From: Spirochaetia bacterium
GTDB taxonomy: Bacteria > Spirochaetota > Spirochaetia > WRBN01
NCBI GenBank assembly: GCA_965249825.1
Contig: CBDFMW010000002.1
Coordinates: 98,644 to 162,643 of the forward strand
Length of the DNA stretch: 64,000 nucleotides
Reading direction: 5' to 3'
This document shows, in pieces, positions 1 through 64,000 of this stretch. Both the position numbers and the translations under genes were made by a program. Position 1 is the stretch's first letter; each line of letters starts with the position of its first letter. The notes beneath the pieces were generated by a model. It was not told the DNA's origin and did no database searches. It saw nothing but the letters and a program-made list of their open reading frames with translations.

Positions 1-24
1 GATGATTGGGGCAAGGTTTTACCC

Positions 25-591
25 TTGGACGATAAAATTATAAATTATGCCGAACTCTTCGGTGACGACCGTCAGGTCATTCTAGAGGTAGGGTTTGGGA
101 TGGGTTTGGCTACGAGTATTATTGCACTTGCTAATCCTGATAAAGGCTACATTGGGGTGGAAGTGTATGAGCCGGGTGTAGGGAAGTTGCTGTTAGCCAT
201 CGAAAAAGATGAGATACATAACATTCGCATCATTAATGATGACATAACGCTCGTGTTACCTCAGATGATAGCCCTTGATTCTCTTTCTGGTGTGCATGTG
301 TTTTTCCCCGATCCATGGCCCAAAAAACGCCATCACAAGCGCCGATTACTGAATAGTAAGGTTATTAAAGAACTTGCACTACGCTTAAGAACAGGAGGGT
401 ATCTCTATGTGGTGAGTGATTGGCAAGATTATGCCGATCAAGTTCTAGTTCTTTTGCAAAGTGAGCCGTTACTTAAAAATGCCTATGAAACTTTTGCCCC
501 AGCTCAAGAATGGCGCCCCACAACCCGCTTTAATGAAAAGGCGGATGAAGCAGGACGAGACGTGTATGAACTTTGGTTTACTAAAGTTTAA
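25..591 (+). CDS. trmB: tRNA (guanine-N7)-methyltransferase
   Basis: 188 aa; SAM-MTase motif LEVGFGMG and conserved FPDPWPKKRHHKRR block typical of TrmB. Confidence 0.85.
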   Translation: MDDKIINYAELFGDDRQVILEVGFGMGLATSIIALANPDKGYIGVEVYEPGVGKLLLAIEKDEIHNIRIINDDITLVLPQMIALDSLSGVHVFFPDPWPKKRHHKRRLLNSKVIKELALRLRTGGYLYVVSDWQDYADQVLVLLQSEPLLKNAYETFAPAQEWRPTTRFNEKADEAGRDVYELWFTKV

Positions 592-860
592 ACAATGGTG
601 AACTTTGGTCTACCATCGGGTTGAAAATCACCTAATAATTCAAATACTATCGTATTTTCTAACTCATCATGGGGATGAATATCAAGGCGTTGATTGCCTC
701 TTTCACTTTCAATGGTGGCAATGATCTTGTTGTCATCCTCTAGCTCAATGGTTAACATGAGACCATTACCATAGAGAGTGTGAATTCCTTTTTTTTCTAT
801 ATTAATCATCTTTGGCATCAGGTTTTTCTCCTTTTCGTTGTAAATTGGGTTTTCTTTCAA
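588..860 (-). CDS. small hypothetical protein (start uncertain, overlaps ftsH 3' end)
   Basis: 90-aa ORF convergent with trmB; no recognisable motif; likely real start at internal Met (MINIEKKG). Confidence 0.25.
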
Positions 861-2874
861 TTAGCCCTGTGGGGTGATGACGCTCCGACTCACTCAGGGC
901 TACCAAGCGCTGATTATGGGCAGCTTCATCGGTCTCCACAATGATCAAGAGTTCTTCAGCCGTTAATGTCTCTGTCTCTAAAATGCGACGGGTTAACTTT
1001 TCTAGCAAATCATGGTGACGAGTTAAAAGAGAGACTGTACGCTTGTAGCGTTCATCAATTAACTGGGCAATAGAGTTGTCAATATAATCTTGTGTTTTAC
1101 CACTATAGCTATTTTTTTTGCTAAAGGCCATATTTCTAAACTTGTTGCTCATTCCATGATCCATAATCATGCTTCGTGCAATCTCCGTAACGTGTTTAAT
1201 GTCACTAAATGCCCCCGTGGTGATGCGTCCATACACCACTTCCTCAGCAGCCCGTCCGCCCAAAGCCACATCAATCATAGTGATGAGTTCTTCGGTGGTT
1301 TGGCTATAACGCCCTTCGACGGGGTCAGTCCACATCACGCCTAAAGTAGAACCACGAGGAATAATGCTCACTTTACGCAACGGTAAAGCGTAGGGGGTAA
1401 GGACCAAAACAAGGGCATGACCCATCTCATGGTAGGCGGTCATCTCTCGCTCGTGCTTACCCATCACCCAACTTTTACGCATTAGACCAAGAGCCGATTT
1501 TTCAATAGCCTCATTAAAGTCTTGTTGCTCCACCTCGGTGCGCCCAGCCCTCACAGCCATCAGCGCAGCTTCGTTCACCACGTTGGCAAGGTCAGCTCCC
1601 ACAAACCCAGGGGTACTCACTGCTATGGCGTGAAGATCTACTTCTTTTTGAAGTTTAACGCCCGTTGAGTGGATTTTTAAAATTTGCTCACGACCTTTAA
1701 GGTCTGGGCGGTCTACCAACACCTGACGGTCAAAACGACCAGGGCGTAAAAGGGCGGGGTCCAGTACTTCTGGACGGTTAGTGGCAGCCAAAATAATAAC
1801 ACCACTAGTACTGTCAAACCCATCCATCTCTACCAGCAATTGGTTAAGCGTTTGTTCACGCTCATCATTACTACTTAGAGAGTTAGACCGATTTTTACCA
1901 ATAGCATCCATCTCATCAATAAAGATAATGCAAGGTGCTTTTTCACGGGCTTGGTTAAACAGATCACGCACACGTGCTGCCCCCACTCCTACAAACATCT
2001 CCACGAAGTCAGAGCCACTCATCTTAAAGAACGGCACACCAGCCTCCCCAGCCACGGCACGTGCCAGTAAGGTTTTTCCTGTTCCCGGCGGTCCTACCAG
2101 CAGAGCCCCTTTTGGTATTTTGCCACCAATGGCTGTGTATCGTGTGGGATACTTCAAGAAGTCTACCACTTCAATTAACTCAGCCTTGGCTTCGTCACAC
2201 CCAGCCACATCAGTAAAACTAGTTTTGAGGTCACTTTCTGCCACAATGCGGTTTTTGTTTTGTCCAAAATTAAGGGCATTAGCCCCTCCATTCATACGCT
2301 TAAACATGGCACGCCACAGTAAAATAACGATAGCCATAACAAACAGCATGGGTAATATTTGTGCTAAAAAGTAGTTATTGGCTGGAGGCACCACAGTCTG
2401 CTCGAGTGCGTGTTCGGCCAGTAGAGGTAGTAGTGTAGGATCATGCATGCTGGCTTGCGTGAACATCACGGCTTTGTAGACCCTTGCCTGTGATAGATCT
2501 GTGTCGTTTTTATCAATTTTTTCAATAGAGAAGGGGCGTTGCATTTTTTGGCGGGCAGCCATTTGTTCGGCTTGTATTTCATCGCGTGTTTGTGTGGAGC
2601 CAATTATTAGCCCCCCTTTAAACGTAACGGTTTTGATTTCCCCTGAGACAATTTTACTCTTAAACTCAGAGATTGGAACTTCTTTTTCACGCTTCAATGA
2701 GCCACCCCAAAAGACTGAGGCAAGCCATAAAATAGTGAGAACAATGAGTAAATAGCCTAGGCTAAACTTAGCGGGGCTTCCCTTTGGCGGTGGCACAGAA
2801 CCCGTGGGGCTTTTAGACTTTTTGTTCTGTTTTTTCCAAAAATTATTGTTATTATTGTTATTATTATCTGCCAT
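802..2874 (-). CDS. ftsH: ATP-dependent zinc metalloprotease FtsH (N-terminal poly-Asn tract, two TM)
   Basis: Walker [22 protein letters not shown] region, HEMGHAL zinc motif; N-terminus [12 protein letters not shown]. Confidence 0.95.
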
Positions 2875-3052
2875 GCCTGAATAATCATCCTTATATCTTT
2901 TTAAAATATAGCCAATATCTTCACTTCTTGCAAGGTCTTTCCTTAAATAAAGGGGAATTGCTTATTGTAAAAGTTAGGCAATCGTTCTATAATATGGGAA
3001 ACTTTGGTGCGTAGGCATTCAAGATTTCACAATGCAAGGACTCTAGTATAGC

Positions 3053-3349
3053 ATGAATAGGATAGACAAGCAAACCCTCACGGCACTTTTTGCCATGAGC
3101 CATTTTCAATTGCCTGATTCTGAAGTTAATGAATGGCTAGAGGACTTAAACACTTGGCTTGATTTCTTTAGCATGGATGATTTGCCCACGCCGGATGAGC
3201 ATTTTATTGCCGAGGCTAGCCGAACCACCGCTCATTTACGAGCCGATGCGGTTGCCCCCTCTTTTAGCACAGCTGAGATGAAGGCTTTAAGCCCTCGCAT
3301 GGCTGATGGCTTTGTGGCGTTACCTAAAAAAGCTCATCGCCAACTTTAG
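3053..3349 (+). CDS. gatC: Asp/Glu-tRNA amidotransferase subunit C
   Basis: 98 aa immediately upstream of gatA; GatC-like pattern ...LRADAVAPS...GFVALPK. Confidence 0.6.
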   Translation: MNRIDKQTLTALFAMSHFQLPDSEVNEWLEDLNTWLDFFSMDDLPTPDEHFIAEASRTTAHLRADAVAPSFSTAEMKALSPRMADGFVALPKKAHRQL

Positions 3350-3395
3350 TTCATTAATTCCTTCAATTCCTGAGTCTTTTAAGGAGAGCACAGCT

Positions 3396-4808
3396 ATGTC
3401 TGTTAATCAATTATCGCTCACTCAACTCTCTGCCGCCTTGGCGAAAGGTGAGCTGAAACCTAGCACCTTGGTTCAAGCTTATTACGATGCGTATCGCAAT
3501 CAATTGGATCTTAACGCCTATGTTGAGTTTTTTGAGGATGCGCTTGAGGCAGCCCATGCGATGGACTCTCAACGCCCATCAGGCAACCCTTTATGGGCTA
3601 TGCCGGGGGCTATTAAAGATAATTTTTCGGTTAAAAACCGTAAACTAAGCTGTGCCAGCCAAATGCTTGAAAACTATGTTTCGCCGTACACCTCCACTTT
3701 GGTGAGTCGCCTTGAAGAGGCTAGCTTTATCAATTTAGGGCGGCTTAACATGGATGAGTTTGCCATGGGAGCCACAGGGCATTACAGTGCCCATGGTCCT
3801 ACCCTCAACCCGCTGGATAAACTACGGGTGCCAGGGGGTTCTTCTTCGGGCAGTGCGAGCGCTGTGGCAGCCCACACGGCAGCCTTTACTTTGGGTAGCG
3901 ATACCGGTGGATCGAGCCGTTTACCTGCCAGTTACACGGGTGTGTGCGGGTTCAAGCCATCCCATGGGGCGTTGTCGCGCTATGGTTTAACCGCTTTTGC
4001 TCCCAGCCTTGATGTGCCGGGCATTATTGCTCAAACGCCTGCCGATATTGCGGTGGTTTTTCACGCCCTAGCTGGGGTAGATAAAATGGATGAAAGCACC
4101 CGACCGGTGAACACCACAACCCTTGTTCCTTTGCAACCGCTCTCATTAAAAGGCATGAAAGTGGCGAGTTTTTCAGGGCTTATGCAACGTGCAGATGCCA
4201 GCGTGCAAGCGGCCTATGCTAAAGCGGTGGCTTGGTTGGTGGCACAGGGGGCAGTGTTAGAAGAGGTGGAATTAGGCTTAGAAGACACCTTGCTTCGCAC
4301 TTATTATGCCACTTGTTGCAGCGAGGCTGCCAGCAGTTTGGCGCGTTTTGATGGTGCTAGGTATGGACTTAAGTTGCAGGCTGGCACGATTGAAGAGCTG
4401 TTTTGTCAAACACGGCACGATGGGTTTGGGCATGAGGTGCGCCGGCGTATTTTGCTAGGCAACTACTTTTTAAAAGAAGAAAATTATGATCAGTGGTATA
4501 ATAAGGCCGCCCATATTCGCAATGCGTTGCGCGAGCGTGTGATTGAGATTACCAATAACGGGTGTCAGTTGTTTTTGTGGCCGGGCTTTCATGAGGCTTC
4601 ACCTATTGATGCCCCTTCGGCGGATAGCTACACCAGTGACTTAGTGGGTGTGCTAGCAAACTTGTTTGGTGGACCAGCTTTGGCTATGCCTATCCACACA
4701 GGACCGGCTGGCTTACCGGTGAGTGTGCAGCTTTCAGGTGCATGGGGCAGTGATGCCACTGTGTTGCAGGCTGGTGCACAACTGTATACCGACCTTGCTT
4801 GGCGCTAA
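3396..4808 (+). CDS. gatA: Glu-tRNA(Gln) amidotransferase subunit A (amidase signature family)
   Basis: Amidase signature GGSSSGSASAVA, Ser-cisSer-Lys context; start placed at Met 3396 preceded by AAGGAGAG RBS (six-frame ORF begins earlier at 3306). Confidence 0.85.
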   Translation: MSVNQLSLTQLSAALAKGELKPSTLVQAYYDAYRNQLDLNAYVEFFEDALEAAHAMDSQRPSGNPLWAMPGAIKDNFSVKNRKLSCASQMLENYVSPYTSTLVSRLEEASFINLGRLNMDEFAMGATGHYSAHGPTLNPLDKLRVPGGSSSGSASAVAAHTAAFTLGSDTGGSSRLPASYTGVCGFKPSHGALSRYGLTAFAPSLDVPGIIAQTPADIAVVFHALAGVDKMDESTRPVNTTTLVPLQPLSLKGMKVASFSGLMQRADASVQAAYAKAVAWLVAQGAVLEEVELGLEDTLLRTYYATCCSEAASSLARFDGARYGLKLQAGTIEELFCQTRHDGFGHEVRRRILLGNYFLKEENYDQWYNKAAHIRNALRERVIEITNNGCQLFLWPGFHEASPIDAPSADSYTSDLVGVLANLFGGPALAMPIHTGPAGLPVSVQLSGAWGSDATVLQAGAQLYTDLAWR

Positions 4809-5431
4809 GCCAAGCGGAGGGTACTGTTACACATTGATACGACGGTTTCGGGGCTTTCTTGCACCGGAATGCTGTCGTTTTGTTCTATAAAAAAGATCAA
4901 GGTGGCTTCATTGGCAGGGTTGCTGTCGCCTGAAAGGTCGACCAAACTTTGTACGCTGGTGATGAGCTGCTCATTCACCCAGACTGGTTCGCCGTCGGGG
5001 TAGTGCATCTTGGTAAACAGTTTTTGATCGGCATTGCATCGGGTCATCAGGCTTTCTTGGGCCTCTGGAATGATGAGAAAATGGCGTGTTTGCACAAAAA
5101 ATAACCCTGTGCAAGCTAAAATCTCATCGCTATCTTCCTTTAGTTCACGGCGTTTTTGTGCCACGGTGATGAGGGCAGGATTGACCAAGATCTCTTTGTG
5201 TTGTTTATCCATTAAGGTGATGAGGGGGGTGTTATGCTCAGCCATGAGTACCTGCAGCTCATCTAAACTTTGGGTTACCTCCAAGGTCATTTTTTCTTCA
5301 ATAAACGAAATAATACTGACCCGGGTGATGGTGTCATCCGCTGCCAAGTGGGGCTGGCTCTGCACCATGGTAACATGGGCGGGGTTAAAAAAAATAGGCT
5401 TGCCCGCTAGGGACACAAGAGGTAACAACAT
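4805..5431 (-). CDS. hypothetical protein, member of the recurrent (I/V/F)-x-(V/F)-N-P-x-h-I/V motif family
   Basis: 208 aa; four copies of the motif (IFFNPAHVTMV, ILVNPALITVA, VWVNEQLITSV, IFFIEQNDSIP) shared with ORFs 7635, 9509, 12210. Confidence 0.5.
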   Translation of the reverse strand: MLLPLVSLAGKPIFFNPAHVTMVQSQPHLAADDTITRVSIISFIEEKMTLEVTQSLDELQVLMAEHNTPLITLMDKQHKEILVNPALITVAQKRRELKEDSDEILACTGLFFVQTRHFLIIPEAQESLMTRCNADQKLFTKMHYPDGEPVWVNEQLITSVQSLVDLSGDSNPANEATLIFFIEQNDSIPVQESPETVVSMCNSTLRLA

Positions 5432-5512
5432 AGCGACTCCTTTTATGCCTACAGTGTAGCATACTCTTGCATATAGTAGCTAGCCCAGTCATACCGTCTT
5501 ATCAGTCTTTAG

Positions 5513-7582
5513 GTGAATTACCAAACAATACTTAAGGAAGAAGGTCAAAAGATGGGTAAAAAAGTGAATCTGTTTAACTACAGAGCCTCCAAGGCGGAAG
5601 GTAATAAGCATATTACAATTAATGAAAACTTGCTTACTAAAGAGTTTTTAGGATTGTTAAGGGTGATGAATAATCATGCTTTAATGGAGGCGTTGTGCGG
5701 GCATAATTTGTGCTGGGCTAATCATCATGAGCATGAATATGTTGTTGAGTATACAAATGTAGAGATTGATCAATCCAGACCAGATGGTATGATTGCCTTA
5801 AAACATGCTGATGGTACAACCGAGGTGCGGCTGTTTTTTGAAAACAAGGTGGATGCGCCATTACGGGCAGAGCAACTGAACCATTATTTAGACAGCCATG
5901 CCACACAGAAACATGATCGGCTATTGGTGGTTACTCCTCGTATTCATGATAAACAAATAGTGAAGGGCATGGGCGATGAGCGCCTTATTTTTCACACTTG
6001 GGATGACGTGGCTAAGCTTTTAAAAAAACATGGTAAAACGAATGCTACCGAAGAGCGATTGGTTACCCTCTTTTTGGAGGCGATGGAACATTTGGCTGGT
6101 TGCTCGGAACTTACCCCAGAAATTATTAATGATAGCAATTTTGTTCAAATGAACCAATTTATGACTAAGGTGCTGGATAATATAGATCTCTTGGCGTATG
6201 GCGTGAAACTCGCCGGACGTTTTGACAATTTCGGAGGCCTTTATTCTTATCTCTTTAGGGGCGATCGTTGCCATGACTCTTTTGCTAATCTAGGTGCTTA
6301 CTTTTACACCGATGATTTCGGCATTCCCTTAAAAACAGAAGGCGTGCCTGAATTTATGCTTATGTTCTCTATCCTCCCGAATCACCAAGAAAAGTTGATT
6401 GATGATAAGCTTAAAGCGATTGTTGACACGCTCGTGAAGAATGGTTTTGAGAGCAACCTAGACGGCGATGTCATCACTAATAAACGGCATATGCTCTGGT
6501 ATCGCCAGCCCATCACATCGTCCTTCACCGTTGATCAAGCGTTAGAGTTTACCAACACCGCCTTCGCTTTGTTAGCCCAAGCTGGGGCTTTTGCCCATCC
6601 TTACTTTAAATATCTGAAAACCGCCAAGTGGAATGGACTAGTCCATAGCTGGGCTAATCATATGAACGAACAGTATTTTTTAGGGCATGATGATGAGGCA
6701 CACCCTCTTGGGTCCAACACCTTTTTGGGTTACTACTTTACCCCTACCCCTGATAATGATTGTTTATGGTTTGGCGTACATCATGATGCGCAAGCGTGGG
6801 AGCTGCCCCTGCTAGAGGAAGGGCAGCCTGACCTGATGTTTATCTGGTGGCTGTATGATGAGACAATGAATAACGATCCATCGCTACAAGCTTTGGTGCA
6901 ACAACTCACCCAGCAAGGCTTTGAGTTATTGGTGTCGCCAGCACATGAAGGGTGGCACTATCTTGGTTATCGCAAAACTTTATTGGACGGCGACGATGAA
7001 GCTCAGCACGAGCAAGCGGTGGCTTTTACCCAAGAGATGTTTGCTAAAATGAACCAAGCTAAAACGTTTGACCATCCGTACTTTGCATGGATAAAAAATG
7101 CCAACTGGACAGCCCTAGCCGACAGCTGGGCGAACAAAATGGACTCATCGACCTTTGAACCACACCACAGCCCTTGCGAACGGTTAGGCGGTCCGATTAA
7201 TGGGTATAGTTATAACCACAATGATGAGCGTAGTCCGGGTGCTACGTTACAATGGTTTGGGGTGATTAACGACCCTGCAGCATGGGATTTAGAACCTTTA
7301 ACCACAGGGCAACCCGAGCTTATTTTTATTTGGTGGATTGATGAAGAAGTGATCAACAATCCCTTGTTCCAAGAGCTGTTGATCACCCTTAAGAAAAGTG
7401 GGTTTGATTTCGGGTATCACACAAACGAAGGCTGGTACTTCATCAGCTACCGCCAAACTTTGCAAGACGGCACGGACGACGCCCAGCTAGCCCAAGCGTG
7501 GGCGTTTACCGAAACTATGTTTAAAGTGATGGAAGAAGCCCAAGCTTTTGGTCATCCTTATTTTAAGCAGTTTAAAGAGTAA
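5513..7582 (+). CDS. hypothetical protein: N-terminal PD-(D/E)XK-like nuclease motif plus three tandem ~165-aa repeats each ending in HPYF
   Basis: 689 aa; RPDGMIAL...FFENKVD matches PD-x(n)-ExK; repeats ...AFAHPYFKYLKTAKWNGLVHSWANHM / TFDHPYFAWIKNANWTALADSWANKM / AFGHPYFKQFKE with conserved WFGV..D..AW.L.PL..GQP.L.FIWW. Confidence 0.55.
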   Translation: MNYQTILKEEGQKMGKKVNLFNYRASKAEGNKHITINENLLTKEFLGLLRVMNNHALMEALCGHNLCWANHHEHEYVVEYTNVEIDQSRPDGMIALKHADGTTEVRLFFENKVDAPLRAEQLNHYLDSHATQKHDRLLVVTPRIHDKQIVKGMGDERLIFHTWDDVAKLLKKHGKTNATEERLVTLFLEAMEHLAGCSELTPEIINDSNFVQMNQFMTKVLDNIDLLAYGVKLAGRFDNFGGLYSYLFRGDRCHDSFANLGAYFYTDDFGIPLKTEGVPEFMLMFSILPNHQEKLIDDKLKAIVDTLVKNGFESNLDGDVITNKRHMLWYRQPITSSFTVDQALEFTNTAFALLAQAGAFAHPYFKYLKTAKWNGLVHSWANHMNEQYFLGHDDEAHPLGSNTFLGYYFTPTPDNDCLWFGVHHDAQAWELPLLEEGQPDLMFIWWLYDETMNNDPSLQALVQQLTQQGFELLVSPAHEGWHYLGYRKTLLDGDDEAQHEQAVAFTQEMFAKMNQAKTFDHPYFAWIKNANWTALADSWANKMDSSTFEPHHSPCERLGGPINGYSYNHNDERSPGATLQWFGVINDPAAWDLEPLTTGQPELIFIWWIDEEVINNPLFQELLITLKKSGFDFGYHTNEGWYFISYRQTLQDGTDDAQLAQAWAFTETMFKVMEEAQAFGHPYFKQFKE

Positions 7583-7634
7583 CGACTCAATTTTTTATAG
7601 CCAAGGGGAGGGCAACCTCCCTTTGCCCCATGGG

Positions 7635-8876
7635 TTACAGTAAGCTATCCAACGGCTCGGTAATGTCTAGCGTGTCGTAAAATTTGCTAAACTGCAGCTG
7701 TGTGCCAATGGTGTCATTCGGTTCTATCAGCGTGGCGCGGGCAAGGCGAACATGGTTCAAGTTCACTAATATTTCATCGCCGGTAGGTGTATGAAACAGT
7801 TTAAAGTGATGGGCGGTGGTTAAAAAATAAAATTTTTCTAAGGGTTGGGTGCAGGGCATAAACAGGTTGTCATCGGCAAAGGTGATGAGTGTGCCATCAT
7901 CGTGGGTTTGGATACGGCTCACTTGGTGCAGATTGATAAACACCCGCAACTCAGGCGATGTGTGCTTCATGGGTATGAAAAAAGGCAAAGAGAACAACTG
8001 TTTTAAAGGCAGGTTTAACACATCAGTGTGCGTTTTTAACAGGTAGGTAACATGGCTACGCCACACCACACGGTCATCTTTAATAATGTGCCGTGTGCAG
8101 CTCACATAACTCATCAGTGAAGGGTTCACCACCACAGGTAACCCTTCATGGGTAAACCCGCTTAACAAATACGTTTGCTTTTTGCGCCATAGCCGGTGCA
8201 GCTTGGGCAATACTTCAGGCACTTTGTAAACTTCACCATTCACTAAGGAAAACACACTGTTTTTGTCAGCAGGCTTGCCAGAAGGCATAAGACTGGCGAC
8301 AAACTGGCTATTAAGTCCATAGCGGGAACCCTGCCCGTCAGGTAACCAGATAAAGGTCCGCCATGCTTTACTCCACAAAAAACGTAAGCGGGGTAAGGAA
8401 AGCGGATGAAACCAAAACTGTCCATCTAAGGAGTGAAGATGACTAAAGCGACGTTTGGTGGGCTGTTGTAAGCTGGGGCTAGCCCCACGCAGCAGTTGGT
8501 GAGTGGAGCTAGTGGCACGGCCCCGTTGCACAGCTAGCAACCGACTGATGTGTAAATAGTAGGGGTCGTCTTGGTGTAAAGGGGCAAAAAACTGTTTAGG
8601 TGAAAAGCGTTTTAGCATAGCCCATGAACGCACCATAGGAGCTATGTGTAAAATGTGCTGAATGGACTGGGCAATGAGCAATCGAGGCGTGAGCGAATCA
8701 GGCCAATCGCTCAAACTAAGCCAGCTTATAGAGTCAGCATCTTCGGCTGGTTTCAGCGTACGCATAGCCTCCATGAACGTCGGGTTCACTAAGATGACTT
8801 GTTTATGACTTTGGGTACGGGTGGTTTCAATCAAAGAAATAAACCGCACTTGTTCAGAGAAGGTTTTTTTTAGCAT
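7635..8876 (-). CDS. hypothetical repeat-motif family protein (413 aa)
   Basis: Motif copies VILVNPTFMEA, VVVNPSLMSYV, VFINLHQVSRI, ILVNLNHVRLARATLIEPNDTI; paralog of ORFs 9509 and 12210. Confidence 0.55.
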   Translation of the reverse strand: MLKKTFSEQVRFISLIETTRTQSHKQVILVNPTFMEAMRTLKPAEDADSISWLSLSDWPDSLTPRLLIAQSIQHILHIAPMVRSWAMLKRFSPKQFFAPLHQDDPYYLHISRLLAVQRGRATSSTHQLLRGASPSLQQPTKRRFSHLHSLDGQFWFHPLSLPRLRFLWSKAWRTFIWLPDGQGSRYGLNSQFVASLMPSGKPADKNSVFSLVNGEVYKVPEVLPKLHRLWRKKQTYLLSGFTHEGLPVVVNPSLMSYVSCTRHIIKDDRVVWRSHVTYLLKTHTDVLNLPLKQLFSLPFFIPMKHTSPELRVFINLHQVSRIQTHDDGTLITFADDNLFMPCTQPLEKFYFLTTAHHFKLFHTPTGDEILVNLNHVRLARATLIEPNDTIGTQLQFSKFYDTLDITEPLDSLL

Positions 8877-9487
8877 GAGGCATTAAACAAGTTTGCAACC
8901 TGCTGCAACTGGGGTAAATCTTGGTTTAAAAGAGCTTCATAATTGGCTTCAATGGTTTCAATAGGCCAGTTCCACCAGTTTAAGGTGAGCAATGCCGCCG
9001 TTATCTTGGCACTAAAAAGTGGACGAATAACCACCGCAGGGCTACCCCCCACAATGGTGTATGGGGGTACATCTTTGGTAACCAACATAGTACTGGCAAT
9101 GATAGCCCCATGCCCAACAGTGGTGCAACCCTTGCGGTTAAAGTGGCGGTCATCGGGAATAGCATCAGGACTCACGCCATCTTTCCAAAATAAAGAAAAG
9201 GTGGTGAAGGCGTTGGTGTGATGTTGACCATAGGGGCAAATAAACGTGGCATCAGAGGCAATTTGGCAAATTTTACCAATAATTAGTTGAGGGGGGGCGT
9301 TAGGGTTAGGGTCATCATACAGCGCCTTGGTGTTTTCAACCTGTGCCACTTCGCCGTTGTGGTCGTGATAGTAGCTGTAATCCCCCACTTGGATGTGAGC
9401 TTTGGTGATAAAATGCTTTAAAAAGATCAAGCTGGTCAATGGCGTGCCACTGATGTGAATGGGGTATTTTTGCTTTTTATCAAACAT
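8870..9487 (-). CDS. xenobiotic (XAT-class, Vat/CatB-like) hexapeptide-repeat O-acetyltransferase
   Basis: 205 aa; KYPIHISGTPL...IQVGDYSYYHD and C-terminal VTKDVPPYTIVGGSPAVVIRPLF...LNWWNW match CatB/Vat family throughout. Confidence 0.85.
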   Translation of the reverse strand: MFDKKQKYPIHISGTPLTSLIFLKHFITKAHIQVGDYSYYHDHNGEVAQVENTKALYDDPNPNAPPQLIIGKICQIASDATFICPYGQHHTNAFTTFSLFWKDGVSPDAIPDDRHFNRKGCTTVGHGAIIASTMLVTKDVPPYTIVGGSPAVVIRPLFSAKITAALLTLNWWNWPIETIEANYEALLNQDLPQLQQVANLFNASC

Positions 9488-9508
9488 CCTGCACCGTCCT
9501 CTTAGTTA

Positions 9509-10750
9509 TCAATTATCGGCTGGTTCTAAAAGTGTCTTAATCTTAGATAGCGATTCTCGCACCAAAAGCGGGTCATGACTACTGAGCAACACCAGCTGAG
9601 ACGTTGCAGTATCTGATGGATTGATAAAGACGACCACCACCTGCTGGGCATTAATTAACAAGGGGAGATCGCTTACGCTTGTCTCTGGAGTTAGCGTGAG
9701 AAGTGGGATGGCAGAATGGGAGAATAACTGGCTTATTAATGCGGTTAAATCGGGTTCACTCCACAGGGTTAGGCTTGAACCAAATGCTAAGATAATGGTG
9801 TAGTAGAGGGCAATTTGGTATCCGCCTTCAGTATCTTCATTCACCTGTTTGCTGGGCAACACACTTTCAATATGCTCGGTGTTAATGAGCATCGAGCGTT
9901 GGTTGTGAGCATTTAGGAATGGGCGAAATAAAGGGAAAGCGTTGCTAAGCAAGTTGGTGAAGTAGAGCATGGTGTCGCTCACCTGAAATGCGTCACCAGT
10001 GCCGATAAAGGTGAGCTTGGTGAGCCACACAATATCATCGCTTTGGGGTAATAGATGGCGCCCGGTGGTAATAGAGGTAACCATGGCTGGGTTAATAAAG
10101 CGCTCTTCGGTGGCTTTATCGCCCACATAGAAAAACTGCACTTTAATAAAAGCTTTCGCCGTTAAGGTGATCAGCTCGTCAATACTTGTGCTCACAAAGA
10201 GTTCATGCCCTTGTTGAATAAAGCCAAGGCGTGAGCCGTATATGATTTGACCGTTTGCATCTATCATAGGGCAATGAGCAATCCAGCGGATGAGACTGGT
10301 TTGCACCAACACTTGCGCCCCATGTGGCATGGTCAGCGATACAGTGTCTGCCTTAAAAAATAGTTGCAACTGGTGCAAGGGTGTGGTGATGAGCAGGGCA
10401 GGATGGTCGTCGGTAAAATGACATTCACTGTGCCAACTGATGAGACGCTGGCGCTTGTTGGTTGTTTTTTGGGCTAAAATGTAGGTAACAAGCGAGCTGT
10501 TGATAAGTACGGGGTCGCCTGCACCATCAATGGCATCAATAAAATGCGATGACATTGCCATGATCGTGTGACGAATCTGCTCGATAGGTTCGGTGATCAG
10601 CAGAGTACTCATACGAAAAGAGAGCGAGAGAACACTGCAACGCTGCATTGAGCCGTCATTTTTTTCTATAAGCGTGGGCTTAACACTGTTAATGTGGGCA
10701 ATATTAACCAAGATAGCTTGCTCTTTGAGCGGGTGCAACATTACAAACAT
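9509..10750 (-). CDS. hypothetical repeat-motif family protein (413 aa)
   Basis: AILVNIAHINSV, PVLINSSLVTYI, ERFINPAMVTSI, SMLINTEHIESV, VVVFINPSDTAT motif copies. Confidence 0.55.
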   Translation of the reverse strand: MFVMLHPLKEQAILVNIAHINSVKPTLIEKNDGSMQRCSVLSLSFRMSTLLITEPIEQIRHTIMAMSSHFIDAIDGAGDPVLINSSLVTYILAQKTTNKRQRLISWHSECHFTDDHPALLITTPLHQLQLFFKADTVSLTMPHGAQVLVQTSLIRWIAHCPMIDANGQIIYGSRLGFIQQGHELFVSTSIDELITLTAKAFIKVQFFYVGDKATEERFINPAMVTSITTGRHLLPQSDDIVWLTKLTFIGTGDAFQVSDTMLYFTNLLSNAFPLFRPFLNAHNQRSMLINTEHIESVLPSKQVNEDTEGGYQIALYYTIILAFGSSLTLWSEPDLTALISQLFSHSAIPLLTLTPETSVSDLPLLINAQQVVVVFINPSDTATSQLVLLSSHDPLLVRESLSKIKTLLEPADN

Positions 10751-10845
10751 GGGGATGGGGTCGTCTCGCTTTTACTTTAATTTTAGTGAAAAGCACAGGG
10801 GGTGTCAACTCAGTTAAACATTACCTCGAGCTTCATAGTAGAAGT

Positions 10846-12207
10846 TTATTCAGGGGCTTTGCCCCATCGATCCATCAGTAGGTAAGCAGTATCTACTAGG
10901 TTTACCCAATGAGATAATTGGAGGTTTTCAAGTTGTTCCTTGGTTCCCCCTTTTTGAAAGAACACTGCTAAAAGAGTAGGGTGATCTTTTTTTGCTTGCC
11001 ATCTTGTTGCTGATGTTTGCTCATTATCATTAGTCTTTTGCATCAGATGTAATAGTTCCGCTTGACTAAAAAAAGACATAAAAGGTGCAATTAATGTTGA
11101 GAATTTTATGGTGGCTTCATCCCAGTTTCTACTATGACTATAAAGGCGAGTGAGTACTTCATGTAAAATAATAGTTAGATTAACCTCTTGAGCTTGCACA
11201 TAGAGAATCTCTATCACTTCAGGACGGATGTTTGTAAAATCATATTCTGTCGGTATTTGTTCAAAATGCTCTTTTAAGTTGGATGCTAAAAATGTAGCCA
11301 CAAATGCTCGATCCAAACGAGGTATTCCTCGATATTGTGTCTCGTTGACAAATAGTTTAATCATATTTTTAATATTCTCAGGAAAAGCATGATACAGATG
11401 ACTTAAATGACAACCCAATAAGGTTATAGCGTACTCTTTGCCATAGACATCAGCTTCTTCGATAAATCTTGTGTAATAGCCAAGCTCGCTTTCCATGAAC
11501 TCTACGCACCAACTCCGCCGTTCGGGTTTGCTAAGCAGATGGAATAGTGAGGCATAATAAATGGCTCGATGAGGGTGAATGTCCTCATCGGTAGGGTGAA
11601 TGACAAATTTCCATAAAGCCCTAAAAATAGTTTTGCAAGATGTTTTGTCTAGCCGATGAAAATATCTGTTGTCTAAATAGGTAGCAAGCGTTTTTCTGTC
11701 TGCCAACTGTCTGCTTTTTGCAGCCAAGTCTTTAACCATTTTGTCCACTATTTTTTTGGGAAGCATAGCGGGTTTGAGCAAAAGTTCTTCGAGGGCGTTA
11801 CGCAGAGCCGCTCTAGCTTCTTCTTTAGTAGGCTGAAACAAAACCAGCTCGTCAGATAAACTAGGATGGGCACACCTATTACGATCACTGCGAATGCGTT
11901 CTAATCGTTCTTTAGCCTGTCCTTGCAGAATCCAGCCTTTTTCAAGTAAGGTCTTCTCCCATTCCATCGATTCCTTGTGGCTTTTAACCGCCTCCAGGTC
12001 GGCTAAGATTTTTTTGGCTGTGTCATCCCCTTCAAAATCACTTAAATGTTGCAATTTAAACACAATATCGCATAAAATCACCGTCCACAGTGAAACAATC
12101 ATGGCACGGTAGTTTCCTGAAGTGTAAGAGCTATACACTTCTTTAAAATATTCACGAGTTTGAGCTTGTGAGATTTTTTCCATAACTTCTTCTAGGTCAA
12201 ACATCAT
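10846..12207 (-). CDS. HEPN-domain (Rx4H) Abi-like protein
   Basis: 453 aa; N-terminal helical domain with RIRSDRNRCAHPS (R-x4-H HEPN motif, aa 109-114). Confidence 0.55.
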   Translation of the reverse strand: MMFDLEEVMEKISQAQTREYFKEVYSSYTSGNYRAMIVSLWTVILCDIVFKLQHLSDFEGDDTAKKILADLEAVKSHKESMEWEKTLLEKGWILQGQAKERLERIRSDRNRCAHPSLSDELVLFQPTKEEARAALRNALEELLLKPAMLPKKIVDKMVKDLAAKSRQLADRKTLATYLDNRYFHRLDKTSCKTIFRALWKFVIHPTDEDIHPHRAIYYASLFHLLSKPERRSWCVEFMESELGYYTRFIEEADVYGKEYAITLLGCHLSHLYHAFPENIKNMIKLFVNETQYRGIPRLDRAFVATFLASNLKEHFEQIPTEYDFTNIRPEVIEILYVQAQEVNLTIILHEVLTRLYSHSRNWDEATIKFSTLIAPFMSFFSQAELLHLMQKTNDNEQTSATRWQAKKDHPTLLAVFFQKGGTKEQLENLQLSHWVNLVDTAYLLMDRWGKAPE

Positions 12208-12209
12208 TA

Positions 12210-13418
12210 TTACTCTTTAGCCGACCACAGGGCATTCATCACCAAAAAAATGCTCTCTTGCACGGTGATATGGTCATTCATCTGCAATAAATAGATCTCT
12301 GTGGTTTCAGGTGAACTGTGGTGTGTGGTGAAACAGTGTGATACCATGCACGGATTAATTAAAATTTCAAGACCATCTAGTAAATGTAAGGAGATAAACA
12401 CTTTATCTTTATGACTAAAAAAGGCCTTAATATGGGACCAACTCTCTTTTATAGGAGTGGGGTGTTTTCCGTCTACAAAAAAGAGACTTAAGTAGGGATT
12501 AGGCGATCCATAAGTATTATAGCCCTGTTGCACCACACTCACTAGATCAAGGTTTACCAAAATATCTGTGTGTAAAATGTGGTGTAGCCTAAGAAAATTG
12601 TGTTCTAAAGATAAAAGGGAGGTGAAATAACTTATATTGTTCACTACCGCTTGCGTGTGCTGCACGCCAATAAAATGAAGTAAAGCCCCACCCGTTCCCA
12701 ATAACGGGGCGAGTGGTTCAATAAAGGTGATGAGTTGAGGATTAACCCACAATAATACATCATCTTGATAAGATTTTGGCTGAACAAGAGATGTGCCACG
12801 TAACTTTAACCAAGTGTTTTCAATAAGGCTAGGGGACGCGGACACCAGCGGTGCTTTTAGTGAGACATCGGTAAAGTGTAAAAGGTTTTTTGGGATAGAG
12901 TCATTGCCGACTGCACTTACGGTATGATTTATTGAGAGTTGAGTGGCTAAAGAAAACCCCAGTAAACAGAGCTCTTGTGAGTGCAATAGAGCTATAGAAC
13001 AAGGTATTCTCTGTTGTTGTAGATAAAGATTAAGCGAGTTCAAATCTTGTTTAATGTAAAGAAAATGATTTTGATAGGCCATTACTAACTGCGTATGCTC
13101 ATGTATCACGTCTGTTCTAGAATTTCTTTGGTAGCTTGTAATGCCCAAACTCATTAAACTAAAATTAACTAGAGCAAGGTTATTGTCTATGGTTGTCAAC
13201 TGAATAAAGGCAGGCACTTGCTCTTTAAAAAGAGTACAGAGAGATGAAAATGACTCTTTAACCAAGATTTGGGCATCACGATTGGTAAAGGTGATAAGAC
13301 TAAGCTCCTCTATTTCTCCTGAAAGGTGATTTTGCTGGTAATGTGGTATTACCACCGTGCAAGAGGCAGGATTAATCATCAATATGCCTAATGTCATGCT
13401 GTTTAATGGAATAAACAT
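12210..13418 (-). CDS. hypothetical repeat-motif family protein (402 aa)
   Basis: LALVNFSLMSL, LLWVNPQLITFIEP, LEILINPCMVSHC motif copies. Confidence 0.55.
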   Translation of the reverse strand: MFIPLNSMTLGILMINPASCTVVIPHYQQNHLSGEIEELSLITFTNRDAQILVKESFSSLCTLFKEQVPAFIQLTTIDNNLALVNFSLMSLGITSYQRNSRTDVIHEHTQLVMAYQNHFLYIKQDLNSLNLYLQQQRIPCSIALLHSQELCLLGFSLATQLSINHTVSAVGNDSIPKNLLHFTDVSLKAPLVSASPSLIENTWLKLRGTSLVQPKSYQDDVLLWVNPQLITFIEPLAPLLGTGGALLHFIGVQHTQAVVNNISYFTSLLSLEHNFLRLHHILHTDILVNLDLVSVVQQGYNTYGSPNPYLSLFFVDGKHPTPIKESWSHIKAFFSHKDKVFISLHLLDGLEILINPCMVSHCFTTHHSSPETTEIYLLQMNDHITVQESIFLVMNALWSAKE

Positions 13419-13462
13419 ATTACTATTCCATATGAGGCAAGGAGGTGAACGTAGTCATGGCA

Positions 13463-14206
13463 TTACTTAGAGGTGGAATCATCAGCATTGGGGTTTACAG
13501 CCTGGCAACTGAGCATCTTAATGAGATTACTAAATATCTCTTGATGATGAGTACTTACCTGTGGCCCATCACAACGCTTTAACCAGTAATTAATAAAATT
13601 AAGGCTAGGGTGAGAAAACTCTTCACTGAGCAGCTCCTCTAACCGTTGCATATACTCGATTTCAGTGAGTTTTTGAAGCATTTTAGTAGGGTGAAAGGAG
13701 TGCTTGTGCAACTGCTCTAACAGCGTTAAATTAGCAGGTTTTAAGGAAGTCAAATCGACACTGGTAAAAGGTTTTTTATCCAAAATGCCTTCTTCGCTAA
13801 AGTCTGCAAAAAATTGATACACACAGCCGTTCGTAAGGATGGCTAACTGAGGTTTTTTAAAGGCAAACACAGCGTGCATCGTGTTGTAGCAGGTTTCAAA
13901 ATCTTCATCCACATACACACCCATTACAAAAAGGGGTTCTTCATGTTGCCAAATAATATAGTCAATGTGGTAGGTGTGCGTTTGGGCTTGCGGGCTTACC
14001 GCATTCATTACGCTTGAGGTGTCTAGCACCAATCCTCCCAGCATAATCGCCATGGGGCTGGTTTCAGGCAGGTTCAGATCCACTTCTAATGGACCACAGT
14101 GCACTTCATCAGGGTTGGTAATATCATAACCTAGGGCGGTTAAAAAGGGTTGCACCAGCACCGCATTGATGCTGGCTTTGGTGGTGAGATCGTGCTGAAA
14201 ACGCAT
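13463..14206 (-). CDS. hypothetical protein (first gene of minus-strand operon)
   Basis: 247-aa ORF; start codon lies inside a perfect 43-bp tandem duplication. Confidence 0.45.
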   Translation of the reverse strand: MRFQHDLTTKASINAVLVQPFLTALGYDITNPDEVHCGPLEVDLNLPETSPMAIMLGGLVLDTSSVMNAVSPQAQTHTYHIDYIIWQHEEPLFVMGVYVDEDFETCYNTMHAVFAFKKPQLAILTNGCVYQFFADFSEEGILDKKPFTSVDLTSLKPANLTLLEQLHKHSFHPTKMLQKLTEIEYMQRLEELLSEEFSHPSLNFINYWLKRCDGPQVSTHHQEIFSNLIKMLSCQAVNPNADDSTSK

Positions 14207-14263
14207 GTGTTTTTCGGTTATTGGTGGTGAGATCGTGCTGAAAACGCATGTGTTTTTCGGTTA
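14178..14263. repeat. perfect 43-bp tandem duplication (2 copies) spanning the start codon of ORF 13463..14206
   Basis: ttggtggtgagatcgtgctgaaaacgcatgtgtttttcggtta at 14178-14220 and again at 14221-14263. Confidence 0.95.
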
Positions 14264-14331
14264 TTTGTTGAATACTGGCGTATAAATTCATGCACCAACC
14301 CTCTTTTTTTGTGGTTTTTTCTTATTGTAAC

Positions 14332-15264
14332 CTAATCATTAAACTTTGTCAGGACTATTTCTCTAATATCGTCAGAAATACTGACAAGCCATGAGGCTAA
14401 TTGGTCGGTAGTCTGCAAATAGGTGAGAACCTCTTCTTGTCTTTCTTTAAGAACGCCAAAAATATGCGGTTTACCATCGGCTGTTTTGCCACCAGCGGTA
14501 AAAATATCTCTAAAATTCGGGCAGATGCAGTTGAACCGTTCTAGCAACAACAAAGAGGCTTTATCAAACTTATTGGCTTTGTTGGTGAAAATTTCAGGGC
14601 ATTCCGCCAATGCCATCACGATAAAGGTTTCTTGAGTGGGCTTGTCCAGTGTTCGCCATTGGCGCAAGATAGGCGTTGTGAATTGCTGGTCATCCATCCA
14701 CCACAGGGTTTCTCCGTCTTTTAATGTGTGAGAAAAGTATTCTTTCAATTGCTGTACTTTGTTTTCGTCCGTACGAAATTGATCGTAGGAGGTGTTCAGT
14801 TTATGAAAAATAGTATCGGTGGGGGATAGCGACATATCTATTTTATAGCGTGGTGAATGGGTAACCCCAATCGAGGATAAACACTCTTCATAGCGTTTGT
14901 AGCGAATATTTCTTGATCCACCGAGCTTACCAAATAGCATGTAAATATGCTGCAACTCCGCTACCCGATTGGTTTCCATAATACTGTTGCCTAGGCTTGT
15001 CCAGCCATCTTTTTGGGTAACTTTTACCTCCACGCCAAAGTTGCCGCTGGCTATAATATCAGGAAAGGATAAAGCCCCTGTTTGCTCAATATCCCAGTTA
15101 CCTTGGCTTGCCTCTTTCATTAGGTCGACCACAAACTGCTCAAAGCTTTGCCCCGTCATCTTGGCACTGAGGCTGTTAATAGTTTGTAAACCCAGTTGTT
15201 TACTTTTTTCTAATAGCTGAATGAACTCAGGTTCAGTATGCACTCCTTTTGCTATGTGAATCAT
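14332..15264 (-). CDS. Type II restriction endonuclease (PD-(D/E)XK fold), cognate to adjacent C5-MTase
   Basis: PD-ExK motif SFPDIIASGNFGVEVKVTQK; likely start Met at 15262-15264 forms ATGA overlap with MTase stop, GGAG RBS upstream. Confidence 0.6.
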   Translation of the reverse strand: MIHIAKGVHTEPEFIQLLEKSKQLGLQTINSLSAKMTGQSFEQFVVDLMKEASQGNWDIEQTGALSFPDIIASGNFGVEVKVTQKDGWTSLGNSIMETNRVAELQHIYMLFGKLGGSRNIRYKRYEECLSSIGVTHSPRYKIDMSLSPTDTIFHKLNTSYDQFRTDENKVQQLKEYFSHTLKDGETLWWMDDQQFTTPILRQWRTLDKPTQETFIVMALAECPEIFTNKANKFDKASLLLLERFNCICPNFRDIFTAGGKTADGKPHIFGVLKERQEEVLTYLQTTDQLASWLVSISDDIREIVLTKFND

Positions 15265-16211
15265 TTCAAATACTCCATCACTTGCCGTGCTATATGCCAC
15301 GCAAACACAGGCGGCACGGCATTGCCAATTTGTTTATAAGCGGCTGAGGTGGAGGGAAGAAAAATAAAATCATCAGGAAAGGACTGCAAGCGAGCGGCTT
15401 CGCGTGCCGATAAGCGTCGGCTACCATCCCACAAAAATTCAATGTTGCCGTGGTGTTCAGCCCGCATGGCTGGAGCTATTTTATTAGCAGCAATGTTGGT
15501 GTTGCCTTGTCCATTGGTGCGTTTAGCCTTGGACCACACATGATTGATAAGTTTGTTTTCAGGCAAGTTTACCAAATCATGAAGAGCTTCTTGAGCTGTT
15601 ACATGTTGGATGCAGGTGGGGGCAAGGTGTGTAAAAAAAGTATTAGGATAGGCGGTTTGTTTTAAGCCCACAATAATCACCCGGCTACGCGATTGAGGCA
15701 CGCCAAAGTCTGCCACTTGATACAAATGGTAATTCACATTGTAGCCTAGTGCCGTAAAATCATTCACAATCGCTTTAATGGCTTGCCCCTGCTCAATGTC
15801 TAAAATACCTTTCACATTTTCGGCAATGAAAATGTTCGGGTTGGTCAGGCTAATCACTTTTAGCATGGCGGTGTAGAGTAAGCCCCGTCGGTCCTCAAAG
15901 CCTTGGCGTTTGCCAGCATAGGAGAACGGTTGACACGGAAAGCCCCCTAACACCACATCAGCTTGTGGGGGAATGACCCCTGAGTTGATGCCATCCCAAA
16001 CATCACCACTAAAGGGGGCGTGGTTAAAGTTGTGTTGGTAGGTTAAGCAGGCGTTTTTTTCAATGTCGCAGGCAAAAAGCGTGTTAAAATTGTGCTTGGC
16101 ATAGTGCTTGGCATAGTGCTTGGCATAGTGCTGGTTCAAAAAAGAAAAATCGCCACGAAAGCCTAAATCTAAGCCACCAGCCCCTGAAAAAAGAGATACA
16201 ATATTAGGCAT
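15261..16211 (-). CDS. DNA (cytosine-5)-methyltransferase
   Basis: Motif I FSGAGGLDLGF, motif IV GGFPCQPFS, motif VI ENVKG, motif X QIGNAVPPV; start ATG 16209-16211 preceded by AGGAG. Confidence 0.9.
   Translation of the reverse strand: MPNIVSLFSGAGGLDLGFRGDFSFLNQHYAKHYAKHYAKHNFNTLFACDIEKNACLTYQHNFNHAPFSGDVWDGINSGVIPPQADVVLGGFPCQPFSYAGKRQGFEDRRGLLYTAMLKVISLTNPNIFIAENVKGILDIEQGQAIKAIVNDFTALGYNVNYHLYQVADFGVPQSRSRVIIVGLKQTAYPNTFFTHLAPTCIQHVTAQEALHDLVNLPENKLINHVWSKAKRTNGQGNTNIAANKIAPAMRAEHHGNIEFLWDGSRRLSAREAARLQSFPDDFIFLPSTSAAYKQIGNAVPPVFAWHIARQVMEYLK
16094..16129. repeat. in-frame 12-bp tandem repeat x3 (gcttggcatagt) encoding (HYAK)3 inside the MTase
   Basis: Three exact copies between MTase motifs I and IV. 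Confidence 0.9.
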
Positions 16212-16293
16212 AAAACTCCTGTTGGTATGTGAGTGAAATCGATATACACAAAGCATTATAGCACCTAAAGAGTAACAAGACTATTCGGTTACA

Positions 16294-17319
16294 TCAAAAC
16301 AACTCACTCATCCCCGTCTCCGCTGGTGGGGGTGTCAGCCCCAAATGCAAATAGGCTAGCGGACTAGCGGTGCGCCCCTGTCGGGTGCGCAGCATGAGAC
16401 CCCGCTGCACGAGGTAGGGCTCATAGAAATCTTCTAAACTATCGGCACTTTCACCTACTGCTATGGCAAGTGTTTCTACACCCACAGGACCACCGCGATA
16501 ATTTTCAATAATAACACGTAAAATTGTGCGGTCTTGTTCTTCTAGCCCTAAATGGTCAATCCTCATCTGGGCGAGGGCGTGCTTGGCGAGGTCAAAGGTG
16601 ATAGTGCCGTTGCCTTTCACTTGGGCAAAGTCGCGCAAGCGGCGGAGCAATCGGGTGGCAACACGGGGTGTGCCGCGCGCACAGCTGGATAGAAGATGCA
16701 CAGCTTGATCGTCTATGGCGATGGACAGAAGCTTGGCTGCCCGACGAATCACTTGGGCAATTTCTGGTTCGGTGTAGAGGTTGATGCGTAAAGAGATGCC
16801 AAATCGGGTGTGCAATGGGCTACTCACCCTCCCAGGCTTGGTGGTGGCCCCCACTAGGGTGAACTTAGGTAAAGGAATGCGCACGCTGCGGGCAGCGGCT
16901 CCTGCCCCTACGATGAAATCGATTTCAAAGTCTTCCATGGCAATGTAAAGCATCTCTTCTACCACGGGTTTGAGGCGGTGAATTTCATCAATAAAGAAGA
17001 GCGCTCCGGGGTTAAGGCTGGTTAGTAAGCCTGCTAAGTCTTTGGGTTTGTCGAGGGCGGGGGCACTGGTTACGGCAAAGTCCACGCCTAACTCGGCAGC
17101 CACCACGCCGGCGAGGGTGGTTTTGCCCAAGCCCGGAGGACCTGAAATGAAGAGATGATCCATCGCTTCATGACGCTGTTTGGCGGCATTAATGAAGACG
17201 GCAAGGTTAGATTTTAAGTCGGACTGCCCTTGAAAATCTTGCAGAAAACGGGGGCGTAAGGGCCCATCTAGTTCGTTTTCACCCGGCTGTGCTTCGGTTT
17301 CTAAAGGACCATGTTTCAT
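16294..17319 (-). CDS. ruvB: Holliday junction branch migration helicase RuvB
   Basis: [19 protein letters not shown] Walker A, RuvB sensor and winged-helix regions. Confidence 0.95.
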
Positions 17320-17606
17320 TGTGCGCCTCGCAGTTGTTGTTGGTTAGGGTTATTTTAAAGTGAATAAACCCTTGACCATTTATATTAATTAATGTATCAT
17401 GCTCATATTAGTGCATACGCTTACGTGCCAAATGACTAATATATGGCTTTTATTGATAATAATCAACCTACAACAACTCTAAACAAACCATCGGCATCCA
17501 TTATAATCAATTATCTGTCTATGCAAACACCCAATACCAATAATAATTTTTTTAAATTAGATGATTTCTAAAACGATAACAAAACTTAAGAAAAGTAAGG
17601 CTGTTA

Positions 17607-19298
17607 ATGAATAAGAGTAAAGAAGATGAGCAAGCTGAGTTTGATCTGCCCGTAGTGGCAGGTGTCGCAAATAAGAGCGTGGGAGAGTCTTCTGTGGAGC
17701 CATCTGTGGCAACAAGCGAGACACTCCCTCGACGACGTGTGCGCGTGAAACGTGCCGTAGCGAATGAAGGAGCCATGAAAGAAAGTCATCTGGTTGCCAG
17801 CGAACCTGTCGTCCCCCAGCCTCAAGCACCTGTGTTGCCCCCCTCTCCTCCAGTGAGAAACGAACAACCAAGGCGTGCGCATAATAACAACAATGTGCAA
17901 CAAGGTGGGCATCATGGCAAAAACAGCAATAACAATCGAAACAACCGTGGTCGGCAGAATTTAGGCTCTATGCCTAGCGACCAAGGACAAAATTCTCCTC
18001 CGCCTGACCCTAATGCCCCGCAAATAAGCATCAATGATCTTTCTCTACTCAGCGTGCCTGAGTTACGATTACGGGCTGAGAGCTTTGGTTTGGTGCACGA
18101 TGAGTTGCTTGCCTTAAAGAAGCAAGAGATTATTGGACAAATTTTACGACGGCACACCTCACAGGGGGGCGTTATTTTTGCCTATGGCAGTTTAGAAACA
18201 CTCAATGATGGCTACGGCTTTTTGCGCAGTCCGCAAAATAGCTACCTATCGGGCAGTGATGACATTTATATCAGCCCTAATCAAATTAGAAATTTTAACT
18301 TAAAAACGGGCGATACGGTGTATGGACAAATTCGTAGCCCTAAGGAGGGTGAGCGGTTTTTTGCTATGCAGCGGGTGGAGACGGTGAACTTTGACAGTCT
18401 TGAGGTGAGTCAAAATCGTGTGCCTTTTGAAAACTTAACACCACTTTTCCCTGATGAGCGTCTCAATATGGAGACTGCTATCGGTGATGTGTCCACACGC
18501 ATTATTAATCTGTTTTGTCCTATTGGTAAGGGGCAGCGTGGTTTGATTGTGGCACCCCCACGCACAGGTAAAACGGTGCTCATGCAGAAGATTGCCAACG
18601 CTATTACCGAGAATCATCCTGATTGTTACCTAATAGTCTTGTTGATTGACGAACGACCTGAAGAGGTTACCGACATGAAGCGCAGTGTGAAGGGTGAGGT
18701 GATTGCCTCTACTTTTGATGAGCAGGCTAGTCGGCATGTGCAAGTGGCTGAAATGGTGCTTGAGAAGAGTAAGCGTATGGTGGAGCAGGGCAAAGATGTG
18801 GTTATTCTGTTAGATAGCTTAACCCGTTTAGCTAGAGCATATAACCAAACCATGCCCACTTCTGGTAAAATTTTATCCGGTGGAGTGGATTCTAATGCCC
18901 TACACAAACCCAAGCGTTTTTTTGGGGCAGCGCGCAATATCGAAGGCGGTGGCTCTCTAACCATTATGGCCACGGCTTTGGTTGAGACGGGCAGTAAAAT
19001 GGACGATGTTATATTTGAAGAGTTTAAAGGCACGGGAAACATGGAGATTATTCTCGACCGTAAGCTGTCGGATAAGCGTATTTTTCCAGCCATTAACATT
19101 AAGCGTAGTGGCACACGGCGTGAAGAGTTGTTGCTGACTAGCGAAGAGGTGAGCAAGATTTGGGTCTTGCGCAAGGCTCTCAACAGTATGGAAGATTTAC
19201 AGATGACTGAGCTTATTTTAGATAAAATGCGTAAGAGCAAAACGAATGACTCATTTTTACGTTCCATGAATGTTGGCCCTTCGGGTGCTGCCAACTAG
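17607..19298 (+). CDS. rho: transcription termination factor Rho with Q/N/P-rich N-terminal insertion domain
   Basis: [19 protein letters not shown] Walker A, RNA-binding OB domain, [12 protein letters not shown]; ~150-aa low-complexity N-terminal extension. Confidence 0.9.
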
Positions 19299-19334
19299 CC
19301 TTAATTTTACCCCCCTCATTAAAGGAGAAGATTT

Positions 19335-21293
19335 ATGTCAGATCAATATGATGCACAAAATATTCAGGTATTAAAGGGTTTAGAGGCCGTTAGAGTACGC
19401 CCTGGTATGTACATAGGGTCTACCAGTGTGGATGGTTTGCATCACATGGTTTATGAGGTTGTAGACAATAGTATTGATGAGGCGTTAGCAGGGCATTGTA
19501 CCTCAGTTCAGGTTACCATCGAAGCAGGCGATATTATTTGCGTGCGCGATGATGGGCGAGGGATTCCCACTGACATTCACCAAGAAGAGGGCATTTCGGC
19601 CTTAGAGCTGGTTATGACTCGCCTGCATGCTGGGGGTAAGTTTGACAAAGACAGCTACAAAGTGTCCGGTGGTTTACATGGTGTGGGTGTCTCGGTTGTA
19701 AATGCCCTCTCTCTGTGGTTAGAGGCGACTGTTTATCGCAATGGCTTGGTTATGCGCCAACGCTATCAGCGAGGCATAACCGCTACGGCATTAGAGCAGG
19801 TGGGAACGACCACCGAGGTGGGGACACAGGTGCGTTTTGCCGCCGACCCTACCATCTTTGTGGACACGACTAGTTATCTTTTTGACACCTTAGCCACTCG
19901 TTTACGCGAGCTAGCGTTCCTCAATAAAGGTATTCACATTACCCTGACCGATGAGCGTGTGGTGCTCCCTGTGGTGAAAGAGTTTTTCTTTAATGACGGC
20001 GTGGCTGGGTTTGTGCGCTATTTAAATAGAGGAAAAACCTTGTTGCATCCACAACCTATCTATCTGGAGTGTGTGAAAGAGGGTGTGGTGGTGGAGATTG
20101 GTATGCAGTACCATGATGGCTATAACGAAAATGTTTACTCTTTTGTGAATAACATCAACACCCGTGAGGGTGGCACACATCTTTCTGGCTTTAAAAGTGC
20201 GCTCACTCGTGCGGTAAACAAGCGTTTTGAGGCCGATATGGCTGAAAAAAAGGCTAGTAAGACGGCTAAGAAAACTAAAGTGGTGGAGATTGAAGACACT
20301 AGTTTTTCCGGTGATGATGTGCGCGAGGGTTTGACCGCTGTAATTAGCATTAAAATGGCTAATCCGCAATTTGAAGGACAAACCAAACAAAAGCTGGGTA
20401 ACAGTGAGATCAAAGGTTTGGTAGACTCAGCCGTTTATGAACGCCTTACTGAGTATTTTGCCGAGAATCCCGGTGTGCTGAATACGGTGCTTGAAAAAGC
20501 CATGTTAGCGGCACGAGCGCGGTTAGCAGCCCGTAAAGCACGCGAGCGTGAGCGCAAAAATGTGCTAACCGGTGGTGGTTTACCTGGTAAACTTACCGAC
20601 TGCAGCGACAAAGACCCGCTCAACTGTGAGGTGTTTATTGTTGAGGGTGATTCGGCAGGTGGTTCGGCAAAACAGGGACGTGACCCACGCATTCAGGCTA
20701 TTTTACCGTTGTGGGGAAAAATGCTGAATGTGGAAAAAACTCGACTAGATAAAGTAATTGATAATGAAAAATTGCAACCAGTTATTTTAGCATTGGGGGC
20801 TGGGGTGGGCGATGAGTTCAACCTCGACCGTTTACGCTACCACAAAGTGGTGCTGATGGCTGATGCGGATGTAGATGGTAGCCATATCAACACCTTGCTT
20901 CTCACTTTCTTTTTCCGCTACATGCGCCCACTCATTCAAGCGGGGCATATTTATCTAGCCTGTCCGCCTCTTTATAAAATGATGAAGGGTAGTGGTAAAA
21001 ACAAGCAGACCTTTTATGTGTATAGTGATGATGAGCGGGATGTGGTGATGGCAGAGCATAGCTTTGACCCTGATAAAGACGATATTCAGCGCTTTAAAGG
21101 GTTGGGGGAGATGAACTATGAAGAGCTGTGGACTACCACCATGAACCCTGAAAAGCGTCGCTTGAAACGGATCTGCTTGGAAGATGAAGTGGAAACCGAG
21201 GCGACCTTTAGTATGTTGATGGGGGATCTTGTGCCACCACGCCGGCAGTTTATTGAAGAAAACGCTCTGTATGCGACAAACTTGGACATTTAA
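19335..21293 (+). CDS. gyrB: DNA topoisomerase II (ATP-hydrolyzing) subunit B (GyrB-type)
   Basis: GHKL ATPase N-terminus, Toprim EGDSAGG, C-terminus ...ENALYATNLDI; GyrB vs ParE not resolvable by eye. Confidence 0.8.
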   Translation: MSDQYDAQNIQVLKGLEAVRVRPGMYIGSTSVDGLHHMVYEVVDNSIDEALAGHCTSVQVTIEAGDIICVRDDGRGIPTDIHQEEGISALELVMTRLHAGGKFDKDSYKVSGGLHGVGVSVVNALSLWLEATVYRNGLVMRQRYQRGITATALEQVGTTTEVGTQVRFAADPTIFVDTTSYLFDTLATRLRELAFLNKGIHITLTDERVVLPVVKEFFFNDGVAGFVRYLNRGKTLLHPQPIYLECVKEGVVVEIGMQYHDGYNENVYSFVNNINTREGGTHLSGFKSALTRAVNKRFEADMAEKKASKTAKKTKVVEIEDTSFSGDDVREGLTAVISIKMANPQFEGQTKQKLGNSEIKGLVDSAVYERLTEYFAENPGVLNTVLEKAMLAARARLAARKARERERKNVLTGGGLPGKLTDCSDKDPLNCEVFIVEGDSAGGSAKQGRDPRIQAILPLWGKMLNVEKTRLDKVIDNEKLQPVILALGAGVGDEFNLDRLRYHKVVLMADADVDGSHINTLLLTFFFRYMRPLIQAGHIYLACPPLYKMMKGSGKNKQTFYVYSDDERDVVMAEHSFDPDKDDIQRFKGLGEMNYEELWTTTMNPEKRRLKRICLEDEVETEATFSMLMGDLVPPRRQFIEENALYATNLDI

Positions 21294-21310
21294 GTAGACA
21301 TTTGGTTAAT

Positions 21311-21338
21311 AAAAAACCCCTCATCGGAGGGGTTTTTT
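21311..21338. terminator. bidirectional rho-independent terminator between gyrB and smpB
   Basis: aaaaaacccctc-atcg-gaggggtttttt hairpin flanked by A-run and T-run. Confidence 0.8.
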
Positions 21339-21363
21339 ATGTTACACACAAATTGTGCACAAA

Positions 21364-21861
21364 CTAAAAGCGTTTGCCTTCACGAGCTATGCTGATTTTC
21401 ACATCACGCTCTTTAATAGTTTCGCGCTTATCATACAGCTTTTTACCCCGTGCCAAGCCCAACAAAACTTTTACTTTGTTACCTTTAAAATAAAACCGCA
21501 GAGGCACGAGGGTGATGCCTTTCTCTCGCACTTTTTTGTACAATTTTACTATCTCGTCATGGTGGGCGAGAAGCTTGCGGGGGCGGTCGGTCTTGTGGTT
21601 AAACATGTTGCCTTGGTCATAATGTGAGATGTTGAGCTTGTAGATGTAGAGCTGATAGTCAGCACTCACTTCGCAGTAAGAATCGACAAAATTCATTCGC
21701 CCTGCTCGCAGACTTTTCACCTCGGTACCTGCCAGCACAATGCCACACTCAAGCTCGCTGAGTATCTCGTAGTTAAAGCGTGCTTTTTTGTTGTCGCCAA
21801 TGGTTTTAGTAGCGGTGTTAAGAGAGCCTTTTTTGGCAACAGGCGGTTTTTGTTTAGACAT
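21364..21861 (-). CDS. smpB: SsrA-binding protein SmpB
   Basis: ARFNYEILSELECGIVLAGTEVKSLR ... LVPLRFYFKGNKVKVLLGLARGKKLYDKRE. Confidence 0.9.
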   Translation of the reverse strand: MSKQKPPVAKKGSLNTATKTIGDNKKARFNYEILSELECGIVLAGTEVKSLRAGRMNFVDSYCEVSADYQLYIYKLNISHYDQGNMFNHKTDRPRKLLAHHDEIVKLYKKVREKGITLVPLRFYFKGNKVKVLLGLARGKKLYDKRETIKERDVKISIAREGKRF

Positions 21862-21876
21862 ATAAACTCCTAGGGG

Positions 21877-23292
21877 CTATTGAATAGGCTCTAACACAAG
21901 ACGGAAGCCCACAAAAGGACTCATAAACTCAGGCGGCTGCGCCCCACGTTGGTAGCTAGGCAAGGTCTCCAAGGCTGGGTTAAAACCTTTCACACTACGT
22001 AAAAAGGGGCTGTAGTTAAGATAAAACGATCGTTGCCCAGAGTAAAGCAAATTGCGCAAGGGAATGAAAGGTTCACCCGTCCACTCAAAGCTGGTAGGGG
22101 TGATACGACTGGTGTCTACCAAGTATTGCCACTCGGCCTCGTAGAGTAGACGAGCCCGGTAGCGCTGCCCCTGCTGGCGTAATTGATTGTTGAGGTAGGC
22201 TAAATAAAGCTGCACTTGCGGGTAGCTGACATAGAACACGGGGTAGGTGGCGCGTGCCTCACGGTTAAAGGGTGATTGATCGGTTAAGGCGTTGGGCTGG
22301 CGGGTAAAGCTGGCAAACTGCGCTTCCGAAATGAGGCTCTGCGTGTAGTAAAAGCCTGCAAGGTCGATAGTCGATGGGTAATGACGTAAATCGTTGGTGT
22401 CAGCGTAGTGGGGATTGCCCACCGTGAGTAAGGCCGCTGGGGCGTAGTTAAACGTTTGCCCTAACAGGGTGATAGGCGGGCGGGCGACCTCGGTGATGAC
22501 AGGCACTTCAAGCCACGCCGATGCCCCTGCGGCTTCGCGCAGAGCGGTGAGCTGACTAAACGGTGTGTCGGTCAAGGTGATGGGTAAGCCGGTGATCATA
22601 ACGGGGTCGATAAATAACCCAGCTCGAGAGAGCAACTGCCATGTGGCTAGCACTTGGTTGTAGCCTTCTTCATCGGCTATTAATGCCCAAATATCACTTG
22701 CCCAGCGCATAATTTGCGTATCGGTGATGAGACCTTGCTCCCGTGCGGTAAGGATGGTTTGGGCGGTTTGTAAAAGGATGGGTTCGCGAGGAAAACGGGG
22801 ATCATGGTCAATTACCAACGAAAAGCTAGCCTGATGGGTGGCTTCACGCAGAAAGGCTACAGGTATGCCCTCTTGGTTTTCTATTGAGGGCAACCAAGTG
22901 AGCGTGATGGGCAGTTTTTTGTTGAGAGGGGCAATAAGCGTGAGCCATATCTTACCCTGCACATTCATGGACTGTTCATACACCTCAAAAAAAGGCTTAC
23001 TCATGGTTAGGGTGCGATCGCCTGCTTTCACAAAGGTTTTTAAAGGGGTAACCCCCACTAGCACACCGTCAATCTGCACGCTGGCACCGGGGGCGTTGGA
23101 TGTGATGTGCAGGTAGCTACCATAGTTTTTTAAACCGGGGTAAACGGCAACCATAAACAAAACCATCATGAGTAGTATGGTGTAGATGTATTTTAGGTAT
23201 AGGGCAGGTGGCAAACCTAAGATAGGTTTGAGGGTCACCTCGAGGTTGGGCTGAGCTGGGTTTTCTTCCACAATTTTTTTACGACGAAACAT
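21877..23292 (-). CDS. membrane-anchored FGE-sulfatase (SUMF1/formylglycine-generating enzyme) family protein
   Basis: N-terminal TM helix; C-terminal domain with YRARLLYEAEWQYLV and terminal VGFRLVLEP resembling FGE family. Confidence 0.45.
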   Translation of the reverse strand: MFRRKKIVEENPAQPNLEVTLKPILGLPPALYLKYIYTILLMMVLFMVAVYPGLKNYGSYLHITSNAPGASVQIDGVLVGVTPLKTFVKAGDRTLTMSKPFFEVYEQSMNVQGKIWLTLIAPLNKKLPITLTWLPSIENQEGIPVAFLREATHQASFSLVIDHDPRFPREPILLQTAQTILTAREQGLITDTQIMRWASDIWALIADEEGYNQVLATWQLLSRAGLFIDPVMITGLPITLTDTPFSQLTALREAAGASAWLEVPVITEVARPPITLLGQTFNYAPAALLTVGNPHYADTNDLRHYPSTIDLAGFYYTQSLISEAQFASFTRQPNALTDQSPFNREARATYPVFYVSYPQVQLYLAYLNNQLRQQGQRYRARLLYEAEWQYLVDTSRITPTSFEWTGEPFIPLRNLLYSGQRSFYLNYSPFLRSVKGFNPALETLPSYQRGAQPPEFMSPFVGFRLVLEPIQ

Positions 23293-23358
23293 AGTTTTGA
23301 TTATAGGGGAATAGATAGGTAAGAGTCAATAAACCATCGCAGTGTTAGAGTTGTTTAA

Positions 23359-24108
23359 ATGAGATGTTTGGCGTATAATGGCGGTGGAAGGGGTAAGAAA
23401 GGCGTGTTAGAAAGTATATTAAATTTTATTAGTGATATAGCCAATGAAGGGATGCGGAGCGAGTCTGCTCAAGTGCTGTTTTGGGGCATGACCGGCTGGG
23501 TGGGCTACTGGTTTGCTTATCATGGCTTTACCAAACCGAAAGGTTGGGCAATGTACACGGCGTGGTTCATTTATAGTTTGCCTTATTTAGTCATACGAGG
23601 ATTAAGAAATGAAACGACTGAGGTTCCTAAAGAGTTGCTGGCATGGGCTTTACTGATTAGCATTGTTATGGGAATATTTTGGGCGAGATGGGGACGTGAT
23701 TGGTTATCAGCCCTTCTTCGCATGTTTGGCATAAGTAATGAAACAGGGCATGAAAGGTTACTTGATGATATTGCAAAAGCGAAAACAGGTGATATTGAAA
23801 TAGAGTTACATGATGGTACGACTTTTTTTGGAGCTATACAGCCCTATGATAAGGAGTATGTTTCTAGCGGAACGTTTGATCAGGCTGGAAATATCTGTCT
23901 ATATGTGGAAGAAATCAATGGACGTAAACAAGCAATTCTAGAGAAGCATGTTACGCTTACCTATGTGCCAGAGAGAGAAATAAAACTTATTAGATTTATA
24001 AATTCAAAAAAAGAAGAAACCAATCTAGCTAATTTTTTTCTATACGTAGGGAAGAGCAACATATTTTGGCTGGGATTATATCTCATTTTATGGTTTCTGC
24101 TCTTTTAA
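23359..24108 (+). CDS. hypothetical membrane protein
   Basis: 249-aa ORF with several hydrophobic helices. Confidence 0.4.
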   Translation: MRCLAYNGGGRGKKGVLESILNFISDIANEGMRSESAQVLFWGMTGWVGYWFAYHGFTKPKGWAMYTAWFIYSLPYLVIRGLRNETTEVPKELLAWALLISIVMGIFWARWGRDWLSALLRMFGISNETGHERLLDDIAKAKTGDIEIELHDGTTFFGAIQPYDKEYVSSGTFDQAGNICLYVEEINGRKQAILEKHVTLTYVPEREIKLIRFINSKKEETNLANFFLYVGKSNIFWLGLYLILWFLLF

Positions 24109-24344
24109 AGGTCTTGATGACCCCGCCGATCCCAATTTTTTACTTTCAGTCGATGTTGTTACCGGGCTTTGAGGGTTGTTACCTCTTGAGGACGGTGCAG
24201 ATCCCTGAGTCCTGCTATGAGTCTGTGGCCTACTTGTATTTTCTTCATCTGCCATATCTTTATATCTCCTTTTATTAAGTGCAGTTTAATTATAGCCACA
24301 TAAATAGGAAAGAGTCAAGCGTTCTCAACTCTTCCCCAAAAAGA

Positions 24345-24779
24345 TTACACCTGCTCCAAGTGATACTCAAGCTTATTCAGCACCTGCTTCCAAAACTTCT
24401 GCAATCCAGCATGAATCTTTTTCATCTGCCACACCTTCTTCAGCCCTTCAGCGGCAAAGCCGTCATGCGACAGGCTTAAGCGTTGCACACCATTAATATG
24501 GCTTAAACGCAGGGTGATGTGAAAGTTCAAGCCCAGCTCTTGGTTCTCAAGGGTCAAGTCAAGGTAGGCATTTTGAGCCATGTTTTTTACCAGCCCAGCA
24601 CAAGGGGTAAGGGTTTTGCCACCTAAGGGCAAGCCCAAGGTAAAGGTTGCACCTTTGGTCAAATCGGTGGAGACATCGCCCAACCATTGGCTTAAAAAGG
24701 CTGGCTGGGTGAGGGCTCGCCACACGGCTTCGGGTGATCCCTGTAAGGGACGGTCAAGAGTTATTGCATCTAGTGTCAT
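24345..24779 (-). CDS. SRPBCC (AHSA1/polyketide-cyclase-like) family protein
   Basis: 144 aa; PEAVWRALTQPAFLSQWLGD pattern. Confidence 0.4.
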   Translation of the reverse strand: MTLDAITLDRPLQGSPEAVWRALTQPAFLSQWLGDVSTDLTKGATFTLGLPLGGKTLTPCAGLVKNMAQNAYLDLTLENQELGLNFHITLRLSHINGVQRLSLSHDGFAAEGLKKVWQMKKIHAGLQKFWKQVLNKLEYHLEQV

Positions 24780-24863
24780 AATACTTAACAGGATAATGGC
24801 TAGCCAAGAGGTCTGTCAATCCTTTTTAACCAAAACTCCGCACTATTTGTTAAACCTTCGCCT

Positions 24864-25745
24864 GTGTTTGTTCGATTCATGAAGGATAACCCCACTAATA
24901 GGAAGGACACCGCTTTGCTCACCATACCCCAAGACCTCAACTACACCAAACTCATCGATAACCATTTTCACACCATGGGGCTATTCAACCTCGATGACGC
25001 ACAGCTTGATCTCTACTTTACCCAACTGTTTGCGGCTGGGTTTGGTCGGGCGCTCGATTCAGGGGCTGCCATGCGCACCTTTGCCCCTCGGGCTGCCCTA
25101 GCCGACAAGTTTGCCGAGCTGTATTTAGCCTCGGGGTTTCATCCCTCCGACACCTACGATGATCTAAAACCGGACATGAGCCTGCTGAAAGAGCAGATGG
25201 TTCACCCCAAAAACGTGTGCGTGGGCGAGATTGGTCTGGACTATAGCTACTTTGAGCTGGAAGCGGCGGCCCAGTTTGCCGATAAAGGCAAAGCCTTTCA
25301 ACACAATTTGTTTAGCGAACAGCTAGAGATAGCCCACAACGCTCACCTCCCTGTGATGCTGCATGTGCGCGATGCCCATGAGGATGCTTTGGCATTGGTG
25401 AAAAATGCTGGGGTTTCGCAGGGCGTGGTGCATTGTTTTACGGGTAAAGTAGAGATAGCTCGTAAATGGCTAGACGCTGGCTTTTATTTGAGCTTTTCCG
25501 GCATTGTAACGTTTAAAAAAGCTCCCTATGTGCAGGCGAGTGCGGCCTTTTGCCCCCCCGACCGGGTGCTGTGCGAGACCGATGCCCCATGGCTCGCCCC
25601 TGTGCCACACCGAGGAGCCACCAACCACCCAGCCTATGTGGCGTATGTTTATAATGCCATGAGCGAGTTGCTCGATGTGCCACTAAGTGAGCTGGTGGAT
25701 AGAGTGGATGAAAACTTTAAAACGCTTTATCAGTTAAAGAGTTAG
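24864..25745 (+). CDS. TatD-family metal-dependent hydrolase
   Basis: DNHFH N-terminal metal motif, GEIGLDY, HCFTG. Confidence 0.7.
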   Translation: MFVRFMKDNPTNRKDTALLTIPQDLNYTKLIDNHFHTMGLFNLDDAQLDLYFTQLFAAGFGRALDSGAAMRTFAPRAALADKFAELYLASGFHPSDTYDDLKPDMSLLKEQMVHPKNVCVGEIGLDYSYFELEAAAQFADKGKAFQHNLFSEQLEIAHNAHLPVMLHVRDAHEDALALVKNAGVSQGVVHCFTGKVEIARKWLDAGFYLSFSGIVTFKKAPYVQASAAFCPPDRVLCETDAPWLAPVPHRGATNHPAYVAYVYNAMSELLDVPLSELVDRVDENFKTLYQLKS

Positions 25746-26728
25746 TTAAGTATACGCTGCACAAACCGCACCATGGAGGTGGCTACCGTCGCCACGGTGC
25801 CGGGGGCTTTGGCGTTGCCGGTGATGGTGTGTTCGCCAGACGTGCCTGTGTCGTTTAAAATGAGCAACTCTTTTTGAATGGGGTGCAGATTGCCATAACG
25901 AGCAAACACCGTGTAGGTGTAGGGCGTACTAACTACGTTGTCAAAGTCGGATGCCACAATAAACAACGGCACCGTGAGGTTTTCAAAGTCAAGCTTGTGT
26001 AAACGGTTAATGCCGATGGCAAGGGCAATCGTTGCATCAAAATGCTGTGAATTGCTCCAAATATAAGGATACGAACCATCGGGGATAATGGTCGGTTTAT
26101 CGGCCGAACCATGATAGCCCCCATACATTTTACGCCCAATCATCGCTCCAATCGGGTTAGCCAATAGGTTAGACTTTTTGTCTTTGGGCTGGTAGTTCGG
26201 TGCTACAAATAAGGTAGCGATAATGTCGCCGTCGGCTTGATGGGCATTTACTAAAAAAGTGGCAATGGCAGCTCCGTTAGAGTGCGCCATGATGATGATT
26301 TTTTTGCCTAAAACACGCCCAATGGCAAGCGCCTCTTCGGCATCGGCGAGCCAGTCATCAAAGGTTACATCTTTAAAGGAGTCATGCCCCCCTTCAATGC
26401 CATGCCCTGCAAACCGTGTGTAAAAAAGATTGGCGTTTAATGTTTGTGCCACCAGTTGCGGCACGGGGTCAATCTCTTGACGGCTGGAGGAATACCCATG
26501 AAAATAGATGATTGCCACCTCAGAGGCAACATTTGGTTCGCTAGCCCACACAATCTTTTTGGCAGCCCCTTCTAATACGTTGGGTACTTGGGCTTCACTT
26601 TCGGTTAAAAAGGACTCAAGGGCTTCAATGTTGGTAGGCGGGGTGGGGCGTGAGAGCGGTGTATCAGTGCTTTTAACACTGCAACCAGCCAGCAAAACGG
26701 TGAGTAAAAGAGGGGTGAGTTTGTCCAT
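25742..26728 (-). CDS. alpha/beta-hydrolase lipoprotein
   Basis: Lipobox LLAGCSV; nucleophile-elbow-like MAHSNGAA. Confidence 0.55.
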   Translation of the reverse strand: MDKLTPLLLTVLLAGCSVKSTDTPLSRPTPPTNIEALESFLTESEAQVPNVLEGAAKKIVWASEPNVASEVAIIYFHGYSSSRQEIDPVPQLVAQTLNANLFYTRFAGHGIEGGHDSFKDVTFDDWLADAEEALAIGRVLGKKIIIMAHSNGAAIATFLVNAHQADGDIIATLFVAPNYQPKDKKSNLLANPIGAMIGRKMYGGYHGSADKPTIIPDGSYPYIWSNSQHFDATIALAIGINRLHKLDFENLTVPLFIVASDFDNVVSTPYTYTVFARYGNLHPIQKELLILNDTGTSGEHTITGNAKAPGTVATVATSMVRFVQRILN

Positions 26729-26766
26729 AATGGGTAAGTCTCCAGCAAGGTAGAGGGTGAAAAGAA

Positions 26767-26838
26767 GCCAAAACTGGGAATTGAACCCAGGACCTACTCG
26801 TTACGAGTGAGTTGCTCTACCGCTGAGCTATTTTGGCG
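26767..26838 (-). tRNA. tRNA-Thr (anticodon CGU)
   Basis: Cloverleaf on minus strand: acceptor GCCAAAA/UUUUGGC, T-loop GGTTCAATTCC, anticodon loop CU-CGU-AA; one A.C mismatch at 31-39. Confidence 0.75.
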
Positions 26839-27815
26839 TATAACCCCTTCACCATAAAATATAACGCTCTTTTTGTCAAGGGGAAAGGTTTTGGTTGACT
26901 AACGACTAAATGTTTTTTGATTTCATCATAGACTATAGCAGGAAGAGCGGTTTTAGTGAAAGCTTTATCTAGTTTCTTAGTTTCATTCTTTTGAGCCTTT
27001 TCTAATTTTTCAAAGGAGGATTGCAAGTAAGGTGATTTTTTACTTATTTTTTGCATAGCATCAAAAATCGATTGTAAAGATCTGGTGTTCTTCGCAAATC
27101 TTTCACCGTATATGCGTTGATTGTGAGCACAGTGATTTCTTAGTGTAGAGAATGCCCACAAATCCTTTTCGAGTTTTTTTATATCTTTGTTTAGGTGTTT
27201 TGTGTTTTTGGGTTGACCTAGAAGTACAACGATGTTTTCTTTTAAGTCCTGCGGTAAAATTTGGTAGAACTTACTGAGTTTGCCAAATGTAAGTTCATTA
27301 ACCAATATCCATATCGGAACATAACCATGATTTTTTGGATCGAGATAGTGGGTTATATAGGGGATTTTTGTTCTGCTATTTTTAATTATAGTCTGAAATT
27401 CTTTAATTACCTCTTTTGTTTCTTTATCTGTAGGATTAGGATAGTTCTTCGGGTCGCAAAAAAATGTGTCTTTATAGCTGTCGTGCGCATGATTCTTAAA
27501 GTAGTGAGCCACTTGATAGCCAATGATATTTTTAAGAAATGCTTCAATATATAGCAACTGGGTTAGGTAGAGTTTACGCAAAGCACCATCAAATTGATAG
27601 AGGGTATGGATTTGAAAGAGTGATGTTCCTGTATGATATTGGTTCGTACGAGTATCCGCTAGAAATGGTTTACCAAAGGAGTTAATGAGCGTGTAGTAGT
27701 TACATTGTTTTAAAATAGCTAAATCAAAGTTATAATTTTTGGGTATCCCTGATAGATTCCGTTTGTAAAGCTGTTTTAGTTGCTCTTCATGAGTTAACGG
27801 AGGTTTTTCTGCCAT
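26817..27815 (-). CDS. Abi_2 family (AbiD/AbiF-like) abortive-infection HEPN protein
   Basis: 332 aa; hallmark STLRNHCAHNQRIY (R-x4-H) and Abi_2 N-terminal helical region; 3' end overlaps tRNA-Thr 5' end. Confidence 0.8.
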   Translation of the reverse strand: MAEKPPLTHEEQLKQLYKRNLSGIPKNYNFDLAILKQCNYYTLINSFGKPFLADTRTNQYHTGTSLFQIHTLYQFDGALRKLYLTQLLYIEAFLKNIIGYQVAHYFKNHAHDSYKDTFFCDPKNYPNPTDKETKEVIKEFQTIIKNSRTKIPYITHYLDPKNHGYVPIWILVNELTFGKLSKFYQILPQDLKENIVVLLGQPKNTKHLNKDIKKLEKDLWAFSTLRNHCAHNQRIYGERFAKNTRSLQSIFDAMQKISKKSPYLQSSFEKLEKAQKNETKKLDKAFTKTALPAIVYDEIKKHLVVSQPKPFPLTKRALYFMVKGLYAKIAQR

Positions 27816-28362
27816 TTATATCAAACCTCCTTATCGAGACAAAAAAAACATCCCGATTTTCAAGAGGTTATCTTGAAGGATAAGGATGTCCCCACCAAAT
27901 TCATGGTGTCTCTTATCTTAAGTATAGCCTAAATAGGGCAGGGTGTCAAGCATGGATTCTGTAAGAATCTAATAAACTGGTTGTGAGGGGTGGAAGACAA
28001 GCTAGACGAAATAGTGTACACTCTTTATAATTTGAACGCTGAAGAACGAGCGGTGGTGAGTGGGGGGCGGAGCTGATGGGTGGGGAGTTGACAAGCGTGC
28101 TTAATTAGCGTATCATTAGGGTGGAAGGATTTTGGTTACTGCATGTTAAGTTTTATTCTTAATGAATAAGAGGGAGATGCGTTTTGAAATCCGGATTCTT
28201 TAATATATAATATTAAAATGACGGATTTTAGAATTAAGAACGAGGCTAAGTAATATTGGTCTTTAAGCAAGGTAGTTGAGAAACACTATTGGATTTACTG
28301 GGTTCAACACGGTAACAACAAAAAATCTCTATAAGACAAAGCCCGCCTTTTGTGGGCTGTTG

Positions 28363-29181
28363 TCATGTGTGCCTTAATCCATCATTTAAATAAATGTTCA
28401 CATGACTTGCCTTGATGCGTACTTTTTCCTGTGTTCTTCCATTGAAAAAATCGCTATCAATATTTCCATCACTTTCTATTTGCACATCATAGTGATGACC
28501 TGCACCGTAACGATACCCAAAGCGATAGTGACCACTTAAATAGTAATGAGCGGAATCGGTAGACTTGTTGTTTAAGTCCCCATGCTTGTGGTTACCATAA
28601 AAAAATAGGCGTTTCTTACGATCCTGATACCCTTCCTTTTTAGCTGAGTTTGCCTTGACAAATTTAAAAGGATTGGCTATCGTAGGATTTAACTCTTCTT
28701 TGCCGAGATACACAGCCTTTAGGTGTGCTTCAAAAGCAAAGCCATTTATTTTTTCGTCAAAATTTTTGATTGGCAATAAGTAAACGTGATTATTTCTTAG
28801 TTGCTTCGCTCGTATGTTGTACTCCACAGCTTTTGATATAGCCGTAGACCATAACTCCTCATTTCTATAGTGCTCACTAGATAGTGGTTCTATAGAGCGG
28901 ATAGAGGCAAAAGGAAAAAATAACTCTAACAAAACATCGCAATTCGCATCCTTGTGTTTTACATAGATAAGCTGAATAAACTTGTATGTATGTCTTTTAA
29001 CAAGAGGCAAGAGTAAGTCTTTAAAATACTTATTAATAGGTTCTACGGTGTATTTCGGACTAATTTCATTTACTGGCATAAAAGCAAAATCATGATTTGG
29101 ATGTTTTTTTTCTACTGCCTCAGGTAATTTAACACAGAGTGTTTTATTTAGCCCTGCTACAATAACTAACGTTTTAGCCAT
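28363..29181 (-). CDS. hypothetical protein (AT-rich islet, downstream gene of 2-gene module)
   Basis: 272-aa ORF, markedly lower GC than flanks, 3 bp after upstream ORF stop; hairpin terminator at ~28337-28360. Confidence 0.5.
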   Translation of the reverse strand: MAKTLVIVAGLNKTLCVKLPEAVEKKHPNHDFAFMPVNEISPKYTVEPINKYFKDLLLPLVKRHTYKFIQLIYVKHKDANCDVLLELFFPFASIRSIEPLSSEHYRNEELWSTAISKAVEYNIRAKQLRNNHVYLLPIKNFDEKINGFAFEAHLKAVYLGKEELNPTIANPFKFVKANSAKKEGYQDRKKRLFFYGNHKHGDLNNKSTDSAHYYLSGHYRFGYRYGAGHHYDVQIESDGNIDSDFFNGRTQEKVRIKASHVNIYLNDGLRHT

Positions 29182-29184
29182 TTG

Positions 29185-29640
29185 CTATTTATGCTCTCCC
29201 AGCAAACTCTCTATCAGCCATACTGGAAGTTGTTTATCCTTATGTTCACTGGGGATACGGTCAAGCACTTTTTGTAATAAAGAAACATCGTGAGCCTTTT
29301 TCTTTGTTTTGACAGAACTTGGCACACTCATTTGATTATCAGTGCCATTTAAAAGTTCGTCTATGCGTGTTTCGTCCTCGTCTTTGGCAACGGCAATAAC
29401 TAGAGGGTTACTGTTTGCATGAACAAGTTTTTTTAAAAATGTATGTTCTTTGATTTTATCTTTAAGCTTCTCTTCGCCTAAAAAATCATCTAGGGAATGT
29501 TTTCCATATTCAGAAATCAATCTATTTCCAAGCTCTGCCGCCAATAGAACTTTAATGGGTTTTCCATCTTTGTTGTATTTATCACTATTGTAAAGCTTTT
29601 CTGTAAACCTTCTGAACTTTTCGATATTTAACTCACTCAT
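29185..29640 (-). CDS. hypothetical protein (AT-rich islet, upstream gene of 2-gene module)
   Basis: 151-aa ORF, Lys/Glu-rich. Confidence 0.5.
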   Translation of the reverse strand: MSELNIEKFRRFTEKLYNSDKYNKDGKPIKVLLAAELGNRLISEYGKHSLDDFLGEEKLKDKIKEHTFLKKLVHANSNPLVIAVAKDEDETRIDELLNGTDNQMSVPSSVKTKKKAHDVSLLQKVLDRIPSEHKDKQLPVWLIESLLGEHK

Positions 29641-29963
29641 TTATCTTTATCCTTTTTATCTAAAATAATCCGATCTTACTTTATCATCATTAGGAGGTTA
29701 TGTCAAATCTTCATGAGATATATGGTATACTATAAGATATATAATACACTTAATAACCAAGGATATAAGAACATGACACTTTTAAAATGGCTATTGAAAC
29801 CATTCCGTAAAGAAGAGATGCCGGCTGAACTCTGCGATATTTCAGCAAGCTTAACTGCTTTTGCCGAGGCTCATCCTGAGGTTTTAAAACGTTCTAAGGA
29901 GATTGGCGAACGGTGGATGAGAGAAAGTCAGAAAAGCTAGACTTACGGTAGGAGAGGGCGAAC

Positions 29964-30404
29964 ATGACATACAAAGCCATTATTTGGTTAGAGAGCAACG
30001 GGACCTACAGCGTGATGTTCCCAGATTTTCCCAACTGCTTTAGCATGGGTGATAACCTAGCCGAAGCACGGCACTATGCCCATGAAGCACTCGATTTGCA
30101 TTTAGAAGACAACCCTGTCAAGGGTTTTGCTCGTCCATCGCTCACGGTGAATAAAGACGCATTAGGGGTAGCCTCCGAGTATAGCGAAGTGTGTGATATC
30201 AAAGTGAGCAAGAACAAGGCGTTTGCTCTTAAATTGCGTTGGTTACGCCAAGATTTAGGGCTAACGCAAAAGACCCTAGCCGAGTTGTTGCATATCGGTT
30301 TATATGCCTATCAACGCCTAGAAAACCCTCGATTAAGCAACCCTACCATGAAAACAATCGAACAACTAGAAGCGGTGATTCACCAAGAGTTGGTTACTGT
30401 TTAA
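29964..30404 (+). CDS. HicB-family antitoxin-like protein with C-terminal XRE-type HTH
   Basis: N-terminal YSVMFPDFPNCFSMGDNLAEARHYAHEAL (HicB/UPF0150 fold); C-terminal LRWLRQDLGLTQKTLAELL HTH. Confidence 0.65.
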   Translation: MTYKAIIWLESNGTYSVMFPDFPNCFSMGDNLAEARHYAHEALDLHLEDNPVKGFARPSLTVNKDALGVASEYSEVCDIKVSKNKAFALKLRWLRQDLGLTQKTLAELLHIGLYAYQRLENPRLSNPTMKTIEQLEAVIHQELVTV

Positions 30405-30496
30405 TATAATCGAAGCGCCTAAAAAGCGTTGATTCTTAGGGCAAATCTGGTGTAATGTTAGGGGCATAACACCGAAAACACCACAAGGATTTACCC

Positions 30497-31246
30497 ATGC
30501 AAAAAACCTCCCCTCTCATAGATAAAGAGTTTAAAGTGCTAGACCACGGCTTTGTAAAGCTGATAGACCACATGGGCGATGACGAACGAATTGTGCAAAC
30601 CGCCCGCATTAGCTACGGCAAAAATAACGAAGAGTGCAACCACAGTGCCAACCTCATCAACCATCTCATCAAAAATCACCACACCTCGCCGCTCGAGCAA
30701 GTGGTCTTCACCTTCTACATCAAAGCCCCCCTATTTGTGGCACGGCAATGGTTACGCCACCGCACATCACGCCAAAACGAACGCTCCTCTCGCTATGTGG
30801 AGACTATCCCTGAGTTTTTCGCCCCCACCGAGTTGAGCGGTCGGATGAATGGTAACGGCAACGAACATATACCCGCAACCATGCAGGCACAAAACCAAGC
30901 CTCTTATAAAGTGTATGAAGAGTTGTTGGCTCAGGGGCTAAGCAAAGAGCTGGCCCGCACCGTGTTGCCCGTGGCGGCGTATACTGAGTTTTATTGGCAG
31001 ATGGACCTGCATAATTTGTTTCATTTTTTAAACTTGCGCATGGATAGCCACGCCCAGCAAGAGATTAGAGAGTATGCCCAAACGATTTTCTCCATTATAA
31101 AGGAGATTGTGCCGTTGGCGTGCGAGGCCTTTGAGAACCACATTTTTAACAGCGTGACGCTGAGCCAGAGACAGCTAGAACAGTTGCGCCCATTGTTACA
31201 AGGGGTAGAGCTGCCGACGGAGTTACAAAAAGTGTTAATGTCTTAA
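30497..31246 (+). CDS. thyX: flavin-dependent thymidylate synthase ThyX
   Basis: ThyX motif WLRHRTSRQNERSSRY (RHRxxxxxxxS). Confidence 0.9.
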   Translation: MQKTSPLIDKEFKVLDHGFVKLIDHMGDDERIVQTARISYGKNNEECNHSANLINHLIKNHHTSPLEQVVFTFYIKAPLFVARQWLRHRTSRQNERSSRYVETIPEFFAPTELSGRMNGNGNEHIPATMQAQNQASYKVYEELLAQGLSKELARTVLPVAAYTEFYWQMDLHNLFHFLNLRMDSHAQQEIREYAQTIFSIIKEIVPLACEAFENHIFNSVTLSQRQLEQLRPLLQGVELPTELQKVLMS

Positions 31247-31306
31247 GCAAAAAAGGTTGACACGAGGAACTGATAACACTATGTTAATGGATAACAGGAG
31301 AGATGA

Positions 31307-32695
31307 ATGGATTTTTTACTTGAACAAGAGGGATTAATGTCAATATTGTTGATGGTGGGGGTGGGATTTTTAGCCCTACTGATCCTCATTCCGTTGTTTT
31401 TTCGGCGTGTGGTGCGCACAAATGAGGTGCATATTGTGCAGTCATCAAAAAGCACAACCAGCTATGGCAAAGACACCGACAATGGCAACACTTACTATGA
31501 GTTTCCCTCATGGATGCCGAAAATTGGTGTTACCAAAATTATTTTGCCTACCAGCGTGTTTGACCTCGATTTGAGCAGCTACGAAGCCTATGACAAAGGT
31601 CGTCTGCCGTTTGTGGTGGACGTGAAGGCCTTCTTTCGCATTTCAGACAGCAATTTGGCAGCCCAACGGGTGGCCTCATTATCTGAGTTGCTGGATCAAC
31701 TGCGTGCCATTGTGCAGGGTGCGGTGCGTGTTATTTTAGCCACTAATGAAATTGAAGAGATTTTACAAGGCCGTGCCTCGTTTGGCGATCAGTTTACCTC
31801 CGAAGTGCGCGAGCAGCTGGCAAACTGGGGCGTTAGCACGGTTAAAAACATTGAGCTGATGGACATTAGAGACAGCAAAGACTCTTACGTTATCTCTAAT
31901 ATTATGGAAAAGAAAAAGTCGCTCATTGAGATGGAGTCGCGGACGGAAGTGGCAAAAAATAATCGGGTGGCCCAGGTAGCCGAGATTGAAGCCAAGCGCG
32001 AGGTGGATTTACGTGCGCAAGATGCCAAACAGCAGGTGCAGGTAAAAACCGTTGAGGTTCAGCGCGACATTGCTCTGCAGCAAGAGGCCAGCAATCAAGA
32101 AGTTATTGAGCAGCAACGCACCACTAAGGAAAAAGAGATGGCGGTGTTGCGCGTAGAAGAGGTGAAACGTACCGAGATAGAGCAAGAGGTGAGCGTTATT
32201 AAAGCCGAGCAAGACAAACGTGTGCGCATTACCGCCTCTGAGGGTGACAAAGCCGCCGTTATTCTCATTGCCAGTGGAGACCTTGAAGCCAAAAAAATGG
32301 GGTCCGAAGCCATTCGCCTTGAAGGTGCAGCCCGTGCCGAAGCCGAAAAGTCGATGCAGCTTGCCTCCGTGCAGGCGCAAGTGGAGCTGGCTAAAGAAAT
32401 TGGTGAAAATAAGTCGTATCAAGACTACCTCATTAGAACCAAAGAGGTGGAAGCCAACCAAGCCGTGGGTATTGAACAAGCTAAGGCGCTGGCTCAAGCT
32501 GAGATCAAGATCATCACCAATGCTGGCAGCCCCACCCAAGGCATGAGCAACGTGATGGATCTGTTCAGCAGCACCGGTGGCACCGGCGTGGCTTCGATGT
32601 TAGAAGGCATGGCCCAGTCGGAAACAGGTAAAAGCCTGCTTAACGGACTAACCGGCCGCCTAGCTGGCAAGAATGATTCGCCACCCGTGGTGTAA
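31307..32695 (+). CDS. flotillin-like SPFH/band-7 membrane protein
   Basis: N-terminal TM, SPFH domain, long Ala/Glu/Gln-rich coiled coil. Confidence 0.8.
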   Translation: MDFLLEQEGLMSILLMVGVGFLALLILIPLFFRRVVRTNEVHIVQSSKSTTSYGKDTDNGNTYYEFPSWMPKIGVTKIILPTSVFDLDLSSYEAYDKGRLPFVVDVKAFFRISDSNLAAQRVASLSELLDQLRAIVQGAVRVILATNEIEEILQGRASFGDQFTSEVREQLANWGVSTVKNIELMDIRDSKDSYVISNIMEKKKSLIEMESRTEVAKNNRVAQVAEIEAKREVDLRAQDAKQQVQVKTVEVQRDIALQQEASNQEVIEQQRTTKEKEMAVLRVEEVKRTEIEQEVSVIKAEQDKRVRITASEGDKAAVILIASGDLEAKKMGSEAIRLEGAARAEAEKSMQLASVQAQVELAKEIGENKSYQDYLIRTKEVEANQAVGIEQAKALAQAEIKIITNAGSPTQGMSNVMDLFSSTGGTGVASMLEGMAQSETGKSLLNGLTGRLAGKNDSPPVV

Positions 32696-32714
32696 CTACA
32701 CGCACGCATTTTAA

Positions 32715-32747
32715 GAAAAACCCTGCTAGCAAAGGCAGGGTTTTTTA
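32715..32747. terminator. bidirectional rho-independent terminator (also left copy of 30-bp direct repeat)
   Basis: agaaaaaccctgc-tagcaaag-gcagggtttttt. Confidence 0.75.
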
Positions 32748-33593
32748 ATACCGTTGCATGAACTTGTTGTTATCTACACGAGCACCGCTAAGTAAATCGT
32801 ACAATGGATTGTCTAGCACGCTACCAACTGTGGTCTGTCTTTCGTTAGCGTTTGAGACCAAGAAACCAAAAGGATCGATAATGACATAGGATGACTCTAA
32901 ATCATCCTGTTTTTCGATGACCAGTCGGCATGATGCATCCACCCCTTGGCAATAAAGAGTAAATTCATCATCACTAAGAGCTAAATCGCTAGCATCGGCG
33001 TTGCAATTTGCTTGAATGCGTACTTGCAAAATCTTGATACGATCAAACGCAACATCTCTTTACATCTGGTTAATATTTTTGTGTTTATTGCTCTGGCTTA
33101 CCACGGTGTTCACTTTAAGTTTAAACCTTTTTTCTTTAGCATACTGCAACACCTCCACAAGATTCTTGTAATCTAATGTCTGTCCGTTCCTACAACTCCT
33201 ACCGATGATAACATTGGTTTGGTTATCAAGACTATCAATACTAATTCCTATCATATCCACTTTATCTTGCCAGTTATCAATCACCTGCTTTGATAGCAAT
33301 GTGGCGTTGGTAATGACAGATACCGCTATTTTTTTGCCCACAATATAGGTAATCAGCTCGTTTAAGAAGGGTACAAGCATAGGCTCACCCCCCGCAACAT
33401 TTATACGCCCGTCCACAATACCGCACTGCCTAAAATAGTGTTCAATGGCATCCCCCACACATCTCCACTCTTCTAGCTCTAGCTCACCGTTCTCGGGCAA
33501 ACTATCTGAGGCATCAAAACGGGCAAAACAGTGTTTACAACTGTAGTTACATCTCTGCGTGATGTGTAAGTTAATGACATTAAACCCATTCAT
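32745..33593 (-). pseudogene. prokaryotic viperin-like (pVip) radical-SAM enzyme interrupted by a single in-frame TAA at 33060-33062
   Basis: CNYSCKHC radical-SAM motif; viperin-specific blocks INVAGGEPML, ISIDSLDNQTNVIIGR, FKLKVNTVV, then after the stop ...SCRLVIEKQDD..SYVIIDPFGFL aligning to the viperin C-terminal domain. ORFs 33060..33593 and 32745..33029 are in the same frame. Confidence 0.65.
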
Positions 33594-33595
33594 CT

Positions 33596-34831
33596 TTAAA
33601 ACACCCCCAAACTTTTCATTAATGAAAACAACGCCAACCCTATAGAAGCTACCGATGTCGCTGTGAGAACCACGATGACTTTTTGTAGCTTTTTCGTAGT
33701 GGTCGCAAAGGTTTGCTCCATCGCCTCCACTCGCTTCATGTCTTCAATCGCTGTGGCATTAAGGGCGGTAAACCCTTGCATTTCATCGGCTACTTTGCTC
33801 ACTTCCGCCTCCAGTTTGGCGGTAAGGGCTTGGTGTTTCTCCTGCACTTCATCTTTAAAACTGGCGACTGTTTTGTTGGTGGTCTCAAGCTTGGCGGTAA
33901 GGGCTTGGTGTTTCTCCTGCACTTCGTCTTTAAAACTGGCGACTGTTTTGTCGGTGGTCTCAAGCTTGGCGGTAAGAGCTTGATGTTGCTCTTGCACATC
34001 ATCTTTAAAACTAGCGACAGTTTTGTTGGTGGTCTCAAGCTTGGCGGTAAGGGCTTGGTTTTGCTCTTGCACTTCGTCTTTAACAGTAGCGACGGTTTTG
34101 TTGGTGGTCTCAAGCTTGGCGGTAAGGGCTTGATGTTGCTCCTGTACTTCATCTTTAAAACTAGCCACGGTTTTGGTTATATCGGACTGAAGGGCTTGAC
34201 GATGGTGTAACACCTCGTCTTGAACGTTGTCTAAAGTTCTACTAAGCTGGTCTATTGCTTCCGAATTACCGCTACTACACCGATCCAACTCGACTATTTT
34301 AGCATCAGTTTGACTATGTTTTTCAGCATTCCGAGAGCCACGCTCATTAACATCTCGGTATATGGTTTCAAGGTATTGTTGTGTCTCCTCGGTTATATTC
34401 GTATCACCTGAACGTATTAATTTAATAACAACATCTTCTTGTTTCTTGCGAGTATCTTCAGAGTTACTATGTTCATCGCCTAGGCTTATAAGCCTACCGT
34501 CCACATAATCAAAGCAATACAGAAAAAACTTGATTGATTCTTGAACCAATTCTACGATTTGCAAGTCTGCTTTAGCTGATGCAATCAAACCTTCAGCTAA
34601 CAACTCATCACGCGCCTTACTTTTACCCCATCCCACATTGTATACTTCGTGCGCTTTAATTCCTTGTTCACTGATCGTTTTTTTGGTTTGATCAATACCT
34701 TTCATTAGCCCTTTTAGGTGTTTTTCCTCATCATTAGAGTTGGTGAGTCTGCTCAAGCGGCGCTCAGCAAAACGATCTTTATTAGACAGTACTCCTAACC
34801 ATTCATTATCATTATTTTCCATTTCACTCAC
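33596..34831 (-). CDS. C-terminally membrane-anchored coiled-coil protein with five 25-aa tandem repeats
   Basis: 411 aa; repeats KTVASFKDEVQEQHQALTAKLETTN; C-terminal TM VIVVLTATSVASIGLALFSLM; strong RBS AAGGAGTGAG. Confidence 0.6.
   Translation of the reverse strand: MSEMENNDNEWLGVLSNKDRFAERRLSRLTNSNDEEKHLKGLMKGIDQTKKTISEQGIKAHEVYNVGWGKSKARDELLAEGLIASAKADLQIVELVQESIKFFLYCFDYVDGRLISLGDEHSNSEDTRKKQEDVVIKLIRSGDTNITEETQQYLETIYRDVNERGSRNAEKHSQTDAKIVELDRCSSGNSEAIDQLSRTLDNVQDEVLHHRQALQSDITKTVASFKDEVQEQHQALTAKLETTNKTVATVKDEVQEQNQALTAKLETTNKTVASFKDDVQEQHQALTAKLETTDKTVASFKDEVQEKHQALTAKLETTNKTVASFKDEVQEKHQALTAKLEAEVSKVADEMQGFTALNATAIEDMKRVEAMEQTFATTTKKLQKVIVVLTATSVASIGLALFSLMKSLGVF
33790..34200. repeat. 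75-bp coding tandem repeat array (~5.5 copies)
   Basis: ggcggtaag(g/a)gcttg recurs at 33818, 33893, 33968, 34043, 34118 (period 75). Confidence 0.9.
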
Positions 34832-34865
34832 TCCTTGTTAATCGATTTTTTATCCCGTTTGTTTC

Positions 34866-36562
34866 TTAGTACAAACTGTTTTCTGGAGACTGCATCATCT
34901 TTTTAAATTCCGCCTCACGCTCTGCCCTGCTAACTGCTACCGAATGTTGTACGTCCTCTATATGATCATTAAACTGTTGCTTGAACTCTGCGGATCTTTG
35001 TTCTACCTCCGCAGATCGTTGCTTCGACTCCGCCATTCGTTGATCAACATAAGCATAGCCTTCAGCAATGTTATGATAGGTCTGCATCATGGCATACTGC
35101 GGTAATTTACCAGATAAAGAGACAAGTTGAAATTTAATCTCTAAGTCTTTGTTTCGGTTATGAAACTTATCCATATAGTACAAAACAATGGTGGTTACCA
35201 ACCCACCTACAAGACTAGACAGCACCACGGCAATCGCATCGCTCACAGTTCTCTCACCAAAAAGGGGGAACAACATTAAAGGCTGAAGACCGGGGATTGC
35301 CAATAATAACTTCTCAATAGCCTCTGCCAACGCCAGCGAAAGCACACCAATTAACCCTGCGATTAATACTTTTACGGCTTGGTAACGCACCTCTTCCTTA
35401 GGCATTCCAGCCGGTGGGTTAGCCAATATTTTCATGGCTTGCACCAAAGAGACAAAGCCAGCTCGAATCATCTTAACAAATCTCTTTAAGGTGGTGGCAA
35501 ACATGTTGATAACAAACACCACCATGTTAGACAAAAAGGCGGTGATAGCCTGCCCAATGCCGTCTTTAAACAGATCTTTAAACTTGTTTTTTATGTTCTC
35601 AAACGCTTGATTTAAGGATGTTTTGAATCGGGCAACCACCTCTTTCAAGTTTTCATTGCCTTTGTTCTTAAATGTGGCGCGAACCTCTCTAAACACCGCC
35701 TGCACCACCTCTATCAAGGCTGGCGCCAGCATGGCGTATGCCCCCACATACATAGCATCTTTGGCTCCGGTAGACAACAGCTCTTTACCTTGCTTGTTAA
35801 AGAGGGCTTTATCTCCCTCCTTCTTTACATGTTTTTTGGCTTTGTCGTACTCTGCGGTAACCAGTTTCATGTCTAAATCATAGAACTCGGCATTGGTTTT
35901 TCCCGTTTTGCCATGGGGCTTGTTTGCCCACACCAACAGATCCTGATTACCCTTGGACTGGTTGGCACTGGAGCTAATGTAGGTGAGATTGACGGAATCG
36001 GTGGTAACTTTTGCCCGTTGCTCCGCTGTCATCCCCAAGTTCAGCTTAGGGTTTCGCTCAATTTCGGCAGCTGAGATGACATGGTCTAGGTGAGTTGAGA
36101 CATCTTTGTTTAACACCTTGCCAGTGTAACCATCTTTAATAGTCTCATTTTGCTGAAAGTCTTCTTTGCGTTGTTTATTAAAAGATTTACCATCCACTTT
36201 ATCGTAATCACTGCCTTATCGTAATCGCTGTTTTTTCTGTCATAATGATTCGTTTCCATGTATTTCATGTGGTCTTCATTACTCGCGGTTACGCCCTGTT
36301 CAAAGTTATGCACGGTGGTAACGTTACCACCATCAATGTTGGTCAACATCAGCGATGCTAGCCCAAACTGTCCCTTAATGGTGTCTAACACCACCTCTTG
36401 GCACAGCACCAGCAAAGATTTCGTCTCATTCGTCGACAATTGCGACTGCAACCTATCCATTTCAGCCAGCGTTGCTTCCAGCTCGGCATCAACCTCAATT
36501 GTAAACCCCTCTGTGGAGTCACTTAATCCTTCCAGCAGCCCTTCATCCGTTTCAAACCCCAT
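34866..36562 (-). pseudogene. HNH-nuclease-domain protein with C-terminal 4-TM region, split by frameshift from a 17-bp tandem duplication
   Basis: ORFs 36110..36562 and 34866..36197 both encode SDYDK in different frames across the duplicated ttatcgtaatc(a/g)ctg (36199-36213 and 36216-36230); HNH-like block LDHVISAAE...NLTYISSSANQSKGN. Confidence 0.5.
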
Positions 36563-36650
36563 TAGAACCTTGAGACCATCCTGTCAACCTCATTTCCCAC
36601 TTTAAGTTATAAAACAACCCTCCTATATAAAGGAATAAAGGCACTTGCCA

Positions 36651-36683
36651 AGAAAAACCCCGCTGGTAAAGGCAGGGTTTGCC
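36651..36683. repeat. right copy of imperfect 30-bp direct repeat (27/30 identical to 32714-32746)
   Basis: agaaaaaccccgctggtaaaggcagggttt vs agaaaaaccctgctagcaaaggcagggttt. Confidence 0.85.
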
Positions 36684-36853
36684 ATTTGTGAATGGCGGAG
36701 AGGGGGGCAATACCAACAGTTGGCTCTCTTTTATGCCATGCAAAGCCCCAAAAACGGGTATTTTTGACATTTTTTCAAAAAAATAAAAGAATGTGTTAAA
36801 AAGAGATAGGGTGTAATGGTGGGGTTTTTTTGGGTGAACAGGCGAAAAGGGTG

Positions 36854-36882
36854 TTGACAATTGTTGAGGTGTGAGCTATAGT
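36854..36882 (+). promoter_or_regulatory. near-consensus sigma70 promoter upstream of 16S rRNA
   Basis: TTGACA (36854-36859), 17-bp spacer, TATAGT (36877-36882); A-rich UP-like region upstream. Confidence 0.7.
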
Positions 36883-37098
36883 AAGGGAGTAGAGAAGAAG
36901 CAACGGCAACGAAGCGACGGACTACAGAAAATGATTTAAGTTACAGTTTTTAGTTATCACGGAGTTCCGATTGTGGGGTGGATGTGATGATTAGAAGAAG
37001 AGGGAAGGGGAGAGAGATACGTTTAGGTTTTAAAGAGCAACATGAACAATTTGTTAATTTTTGTAAATGAAATAATTTCCTAGTTTACTAGGAAGATA

Positions 37099-38644
<1,546 letters not shown>

Positions 38645-38727
38645 AGAAAGGTAATACAATAGAGTAAAATCTATGTACAGTTCATGAAGCAAATTGACCT
38701 AAACGTATCTCTCTCCTTTTTACTCTT

Positions 38728-38760
38728 TGAAAGCCACCTTTAGGGTGGTTTTTTTTTGTC
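38728..38760 (+). terminator. rho-independent terminator downstream of 16S
   Basis: aaagccacc-ttta-gggtggttttttttt. Confidence 0.65.
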
Positions 38761-38799
38761 CAAATGTTTTCGTGGTGTTATATTAATGATGAATGAGAA

Positions 38800-41676
38800 A
38801 TGAGAGAGGATAGTATGGATAAAAATGTAGGGCTATCGACTGAAGAGATTTTGAATAGCAGGCAAACGAATGGATCTAATCTTTTAACGCCAGCCAAAAA
38901 CCCATCATGGCTGTGGCTTTTTTATCAAAAATTTGATGATCCCATTATTCGTATTTTACTCATTGCTGCCTTCATATCTATAGGCGTTGGCTTTTTCGAT
39001 GGTCACTTTATGGAAGGCATAACAATCATTATTGCGATTTTGATGGCAACTGGGGTGGCTTTTGTCAATGATTTGGGGGCTCAACGTCAGTTTGATGCCC
39101 TCACACTAATCGCAAGTGATGTTCTGTATCGGGTTTTACGCAATGGGGTTCATACCGAGATTTCAAAAAGTGAAATTGTTGTAGGTGATATTCTTTTTTT
39201 AGAGCGCGGAGCTGAGATTCCTGCTGATGGTGTTATTTTAGAGGTGCAAGCAGCTCTTGTGAATGAGGTCGCCCTTACTGGTGAATCTCAAGCCGTAGTT
39301 AAATCAATAGAAGAGCTACTAACTAAAAAAACAGCTTTGTCCTCAAATAAGGTCTTTCGAGGGACACACATTGAAGAGGGATCGCTTTCTATGCGCGTAG
39401 AAAAAGTAGGGGATCAAACATACATTGGGCAGTTAGCTACGCTCACGATGCAGGACAGCGAAGTAGAAACCCCACTCAATAGGCAACTAACGGGGCTGGC
39501 CAAGGCGATGAGCGTTATTGGTTTTTCGAGTGCAGGTCTTATTTTTGGCTTGCTAATTGCTCGTGATATTAGAGAAGGCTTTATTATTTTCCCTTCTCAC
39601 GCCCAATGGTCGGCATGGCTGGTGTTTTTTTTAGGCTTGGTCGTGTTTGCCCCAGTATGGTTAGCTATTTTAGCCGATCTTCTTGAACTCATTTCTCCTT
39701 TATCTACTTCAAAATACCAATTTTTTCGGATAACAAGTTTTAAAAGAGGGTTTTTTCTTGTTATCCTTATGGTCACTCTCGTCGTATTTTCGATTTTCTA
39801 TGTTGCCTTTATAGATAGTTTAACCCTAATTGAAGCGGTACAATACTTAAAAAGGGGCGTTGTGGATGCTTTTAAGGGGAGTAATGGCCTTCAGCTTTTA
39901 GAGCATTTTATGGTGGCGATGACTATTTTGGTGATGGCTGTACCGGAGGGTTTACCCCTCAGTGTAACTTTGGCACTCTCCTACAGTGTTAAATCTATGC
40001 TGCGTGGAGGTACTTTAATTCGCCACATGCATGCTGCGGAAACATTAGGGGCCGTTACAACTATATGTACTGATAAAACAGGCACACTTACGCAGAGCAT
40101 AATGAGCATGAATCACGCCAGTCTTACTGCTAGCGATGAAATGGGCTGGGTGTGCTTGGCTGTTAATAGTACGGCAGATTTGAGTCATGATATGGGAATT
40201 ATCGGTAATCCAACTGAAGGAGCTATCCTTGTGTATATTAATAAACACTTGGGCTTAGATTATGATGAGCTGCGTCGCCGTGCCACTAACATTAAGCAAG
40301 AACCCTTTAACTCTGATCGTAAATATATGGCATCATCTTTTAGGGTTGATGGGCTTGACATTGTTACCATTAAAGGTGCCCCTGAAGTGGTATTAGCTCG
40401 TACTACTGTCACCGATGAAGTGAAAGAGTGTTTACTTGCCGAAATAAAGCAGTTTCAGGCTAAAGGTATGCGTGTGCTAGGTATCGCTTATAGAGATACA
40501 ACTAATGAGGCTGGAACTGTGTTGCGTAACATGAGCAATTTACTATGGAAAGGATTTATTGTATTGAGTGATCCCTTAAGAAGTGAGGTTCCTAGCACAA
40601 TAAAAGTCTGTCACAAAGCAGGAATTGATATTAAAATGGTTACAGGAGATAATCTAGATATTGCAGTCGAGATAGCAAGACAGGCCCATATTTTACCGCA
40701 TGACTTCACTTTTGATATTGATACGCGCGCAAGAGTGAAGGAAGGATCGGTATTGACAGGAGTAGAGTTTGCCGGATTATCTGACGCTGAAATCTTGATT
40801 TTATTAGAAGAAGGTAAGCCACATGTTGTCGCACGATCGACACCACAAGATAAAATGCGTTTGGTTACGCTTCTTCAAACTTCCGGTGAAGTAGTGGCGG
40901 TTACGGGTGATGGTACAAATGACGGCCCTGCGCTTAATCATGCTGATGTTGGTGTGGCGATGGGACTCACAGGCACGGCTATTGCAAAAGAAGCAGCTGA
41001 CATTATCATAACTGATGACAGTTTTGTAAGTTTGCAACATGGCATTTTGGGTGGACGTAGTTTATATTCAAATTTACAACGTTTCATTTTATTTTTACTT
41101 ACCATAGGAATAGTTGCACTGCTTTTGGTGGTTATAACCAGCTTTTTGGGGTGGTTTTTACCCTTAACGGTGATTCAAATTTTATGGATTAACATAATGA
41201 TGGACAGTTTTGCCGCACTGGCCCTATCTACTGAGGCAGTTGATCCTCATGTGATGGATAACCCCCCAAGAAACAGTAGTACGTTCATTATTACACCACA
41301 GATGGCGATTGAAATGGGTCTAATGAGTGCAGTTATACTGGCTCTTGCCTTGTTTTTTATGCAGAAATATGGCAGTCAACCATCGCTTCTTCAATTGACC
41401 TTATTTTTTAATATTTTTTCTTTTAGCCAGATTTGGAATTTAATTAACGTACGTTATTTTAATCGAAACATAGGGGATATGAAAGAATTTCTAAAAAACC
41501 CTATGTTTACAATCATTTTAATTATAATAATTACTGGGCAATGGATGATAACCCAGTGGGGCGGGTTGACCTTACGAACCACCCCGCTAAACCTTGAGCA
41601 GTGGTTTTTTGTGATTGGCATCACATCCCCAATTTTTATCATTCGAACTCTAATTCGAGTGGTTTTTAAGCGTTAA
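38800..41676 (+). CDS. P-type (P2, Ca2+/cation-transporting) ATPase
   Basis: DKTGTLT phosphorylation motif, TGES, VAVTGDGTNDGPAL, 8-10 TM segments; true start possibly Met at 38815. Confidence 0.9.
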   Translation: MREDSMDKNVGLSTEEILNSRQTNGSNLLTPAKNPSWLWLFYQKFDDPIIRILLIAAFISIGVGFFDGHFMEGITIIIAILMATGVAFVNDLGAQRQFDALTLIASDVLYRVLRNGVHTEISKSEIVVGDILFLERGAEIPADGVILEVQAALVNEVALTGESQAVVKSIEELLTKKTALSSNKVFRGTHIEEGSLSMRVEKVGDQTYIGQLATLTMQDSEVETPLNRQLTGLAKAMSVIGFSSAGLIFGLLIARDIREGFIIFPSHAQWSAWLVFFLGLVVFAPVWLAILADLLELISPLSTSKYQFFRITSFKRGFFLVILMVTLVVFSIFYVAFIDSLTLIEAVQYLKRGVVDAFKGSNGLQLLEHFMVAMTILVMAVPEGLPLSVTLALSYSVKSMLRGGTLIRHMHAAETLGAVTTICTDKTGTLTQSIMSMNHASLTASDEMGWVCLAVNSTADLSHDMGIIGNPTEGAILVYINKHLGLDYDELRRRATNIKQEPFNSDRKYMASSFRVDGLDIVTIKGAPEVVLARTTVTDEVKECLLAEIKQFQAKGMRVLGIAYRDTTNEAGTVLRNMSNLLWKGFIVLSDPLRSEVPSTIKVCHKAGIDIKMVTGDNLDIAVEIARQAHILPHDFTFDIDTRARVKEGSVLTGVEFAGLSDAEILILLEEGKPHVVARSTPQDKMRLVTLLQTSGEVVAVTGDGTNDGPALNHADVGVAMGLTGTAIAKEAADIIITDDSFVSLQHGILGGRSLYSNLQRFILFLLTIGIVALLLVVITSFLGWFLPLTVIQILWINIMMDSFAALALSTEAVDPHVMDNPPRNSSTFIITPQMAIEMGLMSAVILALALFFMQKYGSQPSLLQLTLFFNIFSFSQIWNLINVRYFNRNIGDMKEFLKNPMFTIILIIIITGQWMITQWGGLTLRTTPLNLEQWFFVIGITSPIFIIRTLIRVVFKR

Positions 41677-42470
41677 GAGAGTTCGTATGACACCCTTTGA
41701 ATGCTAAGAGCTTTTCCCGTTAGTGGATCACTCGTAATAAGCACACCCCATATTGTGGGTGTGCCGTTGGCCGGTTCACCACGAACGGGTACTTGAGTCA
41801 GCACTCGTTTTATAGAGATAGCCTTGTCGCCACCAATCACGCCATCCATAGCTCCTGTCATTCCTAAATCGCCCACAAAGGCTAAGCCTCCAGCGATGAT
41901 ACGCTCATCCATAGTAGGAACATGCGTGTGTGTTCCCACCAGTGCGGTGGCTTTGCCAGCTATATGGTATGCGACCGCCTCTTTTTCCATAATATCCTCT
42001 CCATGAAAGTCAATAAAAATGAGATGATATTGGTCGTTGTGTAGTTTATTTAAAGCTGAAGAGAGACTTTTGAACGGACAATCAATCGCGTGTCCCATAC
42101 GAACCCGACCCTGTGCATTAATAACCGCTACTTTGTGATTATTAATAATTAGCGTGGTGATACCCTTGCCAGGGGCGGCACCTGGGTAGTTTAATGGTCG
42201 TAAAAGGTAAGGCGATGAATCAAGGTATGGTAAAATTTCAGGGCGTTGCCAAATATGATTACCTGAAGTAAGAACATGGATGCCCAACCCTAAAAACTCA
42301 TCAGCCAGAGCTGGTGTAATACCAAAACCTTCGTCAGCATTTTCCCCATTGGCAATAATCAAGTCAGGCTGATAATGACTGATAAGATCTGCTAATCCAT
42401 AAAACATGGCTCGCCTGCCAGCTTTACCAATAATATCCCCTAGCATCAGTGTTGAAAAAGGTTGCATCAT
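41673..42470 (-). CDS. ymdB: YmdB-like metallophosphoesterase (2',3'-cyclic-nucleotide phosphodiesterase, TIGR00282)
   Basis: LMLGDIIGKAGR, ANGENA, HGED metallophosphoesterase motifs; immediately downstream of rny. Confidence 0.8.
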   Translation of the reverse strand: MMQPFSTLMLGDIIGKAGRRAMFYGLADLISHYQPDLIIANGENADEGFGITPALADEFLGLGIHVLTSGNHIWQRPEILPYLDSSPYLLRPLNYPGAAPGKGITTLIINNHKVAVINAQGRVRMGHAIDCPFKSLSSALNKLHNDQYHLIFIDFHGEDIMEKEAVAYHIAGKATALVGTHTHVPTMDERIIAGGLAFVGDLGMTGAMDGVIGGDKAISIKRVLTQVPVRGEPANGTPTIWGVLITSDPLTGKALSIQRVSYELS

Positions 42471-42566
42471 AATCTCCTTTTGTATAGAGTAAAAAAATCC
42501 GCTAGCTCATTATGGAGATAGCGGATTTATAAAGTTTCAAAATAAGTTATAGCTTATTTTCCTGTT

Positions 42567-44096
42567 CTATCGCGCATACTCAACAACACGGGTTTCTCTC
42601 ACGAGGGTAACCCTAATGCGTCCTGGGTATTTCAGCTCATTCTCAATTTGTGAGGCAATTTCTTTCCCTAAAATTTGCATATTGATATCATCTACTTCAT
42701 CATGATTAACAAGAATACGCAACTCTCTACCGGCCTGCACCGCAAAGGCACGTTCAACGCCTGGTTTGCTACTGGCAATCTTTTCCAATCCCTCAAGGCG
42801 CTTAATGTAGGAGTCCAACGTCTCGCGACGGGCACCTGGACGAGATGCCGAAATGGCATCGGCGATCTGAATGATGACAGCTTCAGGAGTGGCAGGTTCA
42901 ACGTCGTTATGATGTGCCAAAATGGCATGAACAACACTTTCTTTCTCTCCTAATTTTTTCATCAGCTCAGCACCCACTTCTGCATGATTCCCATCACCAT
43001 CTGAGTCAATTCCTTTACCTACATCGTGAAATAGCGCAGCGCGCTTACATATTTCACGATTAGCTCCAATTTCAGCAGCAATCATACCGGCAATCTTGGC
43101 TACTTCTTTGCTGTGGCTTAACACATTTTGCCCATAGCTAGAACGGAAATGCAAACGCCCCAAGGCACGGATGCTTTCATGGCTCAGATTGGTAATACCC
43201 ACTTCGAAGGCAGCTTTATCACCCTCTTCATAAATTTGCTGGCTAAATTCTTTTGTAACCTTTTGCACCACTTCTTCAATGCGAGTAGGGTGAATTCGCC
43301 CATCGGCGACCAGCCGCTCAATGGTTTCTTTGGCAATCGCTTTACGAACAGGGTCGTAGGAACTAATGATGAGGACTTCAGGAGTGTCATCAATGATAAT
43401 ATCCACACCAGTCAGGGTTTCGAGCGTGCGAATGTTACGCCCCTCCCTGCCAATAATACGCCCTTTCATTTCATCATTGGGTAATGTAACAGCAGTTACA
43501 GTGATGTCAGAAGAGACCTCGGCTGTAAGCCTCTGAATAGAACTAACAAGAATATCCCTTGCCCGTTTTTCTGATGTTTCTTTGGTTTCTTGTTCGATTT
43601 TGGAAACGATTGCACGAGCTTCGCGACGTGCCTCCGTCTCTAGACTAAGGATGAGAGTTTGTTTAGCCTCATCACTCGATAATTGAGCCACATGCTCTAG
43701 CTCATTACGACGTTCTTGTAAGAGTAACTCCGCCTGCTTTTCCTTATCTTCTAGTTCTTTATCTCGTACTATGAAAGACTGAAGTTTTTTATCCACCTGT
43801 TGATTTTTTTTATCAAGGTTCTCTTCTTTCGAGAGAAGATGCCCCTCCAGGCGTTGAAGTTCACTGCGACGATCGCGATCACTTCTTTCTTGTGCTTTTC
43901 TTTCACGTGCTATTTGCTCTTTGGCTTCAATTAACAGCTCTTTACGTTGTGTTTCTGCTTCACGCAGTAACGACTCGGTGTTATTTTTAGCTGTGTGTTC
44001 AAAGCTTGAAAGTTGATAGCGAGCATACATCCATCGAAAAATCCAACCCATCAGAAAAGTGGTAAGGGCTATAACAATTTGTAAAATGATAGCCAT
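42567..44096 (-). CDS. rny: ribonuclease Y
   Basis: N-terminal TM, coiled coil, KH domain GREGRNIRTLETLTGVDIIID, HD domain HAILAHH. Confidence 0.9.
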   Translation of the reverse strand: MAIILQIVIALTTFLMGWIFRWMYARYQLSSFEHTAKNNTESLLREAETQRKELLIEAKEQIARERKAQERSDRDRRSELQRLEGHLLSKEENLDKKNQQVDKKLQSFIVRDKELEDKEKQAELLLQERRNELEHVAQLSSDEAKQTLILSLETEARREARAIVSKIEQETKETSEKRARDILVSSIQRLTAEVSSDITVTAVTLPNDEMKGRIIGREGRNIRTLETLTGVDIIIDDTPEVLIISSYDPVRKAIAKETIERLVADGRIHPTRIEEVVQKVTKEFSQQIYEEGDKAAFEVGITNLSHESIRALGRLHFRSSYGQNVLSHSKEVAKIAGMIAAEIGANREICKRAALFHDVGKGIDSDGDGNHAEVGAELMKKLGEKESVVHAILAHHNDVEPATPEAVIIQIADAISASRPGARRETLDSYIKRLEGLEKIASSKPGVERAFAVQAGRELRILVNHDEVDDINMQILGKEIASQIENELKYPGRIRVTLVRETRVVEYAR

Positions 44097-44227
44097 ACTA
44101 ACCCCTTTATTCCTAAAATTTTGATTAAAATAATAGATTTCATCATATAATATACTTTTTTGCTTGTCAAGGAGCTATGGTCTTATTTTCCTGATAATAA
44201 ATTTTCAAATGCGGTTTCTTAAAATAG

Positions 44228-44255
44228 TTGACTTGACTTAAGAATGTGTTACAAT
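44228..44255 (+). promoter_or_regulatory. candidate sigma70 promoter (extended -10) for lacAB-ptsH
   Basis: TTGACT, 16-bp spacer, TGT-TACAAT at 44250-44255. Confidence 0.45.
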
Positions 44256-44295
44256 AGATGGTAGGATAATGGATTTACACACTGGAGAGTAGCAG

Positions 44296-44739
44296 ATGAC
44301 AATTATGATCACCTCTTTGCAACAATACACGGATGTTGCGCAGCAGTTAGCCTCCTTGCTTGAGGCTAAAAAGATTAAAGCCCATTGGGTGCGCCTGCAA
44401 CAAACGACCACGAATAGTGTGGAGTTAGGGATGGCAAGTGCTCGGCTATTGGCAGATTCTGGCAATATGGTTATCTTGTTAGATGATTATGGCATTGGGA
44501 GTTTTAATGCACTAAATAAAACCGTGGATGCTGTATGCGCTAACTGTTATGATGAACATTCAGCTCGGATGACCCGCAAGCACAACAATGCACGGGCACT
44601 CACTTTGGCTATGGAAATTTTAGCACCCACTTTGGTGTCGTCGATAGCCTTTGGTTTTGCTTCTACTAAGTATGAATTAGGACGGGATGAAGTGCGTGCG
44701 AGCATGCTGCGAGAGCTTTTACAGGGGGAAGAGAAGTGA
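44296..44739 (+). CDS. lacA: galactose-6-phosphate isomerase subunit LacA-like (RpiB/LacAB family)
   Basis: GIGSFNALNKTVDAV, YDEHSARMTRKHNNAR, C-terminal RDEVRASMLREL resembling LacA. Confidence 0.65.
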   Translation: MTIMITSLQQYTDVAQQLASLLEAKKIKAHWVRLQQTTTNSVELGMASARLLADSGNMVILLDDYGIGSFNALNKTVDAVCANCYDEHSARMTRKHNNARALTLAMEILAPTLVSSIAFGFASTKYELGRDEVRASMLRELLQGEEK

Positions 44740-45245
44740 AAAAAATAGCCATTGGTTGCGATCATGTGGGGACTGAAAGTAAAAATAGAATGATCATTTC
44801 GCTGCGAAAGCAGGGCTATGAGGTCATCGATTGTGGCACAGCGAGTTTAGTGAATACCCACTACCCTGTGTATGGATTACGTGTGGCAAGTGCGGTGGTT
44901 AATAATCATGCTGATCTGGGCATTGTTATTGGTGGAACGGGCGTGGGCATTTCTGTGGCAGCCACCAAGGTCAAAGGGGTTCGTGCAACACTAGCAGGTG
45001 ATCCGCTTACAGCCGAGGTAGCACGCAGGCAGTATGATGCTAATGTGCTAGGGCTGGGCGGGCATATCGTGGGTTTTGGCTTAATGGAGGCGATTATTCA
45101 AACCTTTATTAACACCTCTTTTGACAGCAAGTATAAAAACAATGTGACGGAACTCAATAACCTTTTACCAGGTGGCATAAGCAAAGAGCAGCAGTTTAAA
45201 GCCTATGTGGCCCGCTGGGAGGAAGGACATTTTGGAGGTGTCTAA
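44736..45245 (+). CDS. lacB: galactose-6-phosphate isomerase subunit LacB-like / ribose-5-phosphate isomerase B family
   Basis: MKKIAIGCDHVG, GTGVGISVAATKVKGVRA, ARRQYDANVLGLGG; 4-bp overlap with lacA. Confidence 0.7.
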   Translation: MKKIAIGCDHVGTESKNRMIISLRKQGYEVIDCGTASLVNTHYPVYGLRVASAVVNNHADLGIVIGGTGVGISVAATKVKGVRATLAGDPLTAEVARRQYDANVLGLGGHIVGFGLMEAIIQTFINTSFDSKYKNNVTELNNLLPGGISKEQQFKAYVARWEEGHFGGV

Positions 45246-45355
45246 TGGTAGAGGTACGACCTTGATAACCATCGACTAACGATGATACAGTGGTGTGTTA
45301 AAGGGTGCCTGAGCAACCTAAATAGAGCAGTATGGAATTAGGAGAGAAGAGGATT

Positions 45356-45622
45356 ATGGTGAGTCAAAAAGTGGTGATTACCGACCCAGTAGGGTTGCAC
45401 GCTCGTCCTGTGGGCGTTTTAGTTGAAGTAGCAATCCGATTTAACGCTGAGGTTAGTTTTAGGTGCAATAACAAAGAGGCTAGTCTTAACTCAGTGCTAA
45501 GGGTTATGGCTCTATCTGTGGGTGAGGGTGACAGCGTAGAAGTTTTGGCGCATGGTGATGATGAGCAAGACGCTATTGATGCTGTGATTGCGACGATGGT
45601 TGAGAGAGGTTTAATAGACTAG
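45356..45622 (+). CDS. ptsH: phosphocarrier protein HPr
   Basis: VGLHARPVGVLV (active-site His), regulatory Ser region SLNSVLRVMALSV; start at Met 45356 with AGGAGAGAAGAGG RBS. Confidence 0.8.
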   Translation: MVSQKVVITDPVGLHARPVGVLVEVAIRFNAEVSFRCNNKEASLNSVLRVMALSVGEGDSVEVLAHGDDEQDAIDAVIATMVERGLID

Positions 45623-45726
45623 GATTCCGCTTATATAGACTCTTGATAAATCTTTTGCTATAGAGTATATTTAAATTATTTTCGCAAGATATTGTATCAT
45701 TAAAGATTGAGATTTAAGCGGGGTGT

Positions 45727-48700
45727 ATGATGAGAAACCTATTAACCCAAGGGATGGCAATTGGTATTGTCAATAGAGGGGAGGCCGCCTTTCGTTTCGT
45801 GCGTGCCCTGAAAGAATATAATTTGTTACACGAGACACAGTTTAAGAGTGTGGCATTCTACATAGATTCTGAGCGTGAAGCTGTTTTTGTGCAAGAGGCT
45901 GATGAAGCCTATGCGTTGAGTAGCTTTTCCGCTTTTTCTACGGTTAAGGGGTCTCCTTATTTATCTTATTCATTGTTGTTACAGGCCTTGCAACAAACAG
46001 GCTGTGGAGGATGCTGGGCTGGGTGGGGTTTTGTAAGTGAAGATGCTGACTTTGTGCAGGTGCTTGAGGAAAACAATATTGTGTTTTTAGGTCCTACTGC
46101 TCATACCATCAACTTAGTTGGTGATAAAATCAGTAGTAAGCAGCTGGCACATGATAGTAAAACCCCTATCTGCCCATGGTCCCAAGGGCCTGTGGGTTCG
46201 CTTGAGCTGGCGTATCAAGTGGCTGATCGCATTGGGTATCCCGTGATTGTCAAAGCCAGCAATGCTGGTGGTGGGCGTGGTATACGTTTTGTGTTTGATC
46301 AACCCATGATGGCTGAGGCTTACGCCTCCGCAGTGGAGGAAACCAAGAGGGTAACCGGCAATGATCTTGTGTTTATTGAGCGCTTAGTGGCTCAGGGTCA
46401 TCACTTTGAGGTGCAGGCTTTAGCAGATTATCACGGGGTGATTAAAACCTTTGGTGTGCGCGACTGTAGTGTGCAACGTAAAAATCAAAAAATCATCGAA
46501 GAAACTCCTCCATCACAGCTAGAGGCGGAGCAATTGGTTGAAATGCAGGCTGCCGCCACACGCTTGTTACATGAGGCAAACTATCAAGGGGCGGGGACTG
46601 TAGAGTTTATTTATGATATGGATCATAAAGAGTTTTACTTTATGGAAGTGAATGCACGTTTACAGGTAGAACACCCGATTACTGAAGAGCTTTTTGGTAT
46701 TGACTTAGTGGGTGGACAGATTGATGTAGCCCGCGGTTTGAGCATTGCTCACTACAATGAGCAGCCCTTGGGGCATGTTATGGAACTCCGCCTGAATGCT
46801 GAAGACCCGATGCGCGACTTTAAACCAGCTGGTGGCAAGGTAACACGCTTTCGCCCAGCAGGGGGTATTGGTGTGCGTATTGATTCAGGTATTCAAGCGG
46901 GCTCTACCATTCCGCCTGACTTTGATAGCATGGTAGCTAAGATTATTGTGCGAGCGGCGAGTCGTCCGCAGGCTTTGCAACGATTAAAACGAGCCATTCA
47001 AGAAACGGTTATTGAAATTGAAGGTGGTACCACTAACCGTCTGTTTGCTTTACATCTCCTTGAGTTGCCTGAAATGATTAAGGGTGGCGTGTCGACTCGT
47101 TTTGTGGAAGAGTATTTAAGCACCATGGAGGCAACAGCGTGCTATGCTGAGCCTGCCTTGGCAGCAGCGGCCGCTGAAATTTATTTAGAAAAAATGGCAC
47201 AAGAACGTGCGGTGTTTACGCAAGAGGTGCTGGTATTGGGTGTGCCACGTTCGTTGCAAAAAAATGATGTGCAAGAGTTGAGTTTTGTGCATCAACAGGC
47301 ACTTTATCAGGTGCAGTTGCGCTACTTGGGCAATAATGAGTTCTGTCTTACACACCAAGGGTTGAGCCATTTTTTTAGTTATACACACAGTCAAGGCCAA
47401 CAGGCGGTGCTAGAGTTAAACAGCACGCTCTATGAGATAGCTTGTAGTCAAGTGGGTGGTATGCTACGTATAGAGGTGAACCAGAGTGAAGTACACTTCA
47501 TTGATAGCGACTTTGGTGGTGGACTGAAAGCTAGTGCACCGGGATTGGTGTTAAAAGTGAATGTGGCTGAAGGGCAAACTGTTAAAAAAGGTGAATTGCT
47601 TTTAGTTATGGAAGCTATGAAGATGGAAAGTCCGGTGTATGCACAAGTTGAGGGCGTTATTAACGAAATTGTGGTGCGTGCCGGACAACAGGTGATGAGT
47701 GGGCAAACGCTCATCAAGATTGAGAGCAAAGAGCAGGCGGCCTCTACCCCAATGGCTAAGCCAACCCTCTTTCTTATCCCTTCCTCTATGTGCATCCCAT
47801 TAATATTGGAGTATCAAGCACTGTTCTTAGGATACGATGCCCACCCTAGTTTGGTAGAATTGGTGAAGATGAAGGCGGAAGATTTAGAGACTGTGTTGAG
47901 CTACTTTGCACCCATACACCAATTGTTTTCTACTGAGCCTTTGGTAAGTGTTGTTGGCAGTGCCTCGTTGAGCTGGGCGGATCATCTCACCAGCTATGCG
48001 CACAGTTTTGATCGAGCTAAAGTGGCACTACCGACTCTATTTGAACAGAAGCTTAATGAAGTGGTTGTATTATACGGGGTTGAGTTAAGTGATGAGTCTG
48101 CTCAAAATGAATTTCTTTATCGGCTCTATCGCGCATTTCTAGCTACCAAGCAGCAAACACAAGTGGTGTATGCCTTAATGGTAGGGGTGAAAAATGTTGA
48201 TCGCCAAGACAATCAGCGGTTGCGACGTTTGGTGGGACAACTGGCGGTGCTAGTGCCTGAGCTAACCACTTTGGCGCGTGATTTTAACTACACGTTTTTT
48301 ATTAAGAAACAACTTGCGAGTGCTTATAATAATAAGCTGATGAATTTCAAGCGTTTACTACAGATTACCGAGACTTATCCACAGCACCGGCCGCAGTTAC
48401 TTGAACGTGCCTTGGGCTATGGGGTAAGTAGTGAATATGACTTGGCTAGCCGATTGTTTCACAAAGAATCATGCGACTTGGCACAAGATGTGCTGGTTTC
48501 GCGACTTTATCGTCATTGCCAGCTTGAGCTCGGGGCAAAAACAGACACCACGCTTGAATTCACTTACACCAGTCATGAGGGTCGTCGTTTGACGGGTTGT
48601 TTGAGTCATATTGCAACGCAGTTGAATTCAGTGCAAAAGTATGATGCTTTACTTTTGGTGAGCGAGCGAGAGATAGGGGTGGAACAGCTGGCATTGACCT

Positions 48701-51015
48701 TCGAAAGTTATGGTCGACTGGTTTTAATCACGCTCGATAAGACTCAACACGTGCTTAAGTATAGCAATTTTTTACCCACAGCTTCAGGTTGGATGCTGGA
48801 TGGTAATCGGTTGTATTTTAGCCCACTCGTCTATCGTGAGTTACGGCTTTATCGCTTGGATGCCTTTACTAAGCAAGTGAGCAGCCTTACCCCTACAATG
48901 GGTTTAATCTTAGCAACCTCCAAAGATAGCGAGAAAGATGAGCGGTTTGTGCTTTATATGAGTGTAGAGTCAATGCGTCTAAGCCCCCCACAAGGTGGGC
49001 AAGAGATGGTGCAACTCTTTGGGTTAGAAGAATATCTAACTGAGGGTATTCAAGCCCTGCGTATGGCGCAAGATAAGCGTAAAAAGCGGCTGTATTGGAA
49101 CCGTGTGGTTATTTTTGTTTATCCGCTTATTGAGGCTCCGCTTGAGATGTTAGAGGCTTATGCGCTAAAGCTTTGCCATAACATTTTAGACCCCAGTTTA
49201 GGGGTAGAGCGTGTGATTCTCCATGCTCGATTGAAAGGGTTAGGTGAGCGTGAATTGGTATTATCGCCTACCGCTATTGCAGGGCAGTTTACTTTTGAAA
49301 TTCGTGAGCCAAAAGTAAGTAGATTACGTCTACAAGATTCCTATGAAGTGAAGGTGATGAAGGCACACACTCGTGGGATGTTCTATCCCTACGAGCTGTT
49401 ACAAATGCTCAGTTTGGGTCAATTTGGCTTTGAGAGCAGCACTTTTACTGAGTATGATTTGAGTTATGATTGTGCCATTGGTTGCTGTGCAGTAGAACGC
49501 CCTTATGGGCAGAACAAGGCCCATATTGTGTTTGGTGTGATTGAAACCCTTCATTTAGGGCAAAACTTGAAACGAGTTATTATTCTTTCTGATGCAACGG
49601 CTGATATGGGATCTCTCGCTGAACCTGAATGTCGGCGTATCAATGCAGCCTTAGATTTGGCAAATGAGCTGGGTGTGCCTGTGGAGTGGTTGCCGTTAAG
49701 TTCTGGGGCTAAAATTACGATGGATAGTGGTACAGAGAATTTGGACTGGACCGCCCAGACTTTACGCCGCATTATTAACTTTACCCAAGATGGTGGGGAA
49801 ATTAATGTGATTGTGAGTGGAATTAACGTAGGTGCCCAGTCGTATTGGAACTCTGAGGCCACCATGTTGATGCACTGCCGTGGATTATTGATTATGACTG
49901 GACAGGGAGCTATGTTGCTCACCGGTAAAAAGGCTCTCGACTTTGCCGGATCAGTCTCGGCGAGCGATAACTTAGGCATTGGGGGTGCACAGGCTATTAT
50001 GTTACCTAATGGCGAGGCACAGATGTATGCTGCTACCGTAAAAGAGGCGTATCAGCTATTAATGCACCACTACCATACTTTTTATGCGCAGAAGGGGCAG
50101 CGCGTGTCTTCCATAATGACGCAAGACAGTTACGAACGTAATGTGGCCTTGTCACCCTATAAAGATCATTTGCAACAAGGTTTTAATTATTTAGGTGATA
50201 TTTTTAGTGCCGAATTTAATGGTGAACGGAAAAAACCCTTTGCTATGGCACAGCTGATGCAAGCCTTGTGTGACTCAGATTGCACGCCGCTTGAGCGAAT
50301 GGCGAACATGCGCGATGCCGAAACAGCATTGGTTTATCAAGCCCGCGTTGGTGGACATGCCTGTGGTTTGATTGGTATTGAGAGCCAAAGTTTGGTTAGA
50401 CATGGCTTGGTGTCCCATGATGGTCCTACTAGTTATGCAGGAGGAACATTGTACCCATTGTCCAGTAAGAAGATTGCACGTGCCATCAATATTTTTTCCG
50501 ACCGTGTGCCGTTAGTGGTTTTGGCTAATTTATCCGGTTTTGATGGGTCACCTGAATCATTGCGCAACCGCCAGTTAGAGTGGGGTGCTGAGATTGGTCG
50601 ATCGATGGTGAACTTTAAGGGACCTATCTTGTTTGTTGTTGTGGGTCGTTACCATGGTGGGGCTTATGTAGTTTTCTCTAAAATGCTGAACGAAAATATT
50701 CGTAGTTATGCCTTAGAGGGGTCGTTTGCTTCGGTTATTGGAGGGGCGCCTGCGGCTGCGGTTGTTTTCTCGGCTGAAGTGAACAAGCGCGTGTATGGTG
50801 ATGAGCGCTATAAAAAAGCTCAGCAGGATGGCAACACGCAGCCTGCTACACTGAGAGCGTTGTTCTCCGAGTTGCAACAAGAAAAGCGGCGAGAATTAGC
50901 CTTTGATTTTGACCAAGTGCACAGTGTGGAACGAGCACAACGGGTAGGATCAATTGATGAAATCATTTCACTTAGCGAATTACGTCAAAAGGTGGTAGAT
51001 TTTATCAAACCATAA
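45727..51015 (+). CDS. single-chain multidomain biotin-dependent acyl-CoA carboxylase (BC - BCCP - central - carboxyltransferase), eukaryote-type ACC architecture
   Basis: 1762 aa; ATP-grasp biotin carboxylase (EVNARLQVEHPITE), biotinyl-Lys motif EAMKMESPV, CT beta-like (IILSDATADMGSL...) and alpha-like (VVGRYHGGAYVV) domains. Confidence 0.8.
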   Translation: MMRNLLTQGMAIGIVNRGEAAFRFVRALKEYNLLHETQFKSVAFYIDSEREAVFVQEADEAYALSSFSAFSTVKGSPYLSYSLLLQALQQTGCGGCWAGWGFVSEDADFVQVLEENNIVFLGPTAHTINLVGDKISSKQLAHDSKTPICPWSQGPVGSLELAYQVADRIGYPVIVKASNAGGGRGIRFVFDQPMMAEAYASAVEETKRVTGNDLVFIERLVAQGHHFEVQALADYHGVIKTFGVRDCSVQRKNQKIIEETPPSQLEAEQLVEMQAAATRLLHEANYQGAGTVEFIYDMDHKEFYFMEVNARLQVEHPITEELFGIDLVGGQIDVARGLSIAHYNEQPLGHVMELRLNAEDPMRDFKPAGGKVTRFRPAGGIGVRIDSGIQAGSTIPPDFDSMVAKIIVRAASRPQALQRLKRAIQETVIEIEGGTTNRLFALHLLELPEMIKGGVSTRFVEEYLSTMEATACYAEPALAAAAAEIYLEKMAQERAVFTQEVLVLGVPRSLQKNDVQELSFVHQQALYQVQLRYLGNNEFCLTHQGLSHFFSYTHSQGQQAVLELNSTLYEIACSQVGGMLRIEVNQSEVHFIDSDFGGGLKASAPGLVLKVNVAEGQTVKKGELLLVMEAMKMESPVYAQVEGVINEIVVRAGQQVMSGQTLIKIESKEQAASTPMAKPTLFLIPSSMCIPLILEYQALFLGYDAHPSLVELVKMKAEDLETVLSYFAPIHQLFSTEPLVSVVGSASLSWADHLTSYAHSFDRAKVALPTLFEQKLNEVVVLYGVELSDESAQNEFLYRLYRAFLATKQQTQVVYALMVGVKNVDRQDNQRLRRLVGQLAVLVPELTTLARDFNYTFFIKKQLASAYNNKLMNFKRLLQITETYPQHRPQLLERALGYGVSSEYDLASRLFHKESCDLAQDVLVSRLYRHCQLELGAKTDTTLEFTYTSHEGRRLTGCLSHIATQLNSVQKYDALLLVSEREIGVEQLALTFESYGRLVLITLDKTQHVLKYSNFLPTASGWMLDGNRLYFSPLVYRELRLYRLDAFTKQVSSLTPTMGLILATSKDSEKDERFVLYMSVESMRLSPPQGGQEMVQLFGLEEYLTEGIQALRMAQDKRKKRLYWNRVVIFVYPLIEAPLEMLEAYALKLCHNILDPSLGVERVILHARLKGLGERELVLSPTAIAGQFTFEIREPKVSRLRLQDSYEVKVMKAHTRGMFYPYELLQMLSLGQFGFESSTFTEYDLSYDCAIGCCAVERPYGQNKAHIVFGVIETLHLGQNLKRVIILSDATADMGSLAEPECRRINAALDLANELGVPVEWLPLSSGAKITMDSGTENLDWTAQTLRRIINFTQDGGEINVIVSGINVGAQSYWNSEATMLMHCRGLLIMTGQGAMLLTGKKALDFAGSVSASDNLGIGGAQAIMLPNGEAQMYAATVKEAYQLLMHHYHTFYAQKGQRVSSIMTQDSYERNVALSPYKDHLQQGFNYLGDIFSAEFNGERKKPFAMAQLMQALCDSDCTPLERMANMRDAETALVYQARVGGHACGLIGIESQSLVRHGLVSHDGPTSYAGGTLYPLSSKKIARAINIFSDRVPLVVLANLSGFDGSPESLRNRQLEWGAEIGRSMVNFKGPILFVVVGRYHGGAYVVFSKMLNENIRSYALEGSFASVIGGAPAAAVVFSAEVNKRVYGDERYKKAQQDGNTQPATLRALFSELQQEKRRELAFDFDQVHSVERAQRVGSIDEIISLSELRQKVVDFIKP

Positions 51016-51115
51016 TACAGAGAGTTCAAATGGTGTGAATAAAAATAATTGGGCAGGGTGAAAACCCTGCCCAATTATTAAACTATATGAGTAGGCATCA
51101 CCGATACTCTTTATT

Positions 51116-52594
51116 ATGATGCGAAAAGAAATAGTGATATTAAGTCTTAGTGCCGTTCTTACTTATGGGCTTAGTGCTCAGGAAGAGGACTGGATTGATG
51201 CGTATGATTTCGAGGAAGTTCGGGATACGTTCCACACTGGCATTATGCCCGGTCCAGCTCCTAGTGGTGCTAGACGACTACCACCGCCTCCGCCACCTGT
51301 TGTGGTATCCACGCAAGACATTGCGGAGCCTACAAATGCCTTTATTGAGGAACCCTTCCTTGAGTTTGAGCCATTGGTAACCCCTGAAGAGTTCACTCCA
51401 ACGAGTGTTGATGAAGGCATTATTGTGGTGAGCGATAATGATGACTTGGATATGCCCCTGATTATTGTAGAGAGTGAACTAACCACGCCGCCACAGGGCG
51501 AAGTTTTTCAAATGGTTACCAGTACCCCAGCCTTACTTCATGCACAGCGACTTGAGAAGGCTAATCAGCCGGTACAGGCTCTAGCGGCCTATAACCGAGC
51601 GGTGATTTTAGCAGCCGAACAAAATGAGCAGGCTCAACTTGAGAGTGTGCTGGCACGGGCGTCATTTCACTTGCGCCAACATAATATTAAGCAGGCTGAA
51701 GCTGATTACCGCCGAGCCATGGAGCTGGTAGCGATTGAGCAGCGCCAATCGTTAGCCCATCAGATTGCCCTTGAGCTCTCACGGGCTGGTTTTTGGGCAG
51801 AGTCCTTACCATGGTACAGCCGACGTTTGGCGTTAGCACGCATGAACCCACAGGCTTATGTGGACAGAGCGTATGCTTACACTAAGTTAAATCAATACCG
51901 CTTAGCCTTAATGGACTACGATGCAGCGCTCGCCCTGCGACCCCAGGCGGAACTTGAGGCTCAAATACACTTCCAGAAGGCTCAGTTGTATGATGCCTTG
52001 GGGATGGTAAATCAAGCTGAAGCCTCCTTTGTGCAAGCCCCACGGGACACAACCTCGTTGCGTGTACGAGCTGATTTTTATCGCCGACAGGGCCAACATG
52101 ATCTTGTGACGGCGTTGTTGCAAGAGCAGGTGCGAGATGTGCCGGTTACGGCGAGCGATTTCGCTATGCGAGCAGAGTATCATGCGGCGGCAGGTAATTA
52201 TGAAGAAGCACGCCATGACTTTAATAGGGCTATTGCGATCTCAAGTCAAGAGCCTTCATTGTTTGCACGCCGAGCCCATTTTCATGTGGCACGAGGACAG
52301 TATGACTTAGCCTTACGGGATTACAATCATGCAGCAGCCTTAGCGCCAGATGCCGCCTACCGTTATGCTGATAGGGCAAGGTTATTGGTGCAGATGGGGC
52401 GTTTTAATGAAGCGATTGTGGATTTGAGCTATGCTATCGACTTAGAGCCAACGCGTGCATTTAGGTATAATGAACGGGCGCTTGTGTGGAAACAGATGGA
52501 GCGTTTAGATAATGCTAACGATGATTTTGCACGAGCCTTACAGTTAGACCCTTCTAATATCACAGCCCAGCAAGGGCTAGTAGGCTTGCGCTAA
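51116..52594 (+). CDS. secreted TPR-repeat protein with poly-Pro tract
   Basis: Signal peptide, PPPPPPVVV, multiple 34-aa TPR-like repeats. Confidence 0.6.
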   Translation: MMRKEIVILSLSAVLTYGLSAQEEDWIDAYDFEEVRDTFHTGIMPGPAPSGARRLPPPPPPVVVSTQDIAEPTNAFIEEPFLEFEPLVTPEEFTPTSVDEGIIVVSDNDDLDMPLIIVESELTTPPQGEVFQMVTSTPALLHAQRLEKANQPVQALAAYNRAVILAAEQNEQAQLESVLARASFHLRQHNIKQAEADYRRAMELVAIEQRQSLAHQIALELSRAGFWAESLPWYSRRLALARMNPQAYVDRAYAYTKLNQYRLALMDYDAALALRPQAELEAQIHFQKAQLYDALGMVNQAEASFVQAPRDTTSLRVRADFYRRQGQHDLVTALLQEQVRDVPVTASDFAMRAEYHAAAGNYEEARHDFNRAIAISSQEPSLFARRAHFHVARGQYDLALRDYNHAAALAPDAAYRYADRARLLVQMGRFNEAIVDLSYAIDLEPTRAFRYNERALVWKQMERLDNANDDFARALQLDPSNITAQQGLVGLR

Positions 52595-52625
52595 GGTCTG
52601 TGCGATTTGAATTCAGTGATGCACC

Positions 52626-54290
52626 ATGAGTAGAAGTCCTTATCCCGGTTATCTTCGTAGAAAGAGCAAGCGCTCGGTTTTACCACGCCTGCTCTTTCTA
52701 GGTGGATTTTTGTCTATTTTAGTACTGTTTATGGTGGCACAGCTTAGTGCTCGCACGCATAGGGTGAATGAGAGTGAAACCTTGTATAGCCTGAGTAGGC
52801 GATTTGGCGTATCCGTAGAACAAATTCAAGTAGCTAATGACCTTGTGGGAAACCATATAAAAATCGGGCAAACGCTTATCATTCCAGAAGGTTTTTACAT
52901 TGTGGTGGAGGGCGATAGTTTAGCTTTGGTTGCTCAAAAAGCGAAAGTGGACTTGCAGAAACTGCGTAAAATCAATCGGCTGAGCGAAAATTCTACATTA
53001 AAAGAGGGGCAACAATTGATTTTACCCCAAGATGTGGGTGTTCACCAGTCCCATACAGTGGAGATGGGGCAGACTTTGTCCTACATTAGCTTGCTTTATG
53101 ATATTTCTCAAGACGATTTGATTCTCTACAATGACTTGGAAAGTAAGACGCTAAAGGTGGGGCAACGCTTGGCACTCACGCCCAACCGCCCGCTTGCTCA
53201 TTTGGTTTTGATGGGTGAAACGCTATACAGTTTAGCACGTCAATACAACTTAAGCGTAGATCAACTTATGCAATATAATGCACTCAATACCGATAAAATA
53301 GTAGCGGGACAAAAACTTTATCTCTATAATCCCAGCTTGAATGAGTTTTCATCAACGCATCCGGACTTGTCAACTCTTCTAGAGCCTGAGAACGAACCGT
53401 TTTTAGAACCTTTGGTAGAAATTGACAAGATGCGCTTGGCATACTTTCAGCCCTCTCAGCTGTATTTCAGCCGGCAACCTCGATTTAATGCTCAGCCCAG
53501 TGCTAACTATGCTGAACCACAACCAGAGAGTTATGAGCAGGATTATAAAGAAGCCTTTGCCTTGATGACGAAGTTTAAAGGAGATGTGGCCCAGTTGTCG
53601 CCACTTAGCACCGTGTTGGCAGGCTATAAAATTGTGTTAGATCCTGGACATGGAGGGCTAGACCCAGGAGCTTTGGCGACAGTGGTTGTTGAGGGTCAAA
53701 CGTTGCACATGGTGGAGGATGAGTATGTTTATGACATCGCTGTACGCCTTTACACCCTTCTTGCGAGGCATGGAGCTGATGTTGAGTTGACTATTTTAGC
53801 TCCTAACCACACAATCCGAGATAATGGTCCATTAGAGAGTTTTGTGAACCAAAAAAATGAAGTTTACAATGACGCAACTGCCACACGTCGTCCAGTAGGG
53901 GGGCCTGAAGGGCTGAAGCAACGGGTGGAAATAGCTCGGACATTTTATAAAAAGAGTGAGAAAAGTAAGCGCATTTTTATGAGTTTACATGCTGACTCCG
54001 AGATGCCTGGGGTGCAGGGTCTTGTGCTGACCGAGGTGAATCCGTCTTCTAGCAGCAAACGACTTGGTAATCATGTTATTGAAGCGATGGGTAGGGGACA
54101 GCAACGTGAAGGGGAGTACATCGTTTTGATGAACAACCCTGCCTCCGCAGCTGTTTTAGTTGAAGTGCGTAGTATCGGGCAGTCCGAGGCCGCTCTGTTA
54201 CTTGATGCGGCACAACGGCAAAAAGATGCGGAGAAGTTGGTAGAAGCTATTTTAGCGTATGCAGCAAGTGAGGAAAAAAATGAACAGTAA
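52626..54290 (+). CDS. N-acetylmuramoyl-L-alanine amidase (Amidase_3) with four LysM domains
   Basis: TM anchor, four LysM repeats (YSLSRRFGVSVEQI etc.), C-terminal DPGHGGLDPGA amidase_3. Confidence 0.8.
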   Translation: MSRSPYPGYLRRKSKRSVLPRLLFLGGFLSILVLFMVAQLSARTHRVNESETLYSLSRRFGVSVEQIQVANDLVGNHIKIGQTLIIPEGFYIVVEGDSLALVAQKAKVDLQKLRKINRLSENSTLKEGQQLILPQDVGVHQSHTVEMGQTLSYISLLYDISQDDLILYNDLESKTLKVGQRLALTPNRPLAHLVLMGETLYSLARQYNLSVDQLMQYNALNTDKIVAGQKLYLYNPSLNEFSSTHPDLSTLLEPENEPFLEPLVEIDKMRLAYFQPSQLYFSRQPRFNAQPSANYAEPQPESYEQDYKEAFALMTKFKGDVAQLSPLSTVLAGYKIVLDPGHGGLDPGALATVVVEGQTLHMVEDEYVYDIAVRLYTLLARHGADVELTILAPNHTIRDNGPLESFVNQKNEVYNDATATRRPVGGPEGLKQRVEIARTFYKKSEKSKRIFMSLHADSEMPGVQGLVLTEVNPSSSSKRLGNHVIEAMGRGQQREGEYIVLMNNPASAAVLVEVRSIGQSEAALLLDAAQRQKDAEKLVEAILAYAASEEKNEQ

Positions 54291-54621
54291 AGAAAAAGTG
54301 CTAGCGCAGTTGCCCAAAGAAGGGTTTATTCGGGTGGGGCAGGTGCCTGATAGCCTTAATATATCAGATAAAGATCGTATTTTACTCATAAGAAAAGGCA
54401 ACGCTCTTTTAAATGCAGGGCGACTTGCCCAAGCTAAGCAGATATTTGTAACCATCAATGCGAAGGATGGTATGGTTCGCGTGGGCGATGCTTATCACAA
54501 AGATAACCAGTTTATTGAGGCTTTAGTTTTATTTAAACTGGCAGGTGATAAGGAGCGTGTAGACGAGTTATCAATACGAATGGCGGCAGCTTTAAGTGAA
54601 TGGATTAATGAGGAGAAATAA
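54280..54621 (+). CDS. hypothetical protein
   Basis: ORF with GAGGA RBS at second Met; overlaps amidase 3' end. Confidence 0.35.
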   Translation: MNSKEKVLAQLPKEGFIRVGQVPDSLNISDKDRILLIRKGNALLNAGRLAQAKQIFVTINAKDGMVRVGDAYHKDNQFIEALVLFKLAGDKERVDELSIRMAAALSEWINEEK

Positions 54622-55200
54622 ATGAAATTTTTGGTAATAGTATTTTTAAGTGTAGTTGCTTTTCATCTGACGGCGGCGCCCCAATGGCAAGATTTTGTGT
54701 TAGCTGCGGCTTTTAAATTGGTGTCGACAGATCAATCAGTGGGGGGAGGGCAACGCTTTACCCGCGATTGTTCAGGTACCGCCAACGCCATTTTTGCTGA
54801 GGCGGGGTTTCCTTTACGTTCATATTTAGTAAAGGCGGCGAAACCTGGGATGAATGGCACAGCAATCATTCATGCAACTAGCACCCCTGTGGTGGTGAGT
54901 AAGGTGATGCCAGGTGATTTTGTGTTTTTTAACAACACCTATGACCGCAATGGCAATGATAAAAGTGATGATGTGCTGACTCATGTGGGTATTGTAACAG
55001 CGATTGACCACAAAACAGGTGAGGTGAAGTTTGTTCATTACAACACATGGAAGGACAAAATTGTGGAAGAACGCTTGAATGTGAAGCAACCAGCATCAGC
55101 CGAACTGAATATTGTGTTGAGATGGCCCAGCAAAAACGACCCTCAACAAGATCGGTATGCTGGGCAATTAATACACAGCTTTGGGCGAGCTCCGGTTTAA
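54622..55200 (+). CDS. secreted NlpC/P60 (C40) family peptidase
   Basis: Signal peptide; catalytic Cys RDCSGTANAIF and His THVGIV. Confidence 0.65.
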   Translation: MKFLVIVFLSVVAFHLTAAPQWQDFVLAAAFKLVSTDQSVGGGQRFTRDCSGTANAIFAEAGFPLRSYLVKAAKPGMNGTAIIHATSTPVVVSKVMPGDFVFFNNTYDRNGNDKSDDVLTHVGIVTAIDHKTGEVKFVHYNTWKDKIVEERLNVKQPASAELNIVLRWPSKNDPQQDRYAGQLIHSFGRAPV

Positions 55201-55628
55201 CTTAGATCCTTGAAATAGCTACCGCCAGTATCAGCTGCCACCGTGTTTTGATAGGCGATAGCTTCGATTTCCACTAACCCGCCTTTTGGCAGTTTGGCTA
55301 CTTGAACGGCACTACGTGCGGGGTAATTGTCCGTAAAAAATGAAGCATATACCTCATTTACTACGACAAAGTCGTCCATGTTAGCTAAAAAAACGGTGGT
55401 TTTAATCACGTTTTCAAGAGAGGAGTTGGCGGCCTCTAGTACGGCTTTTAGGTTTTTAAGAGCTTGTTCAGCTTCGGCTTTAACACCGCCTGCAACAAAT
55501 TCTCCAGTTATGGGGTTCATACCCAGCTGTCCACTGGTAAAGACAAGTTGGTCAAACTTCATACCCTGACTGTAAGGACCGATGGCGGCAGGAGCCTGCA
55601 TTGTGTGAATAATTTCTTTTTTTATCAT
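55197..55628 (-). CDS. ridA: RidA/YjgF family reactive-intermediate deaminase
   Basis: APAAIGPYSQG ... VFLANMDDF ... ARSAVQVAKLP. Confidence 0.85.
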   Translation of the reverse strand: MIKKEIIHTMQAPAAIGPYSQGMKFDQLVFTSGQLGMNPITGEFVAGGVKAEAEQALKNLKAVLEAANSSLENVIKTTVFLANMDDFVVVNEVYASFFTDNYPARSAVQVAKLPKGGLVEIEAIAYQNTVAADTGGSYFKDLS

Positions 55629-55745
55629 AAAGTCATGATAGCATATTCTTATTGTTTTTGCAAAGTTAAAAAATCTATGATGTTGATTGACATTTTATGA
55701 TAAAGCGTTTATAGTGTAGATGAGTTTTAGGTTTGGAGGGTAATA

Positions 55746-55916
55746 ATGGCACAGGCAAGTAAGAATAGCCGTATTGGTTCAGGTGCACAAAAGTTTTTTT
55801 GTGGTTGCGGTGGTGAAGTGAAGATGCGTAGCATTTTCAAGATGGGGCGAATGACTCATCTGGCTGAGTGCGAAAAATGCAATCGCCAAGAGCGCCGACC
55901 TTCTGATTTTAGGTAG
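55746..55916 (+). CDS. small zinc-ribbon protein (56 aa, unlisted in ORF track)
   Basis: GGAGGG RBS; CGCGG ...(20)... CEKC four-Cys arrangement; immediately upstream of rpsT. Confidence 0.35.
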   Translation: MAQASKNSRIGSGAQKFFCGCGGEVKMRSIFKMGRMTHLAECEKCNRQERRPSDFR

Positions 55917-55940
55917 TATAATAATAGAAGAGGATAAAAT

Positions 55941-56201
55941 ATGCCCAATAATAAAAACGCTGAAAAGCGAGATCGTCAGAGTAAGGAAGCTCGTGTGAGC
56001 AATAGAAGTGCTAAGAGTGCCGTGAGGGGCTTAGTGAAGACTGTTGAGAAGGCTATTGATGCGTCTGAGAAACAAATGGCTATTGACAATGTTGGTAAAA
56101 TGATTAAGGGGTTGGATACAGCGGCACGCAAGGGCTTGATTAAGAAGAACGTAGCTGCGCGTAAAAAATCGCGACTGGTGAGAAAAATAAACGCAATGTA
56201 A
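55941..56201 (+). CDS. rpsT: 30S ribosomal protein S20
   Basis: MPNNKNAEKRDRQSKEARVSNRSAKSAVR basic helical S20 pattern. Confidence 0.85.
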   Translation: MPNNKNAEKRDRQSKEARVSNRSAKSAVRGLVKTVEKAIDASEKQMAIDNVGKMIKGLDTAARKGLIKKNVAARKKSRLVRKINAM

Positions 56202-56249
56202 TTGGTTTAACCTTGCGGGATAGTTGATTAATTGTGGTAGAGGGAAAGT

Positions 56250-56600
56250 ATGACTGGGGCTGATGACGTTGGTGTTTGTTCTAAAAAATTGACAAAGGCA
56301 GAAATTATTGAAAACATTGACGTTAGGTTGGGTTGTGAGTCTTCTTCTTTAAGTAAAAGCGACATCCATGCTGTGTTAGATGAGTTTTTTAATGAAGTGA
56401 AGAGTGGTTTGTCGTCTAATCGTGTTGTTGAGTTGAGAGGTTTTGGTACTTTTGAGTTGCGTTTACGCAAGGGGCGTGCTAAGGCTCGAAACCCAAGGAC
56501 GGGTGAGGCGTTGTCGGTTGAGAGTCATAGTGTGGCTGTCTTTAGACCCGGTAAAGATTTAAAGGAAAAGGTTTGGGCTTTAAAGCCATTGCTTGGGTAG
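56250..56600 (+). CDS. HU/IHF-family DNA-binding protein
   Basis: GFGTFELRLRKGRAKARNPRTGEALSVESHSVAVFRPGKDLKEKV. Confidence 0.75.
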   Translation: MTGADDVGVCSKKLTKAEIIENIDVRLGCESSSLSKSDIHAVLDEFFNEVKSGLSSNRVVELRGFGTFELRLRKGRAKARNPRTGEALSVESHSVAVFRPGKDLKEKVWALKPLLG

Positions 56601-56615
56601 TTGTTCATTTATTAA

Positions 56616-56687
56616 GGTCCCTTCGTCTAGTGGTTAGGACATGAGATTCTCATTCTTAAAACACGGGTTCAATTCCCGTAGGGACTG
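56616..56687 (+). tRNA. tRNA-Glu (anticodon CUC)
   Basis: GGTCCCTTCGTCTAGTGGTTAGGACA... T-loop GGTTCAATTCC, anticodon loop UU-CUC-AU, 4-nt variable loop. Confidence 0.75.
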
Positions 56688-56710
56688 TATCTATTTAAGG
56701 TTGTTACTTT

Positions 56711-58420
56711 ATGAAATCATTAGTTTTTGATAAGCTTGCAACCTCTTTGTCTGATTCCGAGCGGCTTGCAATGCTGGAGAAGATGTCTAAGAGTGGTTTG
56801 TATTCACAGTCTGTTTTATTGGTGGAAGAAGCTGATGAACAAGACTCTGGGTCTAATTTTTCCGTTGATGAGTTTTTTAGATCGCTTAGCTGGTGGGAGA
56901 GGTTGTTTATCACTCTTCTATCTTATGTGGATAAGCGTAGTAGGAATGAAGTTGTTTTAGAGAAGAAAATGGCTCGATTACGCTTGCATGTGAAATTTAA
57001 ATCTTCGGACTACATTTCTTTGTCTGCCGAACAGGATAGGTTTACCGTTTTGTTCTGTGAGAAATTACGTGAGATGAGTGATGCTTTAGAGGTGTTGCGA
57101 AGGCCTCTAGGTGATGCCTTGGGTGAAAATCGGCGTGATTTCTATGCTACATTGGTTGGGAGGGTTAATCCGTATCTCCAAGTGGGTCTTATGGAGATTA
57201 TTGATCCGGATAAAGTATCTGCATTGTATCCCGAATATGATTTAGGTGCCTTGCGTGCGATAATGGAGAGTAGTTTAGAGGATGCCTTGCGTGAAGGTGG
57301 TATGCAAAGTAAATCTCTTATGGATGAGTATGTGCGTACTTTGGCGCATTTAGAGCGATTGGTGGATTTTGATTTTGAACGCTGTTTTGCCTGCTATAGC
57401 AATGATGGGAGCTGTGCTGCTCATTTGCTTGTAAAGTCTTTAGAGAAGTTGAGTGATATTTTCTTTTCTTTTAAGAAAGCTCCTCAGTATGATTTAGTTT
57501 TAATGATTTTTCTTTTTAGCTATGGCTTAAGGGGTATGAAGGATGAAAATGTTGCTTCGGTGTTCGCAGAAGATTTAGCTGCGGTAGGTCGAGCTTTGTT
57601 GATTGTTAAAGAGTTTAATAAAATAGGTCTTTCGGATATTTTACGAGTCCTAAATGCCGATTATTTTTATGCACCACAGTTACTGTCTGGTGGCGAGGAT
57701 TGGTTGAGTCTTTATCGGAATTTTTGGCAATCAAGGGGTAATCGGCTTTATAAAAAGTTTGTTGCCAGTAAAAAATCAGATGAAATGGCCTATAAAATGC
57801 AGTTGATTTTTGGGTATGATAGAGAGCCTTTTTTCCCCGGCTATCGTCGAGAGGAGTGGAATGAACAGCTTTTTGTGCCACAGACACCAGGTGCGTTGGG
57901 TTTTAGCTATTATTTCTATAAGGAGATTTATCTTAAGAAATGCAAGAAGTTTTTCGATTGGATTTCCACTGAAGGTAGTTTTTTTAAAAAAGATAATGAA
58001 CGAAGTTTTTCCGATGCTTTGGAGGCGATGGAGGGATTGGGCGATAATTTTAAAGTTTTATTGAATGGGTTTTCGGCTAATAATGGTGTTTATCGTGCGC
58101 GTATCGAAGAGTTGTCTTCTCGTGAAGTTGTGAGTGGATTAAATTCCTTTAAAATACAGGTTGAACGCGAAGTGGGAAGCGTTTTGGAGAAGTCTGGACA
58201 AAATCTTCGCGTTATCGCTGATGTTTTATCGGGTCTTTTGCGTAAATGTTTGGGTGGCAGGTATGATACTTTGACCAATTTTGATGAATTGTCTAGGATG
58301 TTGCCAAATTTCAAGAGCCAGTTGGAGCAATTCTATGAAGTGATCGATAACGCTAGCACGTATATTATAGATAAACGTGATCTTGAGCATCGGATAGCAC
58401 ATATGGAGCGTGATAAATAA
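56711..58420 (+). CDS. hypothetical protein (569 aa)
   Basis: long ORF with plausible codon usage; no motif recognised. Confidence 0.5.
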   Translation: MKSLVFDKLATSLSDSERLAMLEKMSKSGLYSQSVLLVEEADEQDSGSNFSVDEFFRSLSWWERLFITLLSYVDKRSRNEVVLEKKMARLRLHVKFKSSDYISLSAEQDRFTVLFCEKLREMSDALEVLRRPLGDALGENRRDFYATLVGRVNPYLQVGLMEIIDPDKVSALYPEYDLGALRAIMESSLEDALREGGMQSKSLMDEYVRTLAHLERLVDFDFERCFACYSNDGSCAAHLLVKSLEKLSDIFFSFKKAPQYDLVLMIFLFSYGLRGMKDENVASVFAEDLAAVGRALLIVKEFNKIGLSDILRVLNADYFYAPQLLSGGEDWLSLYRNFWQSRGNRLYKKFVASKKSDEMAYKMQLIFGYDREPFFPGYRREEWNEQLFVPQTPGALGFSYYFYKEIYLKKCKKFFDWISTEGSFFKKDNERSFSDALEAMEGLGDNFKVLLNGFSANNGVYRARIEELSSREVVSGLNSFKIQVEREVGSVLEKSGQNLRVIADVLSGLLRKCLGGRYDTLTNFDELSRMLPNFKSQLEQFYEVIDNASTYIIDKRDLEHRIAHMERDK

Positions 58421-58435
58421 CACTCGTATAGGGGG

Positions 58436-60184
58436 GTGGTGTATATGTTGATTAAAGACGAAATTGTGAAAGGGTTTGTTGAAGTTTTTTTAGAAAATTT
58501 TCCCGAAGTTAAAACTTTTGAACCAACGGTAGAGCGTCCAAAAGATGATACGTTGGGCGATGTTGCCATACCTTTATTTAATATTGCTAAAACCCTTAGG
58601 CAGGCACCTCCTGTTATTGCCACTAAAGTTGTTGATGCTTTTAAAGTTCGTTATCCACATGTTCATATGCAGTCTGTTGGGGCTTATGTCAATATTTACC
58701 TCGATCGTGCGTCTAATACTGAGCGAACACTGACGGCAGTTAATGAGTATTATGGCGAAACCTCTGCTTTGTCTGATAAAAAAATCATGATAGAGTTTTC
58801 AGGACCGAATACCAATAAGCCGTTGCACCTTGGGCATATGCGCAACAACGCCTTAGGCGAGAGTGTAAGCCGTTTACTTGTGGCCGCAGGGGCCAATGTT
58901 TACAAGGTGAATATCGTCAACGATCGAGGTGTGCATATTTGTAAAAGTATGTTAGCCTACAAGCTTTTTGCGCAAGGCGCTACTCCGACCAGCACAGGTA
59001 AAAAGAGCGATCATTTTGTGGGCGATTATTACGTTAAGTATTCACAGTGGAGTGAGAGCAATCCTGAGGCTGAAGCCATGATTATTGCCATGTTGAACGA
59101 CTGGGAGGCAGGTCATGGGGAGACGCGTGCCTTGTGGCGCATGATGAATGATTGGGCAATTGATGGCATTCGTGAAACCTATCAGCGCACTGGGATTAGC
59201 TTTGATAAAATTTACTACGAAAGTGAAACCTATCTGTCTGGACAGGATTTGGTCAAGAAAGGTCTCGATGATGGCGTTTTTTATAAAGATGCCGATGGGT
59301 CAATTCGCCTTGATGTAACCGAGATAACACTAGGTGCTAAGGAAGATGAAAAGATTCCGGGTAAAGTGTTTTTACGTGGGGATGGAACGAGTGTGTACAT
59401 CACGCAGGATGTGGGAACAGCCGTGCAGAGACATGTGGATTTTCCTTTTGATCAATTAATTTATGTGGTGGCACATGAACAAAAGCGTCATTTTGAAATT
59501 TTATTTTATGCACTAAAAAAGTTGGGGTATAAATGGGCGGAGTCAATGTATCATCTGTCGTACGGCATGGTTAACTTAACTTCTGGTAAAATGAAGAGTC
59601 GAGAAGGCACGGTTGTGGATGCAGACCAGTTGCTGGATGATTTGGAAGTGCTGGTTACTGAGGAAATTACACTGAAAGGACGTGCCACAGAGGTGGGATC
59701 ACAGACGGCATTTAGCGTGGCACTTGGTGCCATTCACTACTTCTTGTTGCAGATTGCACCAGGAAAAGATATGCTGTTTGACCCTGTTGCTTCTTTAAGC
59801 TTTAATGGCAACACAGGTCCATATCTTCAATATGCCTATGCCCGTATTTCTGCAATGCTACGCCGTCCTGAGGCAATGGATCTAGTGAATCATGCCATTG
59901 ATTATGCGTTATTGGCACATGATGAAGAGTGGCGTTTAACCAAATTGGTGGGTGATTTTCCGCAGATTATGCAGAAAGCAGCCCTTGAGTATAACCCCTC
60001 ATTGGTGGCGATGTTCATGTATGATGTGGCTAAAACGTTTAACAAATACTACCATGATGTGGTGATTTTATCAGATGATAAACCTGAGTTAGTGGCATCG
60101 CGTCTACAGCTTTGTCGTTGTGTGGGTCACGTTTTACGAAAAGGGTTAGAGGTTTTGGCTATTCCAGTTTTGGAGAAAATGTAG
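58436..60184 (+). CDS. argS: arginine--tRNA ligase
   Basis: PNTNKPLHLGHMRN HIGH motif, ArgRS anticodon-binding C-terminus. Confidence 0.9.
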   Translation: MVYMLIKDEIVKGFVEVFLENFPEVKTFEPTVERPKDDTLGDVAIPLFNIAKTLRQAPPVIATKVVDAFKVRYPHVHMQSVGAYVNIYLDRASNTERTLTAVNEYYGETSALSDKKIMIEFSGPNTNKPLHLGHMRNNALGESVSRLLVAAGANVYKVNIVNDRGVHICKSMLAYKLFAQGATPTSTGKKSDHFVGDYYVKYSQWSESNPEAEAMIIAMLNDWEAGHGETRALWRMMNDWAIDGIRETYQRTGISFDKIYYESETYLSGQDLVKKGLDDGVFYKDADGSIRLDVTEITLGAKEDEKIPGKVFLRGDGTSVYITQDVGTAVQRHVDFPFDQLIYVVAHEQKRHFEILFYALKKLGYKWAESMYHLSYGMVNLTSGKMKSREGTVVDADQLLDDLEVLVTEEITLKGRATEVGSQTAFSVALGAIHYFLLQIAPGKDMLFDPVASLSFNGNTGPYLQYAYARISAMLRRPEAMDLVNHAIDYALLAHDEEWRLTKLVGDFPQIMQKAALEYNPSLVAMFMYDVAKTFNKYYHDVVILSDDKPELVASRLQLCRCVGHVLRKGLEVLAIPVLEKM

Positions 60185-61286
60185 GTGCTAAAAGATTTAT
60201 CTTTGCCGATACGCAAGCTAGAACAAGACATTAAACTCACTTGGGGGCGGCTTTGACCCCTCCAAGTTACAGCGTGAAGTTTTTGAACTAGAGCGTAAAA
60301 GCGAGGATCCCTCTTTTTGGTTAGATAATCAATCAGCTGGTAAGTTATTGGTTCAGGTTAAACGTCTACGCGATAGATATGAGCCTTGGCAAATATTAGA
60401 AGCACAGCTTCAAGATTTAATGACACTGTTTGAATTGGCTACGGAGGCTGCTGATGAAACGCTGGGAGGCGAGATAGAAACACTCATTACTCAAATAACT
60501 TGCGAATTTTTACGTTTAACCACGCTGGAAAGATTGAAGGAAGAGGCTGACCCTTTGTCATCCTTTGTTACCATTCATGCAGGGGCTGGTGGCACAGAGG
60601 CCTGCGACTGGGTGCGTATGCTGTATCGTATGTATGACCGCTACGCTCAGCGCAAAGGCTTTGCGGTGGAAGTATTGGATATGCAAGAAGATGAAGGTGG
60701 CTTGCGTGAGATTAGCCTCCGGATTGATGGGGACTTTTCTTACGGCTTTTTAAAGGGTGAGACGGGCATTCATCGACTGGTACGCATTTCACCTTTCGAT
60801 TCAGCAGCACGTCGGCACACCAGTTTTGCCTCGGTGTACGTTTCCCCCGTGTTAGATGATACTATTGAAATTAACATTAGACCAGATGACATCCGCGTGG
60901 ACACCTATCGGGCCTCAGGGGCTGGTGGGCAGAAGGTGAATAAAACTTCCTCTGCGGTGCGACTCACGCATTTTGAGTCAGGAATTGTGGTGGCTTGCCA
61001 GAGCGAACGCAGCCAATTTAAAAATAAAGACATTGCTTTTGACATCTTGAAAAGTCGCCTGTACGACTTTTATAAAGAACGGCGTGATGCCGAACGAGCC
61101 AGCAAGGCGGCAGAAAAGAAGGAGATTGGGTTTGGGCATCAAACGCGCAACTATGTGTTTCAGCCCTATACCATGGTGAAGGATGTGCGTACCAAGGCTG
61201 AGACCACAGCGGTAGCGGCCGTTATGGATGGCGACATAGAGATCTTTATTGATGCTTACTTAGAGATGCTTTGGGCACAGGAATAA
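60185..61286 (+). CDS. prfB: peptide chain release factor 2 with programmed +1 frameshift
   Basis: GTG start 60185; frame-0 ends ...TGG GGG CGG CTT TGA C (shift site 60251-60257, SD-like GGGGG upstream); downstream frame gives SPF, RASGAGGQKVNKTSSAVR GGQ motif. Confidence 0.85.
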
Positions 61287-62645
61287 ATGCGTTTTTGGGG
61301 TTTATTCATTGTTTTGTCCACTCATGCTTTATCCGCCACCACATTTAAGATTGGTTTTACGTCATTAGCTTTAGATAAAAACTACGCCACTATGCAGGTG
61401 GAACAGCAGATTTTTTTACAACTTGAAGCCATGACAGTGCATCTGATGAGTTCTACGCGGCAACACTATCAGCAAGAGCGAGCACATAATGAAGAAATTA
61501 TGCGCCTGCAGAAGCAACTATCTATAGATCAGCAATATTATGACCGCCTGTGCTTAACTTTTCAGCCAAATTTGAAAGAATTGATGCAAAAGAAGAGTGC
61601 TTTAAACAAACAAACCAAAGCTTTGGTAAAGGCTCAAAAGGCTTCATTTATTCCCGTTGATGAACTGGCTTTCATGTCGGTCGAAAGATTTTATGAGCGT
61701 TATAGTAACTCGCTTATGGTGCGCAATACGACCGTGGATGTGTGGGTGAGCGGCAGTATTCAGCTTGTGCGGGAGGATAGTCTTTATATCATGATAGAGT
61801 TGCACGACACGCTCACCTCCCAGACAACTGTCATTTATCGTGGCACAGTTAAGCCTGATAACTTTGAAAGTGTGGGTCGTGAGGTGCTAGATACGGGCAG
61901 ACAGCTGTTATTGGGGCGTGATTGGGCGGCTCTTGAGGTGGTAGGGGATGACTTACCACCCACTATTGCGATGCAATGGGGGCAACAGCGCATTCGTTTT
62001 CCGATGAGTTTTGAAAACTTGATGCCCGAGCAAAACACTTTAACGATTGCCGGGCTTGGACGTGAACGAATCAGTCAAGAACTCATTCTTCCTCCCAATC
62101 AGCGCACCCGTTTTGTTTTCACCGCAGCGATGAGTTTACAGGATCATACCCTCATAGAGAGTGTGCCTAGGGGTGCCCGCATCTATATTGATGGGGTGTA
62201 TGTGGGTGTTGCCCCATTATTTGTTCCTGTAGGACAGTACCAAGTGGTCAGCGCTCATCTGGATCAGCACTTGCCAATCGCACGCCATGCTGGTAAAGCG
62301 AATGAGTTAAAGCTTGTTTTAGGCAGAGATTATGAGGAACAATCAGCATTTATTAAAGCACAACAACATCGTTTTCGTATCAGTTCGGGTTTGTTCACTT
62401 TTTCGCTTTTAGGCCCTTTAATTTTGCACAATTTCGCACTCGATTACCGTCAGAAAAGTGCTGCTCTTTCAGCCTTTGGAGATGTCGAAGCAGCATTACG
62501 TGCTACACAAATGGCACGCTATTTTGATTATGGGCTGTGGGGGAGTGGAGCTCTTTCAGCTGGCTTGCTAGGTTTATCTATTTATCATCTTTATGGCTAT
62601 GTGGAAAGTAGTAAGCCTACCACGGTGCCGGAGAATGGGAAGTGA
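61287..62645 (+). CDS. secreted hypothetical protein with PEGA-like domain
   Basis: Signal peptide; ESVPRGARIYIDGVYVGVAPLFVPVG PEGA-like motif. Confidence 0.5.
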   Translation: MRFWGLFIVLSTHALSATTFKIGFTSLALDKNYATMQVEQQIFLQLEAMTVHLMSSTRQHYQQERAHNEEIMRLQKQLSIDQQYYDRLCLTFQPNLKELMQKKSALNKQTKALVKAQKASFIPVDELAFMSVERFYERYSNSLMVRNTTVDVWVSGSIQLVREDSLYIMIELHDTLTSQTTVIYRGTVKPDNFESVGREVLDTGRQLLLGRDWAALEVVGDDLPPTIAMQWGQQRIRFPMSFENLMPEQNTLTIAGLGRERISQELILPPNQRTRFVFTAAMSLQDHTLIESVPRGARIYIDGVYVGVAPLFVPVGQYQVVSAHLDQHLPIARHAGKANELKLVLGRDYEEQSAFIKAQQHRFRISSGLFTFSLLGPLILHNFALDYRQKSAALSAFGDVEAALRATQMARYFDYGLWGSGALSAGLLGLSIYHLYGYVESSKPTTVPENGK

Positions 62646-62770
62646 GTTGTACTTGCACCTTCCTGAACTCTTATTAGTTTGTAAAAATATTGCTATAATG
62701 TCAAATATGTAGTAACATCTAGGAAGACTACAGTATGCAGTTATATTATACACTGATAAGGGGGTTCAAA

Positions 62771-62950
62771 ATGAACTCAGAAGATATTATTTGTCCATGT
62801 GCTGGTATATCCAAGCGGGAGATAGAGCAGGCAATGGTTGATAACAAGATCACTACTTTTGACGAGATGTGCACAGCCACGCCGGCAGGTAGCTTTTGTG
62901 GGCAATGTCGTGATGACATTCAGGCAGTGATTGATGAAAAACTAGGCTAA
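62771..62950 (+). CDS. BFD-like (2Fe-2S)-binding domain protein
   Basis: CPCAG ... CGQC cysteine pattern typical of bacterioferritin-associated ferredoxin domain; AAGGGGG RBS. Confidence 0.6.
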   Translation: MNSEDIICPCAGISKREIEQAMVDNKITTFDEMCTATPAGSFCGQCRDDIQAVIDEKLG

Positions 62951-62965
62951 GGTCTGGTGAAAATA

Positions 62966-63016
62966 CAAAAAAAAGCCTCACTACCCTAAAAAGTAGTGAG
63001 GCTTTTTTTTTTTTTC
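62966..63016. terminator. bidirectional rho-independent terminator
   Basis: aaaaaaaagcctcactac-cctaaaaa-gtagtgaggc followed by T13. Confidence 0.75.
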
Positions 63017-63024
63017 TATGAATA

Positions 63025-63098
63025 TGCCCCGAAGAGGATTCGAACCTCCACTCTACTGCTTAGGAGGCAGTGGCTTTATCCAGTTAAGCTACCGAAGC
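63025..63098 (-). tRNA. tRNA-Arg (anticodon CCU), unusual acceptor stem with three G.U pairs
   Basis: Minus-strand cloverleaf: D-stem GCUU/AAGC, anticodon stem ACUGC/GCAGU, loop CU-CCU-AA, T-loop GGTTCGAATCC; acceptor GCUUCGG/UCGGGGC. Confidence 0.6.
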
Positions 63099-63172
63099 GT
63101 TGATAAACCACTCTAGCATAAAGGGGCAGGTTAGGCAAGGTGAGCTAGAGTGGTTTTTCGAAACAATAAAAA

Positions 63173-64000
63173 TTATTTTTTCAGGGCGATAATTCCTGGA
63201 AGCGTTTTACCCTCTAGGTACTCAAGGCTGGCACCACCACCGGTGGAAACATGCGACATCTTATCAGCCAGACCAAACTTGTTCACGGCCGCCACACTAT
63301 CACCGCCGCCTACTACGGAAATGCCTCCACGAGCTTTCACCTCGCCTACGGCTAAGGCTACTTCACGAGTGCCACTTTCATAGTTGCTGAACTCAAACAC
63401 ACCCAATGGCCCATTCCAAACCACAGTTTTGGCATTGGCTAGGGCAGCCTTATAAAGGGCTACACTCTTAGGTCCAGCATCAAGACCCATAAGATCATCC
63501 GCTAAGTCAGCTCCGTCTACATAAATAGCTGGCTCATCGGCAAAATTTTTAGAGGCTTGGTGATCTACTGGTAAAAGGATTTGCACATTTTTTTCAGCAG
63601 CCACCTTCATTAGGTTTTTTGCTACATCGATAAAGTCATCTTCCACCAAGCTTTTCCCCACGGTGTGTCCTTGAGCCTTCAAGAAGGTGAACGCCATGCC
63701 ACCGCCAATTATGAGTACCGAAGCATTTTTCAGTAGGCTTTCTAGCACCGCGATTTTAGAGGACACTTTAGCTCCACCTACGATAGCTACCATCGGTTTT
63801 ACAGGGGCAGTTACGATAGGGTCAAGATACTGCACTTCTTTTTCCATGAGTAAACCGGCATAGGCTGACAAGTGATGGGCTAGCGTCTCAGTACTGGCGT
63901 GGGCTCGGTGAGCTGTGCCAAAGGCATCATTCACATACACATCCCCTAGTAAGGCCAACTCTTTTGCCATAGCTTCACGCTGGTCAGCTTCTTTGCTGGT
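63173..64000 (-). CDS. pgk: phosphoglycerate kinase (3' portion; 5' end beyond window)
   Basis: [39 protein letters not shown]. Confidence 0.9.

Follow-up and report, generated by a model that had tools for sequence, protein, structure and literature searches.

Tandem SwrD/FlbD-like repeat proteins resident in a variable gatA-ruvB island of a spirochaete genome

The gene cluster described here lies between gatA and ruvB in a stretch of 64,000 nucleotides (the window) of contig CBDFMW010000002.1. The source organism is a mosquito-gut spirochaete. The features of the cluster are collected in Table 1. Four genes (A208, C413, E413 and G402) encode repeat proteins, and among and around them are found a HEPN nuclease, an acetyltransferase, a small endonuclease, a restriction-modification pair and B689, an island gene outside the repeat family which gave no match in Pfam, NCBIfam, PADLOC or PHROG and whose residues 102-191 share 43% identity with a truncated gene adjoining the C413 ortholog in the relative L001. 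The first-pass annotation had drawn a six-gene operon from 7635 to 14263. Its open reading frames and minus strand were correct, but 14263 belongs to the upstream copy of a 43-bp duplication and the in-frame start of H247 is at 14206. The restriction-modification system placed at the border was also found, with J331 matching PF00145 (9.4e-69) and TIGR00675 (3.1e-70). The stop codon of A208 overlaps that of the convergent gatA, and the junctions from H247 to C413 are 44 nt (H-G), 2 nt (G-F), 95 nt (F-E), 21 nt (E-D) and a 7-nt overlap (D-C). The promoter-like site in the F-E gap agrees with 11 of 12 consensus positions and is the best in the region, for which shuffled sequence yields at least as many sites of this kind in total; a separate transcription start for E-D-C at this site is possible.

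Table 1. Features of the gatA-ruvB island (positions are those of the window)
Feature	Position	Strand	Description
A208	4805..5431	-	three tandem SwrD/FlbD-like units, aa 1-68, 70-137, 139-204
B689	5513..7582	+	large protein, PD-(D/E)xK-like N-terminal region (…FENK…)
C413	7635-8876	-	SwrD-like units aa 17-85, 237-297, 302-356, 357-413 (HMM domains)
D205	8870-9487	-	XAT (Vat/CatB-type) hexapeptide acetyltransferase
E413	9509-10750	-	six tandem SwrD-like units
Promoter-like site	10780..10808	-	TTGACA-17-TAAAAT in 95-nt F453-E413 gap
F453	10846-12207	-	assigned to DARNA / PD-T7-3 ('Dandelion'), HEPN tRNA anticodon nuclease
G402	12210-13418	-	five supported SwrD-like units and one degenerate (HMM domains)
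H247	13463-14206	-	small endonuclease, HsdR-N/PD-(D/E)xK-like region
Tandem duplication	14178..14263	.	perfect 43-bp, 100% identity; spans H247 start codon and 5' end
I322	14332..15300	-	type II restriction endonuclease (PADLOC REase_II 4.8e-42)
J331	15261..16256	-	C5 cytosine DNA methyltransferase (Dcm), adjoins ruvB

A208, C413, E413 and G402 are distantly related paralogs that consist of repeats of ~68 aa, with 18 units supported, and the paralogy, as judged from sequence, is real but old. BLASTP aligns the four proteins with one another at several different offsets, as expected of repeats (top matches A-G at 51.6 bits and E-G at 47.8 bits over the full length). At iteration 0, an HMM made from the three units of A208 only scored 54.6, 39.3 and 22.7 bits for E413, G402 and C413 and about 0 bits for the six non-family neighbours; A208 itself gives three domains of ~78 bits each with a self-trained profile. 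The paralogous multi-repeat family of the first-pass annotation is thus upheld, and its recurring motif proved to be the core of the repeat: the pattern [IVFLM][LFVIMW][VFIWLM]Nxxx[IVMLC] was found 15 times among the four paralogs, 0.1-0.4 times per protein in shuffles and nowhere in nine neighbouring proteins. In the 18-unit alignment Asn15 is kept in 17 units, position 19 is hydrophobic in all 18 and positions 12-14 are hydrophobic. The suspected likeness to FlbD is closer than first described, as the Asn-xxx-Ile/Leu signature of SwrD is present and A208 reaches 26.1 bits against PF06289 (gathering score 24.7). E413 scores 17.0 bits and C413 and G402 gave no match in the FlbD scan, so that Pfam membership of the paralogs is marginal; the repeat itself is a SwrD/FlbD-like domain with an Asn15-xxx-[I/V]19 motif.

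The six units of E413 cover aa 1-67, 69-135, 137-202, 206-273, 278-349 and 353-412, and a count of six per ~400-aa protein is proven only for this member. G402 has five detectable units (aa 1-68, 71-139, 213-271, 275-338, 341-401) and a degenerate unit-length stretch (aa 141-212), and C413 has four and a divergent, basic, W/R-rich middle of two unit-lengths (aa 88-236); in these three unit-lengths the repeat was undetectable, with scores that did not exceed those of shuffled sequences. The pI is 4.7-6.0 for A, E and G, which are acidic, and 9.7 for C413. C413 shares 65% identity with its ortholog in L001, rising close to 90% in the last three units. The dN/dS values against orthologs (0.195 for E413 and 0.176 for C413, at saturated dS) indicate that these are real genes under purifying selection.

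For the second unit of A208 alone, AF2 predicted the topology β-β-3₁₀-β-β-β-α with a pLDDT of 93.6, and the same order of elements is seen in SwrD crystal structures (PMC13232269). SwrD forms hexameric rings (bioRxiv 10.64898/2026.05.26.727983), in which each sheet is made jointly by β1-2 of one subunit and β3-5 of the next and the 3₁₀ turn Asn15-xxx-Ile/Leu19 joins the six subunits around a pore (PMC13232269). The AlphaFold model of full-length E413, made from an alignment of only 5 rows, is compact and has six units (pLDDT 80.6, with unit 5 weak at 51-69); its pTM of 0.77 exceeds what six domains tumbling independently would give, and in the prediction adjacent units pack against each other as the halves of a LytTR domain do. 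The SwrD-like fold class, the repeat architecture and the conservation of the motif are well established by these data. Since the SwrD elements are kept in every unit and SwrD-like packing is predicted, we infer closed pseudo-hexameric rings, with E413 as a proposed single-chain ring and A208 as a proposed half-ring, although six units in an open helical array would fit the same figures. The ~400-aa paralogs may accordingly be pictured as covalently closed, asymmetric rings, and two copies of A208 would make up one ring. Compared with true SwrD, the β3-β4 hairpin is longer and takes the place of the peripheral Pro-Asp-Thr loop; it varies from unit to unit and is conserved between orthologs. 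Through these unit-specific hairpins each ring would show six different outer faces, as expected of a non-enzymatic binding or adaptor scaffold, which is the role we tentatively propose for the repeat proteins.

The HEPN Rx4H protein and the Vat/CatB-like acetyltransferase of the first-pass annotation were both recovered. F453 can be firmly assigned by its profile matches to DARNA/PD-T7-3: it matches the PADLOC PD-T7-3 profile (E = 5.5e-96; residues 3-418 on positions 4-414 of 432) and PDB 9wxf (E = 3.6e-47, R and H aligned), and its Rx4H is RNRCAH at aa 109-114 (window 11866-11883). DARNA/PD-T7-3 is a single-gene, stand-alone defence system, a tRNA nuclease regulated by a loop of its own and by ssDNA, its trigger (bioRxiv 10.64898/2026.02.22.705581). 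The nearest relatives found for F453 share about 30-35% identity, and no close homolog is present among 5.8 billion proteins which do include the E, C, G and H orthologs of related genomes, suggesting a recent and isolated acquisition. The 2-nt gap between G402 and F453 and their atypically low GC3 (0.385 and 0.346, against 0.52-0.57 in A/C/E) would be in keeping with acquisition of the two together and perhaps with a link in function. D205 scored 111.7 bits against the NCBIfam Vat profile (cutoff 300) and is short of one 18-aa coil of the left-handed β-helix, as one segment matches two successive coils in the alignment with CatB 3eev. Its ortholog in L086 keeps the coil and contains an in-frame stop, and in L001 the E and C orthologs have no XAT between them; D205 is probably decaying. 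H247 matches phrog_4225 endonuclease (7.6e-32) and, weakly, HSDR_N.

The gene content of the ruvB-gatA locus is variable, differing among three close relatives, with gene sets in L001/L085 unlike those in L086. In the synteny comparison proposed earlier, H247 does stand beside the repeat genes in relatives (68% identity in L085, 78% in L086), but the gene content around them is not shared: L086 lacks DARNA and retains G and E only as pseudogene remnants, and the I322 ortholog of L085 is fragmented. In E. nematocerorum a gap of 1.4 kb separates ruvB from gatA and holds only FlbD-like genes and no defence genes; n77 scores 23 bits with Pfam FlbD and 25.6 bits with the unit HMM, and n278 carries a C-terminal FlbD-like domain (18.2 bits). 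Genomes of the Entomospira-type group are small (1.4-1.6 Mb). Against 1.84 billion representatives the unit profile gave only four strong matches, all from the paralog family, and E413 gave 2 matches in 5.8 billion proteins. Ten small ones of the 27 unit-profile matches (E < 1e-3) were checked with Pfam and none of them passed the FlbD gathering score as a protein of one domain, so there is no sign that the profile picks up canonical flagellar FlbD. The repeat family is a resident of the ruvB-gatA gap, confined to Entomospira-type spirochaetes. Its nearest relatives outside the lineage with usable context (P0017 and P0024) both lie on phage-like contigs, in phage replication modules, which hints that the family may take part in phage-host conflict.

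The cluster is therefore a mosaic, fast-changing chromosomal island rather than one multi-gene system or co-evolved operon. With moderate confidence we favour a concatenated SwrD/FlbD-like ring family resident in this island, the defence genes being independent cargo: the R-M pair, H247, DARNA/PD-T7-3, XAT and B689 would act independently and would have accumulated, and eroded, among the repeat genes. The first-pass annotation had instead suggested a shared function, possibly in defence or toxin-immunity; on such a reading the repeat proteins would sense, regulate or counter the HEPN nuclease, the XAT or both. The common strand, the short G-F and D-C junctions, the shared low GC3, the surrounding R-M, H247 and DARNA genes and the phage context of P0017 and P0024 are in line with this proposal, as is the nucleic acid binding of the structural relatives RemA and LytTR, given that ssDNA triggers DARNA. 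We nevertheless regard it as improbable. DARNA defends alone under its own control, no SwrD-like gene adjoins its homolog on L082, and it is without the close homologs that E, C, G and H possess; the XAT is missing in L001, broken in L086 and one coil short here; the E. nematocerorum locus keeps FlbD-like genes without defence genes; a promoter-like site separates F and E; and A, E and G are acidic, unlike DNA binders. Because gene content differs among the relatives, a single shared-function operon is unsupported. The repeat proteins are probably independent of DARNA.

It is similarly doubtful that the paralogs are flagellar-motor accessories, acting on the stator (MotA/B) or collar and placed in a variable island by chance. 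Motility is the only known phenotype of the domain family, SwrD boosts motor power, Entomospira belong to the spirochaetes, a group with a conserved SwrD and a reliance on high-torque periplasmic flagella (PMC13232269), and the ring-forming Asn-xxx-Ile motif is kept in the units. Against this, the repeat genes are outside any flagellar operon, the pseudogenes of L086 show that G and E are dispensable, there was no sign of canonical FlbD among the ten Pfam-checked matches, and the units do not conserve the Pro-Asp-Thr surface loop and Glu23, the proposed partner interface present in all SwrDs (PMC13232269). That the repeat ORFs are non-functional relics, decaying duplicates that stay long by chance in a shrinking genome, is very unlikely: decay of G and E in L086 and of XAT and I322 orthologs in relatives, signature loss in parts of C413 and G402 and the small genomes of the group would suit it, but four ORFs of 208-413 aa are intact, dN/dS is about 0.18-0.20 (dS saturated), C413 is close to 90% identical to its ortholog over its last three units and AF2 is confident for both single unit and whole protein.

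Compared with known systems, F453 resembles DARNA (9wxf) in its full-length profile match, N-terminal HEPN with Rx4H, α-helical C-terminal domain and similar length, and differs in its spirochaete rather than enterobacterial source and in the SwrD-like repeat genes on its flanks. The paralogs differ from LytTR proteins (AgrA, ComE; PF04397) in having six units instead of two and no receiver or other signalling domain; the Pfam LytTR score of 13.2 lies below the threshold of 22.6, three of the four paralogs are acidic, and no DNA-contact residues were identified in them. RemA (DUF370), a biofilm regulator, is an octameric ring of separate chains, unlike the joined paralog units, and binds DNA through the arginines of a β3-β4 insertion that is helical, whereas in the paralogs this insertion is a predicted extended hairpin without conserved arginines. 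True SwrD is a single chain of ~60-70 aa, and in contrast to it the paralog units are covalently joined, have no charged disordered C-terminal tail and carry the longer, variable hairpin in place of the conserved loop and Glu23, in genes which are found in one lineage only, away from flagellar operons, and are dispensable in a close relative. The likeness to SwrD/FlbD (PF06289) lies in unit size, order of secondary structure, the marginal Pfam match, the Asn15-xxx-Ile/Leu19 motif linking SwrD subunits at the pore, RemA and LytTR as common structural neighbours, and a unit number of six (or three) that agrees with the SwrD hexamer. The ~50-70-aa SwrD/FlbD ring-forming domain is here found joined in one polypeptide, as a lineage-restricted form of a known fold family.

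The four paralogous proteins encoded between gatA and ruvB (A208, C413, E413 and G402) are a lineage-specific family of concatenated SwrD-like domains, and most likely single-chain ring proteins. The first-pass annotation had described this region as one six-gene minus-strand operon of shared function. Every ORF that it listed was found on the minus strand in the ORF check, but its end coordinate of 14263 belongs to the upstream copy of a 43-bp tandem duplication holding the H247 start codon.

Genes of the block and of its left flank, in window coordinates
Gene	Position	Strand	Description
H247	13463-14206	-	small endonuclease (phrog_4225, E = 7.6e-32)
G402	12210-13418	-	SwrD-like paralog
F453	10846-12207	-	DARNA/PD-T7-3
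E413	9509-10750	-	SwrD-like paralog
D205	8870-9487	-	XAT-type acetyltransferase
C413	7635-8876	-	SwrD-like paralog
A208	4805-5431	-	smaller relative, SwrD-like
B689	5513-7582	+	689 aa, PD-(D/E)xK-like N-terminal region (…FENK…)

The intergenic gaps are 44 nt (H247-G402), 2 nt (G402-F453), 95 nt (F453-E413) and 21 nt (E413-D205), and D205 overlaps C413 by 7 nt. The F453-E413 gap contains the region's best promoter-like match (TTGACA-17-TAAAAT, 10808-10780); the promoter and terminator scans gave counts equal to the shuffle expectation and are thus weak guides to the operon structure. The block is bordered on the left by gatC/gatA and on the right by the Dcm (C5 cytosine) methylase J331, the type II restriction enzyme I322, ruvB and rho. 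The repeat search at the island ends returned no flanking direct or inverted repeats, and no integrase or tRNA is present there, so a classical integrative element was rejected.

Several local features of the window were recorded along with this layout. The 43-bp tandem duplication (14178-14263) is perfect and covers the start and first codons of H247; the 43-bp period is not divisible by three, which puts the upstream ATG (14249) in another frame, and the appearance of the repeat suggests recent slippage or duplication. J331 carries three in-frame copies of a 12-bp unit (16089-16132), which encode HYAK-HYAK-HYAK near its N-terminus; this tract could be slippage-prone. The island gene B689 had zero family matches in Pfam, NCBIfam, PADLOC and PHROGs; recurring segments can be seen by eye in its C-terminal part (HPYF…W.N/W…SWAN…), and a defence nuclease of an undescribed kind is a possible identity. 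The complete 16S rRNA gene at 37100-38639 is followed directly by a 958-aa ORF (38800-41676), no 23S or 5S gene lies within the 64-kb window, and the rRNA genes appear unlinked.

The synteny of the block was compared with that of relatives. In Entomospira nematocerorum, the nearest genome compared (RuvB 68% and Rho 87% identity), 1.4 kb separates ruvB from gatA, where the window has 11.5 kb, and the locus has FlbD-like genes only. The gap there has three ORFs: one of 278 aa whose C-terminal domain is FlbD-like (Pfam 18.2 bits), one of 77 aa which is itself FlbD-like (Pfam 23 bits; unit HMM 25.6 bits), and one of 71 aa which is similar by eye but without support. FlbD-like genes in this gap indicate that the SwrD-like genes are the old residents of the locus. 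The three ORFs (11077-12358 of the E. nematocerorum contig L002) are co-directional and their lengths sum to about six units; that they are a split version of the same ring is pure speculation.

The gene content differs between the window and two closer relatives (about 80% DNA identity), as well as between these two. The window has the order J331-I322-H247-G402-F453-E413-D205-C413. The organism of run SRR18067437 is represented by two contigs: L085 carries ruvB, the methylase, a fragmented restriction gene, the H247 ortholog and the start of the G402 ortholog, and L001 carries the E413 ortholog followed directly by the C413 ortholog, with no acetyltransferase between them, and then a truncated B689-like gene which adjoins the latter. 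At 7698-8363 of L085 the I322 ortholog is split over several frames and its methylase partner is intact (88% identity), which would put the methylase on the way to becoming an orphan. The JGI contig L086 has R-M remnants, the H247 ortholog, a G402 remnant with a stop codon, an E413 remnant with stops, and the acetyltransferase gene with a stop codon; no DARNA gene is present. These differing gene sets with decaying members show that the gene content is in flux, and neither set nor order of a conserved multi-gene operon is kept in L085/L001, L086 or E. nematocerorum. The bordering R-M system and the repeat family of the earlier reading stand, but the single operon of shared function is only partly supported, given the variable gene content and a stand-alone DARNA. 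The best reading of the cluster is a variable ruvB-gatA island with R-M, nuclease, DARNA and a decaying acetyltransferase, and not a new multi-gene defence system.

The two interleaved genes were assigned separately. F453 matches PADLOC PD-T7-3 (PDLC04108) at 5.5e-96 over residues 3-418 (profile 4-414 of 432) and PDB 9wxf ('Dandelion', 12 chains) at 3.6e-47 over residues 2-398, and its HEPN Rx4H motif (RNRCAH, residues 109-114) aligns with RHLSAH of 9wxf. PD-T7-3, now DARNA, is a single-gene abortive-infection system (bioRxiv 10.64898/2026.02.22.705581); in E. coli it is a dodecameric HEPN nuclease which cleaves tRNA anticodon loops once phage ssDNA binds its C-terminal domains (bioRxiv 10.64898/2026.02.22.705581). 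By sequence F453 is DARNA/PD-T7-3, with the oligomer and the activity known only from the E. coli protein. The Rx4H assignment was correct, but a single-gene system argues against a shared-function operon, and the "HEPN protein" of this cluster is best named DARNA/PD-T7-3. Its nearest homologs in the protein search have only 32-35% identity, and one DARNA homolog viewed in context lies in a mobile-element-like region without a SwrD-like neighbour. D205 is of XAT type as proposed, but it is not a complete Vat/CatB enzyme: the best NCBIfam score is 111.7 bits against an equivalog cutoff of 300, and exactly one 18-aa β-helix coil is missing between two 'GH' repeats in comparison with CatB (3eev) and the L086 ortholog; the catalytic-region His (QGH) does align. 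The L086 ortholog (4399-5064) retains this coil and has an in-frame stop, and the XAT gene seems to be decaying independently in the two lineages.

The multi-repeat paralogy was borne out by two approaches. BLASTP aligns A208, C413, E413 and G402 with one another in several registers, as is typical of internally repeated proteins. An HMM built only from the three units of A208 scored E413 at 54.6, G402 at 39.3 and C413 at 22.7 bits, and about 0 on six non-family neighbour proteins. The recurrent motif, [IVFLM][LFVIMW][VFIWLM]Nxxx[IVMLC], is also real: it occurs 15 times in the four paralogs and not once in nine neighbouring proteins, with 0.1-0.4 occurrences per protein in shuffled sequence. 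The HMM supports three units in A208, six in E413, five in G402 and four in C413, which gives an alignment of 18 units, each of about 68 aa. Asn15 is present in 17 of the 18 units, position 19 is hydrophobic in all of them, and positions 12-14, 41, 43, 50, 52, 56, 59, 62 and 63 are hydrophobic in at least 80%. Further stretches in C413 (aa 88-238, two unit-lengths) and G402 (aa 141-212, one) score no better than shuffles and are therefore counted only as possible degenerate units. The duplications are old, since the paralogs no longer share any similarity in their DNA. A208, E413 and G402 are acidic (pI 4.7-6.0) and C413 is basic (9.7).

The proposed likeness to FlbD was supported by the predicted strand order and the Asn motif, with a marginal Pfam score beside them. 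Against PF06289 (gathering threshold 24.7 bits) A208 scores 26.1 bits as the sum of three domain matches, each alone below the threshold; E413 scores 17.0 bits, and C413 and G402 have no match. One unit modelled by AlphaFold2 with an 18-row alignment (pLDDT 93.6) has the predicted order β-β-(short helical turn)-β-β-β-α, with strands at 2-5, 11-14, 21-28, 35-43 and 48-52 and a helix at 56-66. Crystal structures of SwrD, the FlbD protein family, from Bacillus and Borrelia were reported in a 2026 preprint (bioRxiv 10.64898/2026.05.26.727983; PMC13232269). They form a hexameric ring in which strands β1-2 of each subunit join β3-5 of its successor to complete a sheet, and a conserved Asn15-xxx-Leu/Ile19 turn at the pore makes hydrogen bonds with the adjacent subunit; the closest structural relatives reported include RemA and AgrA-LytTR, and the LytTR domain is described as like two SwrD subunits side by side (all bioRxiv 10.64898/2026.05.26.727983). 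Judged from the alignments, the motif of the first-pass annotation is exactly this Asn15-xxx-Leu/Ile19 element, and N153 of A208 falls at position 15 of the PF06289 profile in the Pfam alignment.

The family is narrowly distributed. An exact-sequence look-up of window proteins retrieved no record. E413 had two matches in 5.8 billion proteins, namely itself and a 60%-identical protein on L001, a 4-kb contig. An exhaustive search of 1.84 billion representatives with the unit profile gave four strong matches, all of this paralog family; the weaker ones comprised the two-unit P0017, the three-unit P0034, a few FlbD-like singletons of 58-88 aa, and repeat proteins matched spuriously. Ten small matches were scanned against Pfam and no single-domain protein reached the FlbD gathering score, which argues that the paralogs are a separate branch of the fold family and not canonical flagellar FlbD. 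Metagenome scans with H247 and with C413 and its ortholog found no more relatives, and tblastn of A208 and P0024 against cultured phages gave nothing. In comparison with the L001 orthologs dN/dS is 0.195 for E413 and 0.176 for C413, with dS saturated, which indicates purifying selection on both.

The full-length E413 model, built with five aligned sequences only, shows six copies of the unit fold (pLDDT 80.6, pTM 0.77), and this pTM is not expected of six domains on flexible linkers. As a LytTR domain is like two SwrD subunits, adjacent E413 units are predicted to pack by the SwrD-type interface. From the six units, this interface, the conserved pore motif and the three-unit paralog we infer that E413 is a single-chain pseudo-hexameric ring, which is presumably closed. 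An open helical array of the same units is conceivable as the alternative to a closed ring. If E413 is a ring, A208 with its three units would form a pseudo-hexameric ring as a dimer, and the ring proteins would act as non-enzymatic scaffolds whose six different outer hairpins provide specific binding faces. A fused ring would be naturally asymmetric, with each position separately mutable. The hexameric rings of SwrD/FlbD have been shown only recently. Provided that the ring is confirmed to be closed, a natural fusion of six SwrD-like domains would offer independent evidence from evolution for the hexamer as the functional unit.

A role of these rings in phage-host conflict was also considered. 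GC3 is 0.385 in G402 and 0.346 in F453, against 0.52-0.57 in A208, C413 and E413 and 0.46-0.54 in gatA, ruvB and rho; by composition the two genes could have arrived jointly from a lower-GC relative, for example E. nematocerorum (39% GC, against 44.6% for the window). Outside the lineage, P0017 and P0024 are the nearest relatives whose genomic context could be used (the contigs of P0018, P0034 and P0026 were too short to be informative), and each belongs to a phage-like replication module. The two-unit 141-aa protein on contig L087 (8001-8426) neighbours PD-(D/E)xK, Thy1 and SNF2 genes, and the 75-aa single unit on L088/L089 (5001-5228) neighbours DnaA_C, UvrD and T7 Gp5.9-like genes. Some small unit-profile matches also resemble small phage protein families, and non-flagellar SwrD-like proteins may be common in phages. 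The 2-nt G402-F453 gap, the low GC3 and the phage-module relatives keep a link to phage-host conflict alive as an unlikely reading. That concatenated SwrD-like rings are a previously unrecognised class of conflict protein, each with six different outer faces, is likewise unlikely in our judgement. Such rings might sense phage proteins or nucleic acids or act as decoys for them, or they might regulate neighbouring effectors such as DARNA; phages, too, would then make use of this fold, as P0017 and P0024 suggest.

Among known systems, the Foldseek search of the unit model against PDB gave no significant match, with no SwrD entry released by April 2026, and phmmer of A208 against PDB sequences gave nothing; the match to SwrD is by published description. 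RemA (DUF370) has a helical β3-β4 insertion with DNA-binding arginines (Arg51/Arg53), whereas the β3-β4 columns of the paralog units have no conserved Arg and the model predicts extended strands there. The likeness to LytTR (PF04397) is at the fold level only, as the E413 match spans just 18 residues and its 13.2 bits fall short of the 22.6-bit cutoff; LytTR is normally attached to a receiver or sensor domain, and E413 has no other domains. With SwrD the predicted paralog unit shares its strand order and the Asn15-xxx-Leu/Ile19 motif. Glu23 and the peripheral Pro26-Asp27-Thr28 loop of SwrD, however, are not conserved in the paralog units, which have no E, P or T majority column and Asp at one loop column of this region in 8 of the 18, and their β3-β4 connection is longer and varies between units. 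SwrD is a single small domain encoded in a flagellar operon (fla-che or flgB-motAB), whereas the paralogs have 3-6 units and lie between gatA and ruvB with defence genes around them, and with the paralogs the SwrD-LytTR-RemA fold family would grow from one- and two-unit to three- and six-unit proteins.

Follow-up and report, generated by a model that had tools for sequence, protein, structure and literature searches.

Profile searches place two orphan ORFs beside a spirochaete tRNA-Thr gene in a widespread, unnamed gene pair with a linked structured RNA

Two apparent orphan ORFs, ORF151 and ORF272, which lie near a tRNA-Thr(CGU) gene in a 64,000-nucleotide stretch of a contig from a Spirochaetia bacterium (CBDFMW010000002.1, positions 98,644 to 162,643; hereafter the window), can now be placed in a defined, widespread and unnamed gene pair, whose genes are termed A and B here. 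By profile comparison, they are a divergent member of this family with a short form of A. Most relatives with a long A carry a conserved structured RNA just past the pair, and the pair recurs on mobile elements and among defence genes. The coordinates of the features discussed are collected in Table 1.

Table 1. Features of the locus, in window positions.
Feature	Positions	Strand	Basis or remark
tRNA-Thr (anticodon CGU)	26766-26837	-	ARAGORN; Rfam 68.5 bits; resident gene
tRNA promoter-like site, TTGACA-17-TATGGT	26851-26879	-	Inside 3' end of Abi_2 ORF; conserved in relatives
Abi_2/AbiD/F-family ORF, 332 aa	26817-27815	-	Pfam PF07751 E 1.9e-36; PADLOC AbiD 2.1e-44; PHROG 3.4e-47
Abi_2 cassette, ~1.07 kb	26889-~27960	-	Missing from this site in related contig L001
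Abi_2 leader, ~100 nt, hairpin + U8 (27889-27841)	within 27816-27949	-	-28.3 kcal/mol, z -2.37
Abi_2 promoter-like site	27949-27921	-	Sequence motif
Spacer between Abi_2 and ORF272, 547 bp	27816-28362		GC 0.39
Short block common to L001, more loosely L002	27961-27993	+	In L002 upstream of a + strand restriction-modification gene
Type IIG remnant, last 29 codons (GVEDKLDEIVYTLYNLNAEERAVVSGGRS) + stop	27987-28076	+	PADLOC REase_MTase_IIG PDLC03612
Candidate convergent RNA: promoter-like TTGACA-17-TATCAT (28088-28116) + 243-nt folding stretch	28088-28362	+
Terminator-like hairpin after ORF272 stop	28339-28360	-	-14.1 kcal/mol, z -2.74
ORF272, B protein of the pair	28363-29181	-	Family HMM
ORF151, short form of the A partner	29185-29640	-	Family HMM
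Operon promoter-like site for ORF151-ORF272, TTGACA-17-TAAAGT with TG	29678-29706	-
Right flank: 55-aa ORF + HicB-like antitoxin with HTH domain	29773-30404	+	Pfam HicB_lk_antitox 1.9e-10, HTH_3; GC 0.45

The unnamed A-B gene pair

An earlier note, made from the sequence alone, had described two adjacent ORFs of 151 and 272 aa with a 3-bp gap, low GC content, a terminator hairpin of their own and no recognisable domains, and all of this holds. The two are co-directional, and the hairpin lies directly past the ORF272 stop, followed on the minus strand by a T-rich tail. Together with the neighbouring Abi_2 gene they have the three lowest GC contents among the 46 genes of the window (0.347, 0.358 and 0.355, against 0.457 +/- 0.035 for the other 43; z about -3). 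Neither protein has a match in Pfam, NCBIfam, PADLOC, PHROG or the PDB, and single-sequence AlphaFold2 gave low-confidence models of both (pLDDT 36 and 47).

A word-indexed homology search with both ORFs returned self-matches only; the relatives of ORF272 surfaced in an exhaustive HMMER search of cluster representatives, which gave ~27 full-length but distant homologues, and metagenomic contigs hold many more relatives of the pair. An A gene lies directly upstream in 51 of the 51 distinct intact B genes that have at least 700 bp of upstream sequence, at gaps of -4 to +20. The window pair shows the same arrangement, its B protein matching the family profile from end to end and its A gene immediately preceding B on the same strand. 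Against a leave-one-out family HMM, ORF272 scores an E-value of 3.9e-52 and retains 17 of the 18 positions conserved in at least 90% of the family (P137, N140, F141, D187, H200, R220, G222, H230, N262, N266 and D267 among them), the single loss being Cys248, which is conserved in 95% of B members and is Gly in ORF272. ORF151 aligns to the N- and C-terminal parts of the A profile and lacks a middle domain of ~100 aa. It scores 22.7 bits against an HMM of six long partners, a value equalled by none of 2000 shuffles, and when the 570 six-frame segments of the window are searched with a leave-one-out HMM built on 44 partners, it ranks first (E 3.2e-5; next 0.6). No close relative of the window pair, as needed to test for purifying selection, was found by homology search.

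Across the family, B is ~280-330 aa long and combines an alpha/beta-looking N-terminal region with a C-terminal region of ~90 aa, in which invariant or near-invariant His, Arg, Asp and Asn residues suggest an enzyme. The members are annotated as hypothetical in RefSeq as of 2026. The PADLOC check of ORF151 and ORF272 gave no match to a known defence system, and none of the families in PADLOC v2.0.0 matched either protein or any of 28 family members; no member has a match among Pfam families or PDB chains, while the NCBIfam comparison covers the two window proteins. Profile searches against the PDB with alignments of 28, 65, 7 and 45 sequences gave chance-level matches only, the best being the 'LPxxNF' strand of an azoreductase (E 0.14) and, for the A middle domain, the RNA-hairpin-binding domain of SLBP (E 0.075), both of which are leads and nothing firmer. 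The B motif 'HxNIYxND' had also been read as a PLD-like HxKxxxxD motif, and the B motifs as HNH, 2OG-oxygenase or ART; nothing tested supported these readings, and they were dropped.

The earlier proposal of a candidate novel defence or toxin-antitoxin (TA) pair stands as plausible. ORF151 and ORF272 are neither core genes nor homologues of housekeeping genes, so that the refutation set out in the note does not apply.

A convergent structured RNA in long-A loci

A convergent structured RNA of roughly 230-280 nt lies immediately beyond the B stop in 41 of 43 long-A loci and in one of six short-A loci. Its alignment holds 47 base pairs, in which 92% of cells are paired, whereas slid controls give 41-49%, and compensatory changes fall in 23 of these pairs, a covariation that none of 500 shuffles reached. 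When the model is built from one clade, it recovers the elements of the second clade at the same positions. The RNA is absent from Rfam 15, and neither blastn against plasmids nor a viral scan with an invariant 21-mer of the RNA gave a match. Covarying, linked to the A-B pair and listed in no RNA database, this RNA is a candidate basis for a toxin-antitoxin or defence mechanism of a new, RNA-dependent kind. What had looked like a third gene downstream of B proved to be low-complexity ORFs read across the gene of the conserved RNA, and a check of relatives for a tRNA past B found none.

Among known systems, type III TA modules (ToxIN, CptIN, TenpIN) resemble the long-A loci in that, on mobile elements and among defence genes, what would be a protein effector is genetically linked with a conserved non-coding RNA. 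The A-B pair differs from them in having two proteins, in an RNA that is one complex multi-hairpin molecule rather than a tandem repeat array and that is convergent from downstream instead of on the same strand upstream, and in lacking similarity to ToxN-type toxins (PADLOC negative). No tandem repeats of the type III kind occur in the window between 26700 and 30000. Among type I TA systems, whose toxins are small membrane peptides and whose RNAs act via base pairing, txpA/RatA and bsrG/SR4 of Bacillus have convergent antisense RNAs that overlap the 3' end of the toxin gene. The A-B loci share with these an RNA gene convergent with a protein gene and a terminator region common to both, whereas B is far from peptide size (see above), a second protein is always present and the body of the RNA is structurally conserved outside the overlap. 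A small upstream gene translationally coupled to a larger downstream one, carried as mobile defence-island cargo, also recalls type II TA, AbiE and Gabija-type systems, but A and B have no recognisable antitoxin DNA-binding or toxin domain and no PADLOC v2 match.

In the window, covariance models R1-R3 (filters off) and nhmmer gave no credible match to the family RNA in the spacer. The spacer does hold a 243-nt stretch that is predicted to fold strongly (-63.2 kcal/mol, z -3.76; none of 200 shuffles as low) and ends at the hairpin beside the ORF272 stop; its position, orientation and size are those of the RNA in related loci, and homology is undetectable. Short-A forms without the RNA comprise the window pair and pairs in prophages and on Klebsiella and E. 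coli IncF plasmids.

With the family RNA, the A middle domain and Cys248 all missing, the window copy could be inactive, and one reading takes it for a decaying, non-functional remnant of an A-B-RNA locus, in a hotspot that, to judge from the deletion of the neighbouring restriction-modification gene, erodes its genes. This we consider unlikely: neither ORF is truncated, the operon has promoter-like and terminator-like sites, B keeps nearly all of its conserved positions, and short-A pairs without RNA are a recurrent natural form, found again in prophages and on IncF plasmids of clinical isolates.

Genomic contexts of the pair

The A-B pair is found on plasmids, on integrative and conjugative elements (ICEs), in prophages and in defence islands. 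In a survey of neighbourhoods, which is qualitative and in which many neighbours are housekeeping or mobile-element backbone genes, the pair adjoins a type IIG/DrmMI gene at one locus (L083), GajA and GajB (Gabija) with AbiTii on IncF plasmids of E. coli and Klebsiella, and AbiEi/AbiEii, an integrase and MobF on Sphingobium plasmid pTK1; in Maridesulfovibrio (L087) it sits on a tRNA-Ser island with an integrase and a relaxase. It also occurs in a conjugative element and in prophage tail and lysis regions. The IncF short-A pair, with the proteins WP_023304028.1 and WP_023304027.1, is identical in the two records examined, and 15 of 15 Enterobacterales matches gave the same alignment values. No match was obtained by tblastn of ORF272 against plasmids, by tblastn of one prophage B protein against phage genomes or by a viral scan with alignment A7. 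Because clinical Klebsiella and E. coli carry the pair on conjugative IncF plasmids, E. coli itself can serve as the test host.

These contexts bear on what the pair may do for its carrier. Of the 19 plasmids found with the pair, 14 are conjugative. The pair often lies beside relaxase, ParA and RepA genes on plasmids, ICEs and integrative islands, and its two-gene operon is laid out as in TA systems. All of this would fit an addiction module, with or without the RNA, that acts by post-segregational killing and has no role against phages. This explanation seems rather doubtful, as the pair also lies in defence clusters (with AbiD and a restriction-modification remnant in the window, and elsewhere with Gabija and AbiT, with AbiE or with a type IIG gene) and at prophage moron positions. 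Addiction and anti-phage roles are not mutually exclusive.

Alternatively, the pair and its RNA might serve the mobile element in a way unrelated to toxins, through anti-defence, RNA processing or regulation, or establishment after transfer. Relaxase genes adjoin the pair in three independent elements, and an RNA so complex and conserved points to a ribonucleoprotein more than to a simple antitoxin. Such a service is nevertheless quite improbable, given that the pTK1 pair lies past the 3' end of mobF and not beside a likely oriT leading region, and that the pair is also found in integrase-less chromosomal defence clusters such as that of the window.

The Abi_2 gene and its junction with tRNA-Thr

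By profile and motif, the Abi_2 ORF is classed as a HEPN-type abortive-infection toxin gene: besides the family matches in Table 1, it has the Rx4-6H motif, as R226-NHCA-H231 (27123-27140). The overlap of ~20 nt with the tRNA that had been claimed measures 21 nt and involves the tRNA 5' end. The final 21 nt of the ORF, stop codon included (GCC AAA ATA GCT CAG CGG TAG, for AKIAQR and stop), are the first 21 nt of tRNA-Thr. Two metagenomic contigs, L001 and L002, are related to this region, and comparison with L001, which agrees with the window up to 26888 and again from ~27961, shows how this came about. Between the window and L001 the Abi_2 cassette is an indel, and because the cassette ends 9 nt upstream of the -35 hexamer of the tRNA without a stop of its own, the ORF reads on through 23 codons of resident DNA, so that these last codons and the stop consist of tRNA-promoter and tRNA sequence. 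The tRNA itself is identical in L001 and L002; an exact-match scan of metagenome contigs with it gave no match.

The 5' region of AbiF/RCd22 in C. difficile and of AbiD1 in Lactococcus has a promoter ~100 nt upstream and a structured, terminator-like leader (PMC12373285). The window gene likewise has a promoter-like site ~100 nt upstream and a terminator-like leader hairpin before the ribosome-binding site, and an alternative fold of the leader is predicted to bury the Shine-Dalgarno sequence. While it belongs with AbiF and AbiD by profile and by its Rx4H motif, it differs from both in a C-terminus of 23 residues drawn from resident DNA with the stop codon inside a tRNA, and from AbiF in that the Rfam abiF motif went undetected in the leader at E-values up to 10.

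The spacer and its restriction-modification remnant

The stretch between Abi_2 and ORF272 had been described as 547 bp of AT-rich, non-coding DNA. The length is correct, but the GC content is above that of the adjoining genes. Nor is the stretch empty: the promoter-like site and leader of Abi_2 lie in it, as do the remnant of a restriction-modification gene and the strongly folding part described above. The remnant matches positions 1221-1245 of the 1247 in PADLOC profile PDLC03612 (E 0.0074), and by tblastn it aligns best with the very C-terminal end of an N-6 DNA methylase. L002 has an N-terminal fragment at this site that matches positions 16-118 of the same profile (E 2.3e-7), and L002 also matches DUF7149 (1.1e-17), so that the window remnant and the L002 gene match opposite ends of one type IIG model. 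The likeness to MmeI/Eco57I-like type IIG enzymes ends there: ~2% of the gene remains in the window, which holds no complete nuclease-methyltransferase-TRD polypeptide of this type, and what is left is a pseudogene scar and not a system.

History of the locus

The earlier note had seen foreign accessory DNA of defence type here, which is supported, and had taken it for an island integrated at the tRNA, which is not. The window stretch does resemble tRNA-associated islands in being low-GC accessory DNA next to a tRNA gene, and elsewhere, in Maridesulfovibrio, an A-B pair does ride a tRNA island with an integrase. A classical island integrated site-specifically at tRNA-Thr is, however, highly improbable in the window. 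From 26.8 to 29.8 kb there is no integrase or recombinase ORF or domain, and the stretch is not flanked by direct repeats derived from the tRNA (att duplication). The DNA lies on the 5', promoter side and not at the tRNA 3' end, and relatives have the same tRNA and promoter sequences, both of them intact in the window. The content is also a piecemeal mosaic that is in different states in three related genomes: L001 and L002 share the series AHSA1-TatD-hydrolase-tRNA (TatD 88-89% identical), with the Abi_2 cassette missing in L001 and the 5' end of a type IIG gene at the site in L002.

At the far side, the 55-aa ORF and the HicB-like gene (Table 1) are resident or older DNA and mark the right edge of the low-GC stretch; the 55-aa ORF, upstream of the HicB-like gene, has no HicA match. 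Farther along, the window carries a 16S gene at 37100-38639.

The comparisons show a mosaic: the region from 26889 to ~29770, 2.9 kb long, is best explained as a small chromosomal defence-gene hotspot without an integrase, between the tRNA-Thr(CGU) promoter and the hicB-like/thyX block, into which three or more pieces came independently of one another. The first piece is the Abi_2/AbiD/F gene with its promoter-like site and structured leader, inserted next to the tRNA promoter; the second, a type IIG restriction-modification gene of which all but the scar has been deleted; and the third, the ORF151-ORF272 operon, a separate cassette with promoter-like and terminator-like sites of its own. The locus offers a base-pair-level view of turnover in an integrase-less defence hotspot beside an essential tRNA, with an insertion, a deletion down to a 29-codon scar and an Abi ORF that ends in the tRNA. 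To this reading as a whole, in which the operon would be a TA-like or Abi module, we give about an even chance.

Possible functions of the pair

Most likely, the A-B pair is a toxin-antitoxin-like or abortive-infection module. A and B would be translated from one transcript, with B, a putative enzyme, as the effector, and A, joined by the RNA in the long-A forms, would hold B inactive or sense infection. Should A or the RNA be lost or titrated, when a phage attacks or when the mobile element disappears, B would be set free and arrest the cell, as in a toxin-antitoxin or abortive-infection module.

A more specific proposal, which we put forward tentatively and hold to be possible rather than probable, is that A, B and the convergent RNA constitute a new class of RNA-containing conflict system, namely a ribonucleoprotein in which the middle domain of A would sit on the RNA and steer B as a new enzyme, the short-A forms without RNA being a streamlined derivative.

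A mosaic hotspot beside tRNA-Thr

The low-GC stretch of ~2.9 kb between the tRNA-Thr(CGU) promoter and the hicB-like/thyX block, here called the hotspot, has the anatomy first described for it, with a 547-bp spacer between the Abi_2 gene and two co-directional ORFs (ORF272 and ORF151) that lie 3 bp apart, and with their own terminator hairpin past the ORF272 stop codon (-14.1 kcal/mol, z -2.74). The low GC noted earlier for the ORF pair was borne out by a profile of 46 window genes, in which Abi_2, ORF272 and ORF151 have the three lowest values (0.347-0.358, against 0.457 +/- 0.035 for the 43 others). GC is normal on both flanks (hydrolase and TatD on the left, hicB-like and thyX on the right).

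Features of the hotspot and examples of the RNA linked to the gene pair
Feature	Coordinates	Strand	Remark
tRNA-Thr(CGT)	26766-26837	minus	
Abi_2/AbiD/F ORF	26817-27815	minus	332 aa; Pfam, PADLOC and PHROG matches
Promoter-like site of Abi_2	27949-27921	minus	
Type IIG restriction-modification remnant	27987-28076	plus	GVEDKLDEIVYTLYNLNAEERAVVSGGRS, then stop
Promoter-like site TTGACA-17-TATCAT	28088-28116	plus	directly past the stop codon of the remnant
ORF272	28363-29181	minus	B gene
ORF151	29185-29640	minus	A gene
Promoter-like site upstream of ORF151-ORF272	29706-29678	minus	
Family RNA	L148:1663-1944	minus	
Family RNA	L119:2303-2462	minus	
Family RNA	L087:8899-9056	minus	
Family RNA	L179:6539-6683	minus	

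The Abi_2 ORF matches its profiles strongly (Pfam E 1.9e-36; PADLOC AbiD 2.1e-44; PHROG 'abortive infection resistance' 3.4e-47), retains an intact HEPN motif (R226-NHCA-H231), and its protein has its best plasmid match in the spirochaete Entomospira. The overlap of ~20 nt claimed between its 3' end and the 5' end of tRNA-Thr measures 21 nt: the final 21 nt of the ORF, TAG stop included, double as the 5'-terminal 21 nt of the tRNA, which places the stop within the mature tRNA (26817-26837). The left junction of the Abi_2 indel is 9 nt away from the tRNA -35 hexamer (26879-26874), on its upstream side, and resident promoter and tRNA DNA supplies the final 23 codons of the ORF, so the overlap does not need tRNA-targeted integration.

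Two metagenomic contigs of close relatives, L001 and L002 (TatD 88-89% identical), were retrieved with the neighbouring TatD protein as query; beyond the genus, the nearest TatD relatives are Spirochaetia MAGs at 42-47% identity. The order AHSA1-TatD-hydrolase-tRNA-Thr is common to the window and both contigs, and the tRNA is identical. In L001 the tRNA promoter 'ttgtcaaggggaaagg' (window to 26888) runs almost directly into 'aatctaataaactggttgtgaggggtgg' (window 27966-27993), and therefore the intervening ~1.07 kb, which comprises Abi_2 together with its promoter-like site and leader, is an indel. L002 carries at the same site a plus-strand gene whose first 139 residues match DUF7149 (1.1e-17) and which also matches the type IIG model PDLC03612 (PADLOC) at positions 16-118 (2.3e-7). 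The spacer peptide GVEDKLDEIVYTLYNLNAEERAVVSGGRS matches PDLC03612 at positions 1221-1245 of 1247 (PADLOC, E 0.0074), and its best tblastn match lies at the very C-terminal end of a 1124-aa N-6 DNA methylase. Because remnant and L002 gene match opposite ends of one model, the spacer carries the scarred 3' end of a type IIG gene of which the relative retains at least the 5' end.

The tRNA-Thr site is found in three different states in three related genomes, and the stretch contains no integrase, no tRNA-derived repeat and no tandem repeat. It is a mosaic hotspot rather than an integrated island; the integration at the tRNA 5' flank that the earlier note proposed is not supported by these results, and as a 'tRNA island' the finding is ordinary and was partly misread. 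A second variable spot lies 2.5 kb leftward, where the window (23359-24108, plus strand) has a 249-aa ORF of GC 0.39 with no Pfam or PADLOC match and L001 (321-1202) has an Mrr-type restriction endonuclease beside the same AHSA1 gene.

The Abi_2 gene has a leader of ~100 nt between its promoter-like site and an AAGGAGG ribosome-binding site, which can fold as a hairpin followed by U8 (27889-27841) or, alternatively, pair the Shine-Dalgarno region (-28.3 kcal/mol, z -2.37). This layout is similar to those of AbiF/RCd22 of C. difficile and the AbiD1 5'UTR, known from experiments, in which an upstream terminated RNA controls and neutralises the toxin (PMC12373285); the likeness is one of architecture only, as the Rfam abiF motif was not detected at the window leader. 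At its other end, the ORF stops inside the tRNA with no terminator between them, and RNase P cleavage of read-through transcripts at the tRNA 5' end would consequently yield a non-stop Abi_2 mRNA. Such an mRNA would be a tmRNA substrate; smpB is present in the window at 21364-21861.

The A-B gene pair

ORF151 and ORF272 are members of a family of gene pairs, termed A (upstream) and B (downstream). In a word-indexed search of 5.8 billion proteins each ORF retrieved itself alone, and exhaustive HMMER searching gave 27 distant homologues of ORF272 (24-36% identity), mostly full-length (265-295 aa). All seven homologue contigs inspected had an upstream-adjacent gene with no Pfam match on record, encoding 218-264 aa in five, 148 aa in one and cut by the contig end in one. 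A further 80 metagenomic loci and 4 viral ones came from scans with sub-alignments. Of the distinct intact B genes whose available upstream sequence reaches 700 bp or more, 51/51 are directly preceded by an A homologue, at spacings of -4 to +20 nt; A-B linkage is obligate.

Most A proteins examined here are long forms with a middle domain of ~100 aa. Against an HMM of six of these, ORF151 scores 22.7 bits, a score equalled by none of 2000 shuffles (maximum 12.2), and aligns in order to profile positions 22-83 (N-terminal) and 184-220 (C-terminal) with the middle 100 residues skipped. It also ranks first of 570 six-frame window segments with a leave-one-out HMM of 44 A proteins (E 3.2e-5; runner-up 0.6). 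These profile comparisons identify ORF151 as a short A, and short forms (135-170 aa) are found repeatedly in prophage loci and IncF plasmids. ORF272 matches a leave-one-out B profile with E 3.9e-52. Across 65 members, 18 positions reach a conservation of 90% or more, and ORF272 retains 17 of these, including G10, L136, P137, N140, F141, D187, F193, H200, R220, G222, H230, N262, N266 and D267; C248 alone is replaced.

The lack of known domains reported for both ORFs holds throughout. Neither has a significant NCBIfam or PHROGs match, and there was none in Pfam among 28 B and 45 A proteins, in PADLOC v2 among the 28 B proteins, or in profile searches of PDB sequences with the family. RefSeq (2026) labels members from E. 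coli, Klebsiella, Sphingobium and Maridesulfovibrio 'hypothetical protein', and none of the papers in the collection searched cites the E. coli accessions of the pair.

A structured RNA convergent with B

Apparent 'third ORFs' downstream of B were rejected as readings across a conserved non-coding element. This element, the family RNA, is ~230-280 nt long, lies on the strand opposite B and has a promoter-like start, followed by a body of several hairpins in which one clade carries an invariant 'GACCGGCTGGGACGTA', and then an intrinsic terminator that abuts the B stop codon (median gap 14 nt); it occurs at more than 40 loci besides those tabulated. RNAalifold gave 67 pairs for 17 sequences, 20 with compensatory changes. 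The version in the clade nearest ORF272 differs in sequence appearance. For the RNA of this second clade (10 sequences, in an alignment fitted to the model), 47 pairs reach 92.3% pairing, compared with 41-49% in slid controls, and two-sided changes occur at 23 pairs, no measure being reached in 500 shuffles (0/500). A covariance model from the second clade alone recovers first-clade elements (L122, 3.6e-5; L097, L179, L158, L150, L096, L115) at the exact places found independently by nhmmer, and the elements of both clades are therefore one RNA family, for which Rfam 15 has no match.

With a joint model, the RNA was found in 41/43 distinct long-A loci and 1/6 short-A loci. This correlation with the A middle domain suggests that the domain may handle the RNA. 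Profile positions 119-182 of A, within the middle domain that ORF151 lacks, weakly match the RNA-hairpin-binding domain of SLBP, the histone stem-loop binding protein (E 0.075), a lead only, of interest solely through the co-occurrence of domain and RNA.

The window spacer has no credible copy of the family RNA by three covariance models with filters off or by nhmmer, the best match (10.1 bits, E 0.03) being antisense inside ORF272. Past the plus-strand promoter-like site, the next 243 nt fold at -63.2 kcal/mol against -47.0 +/- 4.3 in shuffles (z -3.76; 0/200) and run up to the hairpin next to the ORF272 stop. These features are suggestive, and the spacer may hold a non-homologous or highly diverged RNA.

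Genomic contexts and proposed function

The pair lies between transposon/IS elements (Tn3/IS110 in E. coli, ISKpn21/IS110 in Klebsiella) and GajA (E 0), GajB (1e-251) and AbiTii (4.6e-37) on IncF conjugative plasmids of clinical isolates, IncFII in E. coli (L178, NZ_CP019904.1) and IncFIB in K. pneumoniae (L180, NZ_CP100310.1); the pair is WP_023304028.1/WP_023304027.1, Klebsiella also has a DUF1778/GNAT TA pair close by, and 2 of 5426 complete E. coli genomes carry A-B. Elsewhere it adjoins a DrmMI/type IIG enzyme (L083), lies between AbiEi/AbiEii with an integrase and MobF on Sphingobium pTK1, sits on a tRNA-Ser island with integrase and relaxase in Maridesulfovibrio, accompanies TraI, TrbL and VirB4 in a conjugative element, and occurs in prophages beside lysis or tail sheath/tube genes. 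The 139 pooled neighbouring proteins also include ParA, RepA, LmuB, AriA-like ATPases, methyltransferases and many housekeeping genes. In this qualitative survey, the pair is mobile cargo, often but not always among defence/TA genes.

Under the defence or TA reading, B would be an enzyme-type effector, since its last 90 residues hold conserved E-x-HG, YRFG, G-x-H-x-D-V-Q and H-x-N-I-Y-x-N-D motifs. A, together with the RNA in long forms, would neutralise B or sense infection, and in that case the module would work in the manner of a toxin-antitoxin or abortive-infection system. Live alternatives are addiction with no defence role, some other mobile-element function, and decay of the copy in the window. 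Of the candidate novel defence/TA pair put forward in the earlier note, the novelty stands, as an unannotated two-protein (plus RNA) module in mobile elements and defence islands, and the function is one that we infer. The two window ORFs open onto this module, which is worth experimental testing.

Other observations in the window

The window is part of a contig of 1.63 Mb. The right flank of the hotspot (29713-30404) encodes a HicB-like antitoxin with an HTH domain, downstream of a 55-aa ORF (29773-29940) that matches neither HicA nor anything else. The divergent promoter region common to the hicB-like side and the ORF151 operon contains a 19-bp tandem direct repeat (29713-29750). A complete 16S rRNA gene occupies 37100-38639, a 958-aa ORF starts at 38800, and an Rfam scan of the whole window found no 23S gene; the rRNA genes appear unlinked. 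Two adjacent minus-strand genes at 10846-13418 have a GC of 0.39, ~2 sd under the window mean.

Follow-up and report, generated by a model that had tools for sequence, protein, structure and literature searches.

The window, meaning the whole 64-kb stretch of DNA analysed, contains a minus-strand block of three genes that runs from promoter to stop over about 3.9 kb and lies between two copies of a 30-nt repeat. To its left lies a plus-strand SPFH/Band_7 "flotillin" gene (31307-32695), assigned by Pfam scan, and to its right a full-length 16S rRNA gene (37100-38639), by which a promoter-like site, TTGACA-17-TATAGT, is found at 36854-36882. The initial annotation placed the block correctly between the flotillin gene and the 16S promoter, but its description of the former as housekeeping is not supported, as the closest flotillin homologues reside on phage-like contigs, including the best among 5.8 billion proteins (67% identical). 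Other genes in the vicinity, 3-6 kb from the cassette, include an AbiD/Abi_2 block and a HicB gene, which count in favour of a foreign origin.

In order of transcription, the three genes encode a protein with an HNH-like domain and transmembrane (TM) helices (gene A), a coiled-coil protein (gene B) and a viperin. As claimed at the outset, they form a tightly coupled operon: gene A is separated from gene B by 34 nt to a GTG start or 43 nt to an ATG, and only 2 nt lie between the gene B stop and the viperin ATG. The strong ribosome-binding sites attributed to the operon are present in two of the three genes, AAGGAG preceding the gene B ATG and GGGGGTG preceding the viperin ATG, whereas gene A has only a weak AAGG. 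A putative promoter, TTGGCA-16 nt-TATATA, was read from the sequence of the 88-nt leader (36563..36650, minus strand), where it abuts repeat copy 2; a promoter scan of the leader did not call this site. The tight packing of the genes, the one visible promoter region and the one terminator indicate that the three genes are co-expressed. Co-expression in prokaryotes is often a sign of a functional link.

Gene A (34866..36562, minus strand) is frameshifted and encodes 559 aa after repair. An imperfect 17-nt tandem duplication (36199..36232, minus strand; 14/17 identical) splits it into two ORFs, and deletion of either copy (36199-36215 or 36216-36232) restores the 559-aa frame, with the repaired junction, ...HYDRK(N/G)SDYDKVDGKSF..., aligning with homologue P0002. 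The protein comprises an N-terminal helical region, a His-Me/HNH-like (DUF1524-type) domain at approximately residues 80-250, four hydrophobic helices predicted by hydropathy (residues 267-285, 333-351, 393-411 and 437-455) and a C-terminal coiled coil. The PADLOC profile PDC-M40B (PDLC04630) matches residues 35-466 (432 residues; profile positions 1-445 of 547) with an E-value of 2.7e-71. The early identification of an HNH/His-Me-like domain alongside TM helices is thereby substantiated, given the hydropathy profile, a fold match to the His-Me finger nucleases with their beta-beta-alpha-metal arrangement, and a DH...N...N(x)SK motif that does not vary across 60 homologues (D154, H155, N186, N195, S197 and K198 in gene A). 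Matches to other profiles are weaker: GmrSD_C (PF07510) scores 15.2 bits, under the Pfam gathering score of 23, and JukB gives 0.0035, while homologue P0054 matches GmrSD_C at 8e-4 (19.8 bits) and the DUF1524-bearing HEC-05 at 2.9e-6. The gene-A family forms 1089 clusters at 50% identity (E<=1e-3). Over 300 homologues, each close to 560 aa in length, come from Campylobacterota, Spirochaetota, Pseudomonadota, Bacillota, Verrucomicrobiota and Kiritimatiellia.

Gene B (33596..34831, minus strand), whose ORF appears intact, encodes a tail-anchored coiled-coil partner that would be 411 aa long if translated from the GTG and 408 aa long with the ATG at 34822, the probable start. Its reading as a repeat-bearing coiled-coil membrane protein was confirmed by one predicted C-terminal TM helix (residues 385-403, hydropathy) and by 4.9 tandem copies of a 75-nt (25-aa) unit at 33809..34175 on the minus strand (90% matches, TRF score 573), by which the stalk has recently been lengthened in frame. 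A B-family profile matches residues 40-104 (E 4e-11), linking gene B by sequence to the genes found downstream of gene-A homologues elsewhere, and PDC-M40C (PDLC04634) gives a weak match (E 0.015).

The third gene (32745..33593, minus strand; 282 codons) is a pseudogene of the prokaryotic viperins (pVips), a group reportedly introduced by Bernheim et al. in 2021. Its protein scores 232.4 bits against NCBIfam NF038283, "viperin family antiviral radical SAM protein" (curated cutoff 180 bits; profile positions 3-280 of 281), and matches the PADLOC pVip model at 3.6e-66; the next family outside viperin, MoaA, reaches 74 bits, far under its own cutoff. The profile check thus upheld the proposal that this radical-SAM protein is viperin-like and not MoaA. 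The CxxxCxxC (C15, C19, C22) and GGEP (G68-G69-E70-P71) motifs are retained, all 29 invariant columns of an alignment of 17 sequences, the window protein among them, are present, and the protein, at about 280 aa, carries neither an N-terminal extension nor a TM segment. Its reading frame is interrupted by a single in-frame TAA (33060-33062) at codon 178 of 282, a position occupied by a conserved Tyr in most of the closer homologues in the alignment.

Decay of the cassette, as originally proposed, is therefore supported for two of the three genes, both lesions being read from the assembled sequence. Gene A, through its frameshift, and viperin, through truncation by the Tyr-to-TAA change, would now be inactive. 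Each carries one lesion and no other damage, suggesting that inactivation was recent; for fresh slippage, it is odd that 3 of the 17 positions differ between the copies of the gene-A duplication.

The repeat that flanks the block is the 30-mer AGAAAAACCCTGCTAGCAAAGGCAGGGTTT at 32714-32743 (copy 1), which recurs with three mismatches at 36651-36680 (copy 2). The identity of 27/30 stated in the initial annotation was reproduced, rising to 28/31 when the preceding A is included; these are the only two matches within 64 kb, with 0 expected from shuffled sequence. Direct repeats thus flank the block as they do genomic islands, bracketing it from 1 nt beyond the viperin stop to 88 nt before the gene-A start, and outside both copies the similarity, read from the sequence, ends at the edges. 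Both strands of copy 1 form a strong hairpin (plus strand, -19.0 kcal/mol, z -4.9; minus strand, -16.8 kcal/mol) with U-runs on both sides, so that the proposed flotillin terminator proves to be a bidirectional intrinsic terminator common to the SPFH/flotillin gene (plus strand) and the cassette (minus strand). Copy 2 is a degraded version with three substitutions: on the plus strand it has a C.A mismatch, lacks the U-run and gives a z of -0.35, and on the minus strand it retains a G.U-containing stem followed by UUUUUCUU. The site has a geometry of 11-nt arm, 8-nt centre and 11-nt arm, and the three differences are confined to the left arm and loop, leaving 13 nt on the right and 11 nt on the left identical. 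Integron attC sites are imperfect palindromes of 57-141 nt with R''/R' cores (RYYYAAC ... GTTRRRY); attC identity was considered for the window repeat and rejected, as it is a 30-nt perfect-stem terminator without such cores.

Horizontal acquisition of the block is plausible because the repeats fit it exactly and because the third-position GC skew of gene A, -0.38, is an extreme outlier among the 45 window genes, the others mostly ranging from +0.05 to +0.3 whatever their orientation. The earlier designation as an inserted cassette is to that extent supported, but in codon usage and GC content the cassette does not stand out from the window, and any acquisition would therefore not be recent. 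Probably, the block was acquired at the hairpin that terminates the upstream SPFH gene, which was duplicated in the process, such that the left copy would still end both converging transcripts and the right copy would represent a decaying relic. The 30-nt repeat could also have an origin other than insertion.

A more specific proposal, which we regard as unlikely, is that the block is a recombinase-less mobile cassette integrating at intrinsic-terminator hairpins, in which case the repeats would be attL/attR-type sites instead of an incidental duplication and would be processed in trans by site-specific or single-strand/hairpin-directed recombination (Xer-like, integron-integrase-like or IS200/IS605-like). 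The exact bracketing from promoter to stop codon, a site geometry (11/8/11 nt) resembling Xer or hairpin sites, the GC3-skew anomaly of gene A and the carriage of the A/B pair between attC-like hairpins of a cassette array in Treponema zioleckii (locus L006) are compatible with such mobility. However, beyond the two copies in 64 kb, no further hairpin copies were detected in 125 related loci or in IMG/VR; no recombinase was found next to the block, inside it (where only its three genes fit) or among the 19 Pfam-scanned window ORFs outside the cassette; other A/B loci have no flanking repeats apart from the integron-like one; the hairpin is far shorter than attC and lacks its cores; and copy 1 is fully accounted for as an ordinary terminator. 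GC skew is, moreover, positive over the whole window, which excludes a terminus dif site. The generalized form of this proposal, that recombinase-less promoter-to-stop defence cassettes enter at terminator hairpins and duplicate them, with the hairpin acting as both terminator and recombination site for an enzyme supplied in trans, is more doubtful still; if true, it would constitute a previously undescribed route by which immune cassettes are inserted between genes in converging or tandem orientation.

The distribution of genes A and B bears directly on how the operon should be interpreted. Gene-A homologues occur at 119 loci from many phyla, and a tail-anchored coiled-coil gene of the B family directly follows gene A in 32 of the 35 loci inspected, either overlapping it or spaced by a few bases to about 30 nt. 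For 69 of these 119 loci, 2 kb or more of sequence is available downstream, and not one of the 69 carries viperin there; the sole radical-SAM matches near gene-A homologues are a SPASM maturase and QueE. The viperins nearest to the window protein (47-51% identical) likewise occupy a different setting: all three of the closest pVips examined belong to a four-gene cassette consisting of a small ORF, pVip, a helicase resembling MkoA of Mokosh and a 477-482-aa ORF, with genes A and B absent from all three loci. The search for intact homologous cassettes elsewhere consequently yielded a widespread A/B pair without viperin and pVips in another cassette, and the notion of a novel three-gene pVip architecture or antiviral module is not borne out, as gene A instead matches the catalogued candidate PDC-M40B and gene B its partner family.

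As the A/B pair recurs strictly without viperin and the nearest viperins lie in a different cassette, the three genes most likely represent two independent defence modules within one operon. We thus consider the block to be, probably, a mini operon of two unrelated, independent antiviral modules that was horizontally acquired and is now decaying; their adjacency would reflect defence-island juxtaposition in this lineage only. M40B-family proteins are demonstrably modular and take different partners, their distant homologues adjoining JukA or TerB-like genes and some being encoded directly after JukA. Given this modularity, viperin may have been recruited by an M40B-type pair in a lineage-specific manner.

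The pair is a candidate defence module on the strength of its PADLOC candidacy and its genomic neighbourhood. It is very improbable that A and B instead form a non-immune accessory membrane complex (envelope stress, DNA uptake/processing or competition), leaving viperin as the only antiviral component. Such a role would agree with the failure of either protein to reach a Pfam family threshold, with ordinary metabolic neighbours at many A/B loci and with the lack of matches to A/B proteins in IMG/VR and PHROGs, which provides no direct phage link. Yet, according to Payne et al. (10.1101/2024.01.29.577857), PADLOC defence candidates (PDCs) were nominated by "guilt-by-embedding", the PDC-M40 family on account of its location inside BREX, DISARM or type I R-M loci. 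Furthermore, A/B neighbours elsewhere are rich in defence matches, namely WYL (5), MADS, Bunzi, HEC-05, type II R-M, AbiD, SspH, QatD and Cas3c; the pair is patchily distributed across phyla and carried in a cassette array; and its distant homologues pair with JukA.

Least credible is a single integrated defence system in which the membrane pair would serve as sensor/effector working with viperin, for instance with the nuclease finishing phage genomes stalled by ddh-nucleotides or with the pair regulating viperin: the single operon with its 2-nt gap before the viperin ATG, internal ribosome-binding site and common promoter region and terminator, the varied partners of M40B-family effectors, the pVips known with kinases, HicA and RelE, and the multigene cassette of the closest pVips could be read in its favour, but viperin is missing from every informative A/B locus and A and B from the nearest pVip loci, each module is found alone in many phyla, and the two independent inactivations within the operon are explained equally well if selection was lost for the entire block.

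Under the preferred reading of two separate modules, the first would be a PDC-M40-type two-gene membrane system placed behind a promoter common with viperin. Gene A would tether a cytoplasmic His-Me/HNH-like nuclease domain to the inner membrane via its four hydrophobic helices, and gene B would probably act as an adaptor or sensor controlling whether the nuclease is held or released at the membrane, the site of phage DNA entry. The second module, if intact, would use viperin radical-SAM chemistry to convert a nucleoside triphosphate into a 3'-deoxy-3',4'-didehydro (ddh) chain terminator, which would block phage transcription. The two would work independently, with one promoter before them and one terminator after. 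The block is, in our assessment, a dying mini defence island and not a new three-part immune system.

Compared with known systems, the third gene resembles pVips in its full-length match over the curated cutoff, its two motifs, its family-invariant residues and its length, but differs in being a pseudogene co-transcribed behind a membrane-nuclease module. The initial annotation characterized described pVips as solitary or kinase-linked, which is incomplete, since HicA- and RelE-linked pVips have been published (PMC10865869); the accessory genes linked to pVips comprise kinases, HicA and RelE (10.1101/2023.09.13.557418; PMC10865869), and the window context is not among the published solitary, nucleotide kinase, HicA or RelE contexts. 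With genomic islets and integron cassettes, the block shares its exact extent from promoter to stop, the 30-nt direct repeats at both ends and, in Treponema zioleckii, the location of the same gene pair between attC-like repeats; unlike integron cassettes, the window has no integrase, attC cores or array, and its repeat is an ordinary Rho-independent terminator hairpin.

Gene A shares the DH...N...N(x)SK motif, the fold match and weak GmrSD_C and HEC-05 matches with the DUF1524 His-Me finger nucleases of the GmrSD/BrxU/HEC-05/06 group. In contrast to these proteins, it lacks a DUF262/ParB-like NTPase domain, remains under the Pfam threshold and has an N-terminal nuclease domain joined to a membrane region of four helices and to a coiled coil. 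Its resemblance to Juk, SNIPE and Zorya would be one of working principle, with a helical partner accompanying a nuclease or other effector kept at the inner membrane, and not one of family membership. JukA is a sensor that pairs with variable effectors, HNH proteins included (10.1101/2022.09.17.508391), and the window locus has no JukA. SNIPE is a membrane-bound GIY-YIG nuclease with a single N-terminal TM segment and DUF4041 that cuts DNA during injection (10.1101/2025.11.03.685801), from which gene A differs in nuclease class and topology, while the MotAB-like ZorAB proteins of Zorya are absent here.

Of the three genes, A, B and C, of the PADLOC candidate PDC-M40, PDC-M40A has no match among the three cassette proteins, in the flanking SPFH protein or in any locus examined, and the space from the start of gene A to repeat copy 2 is only 88 nt. 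The window gene A matches PDC-M40B, and gene B occupies the same position as PDC-M40C with the same architecture, a coiled coil with a C-terminal TM helix, but belongs to a distinct subfamily; a Kalamiella partner matches M40C at 1.5e-19, yet clusters apart from the partner family of the window. Unlike PDC-M40 as catalogued, the system here is a strict two-gene module to which a viperin has been appended.

The three minus-strand genes between the 30-nt direct repeats constitute a fusion, specific to this lineage, between a known antiviral enzyme and a two-gene defence candidate already in the PADLOC catalogue, and the locus is now largely dead. The protein types named in the initial annotation proved correct. 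Gene C (33593..32745, minus strand), the third gene of the operon, starts 2 nt past the stop codon of gene B and is, judged by its sequence, a prokaryotic viperin (pVip). The full length of the protein matches NCBIfam NF038283 with 232.4 bits (cutoff 180), compared with 74 bits for MoaA, the next non-viperin family, and it matches the PADLOC pVip model at 3.6e-66. Alignment with 16 homologues revealed that all invariant columns are kept, including C15/C19/C22, G68-G69-E70-P71 and the C-terminal R-Y. A single in-frame TAA codon interrupts the gene at 33060-33062. Most of the closer homologues carry Tyr at this position, so one TAT/TAC-to-TAA change accounts for the stop, and the lack of further damage over 282 codons indicates that inactivation was recent. 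When intact, this viperin would have produced ddh-nucleotides that stall phage RNA polymerase.

Gene A (36562..34866, minus strand), the first gene of the operon, is split into two ORFs that overlap, one of 150 aa and the other of 443 aa. The break coincides with an imperfect tandem duplication of 17 nt (36199-36215 and 36216-36232, 14/17 identical); removal of either copy restores a single frame of 559 aa, whose repaired junction, ...SDYDKVDGKSF..., aligns with intact homologues. The remainder of the gene carries no other damage. Simple and recent slippage would predict identical copies, yet these differ at 3/17 positions; the duplication may stem from template switching or from an older repeat. 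A recent lapse of selection on the operon may have permitted the two lesions, one knock-out in gene A and one in gene C. Gene A has a weak ribosome-binding site, and its product begins 10-18 residues later than the homologues do. Upstream, a 12-codon ORF (36563-36605, GTG...TTC TAA), the TAATG end of which overlaps the gene A ATG, could be a coupling leader or could have arisen by chance.

With a PADLOC match at 2.7e-71, gene A falls into the candidate family PDC-M40B; its product is a His-Me/HNH-like protein tethered to the membrane. Homologues number over 300, are about 560 aa long and show 40-51% identity; their sources include Marinomonas, Sulfurimonas, Campylobacter, Paenibacillus, Treponema, Polaromonas, Thalassolituus, Verrucomicrobia and Kiritimatiellia. 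When 1.84 billion cluster representatives were searched with a profile, this recovered 1089 clusters (defined at 50% identity) at E<=1e-3, 410 of them at E<=1e-30. The viral contigs searched contained no gene A, and no PHROG match to it was obtained. Across 60 aligned sequences, the catalytic-type residues D154-H155, N186 and N195-x-S197-K198 are invariant, as is a long block of the hydrophobic region. The full-length AlphaFold model is confident for residues ~80-250 only, and a separate model of residues 60-262 reached a pLDDT of 86.9. Pfam GmrSD_C/DUF1524 remained below threshold (15.2 bits in gene A, 19.8 bits in its homologue P0054), P0054 matched the DUF1524-bearing HEC-05 model at 2.9e-6, and sequence-profile searches of the PDB with gene A alignments returned no significant match. 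Hydropathy analysis placed four hydrophobic helices at 267-285, 333-351, 393-411 and 437-455, after which the model predicts a helix of ~100 residues. Gene A lacks a signal peptide, and its nuclease domain would therefore lie in the cytoplasm.

Gene B (34831..33596, minus strand; an ATG at 34822, behind AAGGAG, is the more likely start) is intact and encodes a long coiled coil followed by a single C-terminal hydrophobic helix (385-403). Within the gene, a 75-nt unit is present in 4.9 copies with 90% matches. Partner proteins elsewhere range from 213 to 411 aa, with which the repeat expansion is consistent if this region forms a variable-length stalk. Residues 40-104 (GWGKSK...VELVQESIKFF) match a profile of the genes that follow gene A homologues (E 4e-11), and phmmer comparisons joined gene B and 32 such downstream genes into one connected family. 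Against PDC-M40C, gene B scored only 0.015, compared with 1.5e-19 for the Kalamiella partner. A member of the B family follows gene A in 32 of the 35 genome-derived loci inspected, where it either overlaps gene A or begins after a gap of between a few bases and about 30 nt.

The initial annotation proposed that the three genes represent a novel pVip architecture; as a system, this finds no support. We surveyed 119 loci with a gene A homologue (37 from genomes, 80 from metagenomes and 2 others), and viperin was absent from all 69 with at least 2 kb of downstream sequence. The sole radical-SAM matches near A/B, weak hits in L054/L055 and L109 considered as viperin candidates, turned out to be a SPASM-type maturase and QueE; a further weak match, at the end of locus L121, yielded no complete ORF. 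Conversely, the three closest viperins on long contigs (47-51% identity; L040, L041 and L043) share one different four-gene cassette (~5500-10800 of those loci), composed of a ~153-aa ORF, the viperin, a ~855-aa SF1 helicase matching Mokosh MkoA at 6.3e-69, and a 477-482-aa ORF for which no family match was found. We found no published description of this small ORF-viperin-helicase context. Published pVip contexts comprise solitary genes, nucleotide kinase linkage, which accounts for 12% of bacterial viperins (10.1101/2023.09.13.557418), and HicA/RelE linkage (PMC10865869). The A-B-viperin arrangement is not among them, and its uniqueness argues for juxtaposition over a conserved system. Genes A and B are thus a self-contained two-gene module without viperin. 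In this genome, A/B and viperin may have worked in parallel, as a layered defence expressed from one transcript.

The direct repeat that brackets the block is real, and the initial annotation had seen the sequence features of the block correctly. Copy 1, AGAAAAACCCTGCTAGCAAAGGCAGGGTTT, lies at 32714-32743, and copy 2, with three substitutions, at 36651-36680; including the preceding A, 28/31 positions are identical, and the likeness stops at the repeat boundaries. These are the only two matches to the 30-mer in the 64-kb window, where none is expected by chance. Copy 1 forms a strong hairpin with A and T runs on both flanks, folding at -19.0 kcal/mol (z -4.9) on the plus strand and -16.8 kcal/mol on the minus strand, and is thus able to terminate both the upstream plus-strand gene and the minus-strand cassette. 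On the plus strand, copy 2 contains a C.A mismatch and lacks a U-run (z -0.35); on the minus strand it retains a stem containing G.U, after which comes UUUUUCUU. The stretch that the two copies enclose begins 88 nt ahead of the first start codon and reaches 1 nt past the last stop codon. In those 88 nt, a TTGGCA-16-TATATA promoter-like element was read by eye (the promoter scan made no call).

To the left of the block lies an SPFH/Band_7 gene (31307-32695), initially annotated as a housekeeping flotillin. The gene may not be an ordinary housekeeping one, as its closest homologues lie on phage-like contigs. The two closest on long contigs (L044 and L045) are not syntenic with the window, and their neighbourhoods contain dozens of small ORFs together with ERF, ParB_N, DNA and RNA ligase and NAMPT genes, content that makes these contigs look like phage. 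To the right, a promoter-like TTGACA-17-TATAGT (36854-36882) precedes a complete 16S rRNA gene (37100-38639), and a P-type cation ATPase gene (38800-41676) begins 160 nt past the latter. Neither 23S nor 5S genes follow the 16S gene (37100-41676), which indicates that the rRNA genes are unlinked in the source genome.

Several explanations of the repeat were considered. A high-copy REP/MITE element, an attP and a dif site were all rejected: only two copies occur in the window, none was found in the 125 fetched loci or in IMG/VR, and GC skew does not switch sign here. The hairpin lacks attC cores; flanking repeats at A/B in other genomes were limited to one attC-like pair, in Treponema zioleckii. 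No recombinase was detected in the block or in 19 scanned window ORFs outside it. Most likely, the block was inserted at the terminator of the SPFH gene, and the hairpin was duplicated in the process. Insertion is favoured by the exact fit of the repeats to a promoter-to-stop block, by its accessory, patchily distributed gene content, and by a second defence patch 3-6 kb away. Codon usage and GC content, considered as signs of foreignness, are ordinary for the window, which, together with the 10% divergence between repeat copies, counts against recent arrival. Third-position GC skew relative to the plus strand is mostly +0.05 to +0.3 for window genes in either orientation; gene A (34866-36562) is the extreme of 45 genes at -0.38, and the values for B and C lie close to zero. 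The 28.3-31.2 kb portion of the window is also near zero or negative. Exact look-ups of a gene A fragment and of the flotillin found no contig, and the window proteins are singletons. The best flotillin homologue, on a phage-like contig, is 67% identical. If insertion with hairpin duplication is true, the empty SPFH-to-16S site would contain a single hairpin followed by ...GCCATTTGTGAATGG....

The second patch comprises a low-GC block (26766-29640; 33-39% versus about 45% elsewhere) and a gene that joins a HicB-like antitoxin to an HTH domain (29964-30404; PF15919, 1.9e-10). The low-GC block, adjoined by a tRNA gene (26766-26837, minus strand), resembles a further defence islet, one that is more plainly foreign. 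It carries an Abi_2/AbiD abortive-infection gene (26820-27815; Pfam 1.9e-36, PADLOC AbiD 2.1e-44) along with two ORFs, 272 and 151 aa long, without a family match. The HicB gene lies 2.3 kb from the pVip; thyX and the SPFH gene separate the two.

Is the A/B module defensive? PADLOC PDC families were nominated for their embedding in BREX, DISARM, type I R-M or Hma loci and are candidates only (10.1101/2024.01.29.577857); no paper on 'PDC-M40' turned up in the literature search. Scanning 97 immediate A/B neighbours in other genomes with PADLOC models (E<=1e-5) identified WYL (5), MADS mad3/mad8, PDC-S01, NsnA, Cas3c, HEC-05, Bunzi A and B, a type II R-M pair, AbiD, SspH and QatD. In Treponema zioleckii kT3 (L006), the A/B pair (about 4136-6650) forms one 2.6-kb cassette of an integron-like array, flanked by ~100-nt attC-like imperfect palindromes, CATAACAA...TTGTTATG (-20.3 kcal/mol, z -4.4). 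Such repeats occur near 930, 2492, 3946, 6650, 7850, 8675, 9815 and 12150 of this locus, with small ORFs between them; no integrase was visible within its 13.6 kb. Distant M40B homologues (25-30% identity, all still matching PDC-M40B) have other partners: JukA (1.7e-58) directly upstream in L106, TerB/LeoBC-like genes of ~200-230 aa upstream in L035, L091, L094 and L097, and PDC-M09A-like genes of ~340 aa downstream in L106 and L119. Judged by these differing partners, the HNH/TM protein appears to behave as a modular effector.

Candidacy, neighbours, the Treponema array and the JukA/TerB pairing together support a reading in which gene A encodes a nuclease effector sited at the membrane, with gene B as its putative adaptor or sensor. 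The two proteins would form an inner-membrane complex whose cytoplasmic nuclease attacks phage DNA at or near its entry site. A PDC-M40B-type membrane His-Me nuclease with a tail-anchored coiled-coil partner is a compact, widespread two-gene module that spans many phyla. It occurs in defence islands and in an integron-like array, at times with JukA ahead of it, and on sequence grounds it is a good candidate for membrane-sited DNA-cleaving defence. The locus itself is inactive and is of interest chiefly for what it points to. It provides a further example of a viperin sharing a transcript with a different defence module, reveals a conserved viperin and Mokosh-like-helicase cassette among the viperin's nearest relatives, and marks both this cassette and the A/B module as worth testing. 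The terminator hairpin duplicated exactly around the block is a small clue to cassette insertion. [quoted passage not shown] The working principle of A/B would resemble those of Juk and SNIPE, although gene A belongs to neither family.

Follow-up and report, generated by a model that had tools for sequence, protein, structure and literature searches.

A divergent prokaryotic viperin gene disrupted by a probable Tyr178-to-TAA change in a spirochaete related to Entomospira

Does the viperin-like locus of this spirochaete encode a working antiviral enzyme, or is it a gene disabled by a single in-frame stop codon? The question is raised by two neighboring open reading frames (ORFs) in the window, by which we mean the whole 64-kb stretch of DNA that was analyzed. 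An earlier note on this DNA described both ORFs as lying in the same frame with nothing but a TAA between them, and the protein read through this codon as about 282 aa long and colinear with viperin. Sequence and translation bear out both statements. The listed ORFs (33593..33060, 177 aa plus TAA, and 33029..32745) share one frame (33593-33029 = 564, divisible by 3), and the ten codons at 33059..33030 are all sense codons (RDVAFDRIKI), being absent from the ORF list because the ORF lister starts at the first TTG (33029). From the ATG at 33593 to the natural stop, a TAA at 32747..32745, the frame is thus interrupted once, by the TAA at 33062..33060. The read-through product of this prokaryotic viperin (pVip) gene is 282 residues long if the stop is counted as a residue, and contains all four motifs quoted in the note (CNYSCKHC, NVIIGR, KLKVNTVV, and SYVIIDPFGFL). 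The N-terminal 177 codons are the sole portion that would get translated, and a protein of identical sequence (P0001) is annotated as a called protein in NCBI/ENA. The GC content of the gene (0.41; GC3 0.44) is inside the range of the host genes. The positions of the features are collected in Table 1.

Table 1. The pVip frame, the other genes of its putative operon and the adjoining hairpin, in positions of the window.
Feature	Position	Strand	Remarks
Whole pVip frame	32745..33593	-	177 codons, in-frame TAA, 104 codons, natural TAA
N-terminal 177 codons of pVip	33063..33593	-	Radical-SAM core with CxxxCxxC (C15, C19, C22) and GGEP (68-71)
Premature TAA, codon 178	33060..33062	-	Alignment A1
Untranslated C-terminal 104 codons and natural stop of pVip	32745..33059	-	Frame still open
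Gene for 411-aa coiled-coil protein	33596..34831	-	C-terminal membrane anchor; 75-bp x 4.9 tandem repeat (33809..34175)
PDC-M40B-like gene	34866..36562	-	Split by a frameshift into ORFs of 150 aa (36562..36110) and 443 aa (36197..34866)
Imperfect 17-nt tandem duplication	36197..36230	-	CAGCGATTACGATAAGG followed by CAGTGATTACGATAAAG; cause of the frameshift in the PDC-M40B-like gene
Hairpin CCCTGC-(8 nt)-GCAGGG	32713..32740	.	T-runs on both strands; read from the sequence

Prokaryotic viperins are reportedly radical-SAM enzymes that convert an NTP into a 3'-deoxy-3',4'-didehydro chain terminator, which blocks phage transcription. The two halves of the interrupted frame follow one another in a single radical-SAM gene of the viperin family and are not the unrelated proteins that the earlier note had allowed for. 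Aligned to the pVip and viperin profiles, the joined protein gives a single match that runs across the stop. Against the NCBIfam equivalog model NF038283 (viperin_w_prok) it scores 232.4 bits in one stretch (profile positions 3-280 of 281; E 5.8e-69), far more than chance would give, and the read-through translation alone exceeds the curated cut-off of 180 bits. The pVip models of PADLOC match it at 3.6e-66 and 4.5e-57, and the solved viperins (9DFW, 6B4C, 7N7I, 6Q2P, 5VSL) align over residues 7-281 with an E of ~1e-22. We assign the halves to one gene because of these continuous model matches, the structures, and the absence of gaps from the family alignment (A1).

The chance that they are instead two unrelated small genes sharing a frame by accident, or part of another radical-SAM enzyme such as MoaA, is practically negligible. 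The generic Pfam domain Radical_SAM covers only residues 11-165 (E 2e-14) and there are weak matches to MoaA models, but the alignment to viperin models and structures is continuous over residues 6-282. The MoaA model (TIGR02666) reaches 74.2 bits against a cut-off of 284 and matches residues 7-181 only; the scores of the maturase models are likewise far under their cut-offs. MoaA (GTP 3',8-cyclase) and the SPASM-type maturases share the N-terminal radical-SAM half with this protein (residues 7-190), whereas their second cluster domain is missing and the C-terminal third matches viperins only. With the animal and fungal viperins (RSAD2; 5VSL, 6Q2P, 6B4C, 7N7H, 7N7I, 9DFW) the gene has both the radical-SAM core and the C-terminal extension in common, but it lacks their N-terminal amphipathic helix, and the vertebrate-type model TIGR04278 scores 92.3 bits against a cut-off of 450.

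The closest likeness is to the pVip family itself (NF038283; PADLOC PDLC02903, ‘viperins not associated with kinases’), with which the gene shares the CxxxCxxC, GGEP, N8/H10, and KxNTV motifs, a length of ~280 aa, a C-terminal extension ending in RY and a neighborhood of defense genes. It differs from the family in the TAA at codon 178. In alignment A1, which comprises 30 sequences (the pVip described here and 29 homologues), all 29 family-invariant columns are kept. Those before the stop include C15, C19, and C22 of CNYSCKHC, the GGEP motif at 68-71, N8/H10, and K160-N162-T163; the six after the stop (K187, E227, Y236, G243, R281, and Y282) are all kept as well. The viperin-type C-terminal extension is colinear with the solved structures and lies entirely 3' of the stop. 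An uninterrupted ORF for the complete enzyme is lacking, with the TAA standing at codon 178. As sequenced, the locus is therefore a pseudogene of the pVip family and no functional member of it.

Alignment A1 also shows what the stop replaces. It contains neither a gap nor an insertion at this position, and the nearest homologue (P0002) reads LYRDIEFDRIKILQV where the present sequence reads QM*RDVAFDRIKILQV. The earlier note proposed to look for a sense codon in orthologues; in homologues of ~50% identity the column holds Tyr in 23 of 29 sequences, Leu in three and Ile in three, and the 21 closest homologues all have Tyr, a comparison that rests on distant homologues since the nearest pVip is only ~51% identical. 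Given this distribution, the stop is explained by one third-position change at window base 33060, from TAT/TAC to TAA. Four other origins were considered and rejected. An intron, intein or insertion would have left additional residues in A1, of which there are none. Transcriptional slippage has no long homopolymer to act on and no change of frame is needed. Selenocysteine and pyrrolysine use TGA and TAG, and the codon here, TAA, is the wrong one for both. For the same reason an artefact from a donor with genetic code 4 does not apply, the stop being TAA and not TGA.

The sequence after the stop carries no trace of decay. The identity of the C-terminal part to the 15 closest homologues, divided by that of the N-terminal part, is 0.82, and the same ratio among intact homologues is 0.815 +/- 0.07 (per-sequence means 0.76-0.86). 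The part behind the stop is thus no more diverged than expected, so the lesion is either very recent or not real. An error of sequencing, polishing or consensus, with TAT or TAC as the true codon 178 and an intact, functional pVip, is a possible but clearly less probable explanation than a genuine mutation. The TAA is one base away from a conserved Tyr codon, every downstream invariant residue is kept, and the divergence ratio is normal; the lack of downstream decay is what an error of assembly or consensus would equally produce. Finished 1.6-Mb contigs, however, rarely contain substitution errors that create a stop, and the same operon holds a second lesion of a different type, whereas the remaining ORFs of the window look intact. 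We infer that the base call of the TAA is true.

This second lesion lies in the upstream part of the gene cluster. The pVip gene would be the last of a three-gene minus-strand operon, preceded by the PDC-M40B-like gene and by the gene for a coiled-coil, membrane-anchored partner. The stop of the latter (411 aa) lies 2 nt before the pVip ATG, and the three genes are presumably co-transcribed. The two ORFs of the split PDC-M40B-like gene both match the PADLOC model PDLC04630 (PDC-M40B), at profile positions 1-85 and 95-445, and full-length PDC-M40B homologues are 545-610 aa long. Deletion of 17 nt restores an ORF of 559 aa, in which the junction YDRKNSDYDKVDGKSFNKQRKEDFQ aligns without a gap to YDRKSSNYDKVGDKSFPKKRKEDFQ of the closest homologue (P0193). 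At the downstream end of the cluster, the hairpin at 32713..32740, which separates the end of the pVip gene from a convergent SPFH/flotillin gene, resembles a bidirectional intrinsic terminator, judging from its stem and T-runs; the consensus scan for terminators did not list it.

A 17-nt insertion does not look like a typical base-calling error. All differences between the two 17-nt copies fall on synonymous third positions of the encoded S-D-Y-D-K. A simple duplication would hardly be expected to show this pattern, which could come from a mixed-strain assembly. If so, the argument from a second lesion is weakened, and the duplication, as a possible assembly artefact next door, would speak for an error at the pVip stop too. 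Among the ~50 ORFs of the 64-kb window only two disrupted genes were found, both within this 3.8-kb operon. The remaining ~48 ORFs appear undamaged, and those housekeeping genes that were checked (FtsH, GatA, Rho, GyrB, RNase Y, ArgS, RuvB, among others) match their models end to end. With both disrupted genes confined to one operon, relaxed selection fits better than random error. Since the first gene is broken as well (by the 17-nt insertion), the whole operon appears to be under relaxed selection or inactivated.

We consider it probable that the locus is a real and recent pVip pseudogene in a decaying defense operon. A nonsense mutation is also the best supported of the three origins offered by the earlier note, given the Tyr column and the second broken gene in the operon. 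In the proposed course, the Tyr178 codon (TAT or TAC) would have become TAA through a single third-position substitution, translation would end after 177 residues, and the Fe-S/SAM core would be retained. The truncated product would lack the C-terminal extension and the final third of the barrel; the six invariant residues behind the stop lie in these parts. As the final barrel strands and the extension are lost, the 177-residue product should not make the antiviral nucleotide and should be inactive. The premature stop is most likely an ordinary event in a freshly inactivated defense gene.

It is very unlikely that the stop is real and the gene nevertheless works, whether by readthrough of UAA at a low level, by a suppressor tRNA from another part of the genome or from a phage, or by reassembly of two halves made separately. 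The perfect preservation of the downstream 104 codons speaks for it. Against it, TAA is the main terminator of the window, ending 33 of the 50 long ORFs, and the stop is not of the Sec or Pyl type (TGA/TAG). No suppressor tRNA was found in the 64-kb window with ARAGORN and Rfam, which gave only tRNA-Thr(CGU), tRNA-Glu(CUC), and tRNA-Arg(CCU). No stable RNA structure follows the stop either: a segment of 116 nt spanning it (~95 nt downstream) folds no better than its shuffles (z +0.36). Inspection of the sequence revealed no ATG or GTG from which the C-terminal part could start and no Shine-Dalgarno-like sequence ahead of the first TTG (33029), and the intact homologues are single polypeptides. 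Readthrough, the remaining origin named in the earlier note, has as a programmed event no support from the window. It is extremely unlikely, too, that the premature UAA is a feature, such that full-length pVip is made only with a UAA-suppressing tRNA (for example that of an infecting phage) or by rare readthrough. If true, the cell would be spared the activity of a potentially toxic chain-terminator synthase until it is infected; the preserved 104 codons are compatible with it, and it has no other support.

Does the pVip gene, now regarded as a probable pseudogene, belong to a larger system? In three unrelated genomes, a gene resembling that for the 411-aa protein (L084:7681-8322, L086:7733-8899, and L087:7720-8646) comes immediately after the M40B homologue. 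The partner proteins share one plan, namely a conserved N-terminus (LIQESIKF...), then a coiled coil that is rich in repeats and varies in length, and lastly a hydrophobic anchor at the C-terminus, and the number of repeats in the partner gene varies among L084, L086, and L087. The M40B homologue and its partner thus look like a conserved two-gene cassette. None of the Pfam and PADLOC models, PDC-M40A included, matched the 411-aa partner. In comparison with PDC-M40, a candidate defense system of PADLOC, the upstream gene matches PDC-M40B (its two pieces give 1.5e-55 and 8e-13) and the partner stands directly next to it as in the three genomes, but the B gene is frameshifted here and pVip follows in this genome only.

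The pVip gene is appended to the PDC-M40B-like cassette at this locus, an arrangement found at none of 80 other pVip loci taken from species-representative genomes. Nine flanking proteins (the coiled-coil partner, both M40B fragments, flotillin, ThyX, HicB, two unknowns, and Abi_2) were compared with these 80 loci by tblastn and gave no match. With no relatives of its neighbors at the other loci, a conserved system of pVip plus partner is unsupported and pVip is an add-on here. Its placement most probably reflects clustering in a defense island and not a dedicated three-gene system.

The host is a spirochaete related to Entomospira. Its GyrB shares 76-77% identity with those of Entomospira entomophila, E. 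culicis, and E. nematocerorum; two short Logan contigs come closer, at 95%. Entomospira are spirochaetes of the mosquito gut with chromosomes of 1.5-1.7 Mb and a GC content of 38-46% (PMC11636382). Of the window proteins that were searched for and located, each stands alone at 90% identity, except RNase Y, which clusters with one JGI protein. The window is chromosomal, as it encodes FtsH, GatA, RuvB, Rho, GyrB, SmpB, TatD, 16S rRNA, a Ca-ATPase, YmdB, RNase Y, and ArgS. The pVip operon lies in a variable, defense-rich region between tRNA-Thr (26766..26837) and the 16S gene, which also holds Abi_2, two unknown genes of low GC content (0.35), a HicB-HTH antitoxin, ThyX, and the SPFH/flotillin gene. 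Synteny with E. culicis (L081) is lost directly past the alpha/beta-hydrolase gene next to the tRNA, and this early break leaves the right border of the island undefined by the comparison. The contig of the relative with 95% GyrB identity (L083) is too short to reach the pVip locus.

Several further observations were made in the surroundings of the operon. In the stretch 26766..29640, the 3' end of the Abi_2 ORF call (26817..27815) overlaps tRNA-Thr(CGU), and Abi_2 and the next two unknown genes have a GC content of ~0.35 against 0.45 for the window; they look like a more recent insertion beside the tRNA. The HicB-like antitoxin is fused to an HTH domain (29964..30404, plus strand) and follows a 75-aa ORF (29713..29940), which is no obvious HicA and may be an unusual toxin partner. 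The 16S rRNA gene (37100..38639, plus strand; Rfam 1545 bits) is complete and abuts the defense region. It is followed at 38800 by the Ca-ATPase gene and not by a 23S gene, so the rRNA genes are unlinked here. A second defense-like cluster on the minus strand (7635..16256) contains a homologue of PD-T7-3 at 10846..12207 (E 5.5e-96). In this cluster the genes for a type II restriction enzyme (14332..15300) and a C5 cytosine methylase (15261..16256) overlap, and five further ORFs (205-413 aa) have no Pfam or PADLOC match. An ORF of 1762 aa (45727..51015, plus strand) joins biotin carboxylase, biotin-carrier, and carboxyltransferase domains in a fused, eukaryote-style arrangement in this small spirochaete genome.

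Among 5.8 billion proteins, the best relative of the pVip is 51% identical. The best among the matches listed from species-representative genomes, with 48% identity, comes from an Acholeplasmataceae MAG, and no close relatives were found in JGI metagenome contigs. None of the 80 pVip loci in representative genomes has an in-frame stop (tblastn), which indicates that pVip pseudogenes are uncommon. Disrupted pVips do occur in public data, however: among 63 homologues from the databases, P0043, P0053, and P0042 are truncated or rearranged. In P0053 an in-frame stop is accompanied by ~26 extra codons (L089:3010-3930), and this form was seen in both ENA and JGI samples. P0043 has an inverted C-terminal half (L088:1817-2800) on a contig of 2.8 kb and may be a chimera.

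The gene is a divergent member of the already known pVip family, disrupted by the change of Tyr178 to TAA. It is carried in the public record as a 177-aa radical-SAM protein, for which pVip pseudogene (or a re-check of the reads) would be the apt label. With TAA repaired to TAT, the sequence is that of a divergent pVip whose identity to any known protein does not exceed 51%. The locus adds an insect-associated, Entomospira-like spirochaete of small genome size to the organisms that carry viperin-family genes. It would also offer a clean example of a defense operon just after inactivation, with two lesions and no further decay, and such a two-lesion operon fits the rapid turnover of defense islands.
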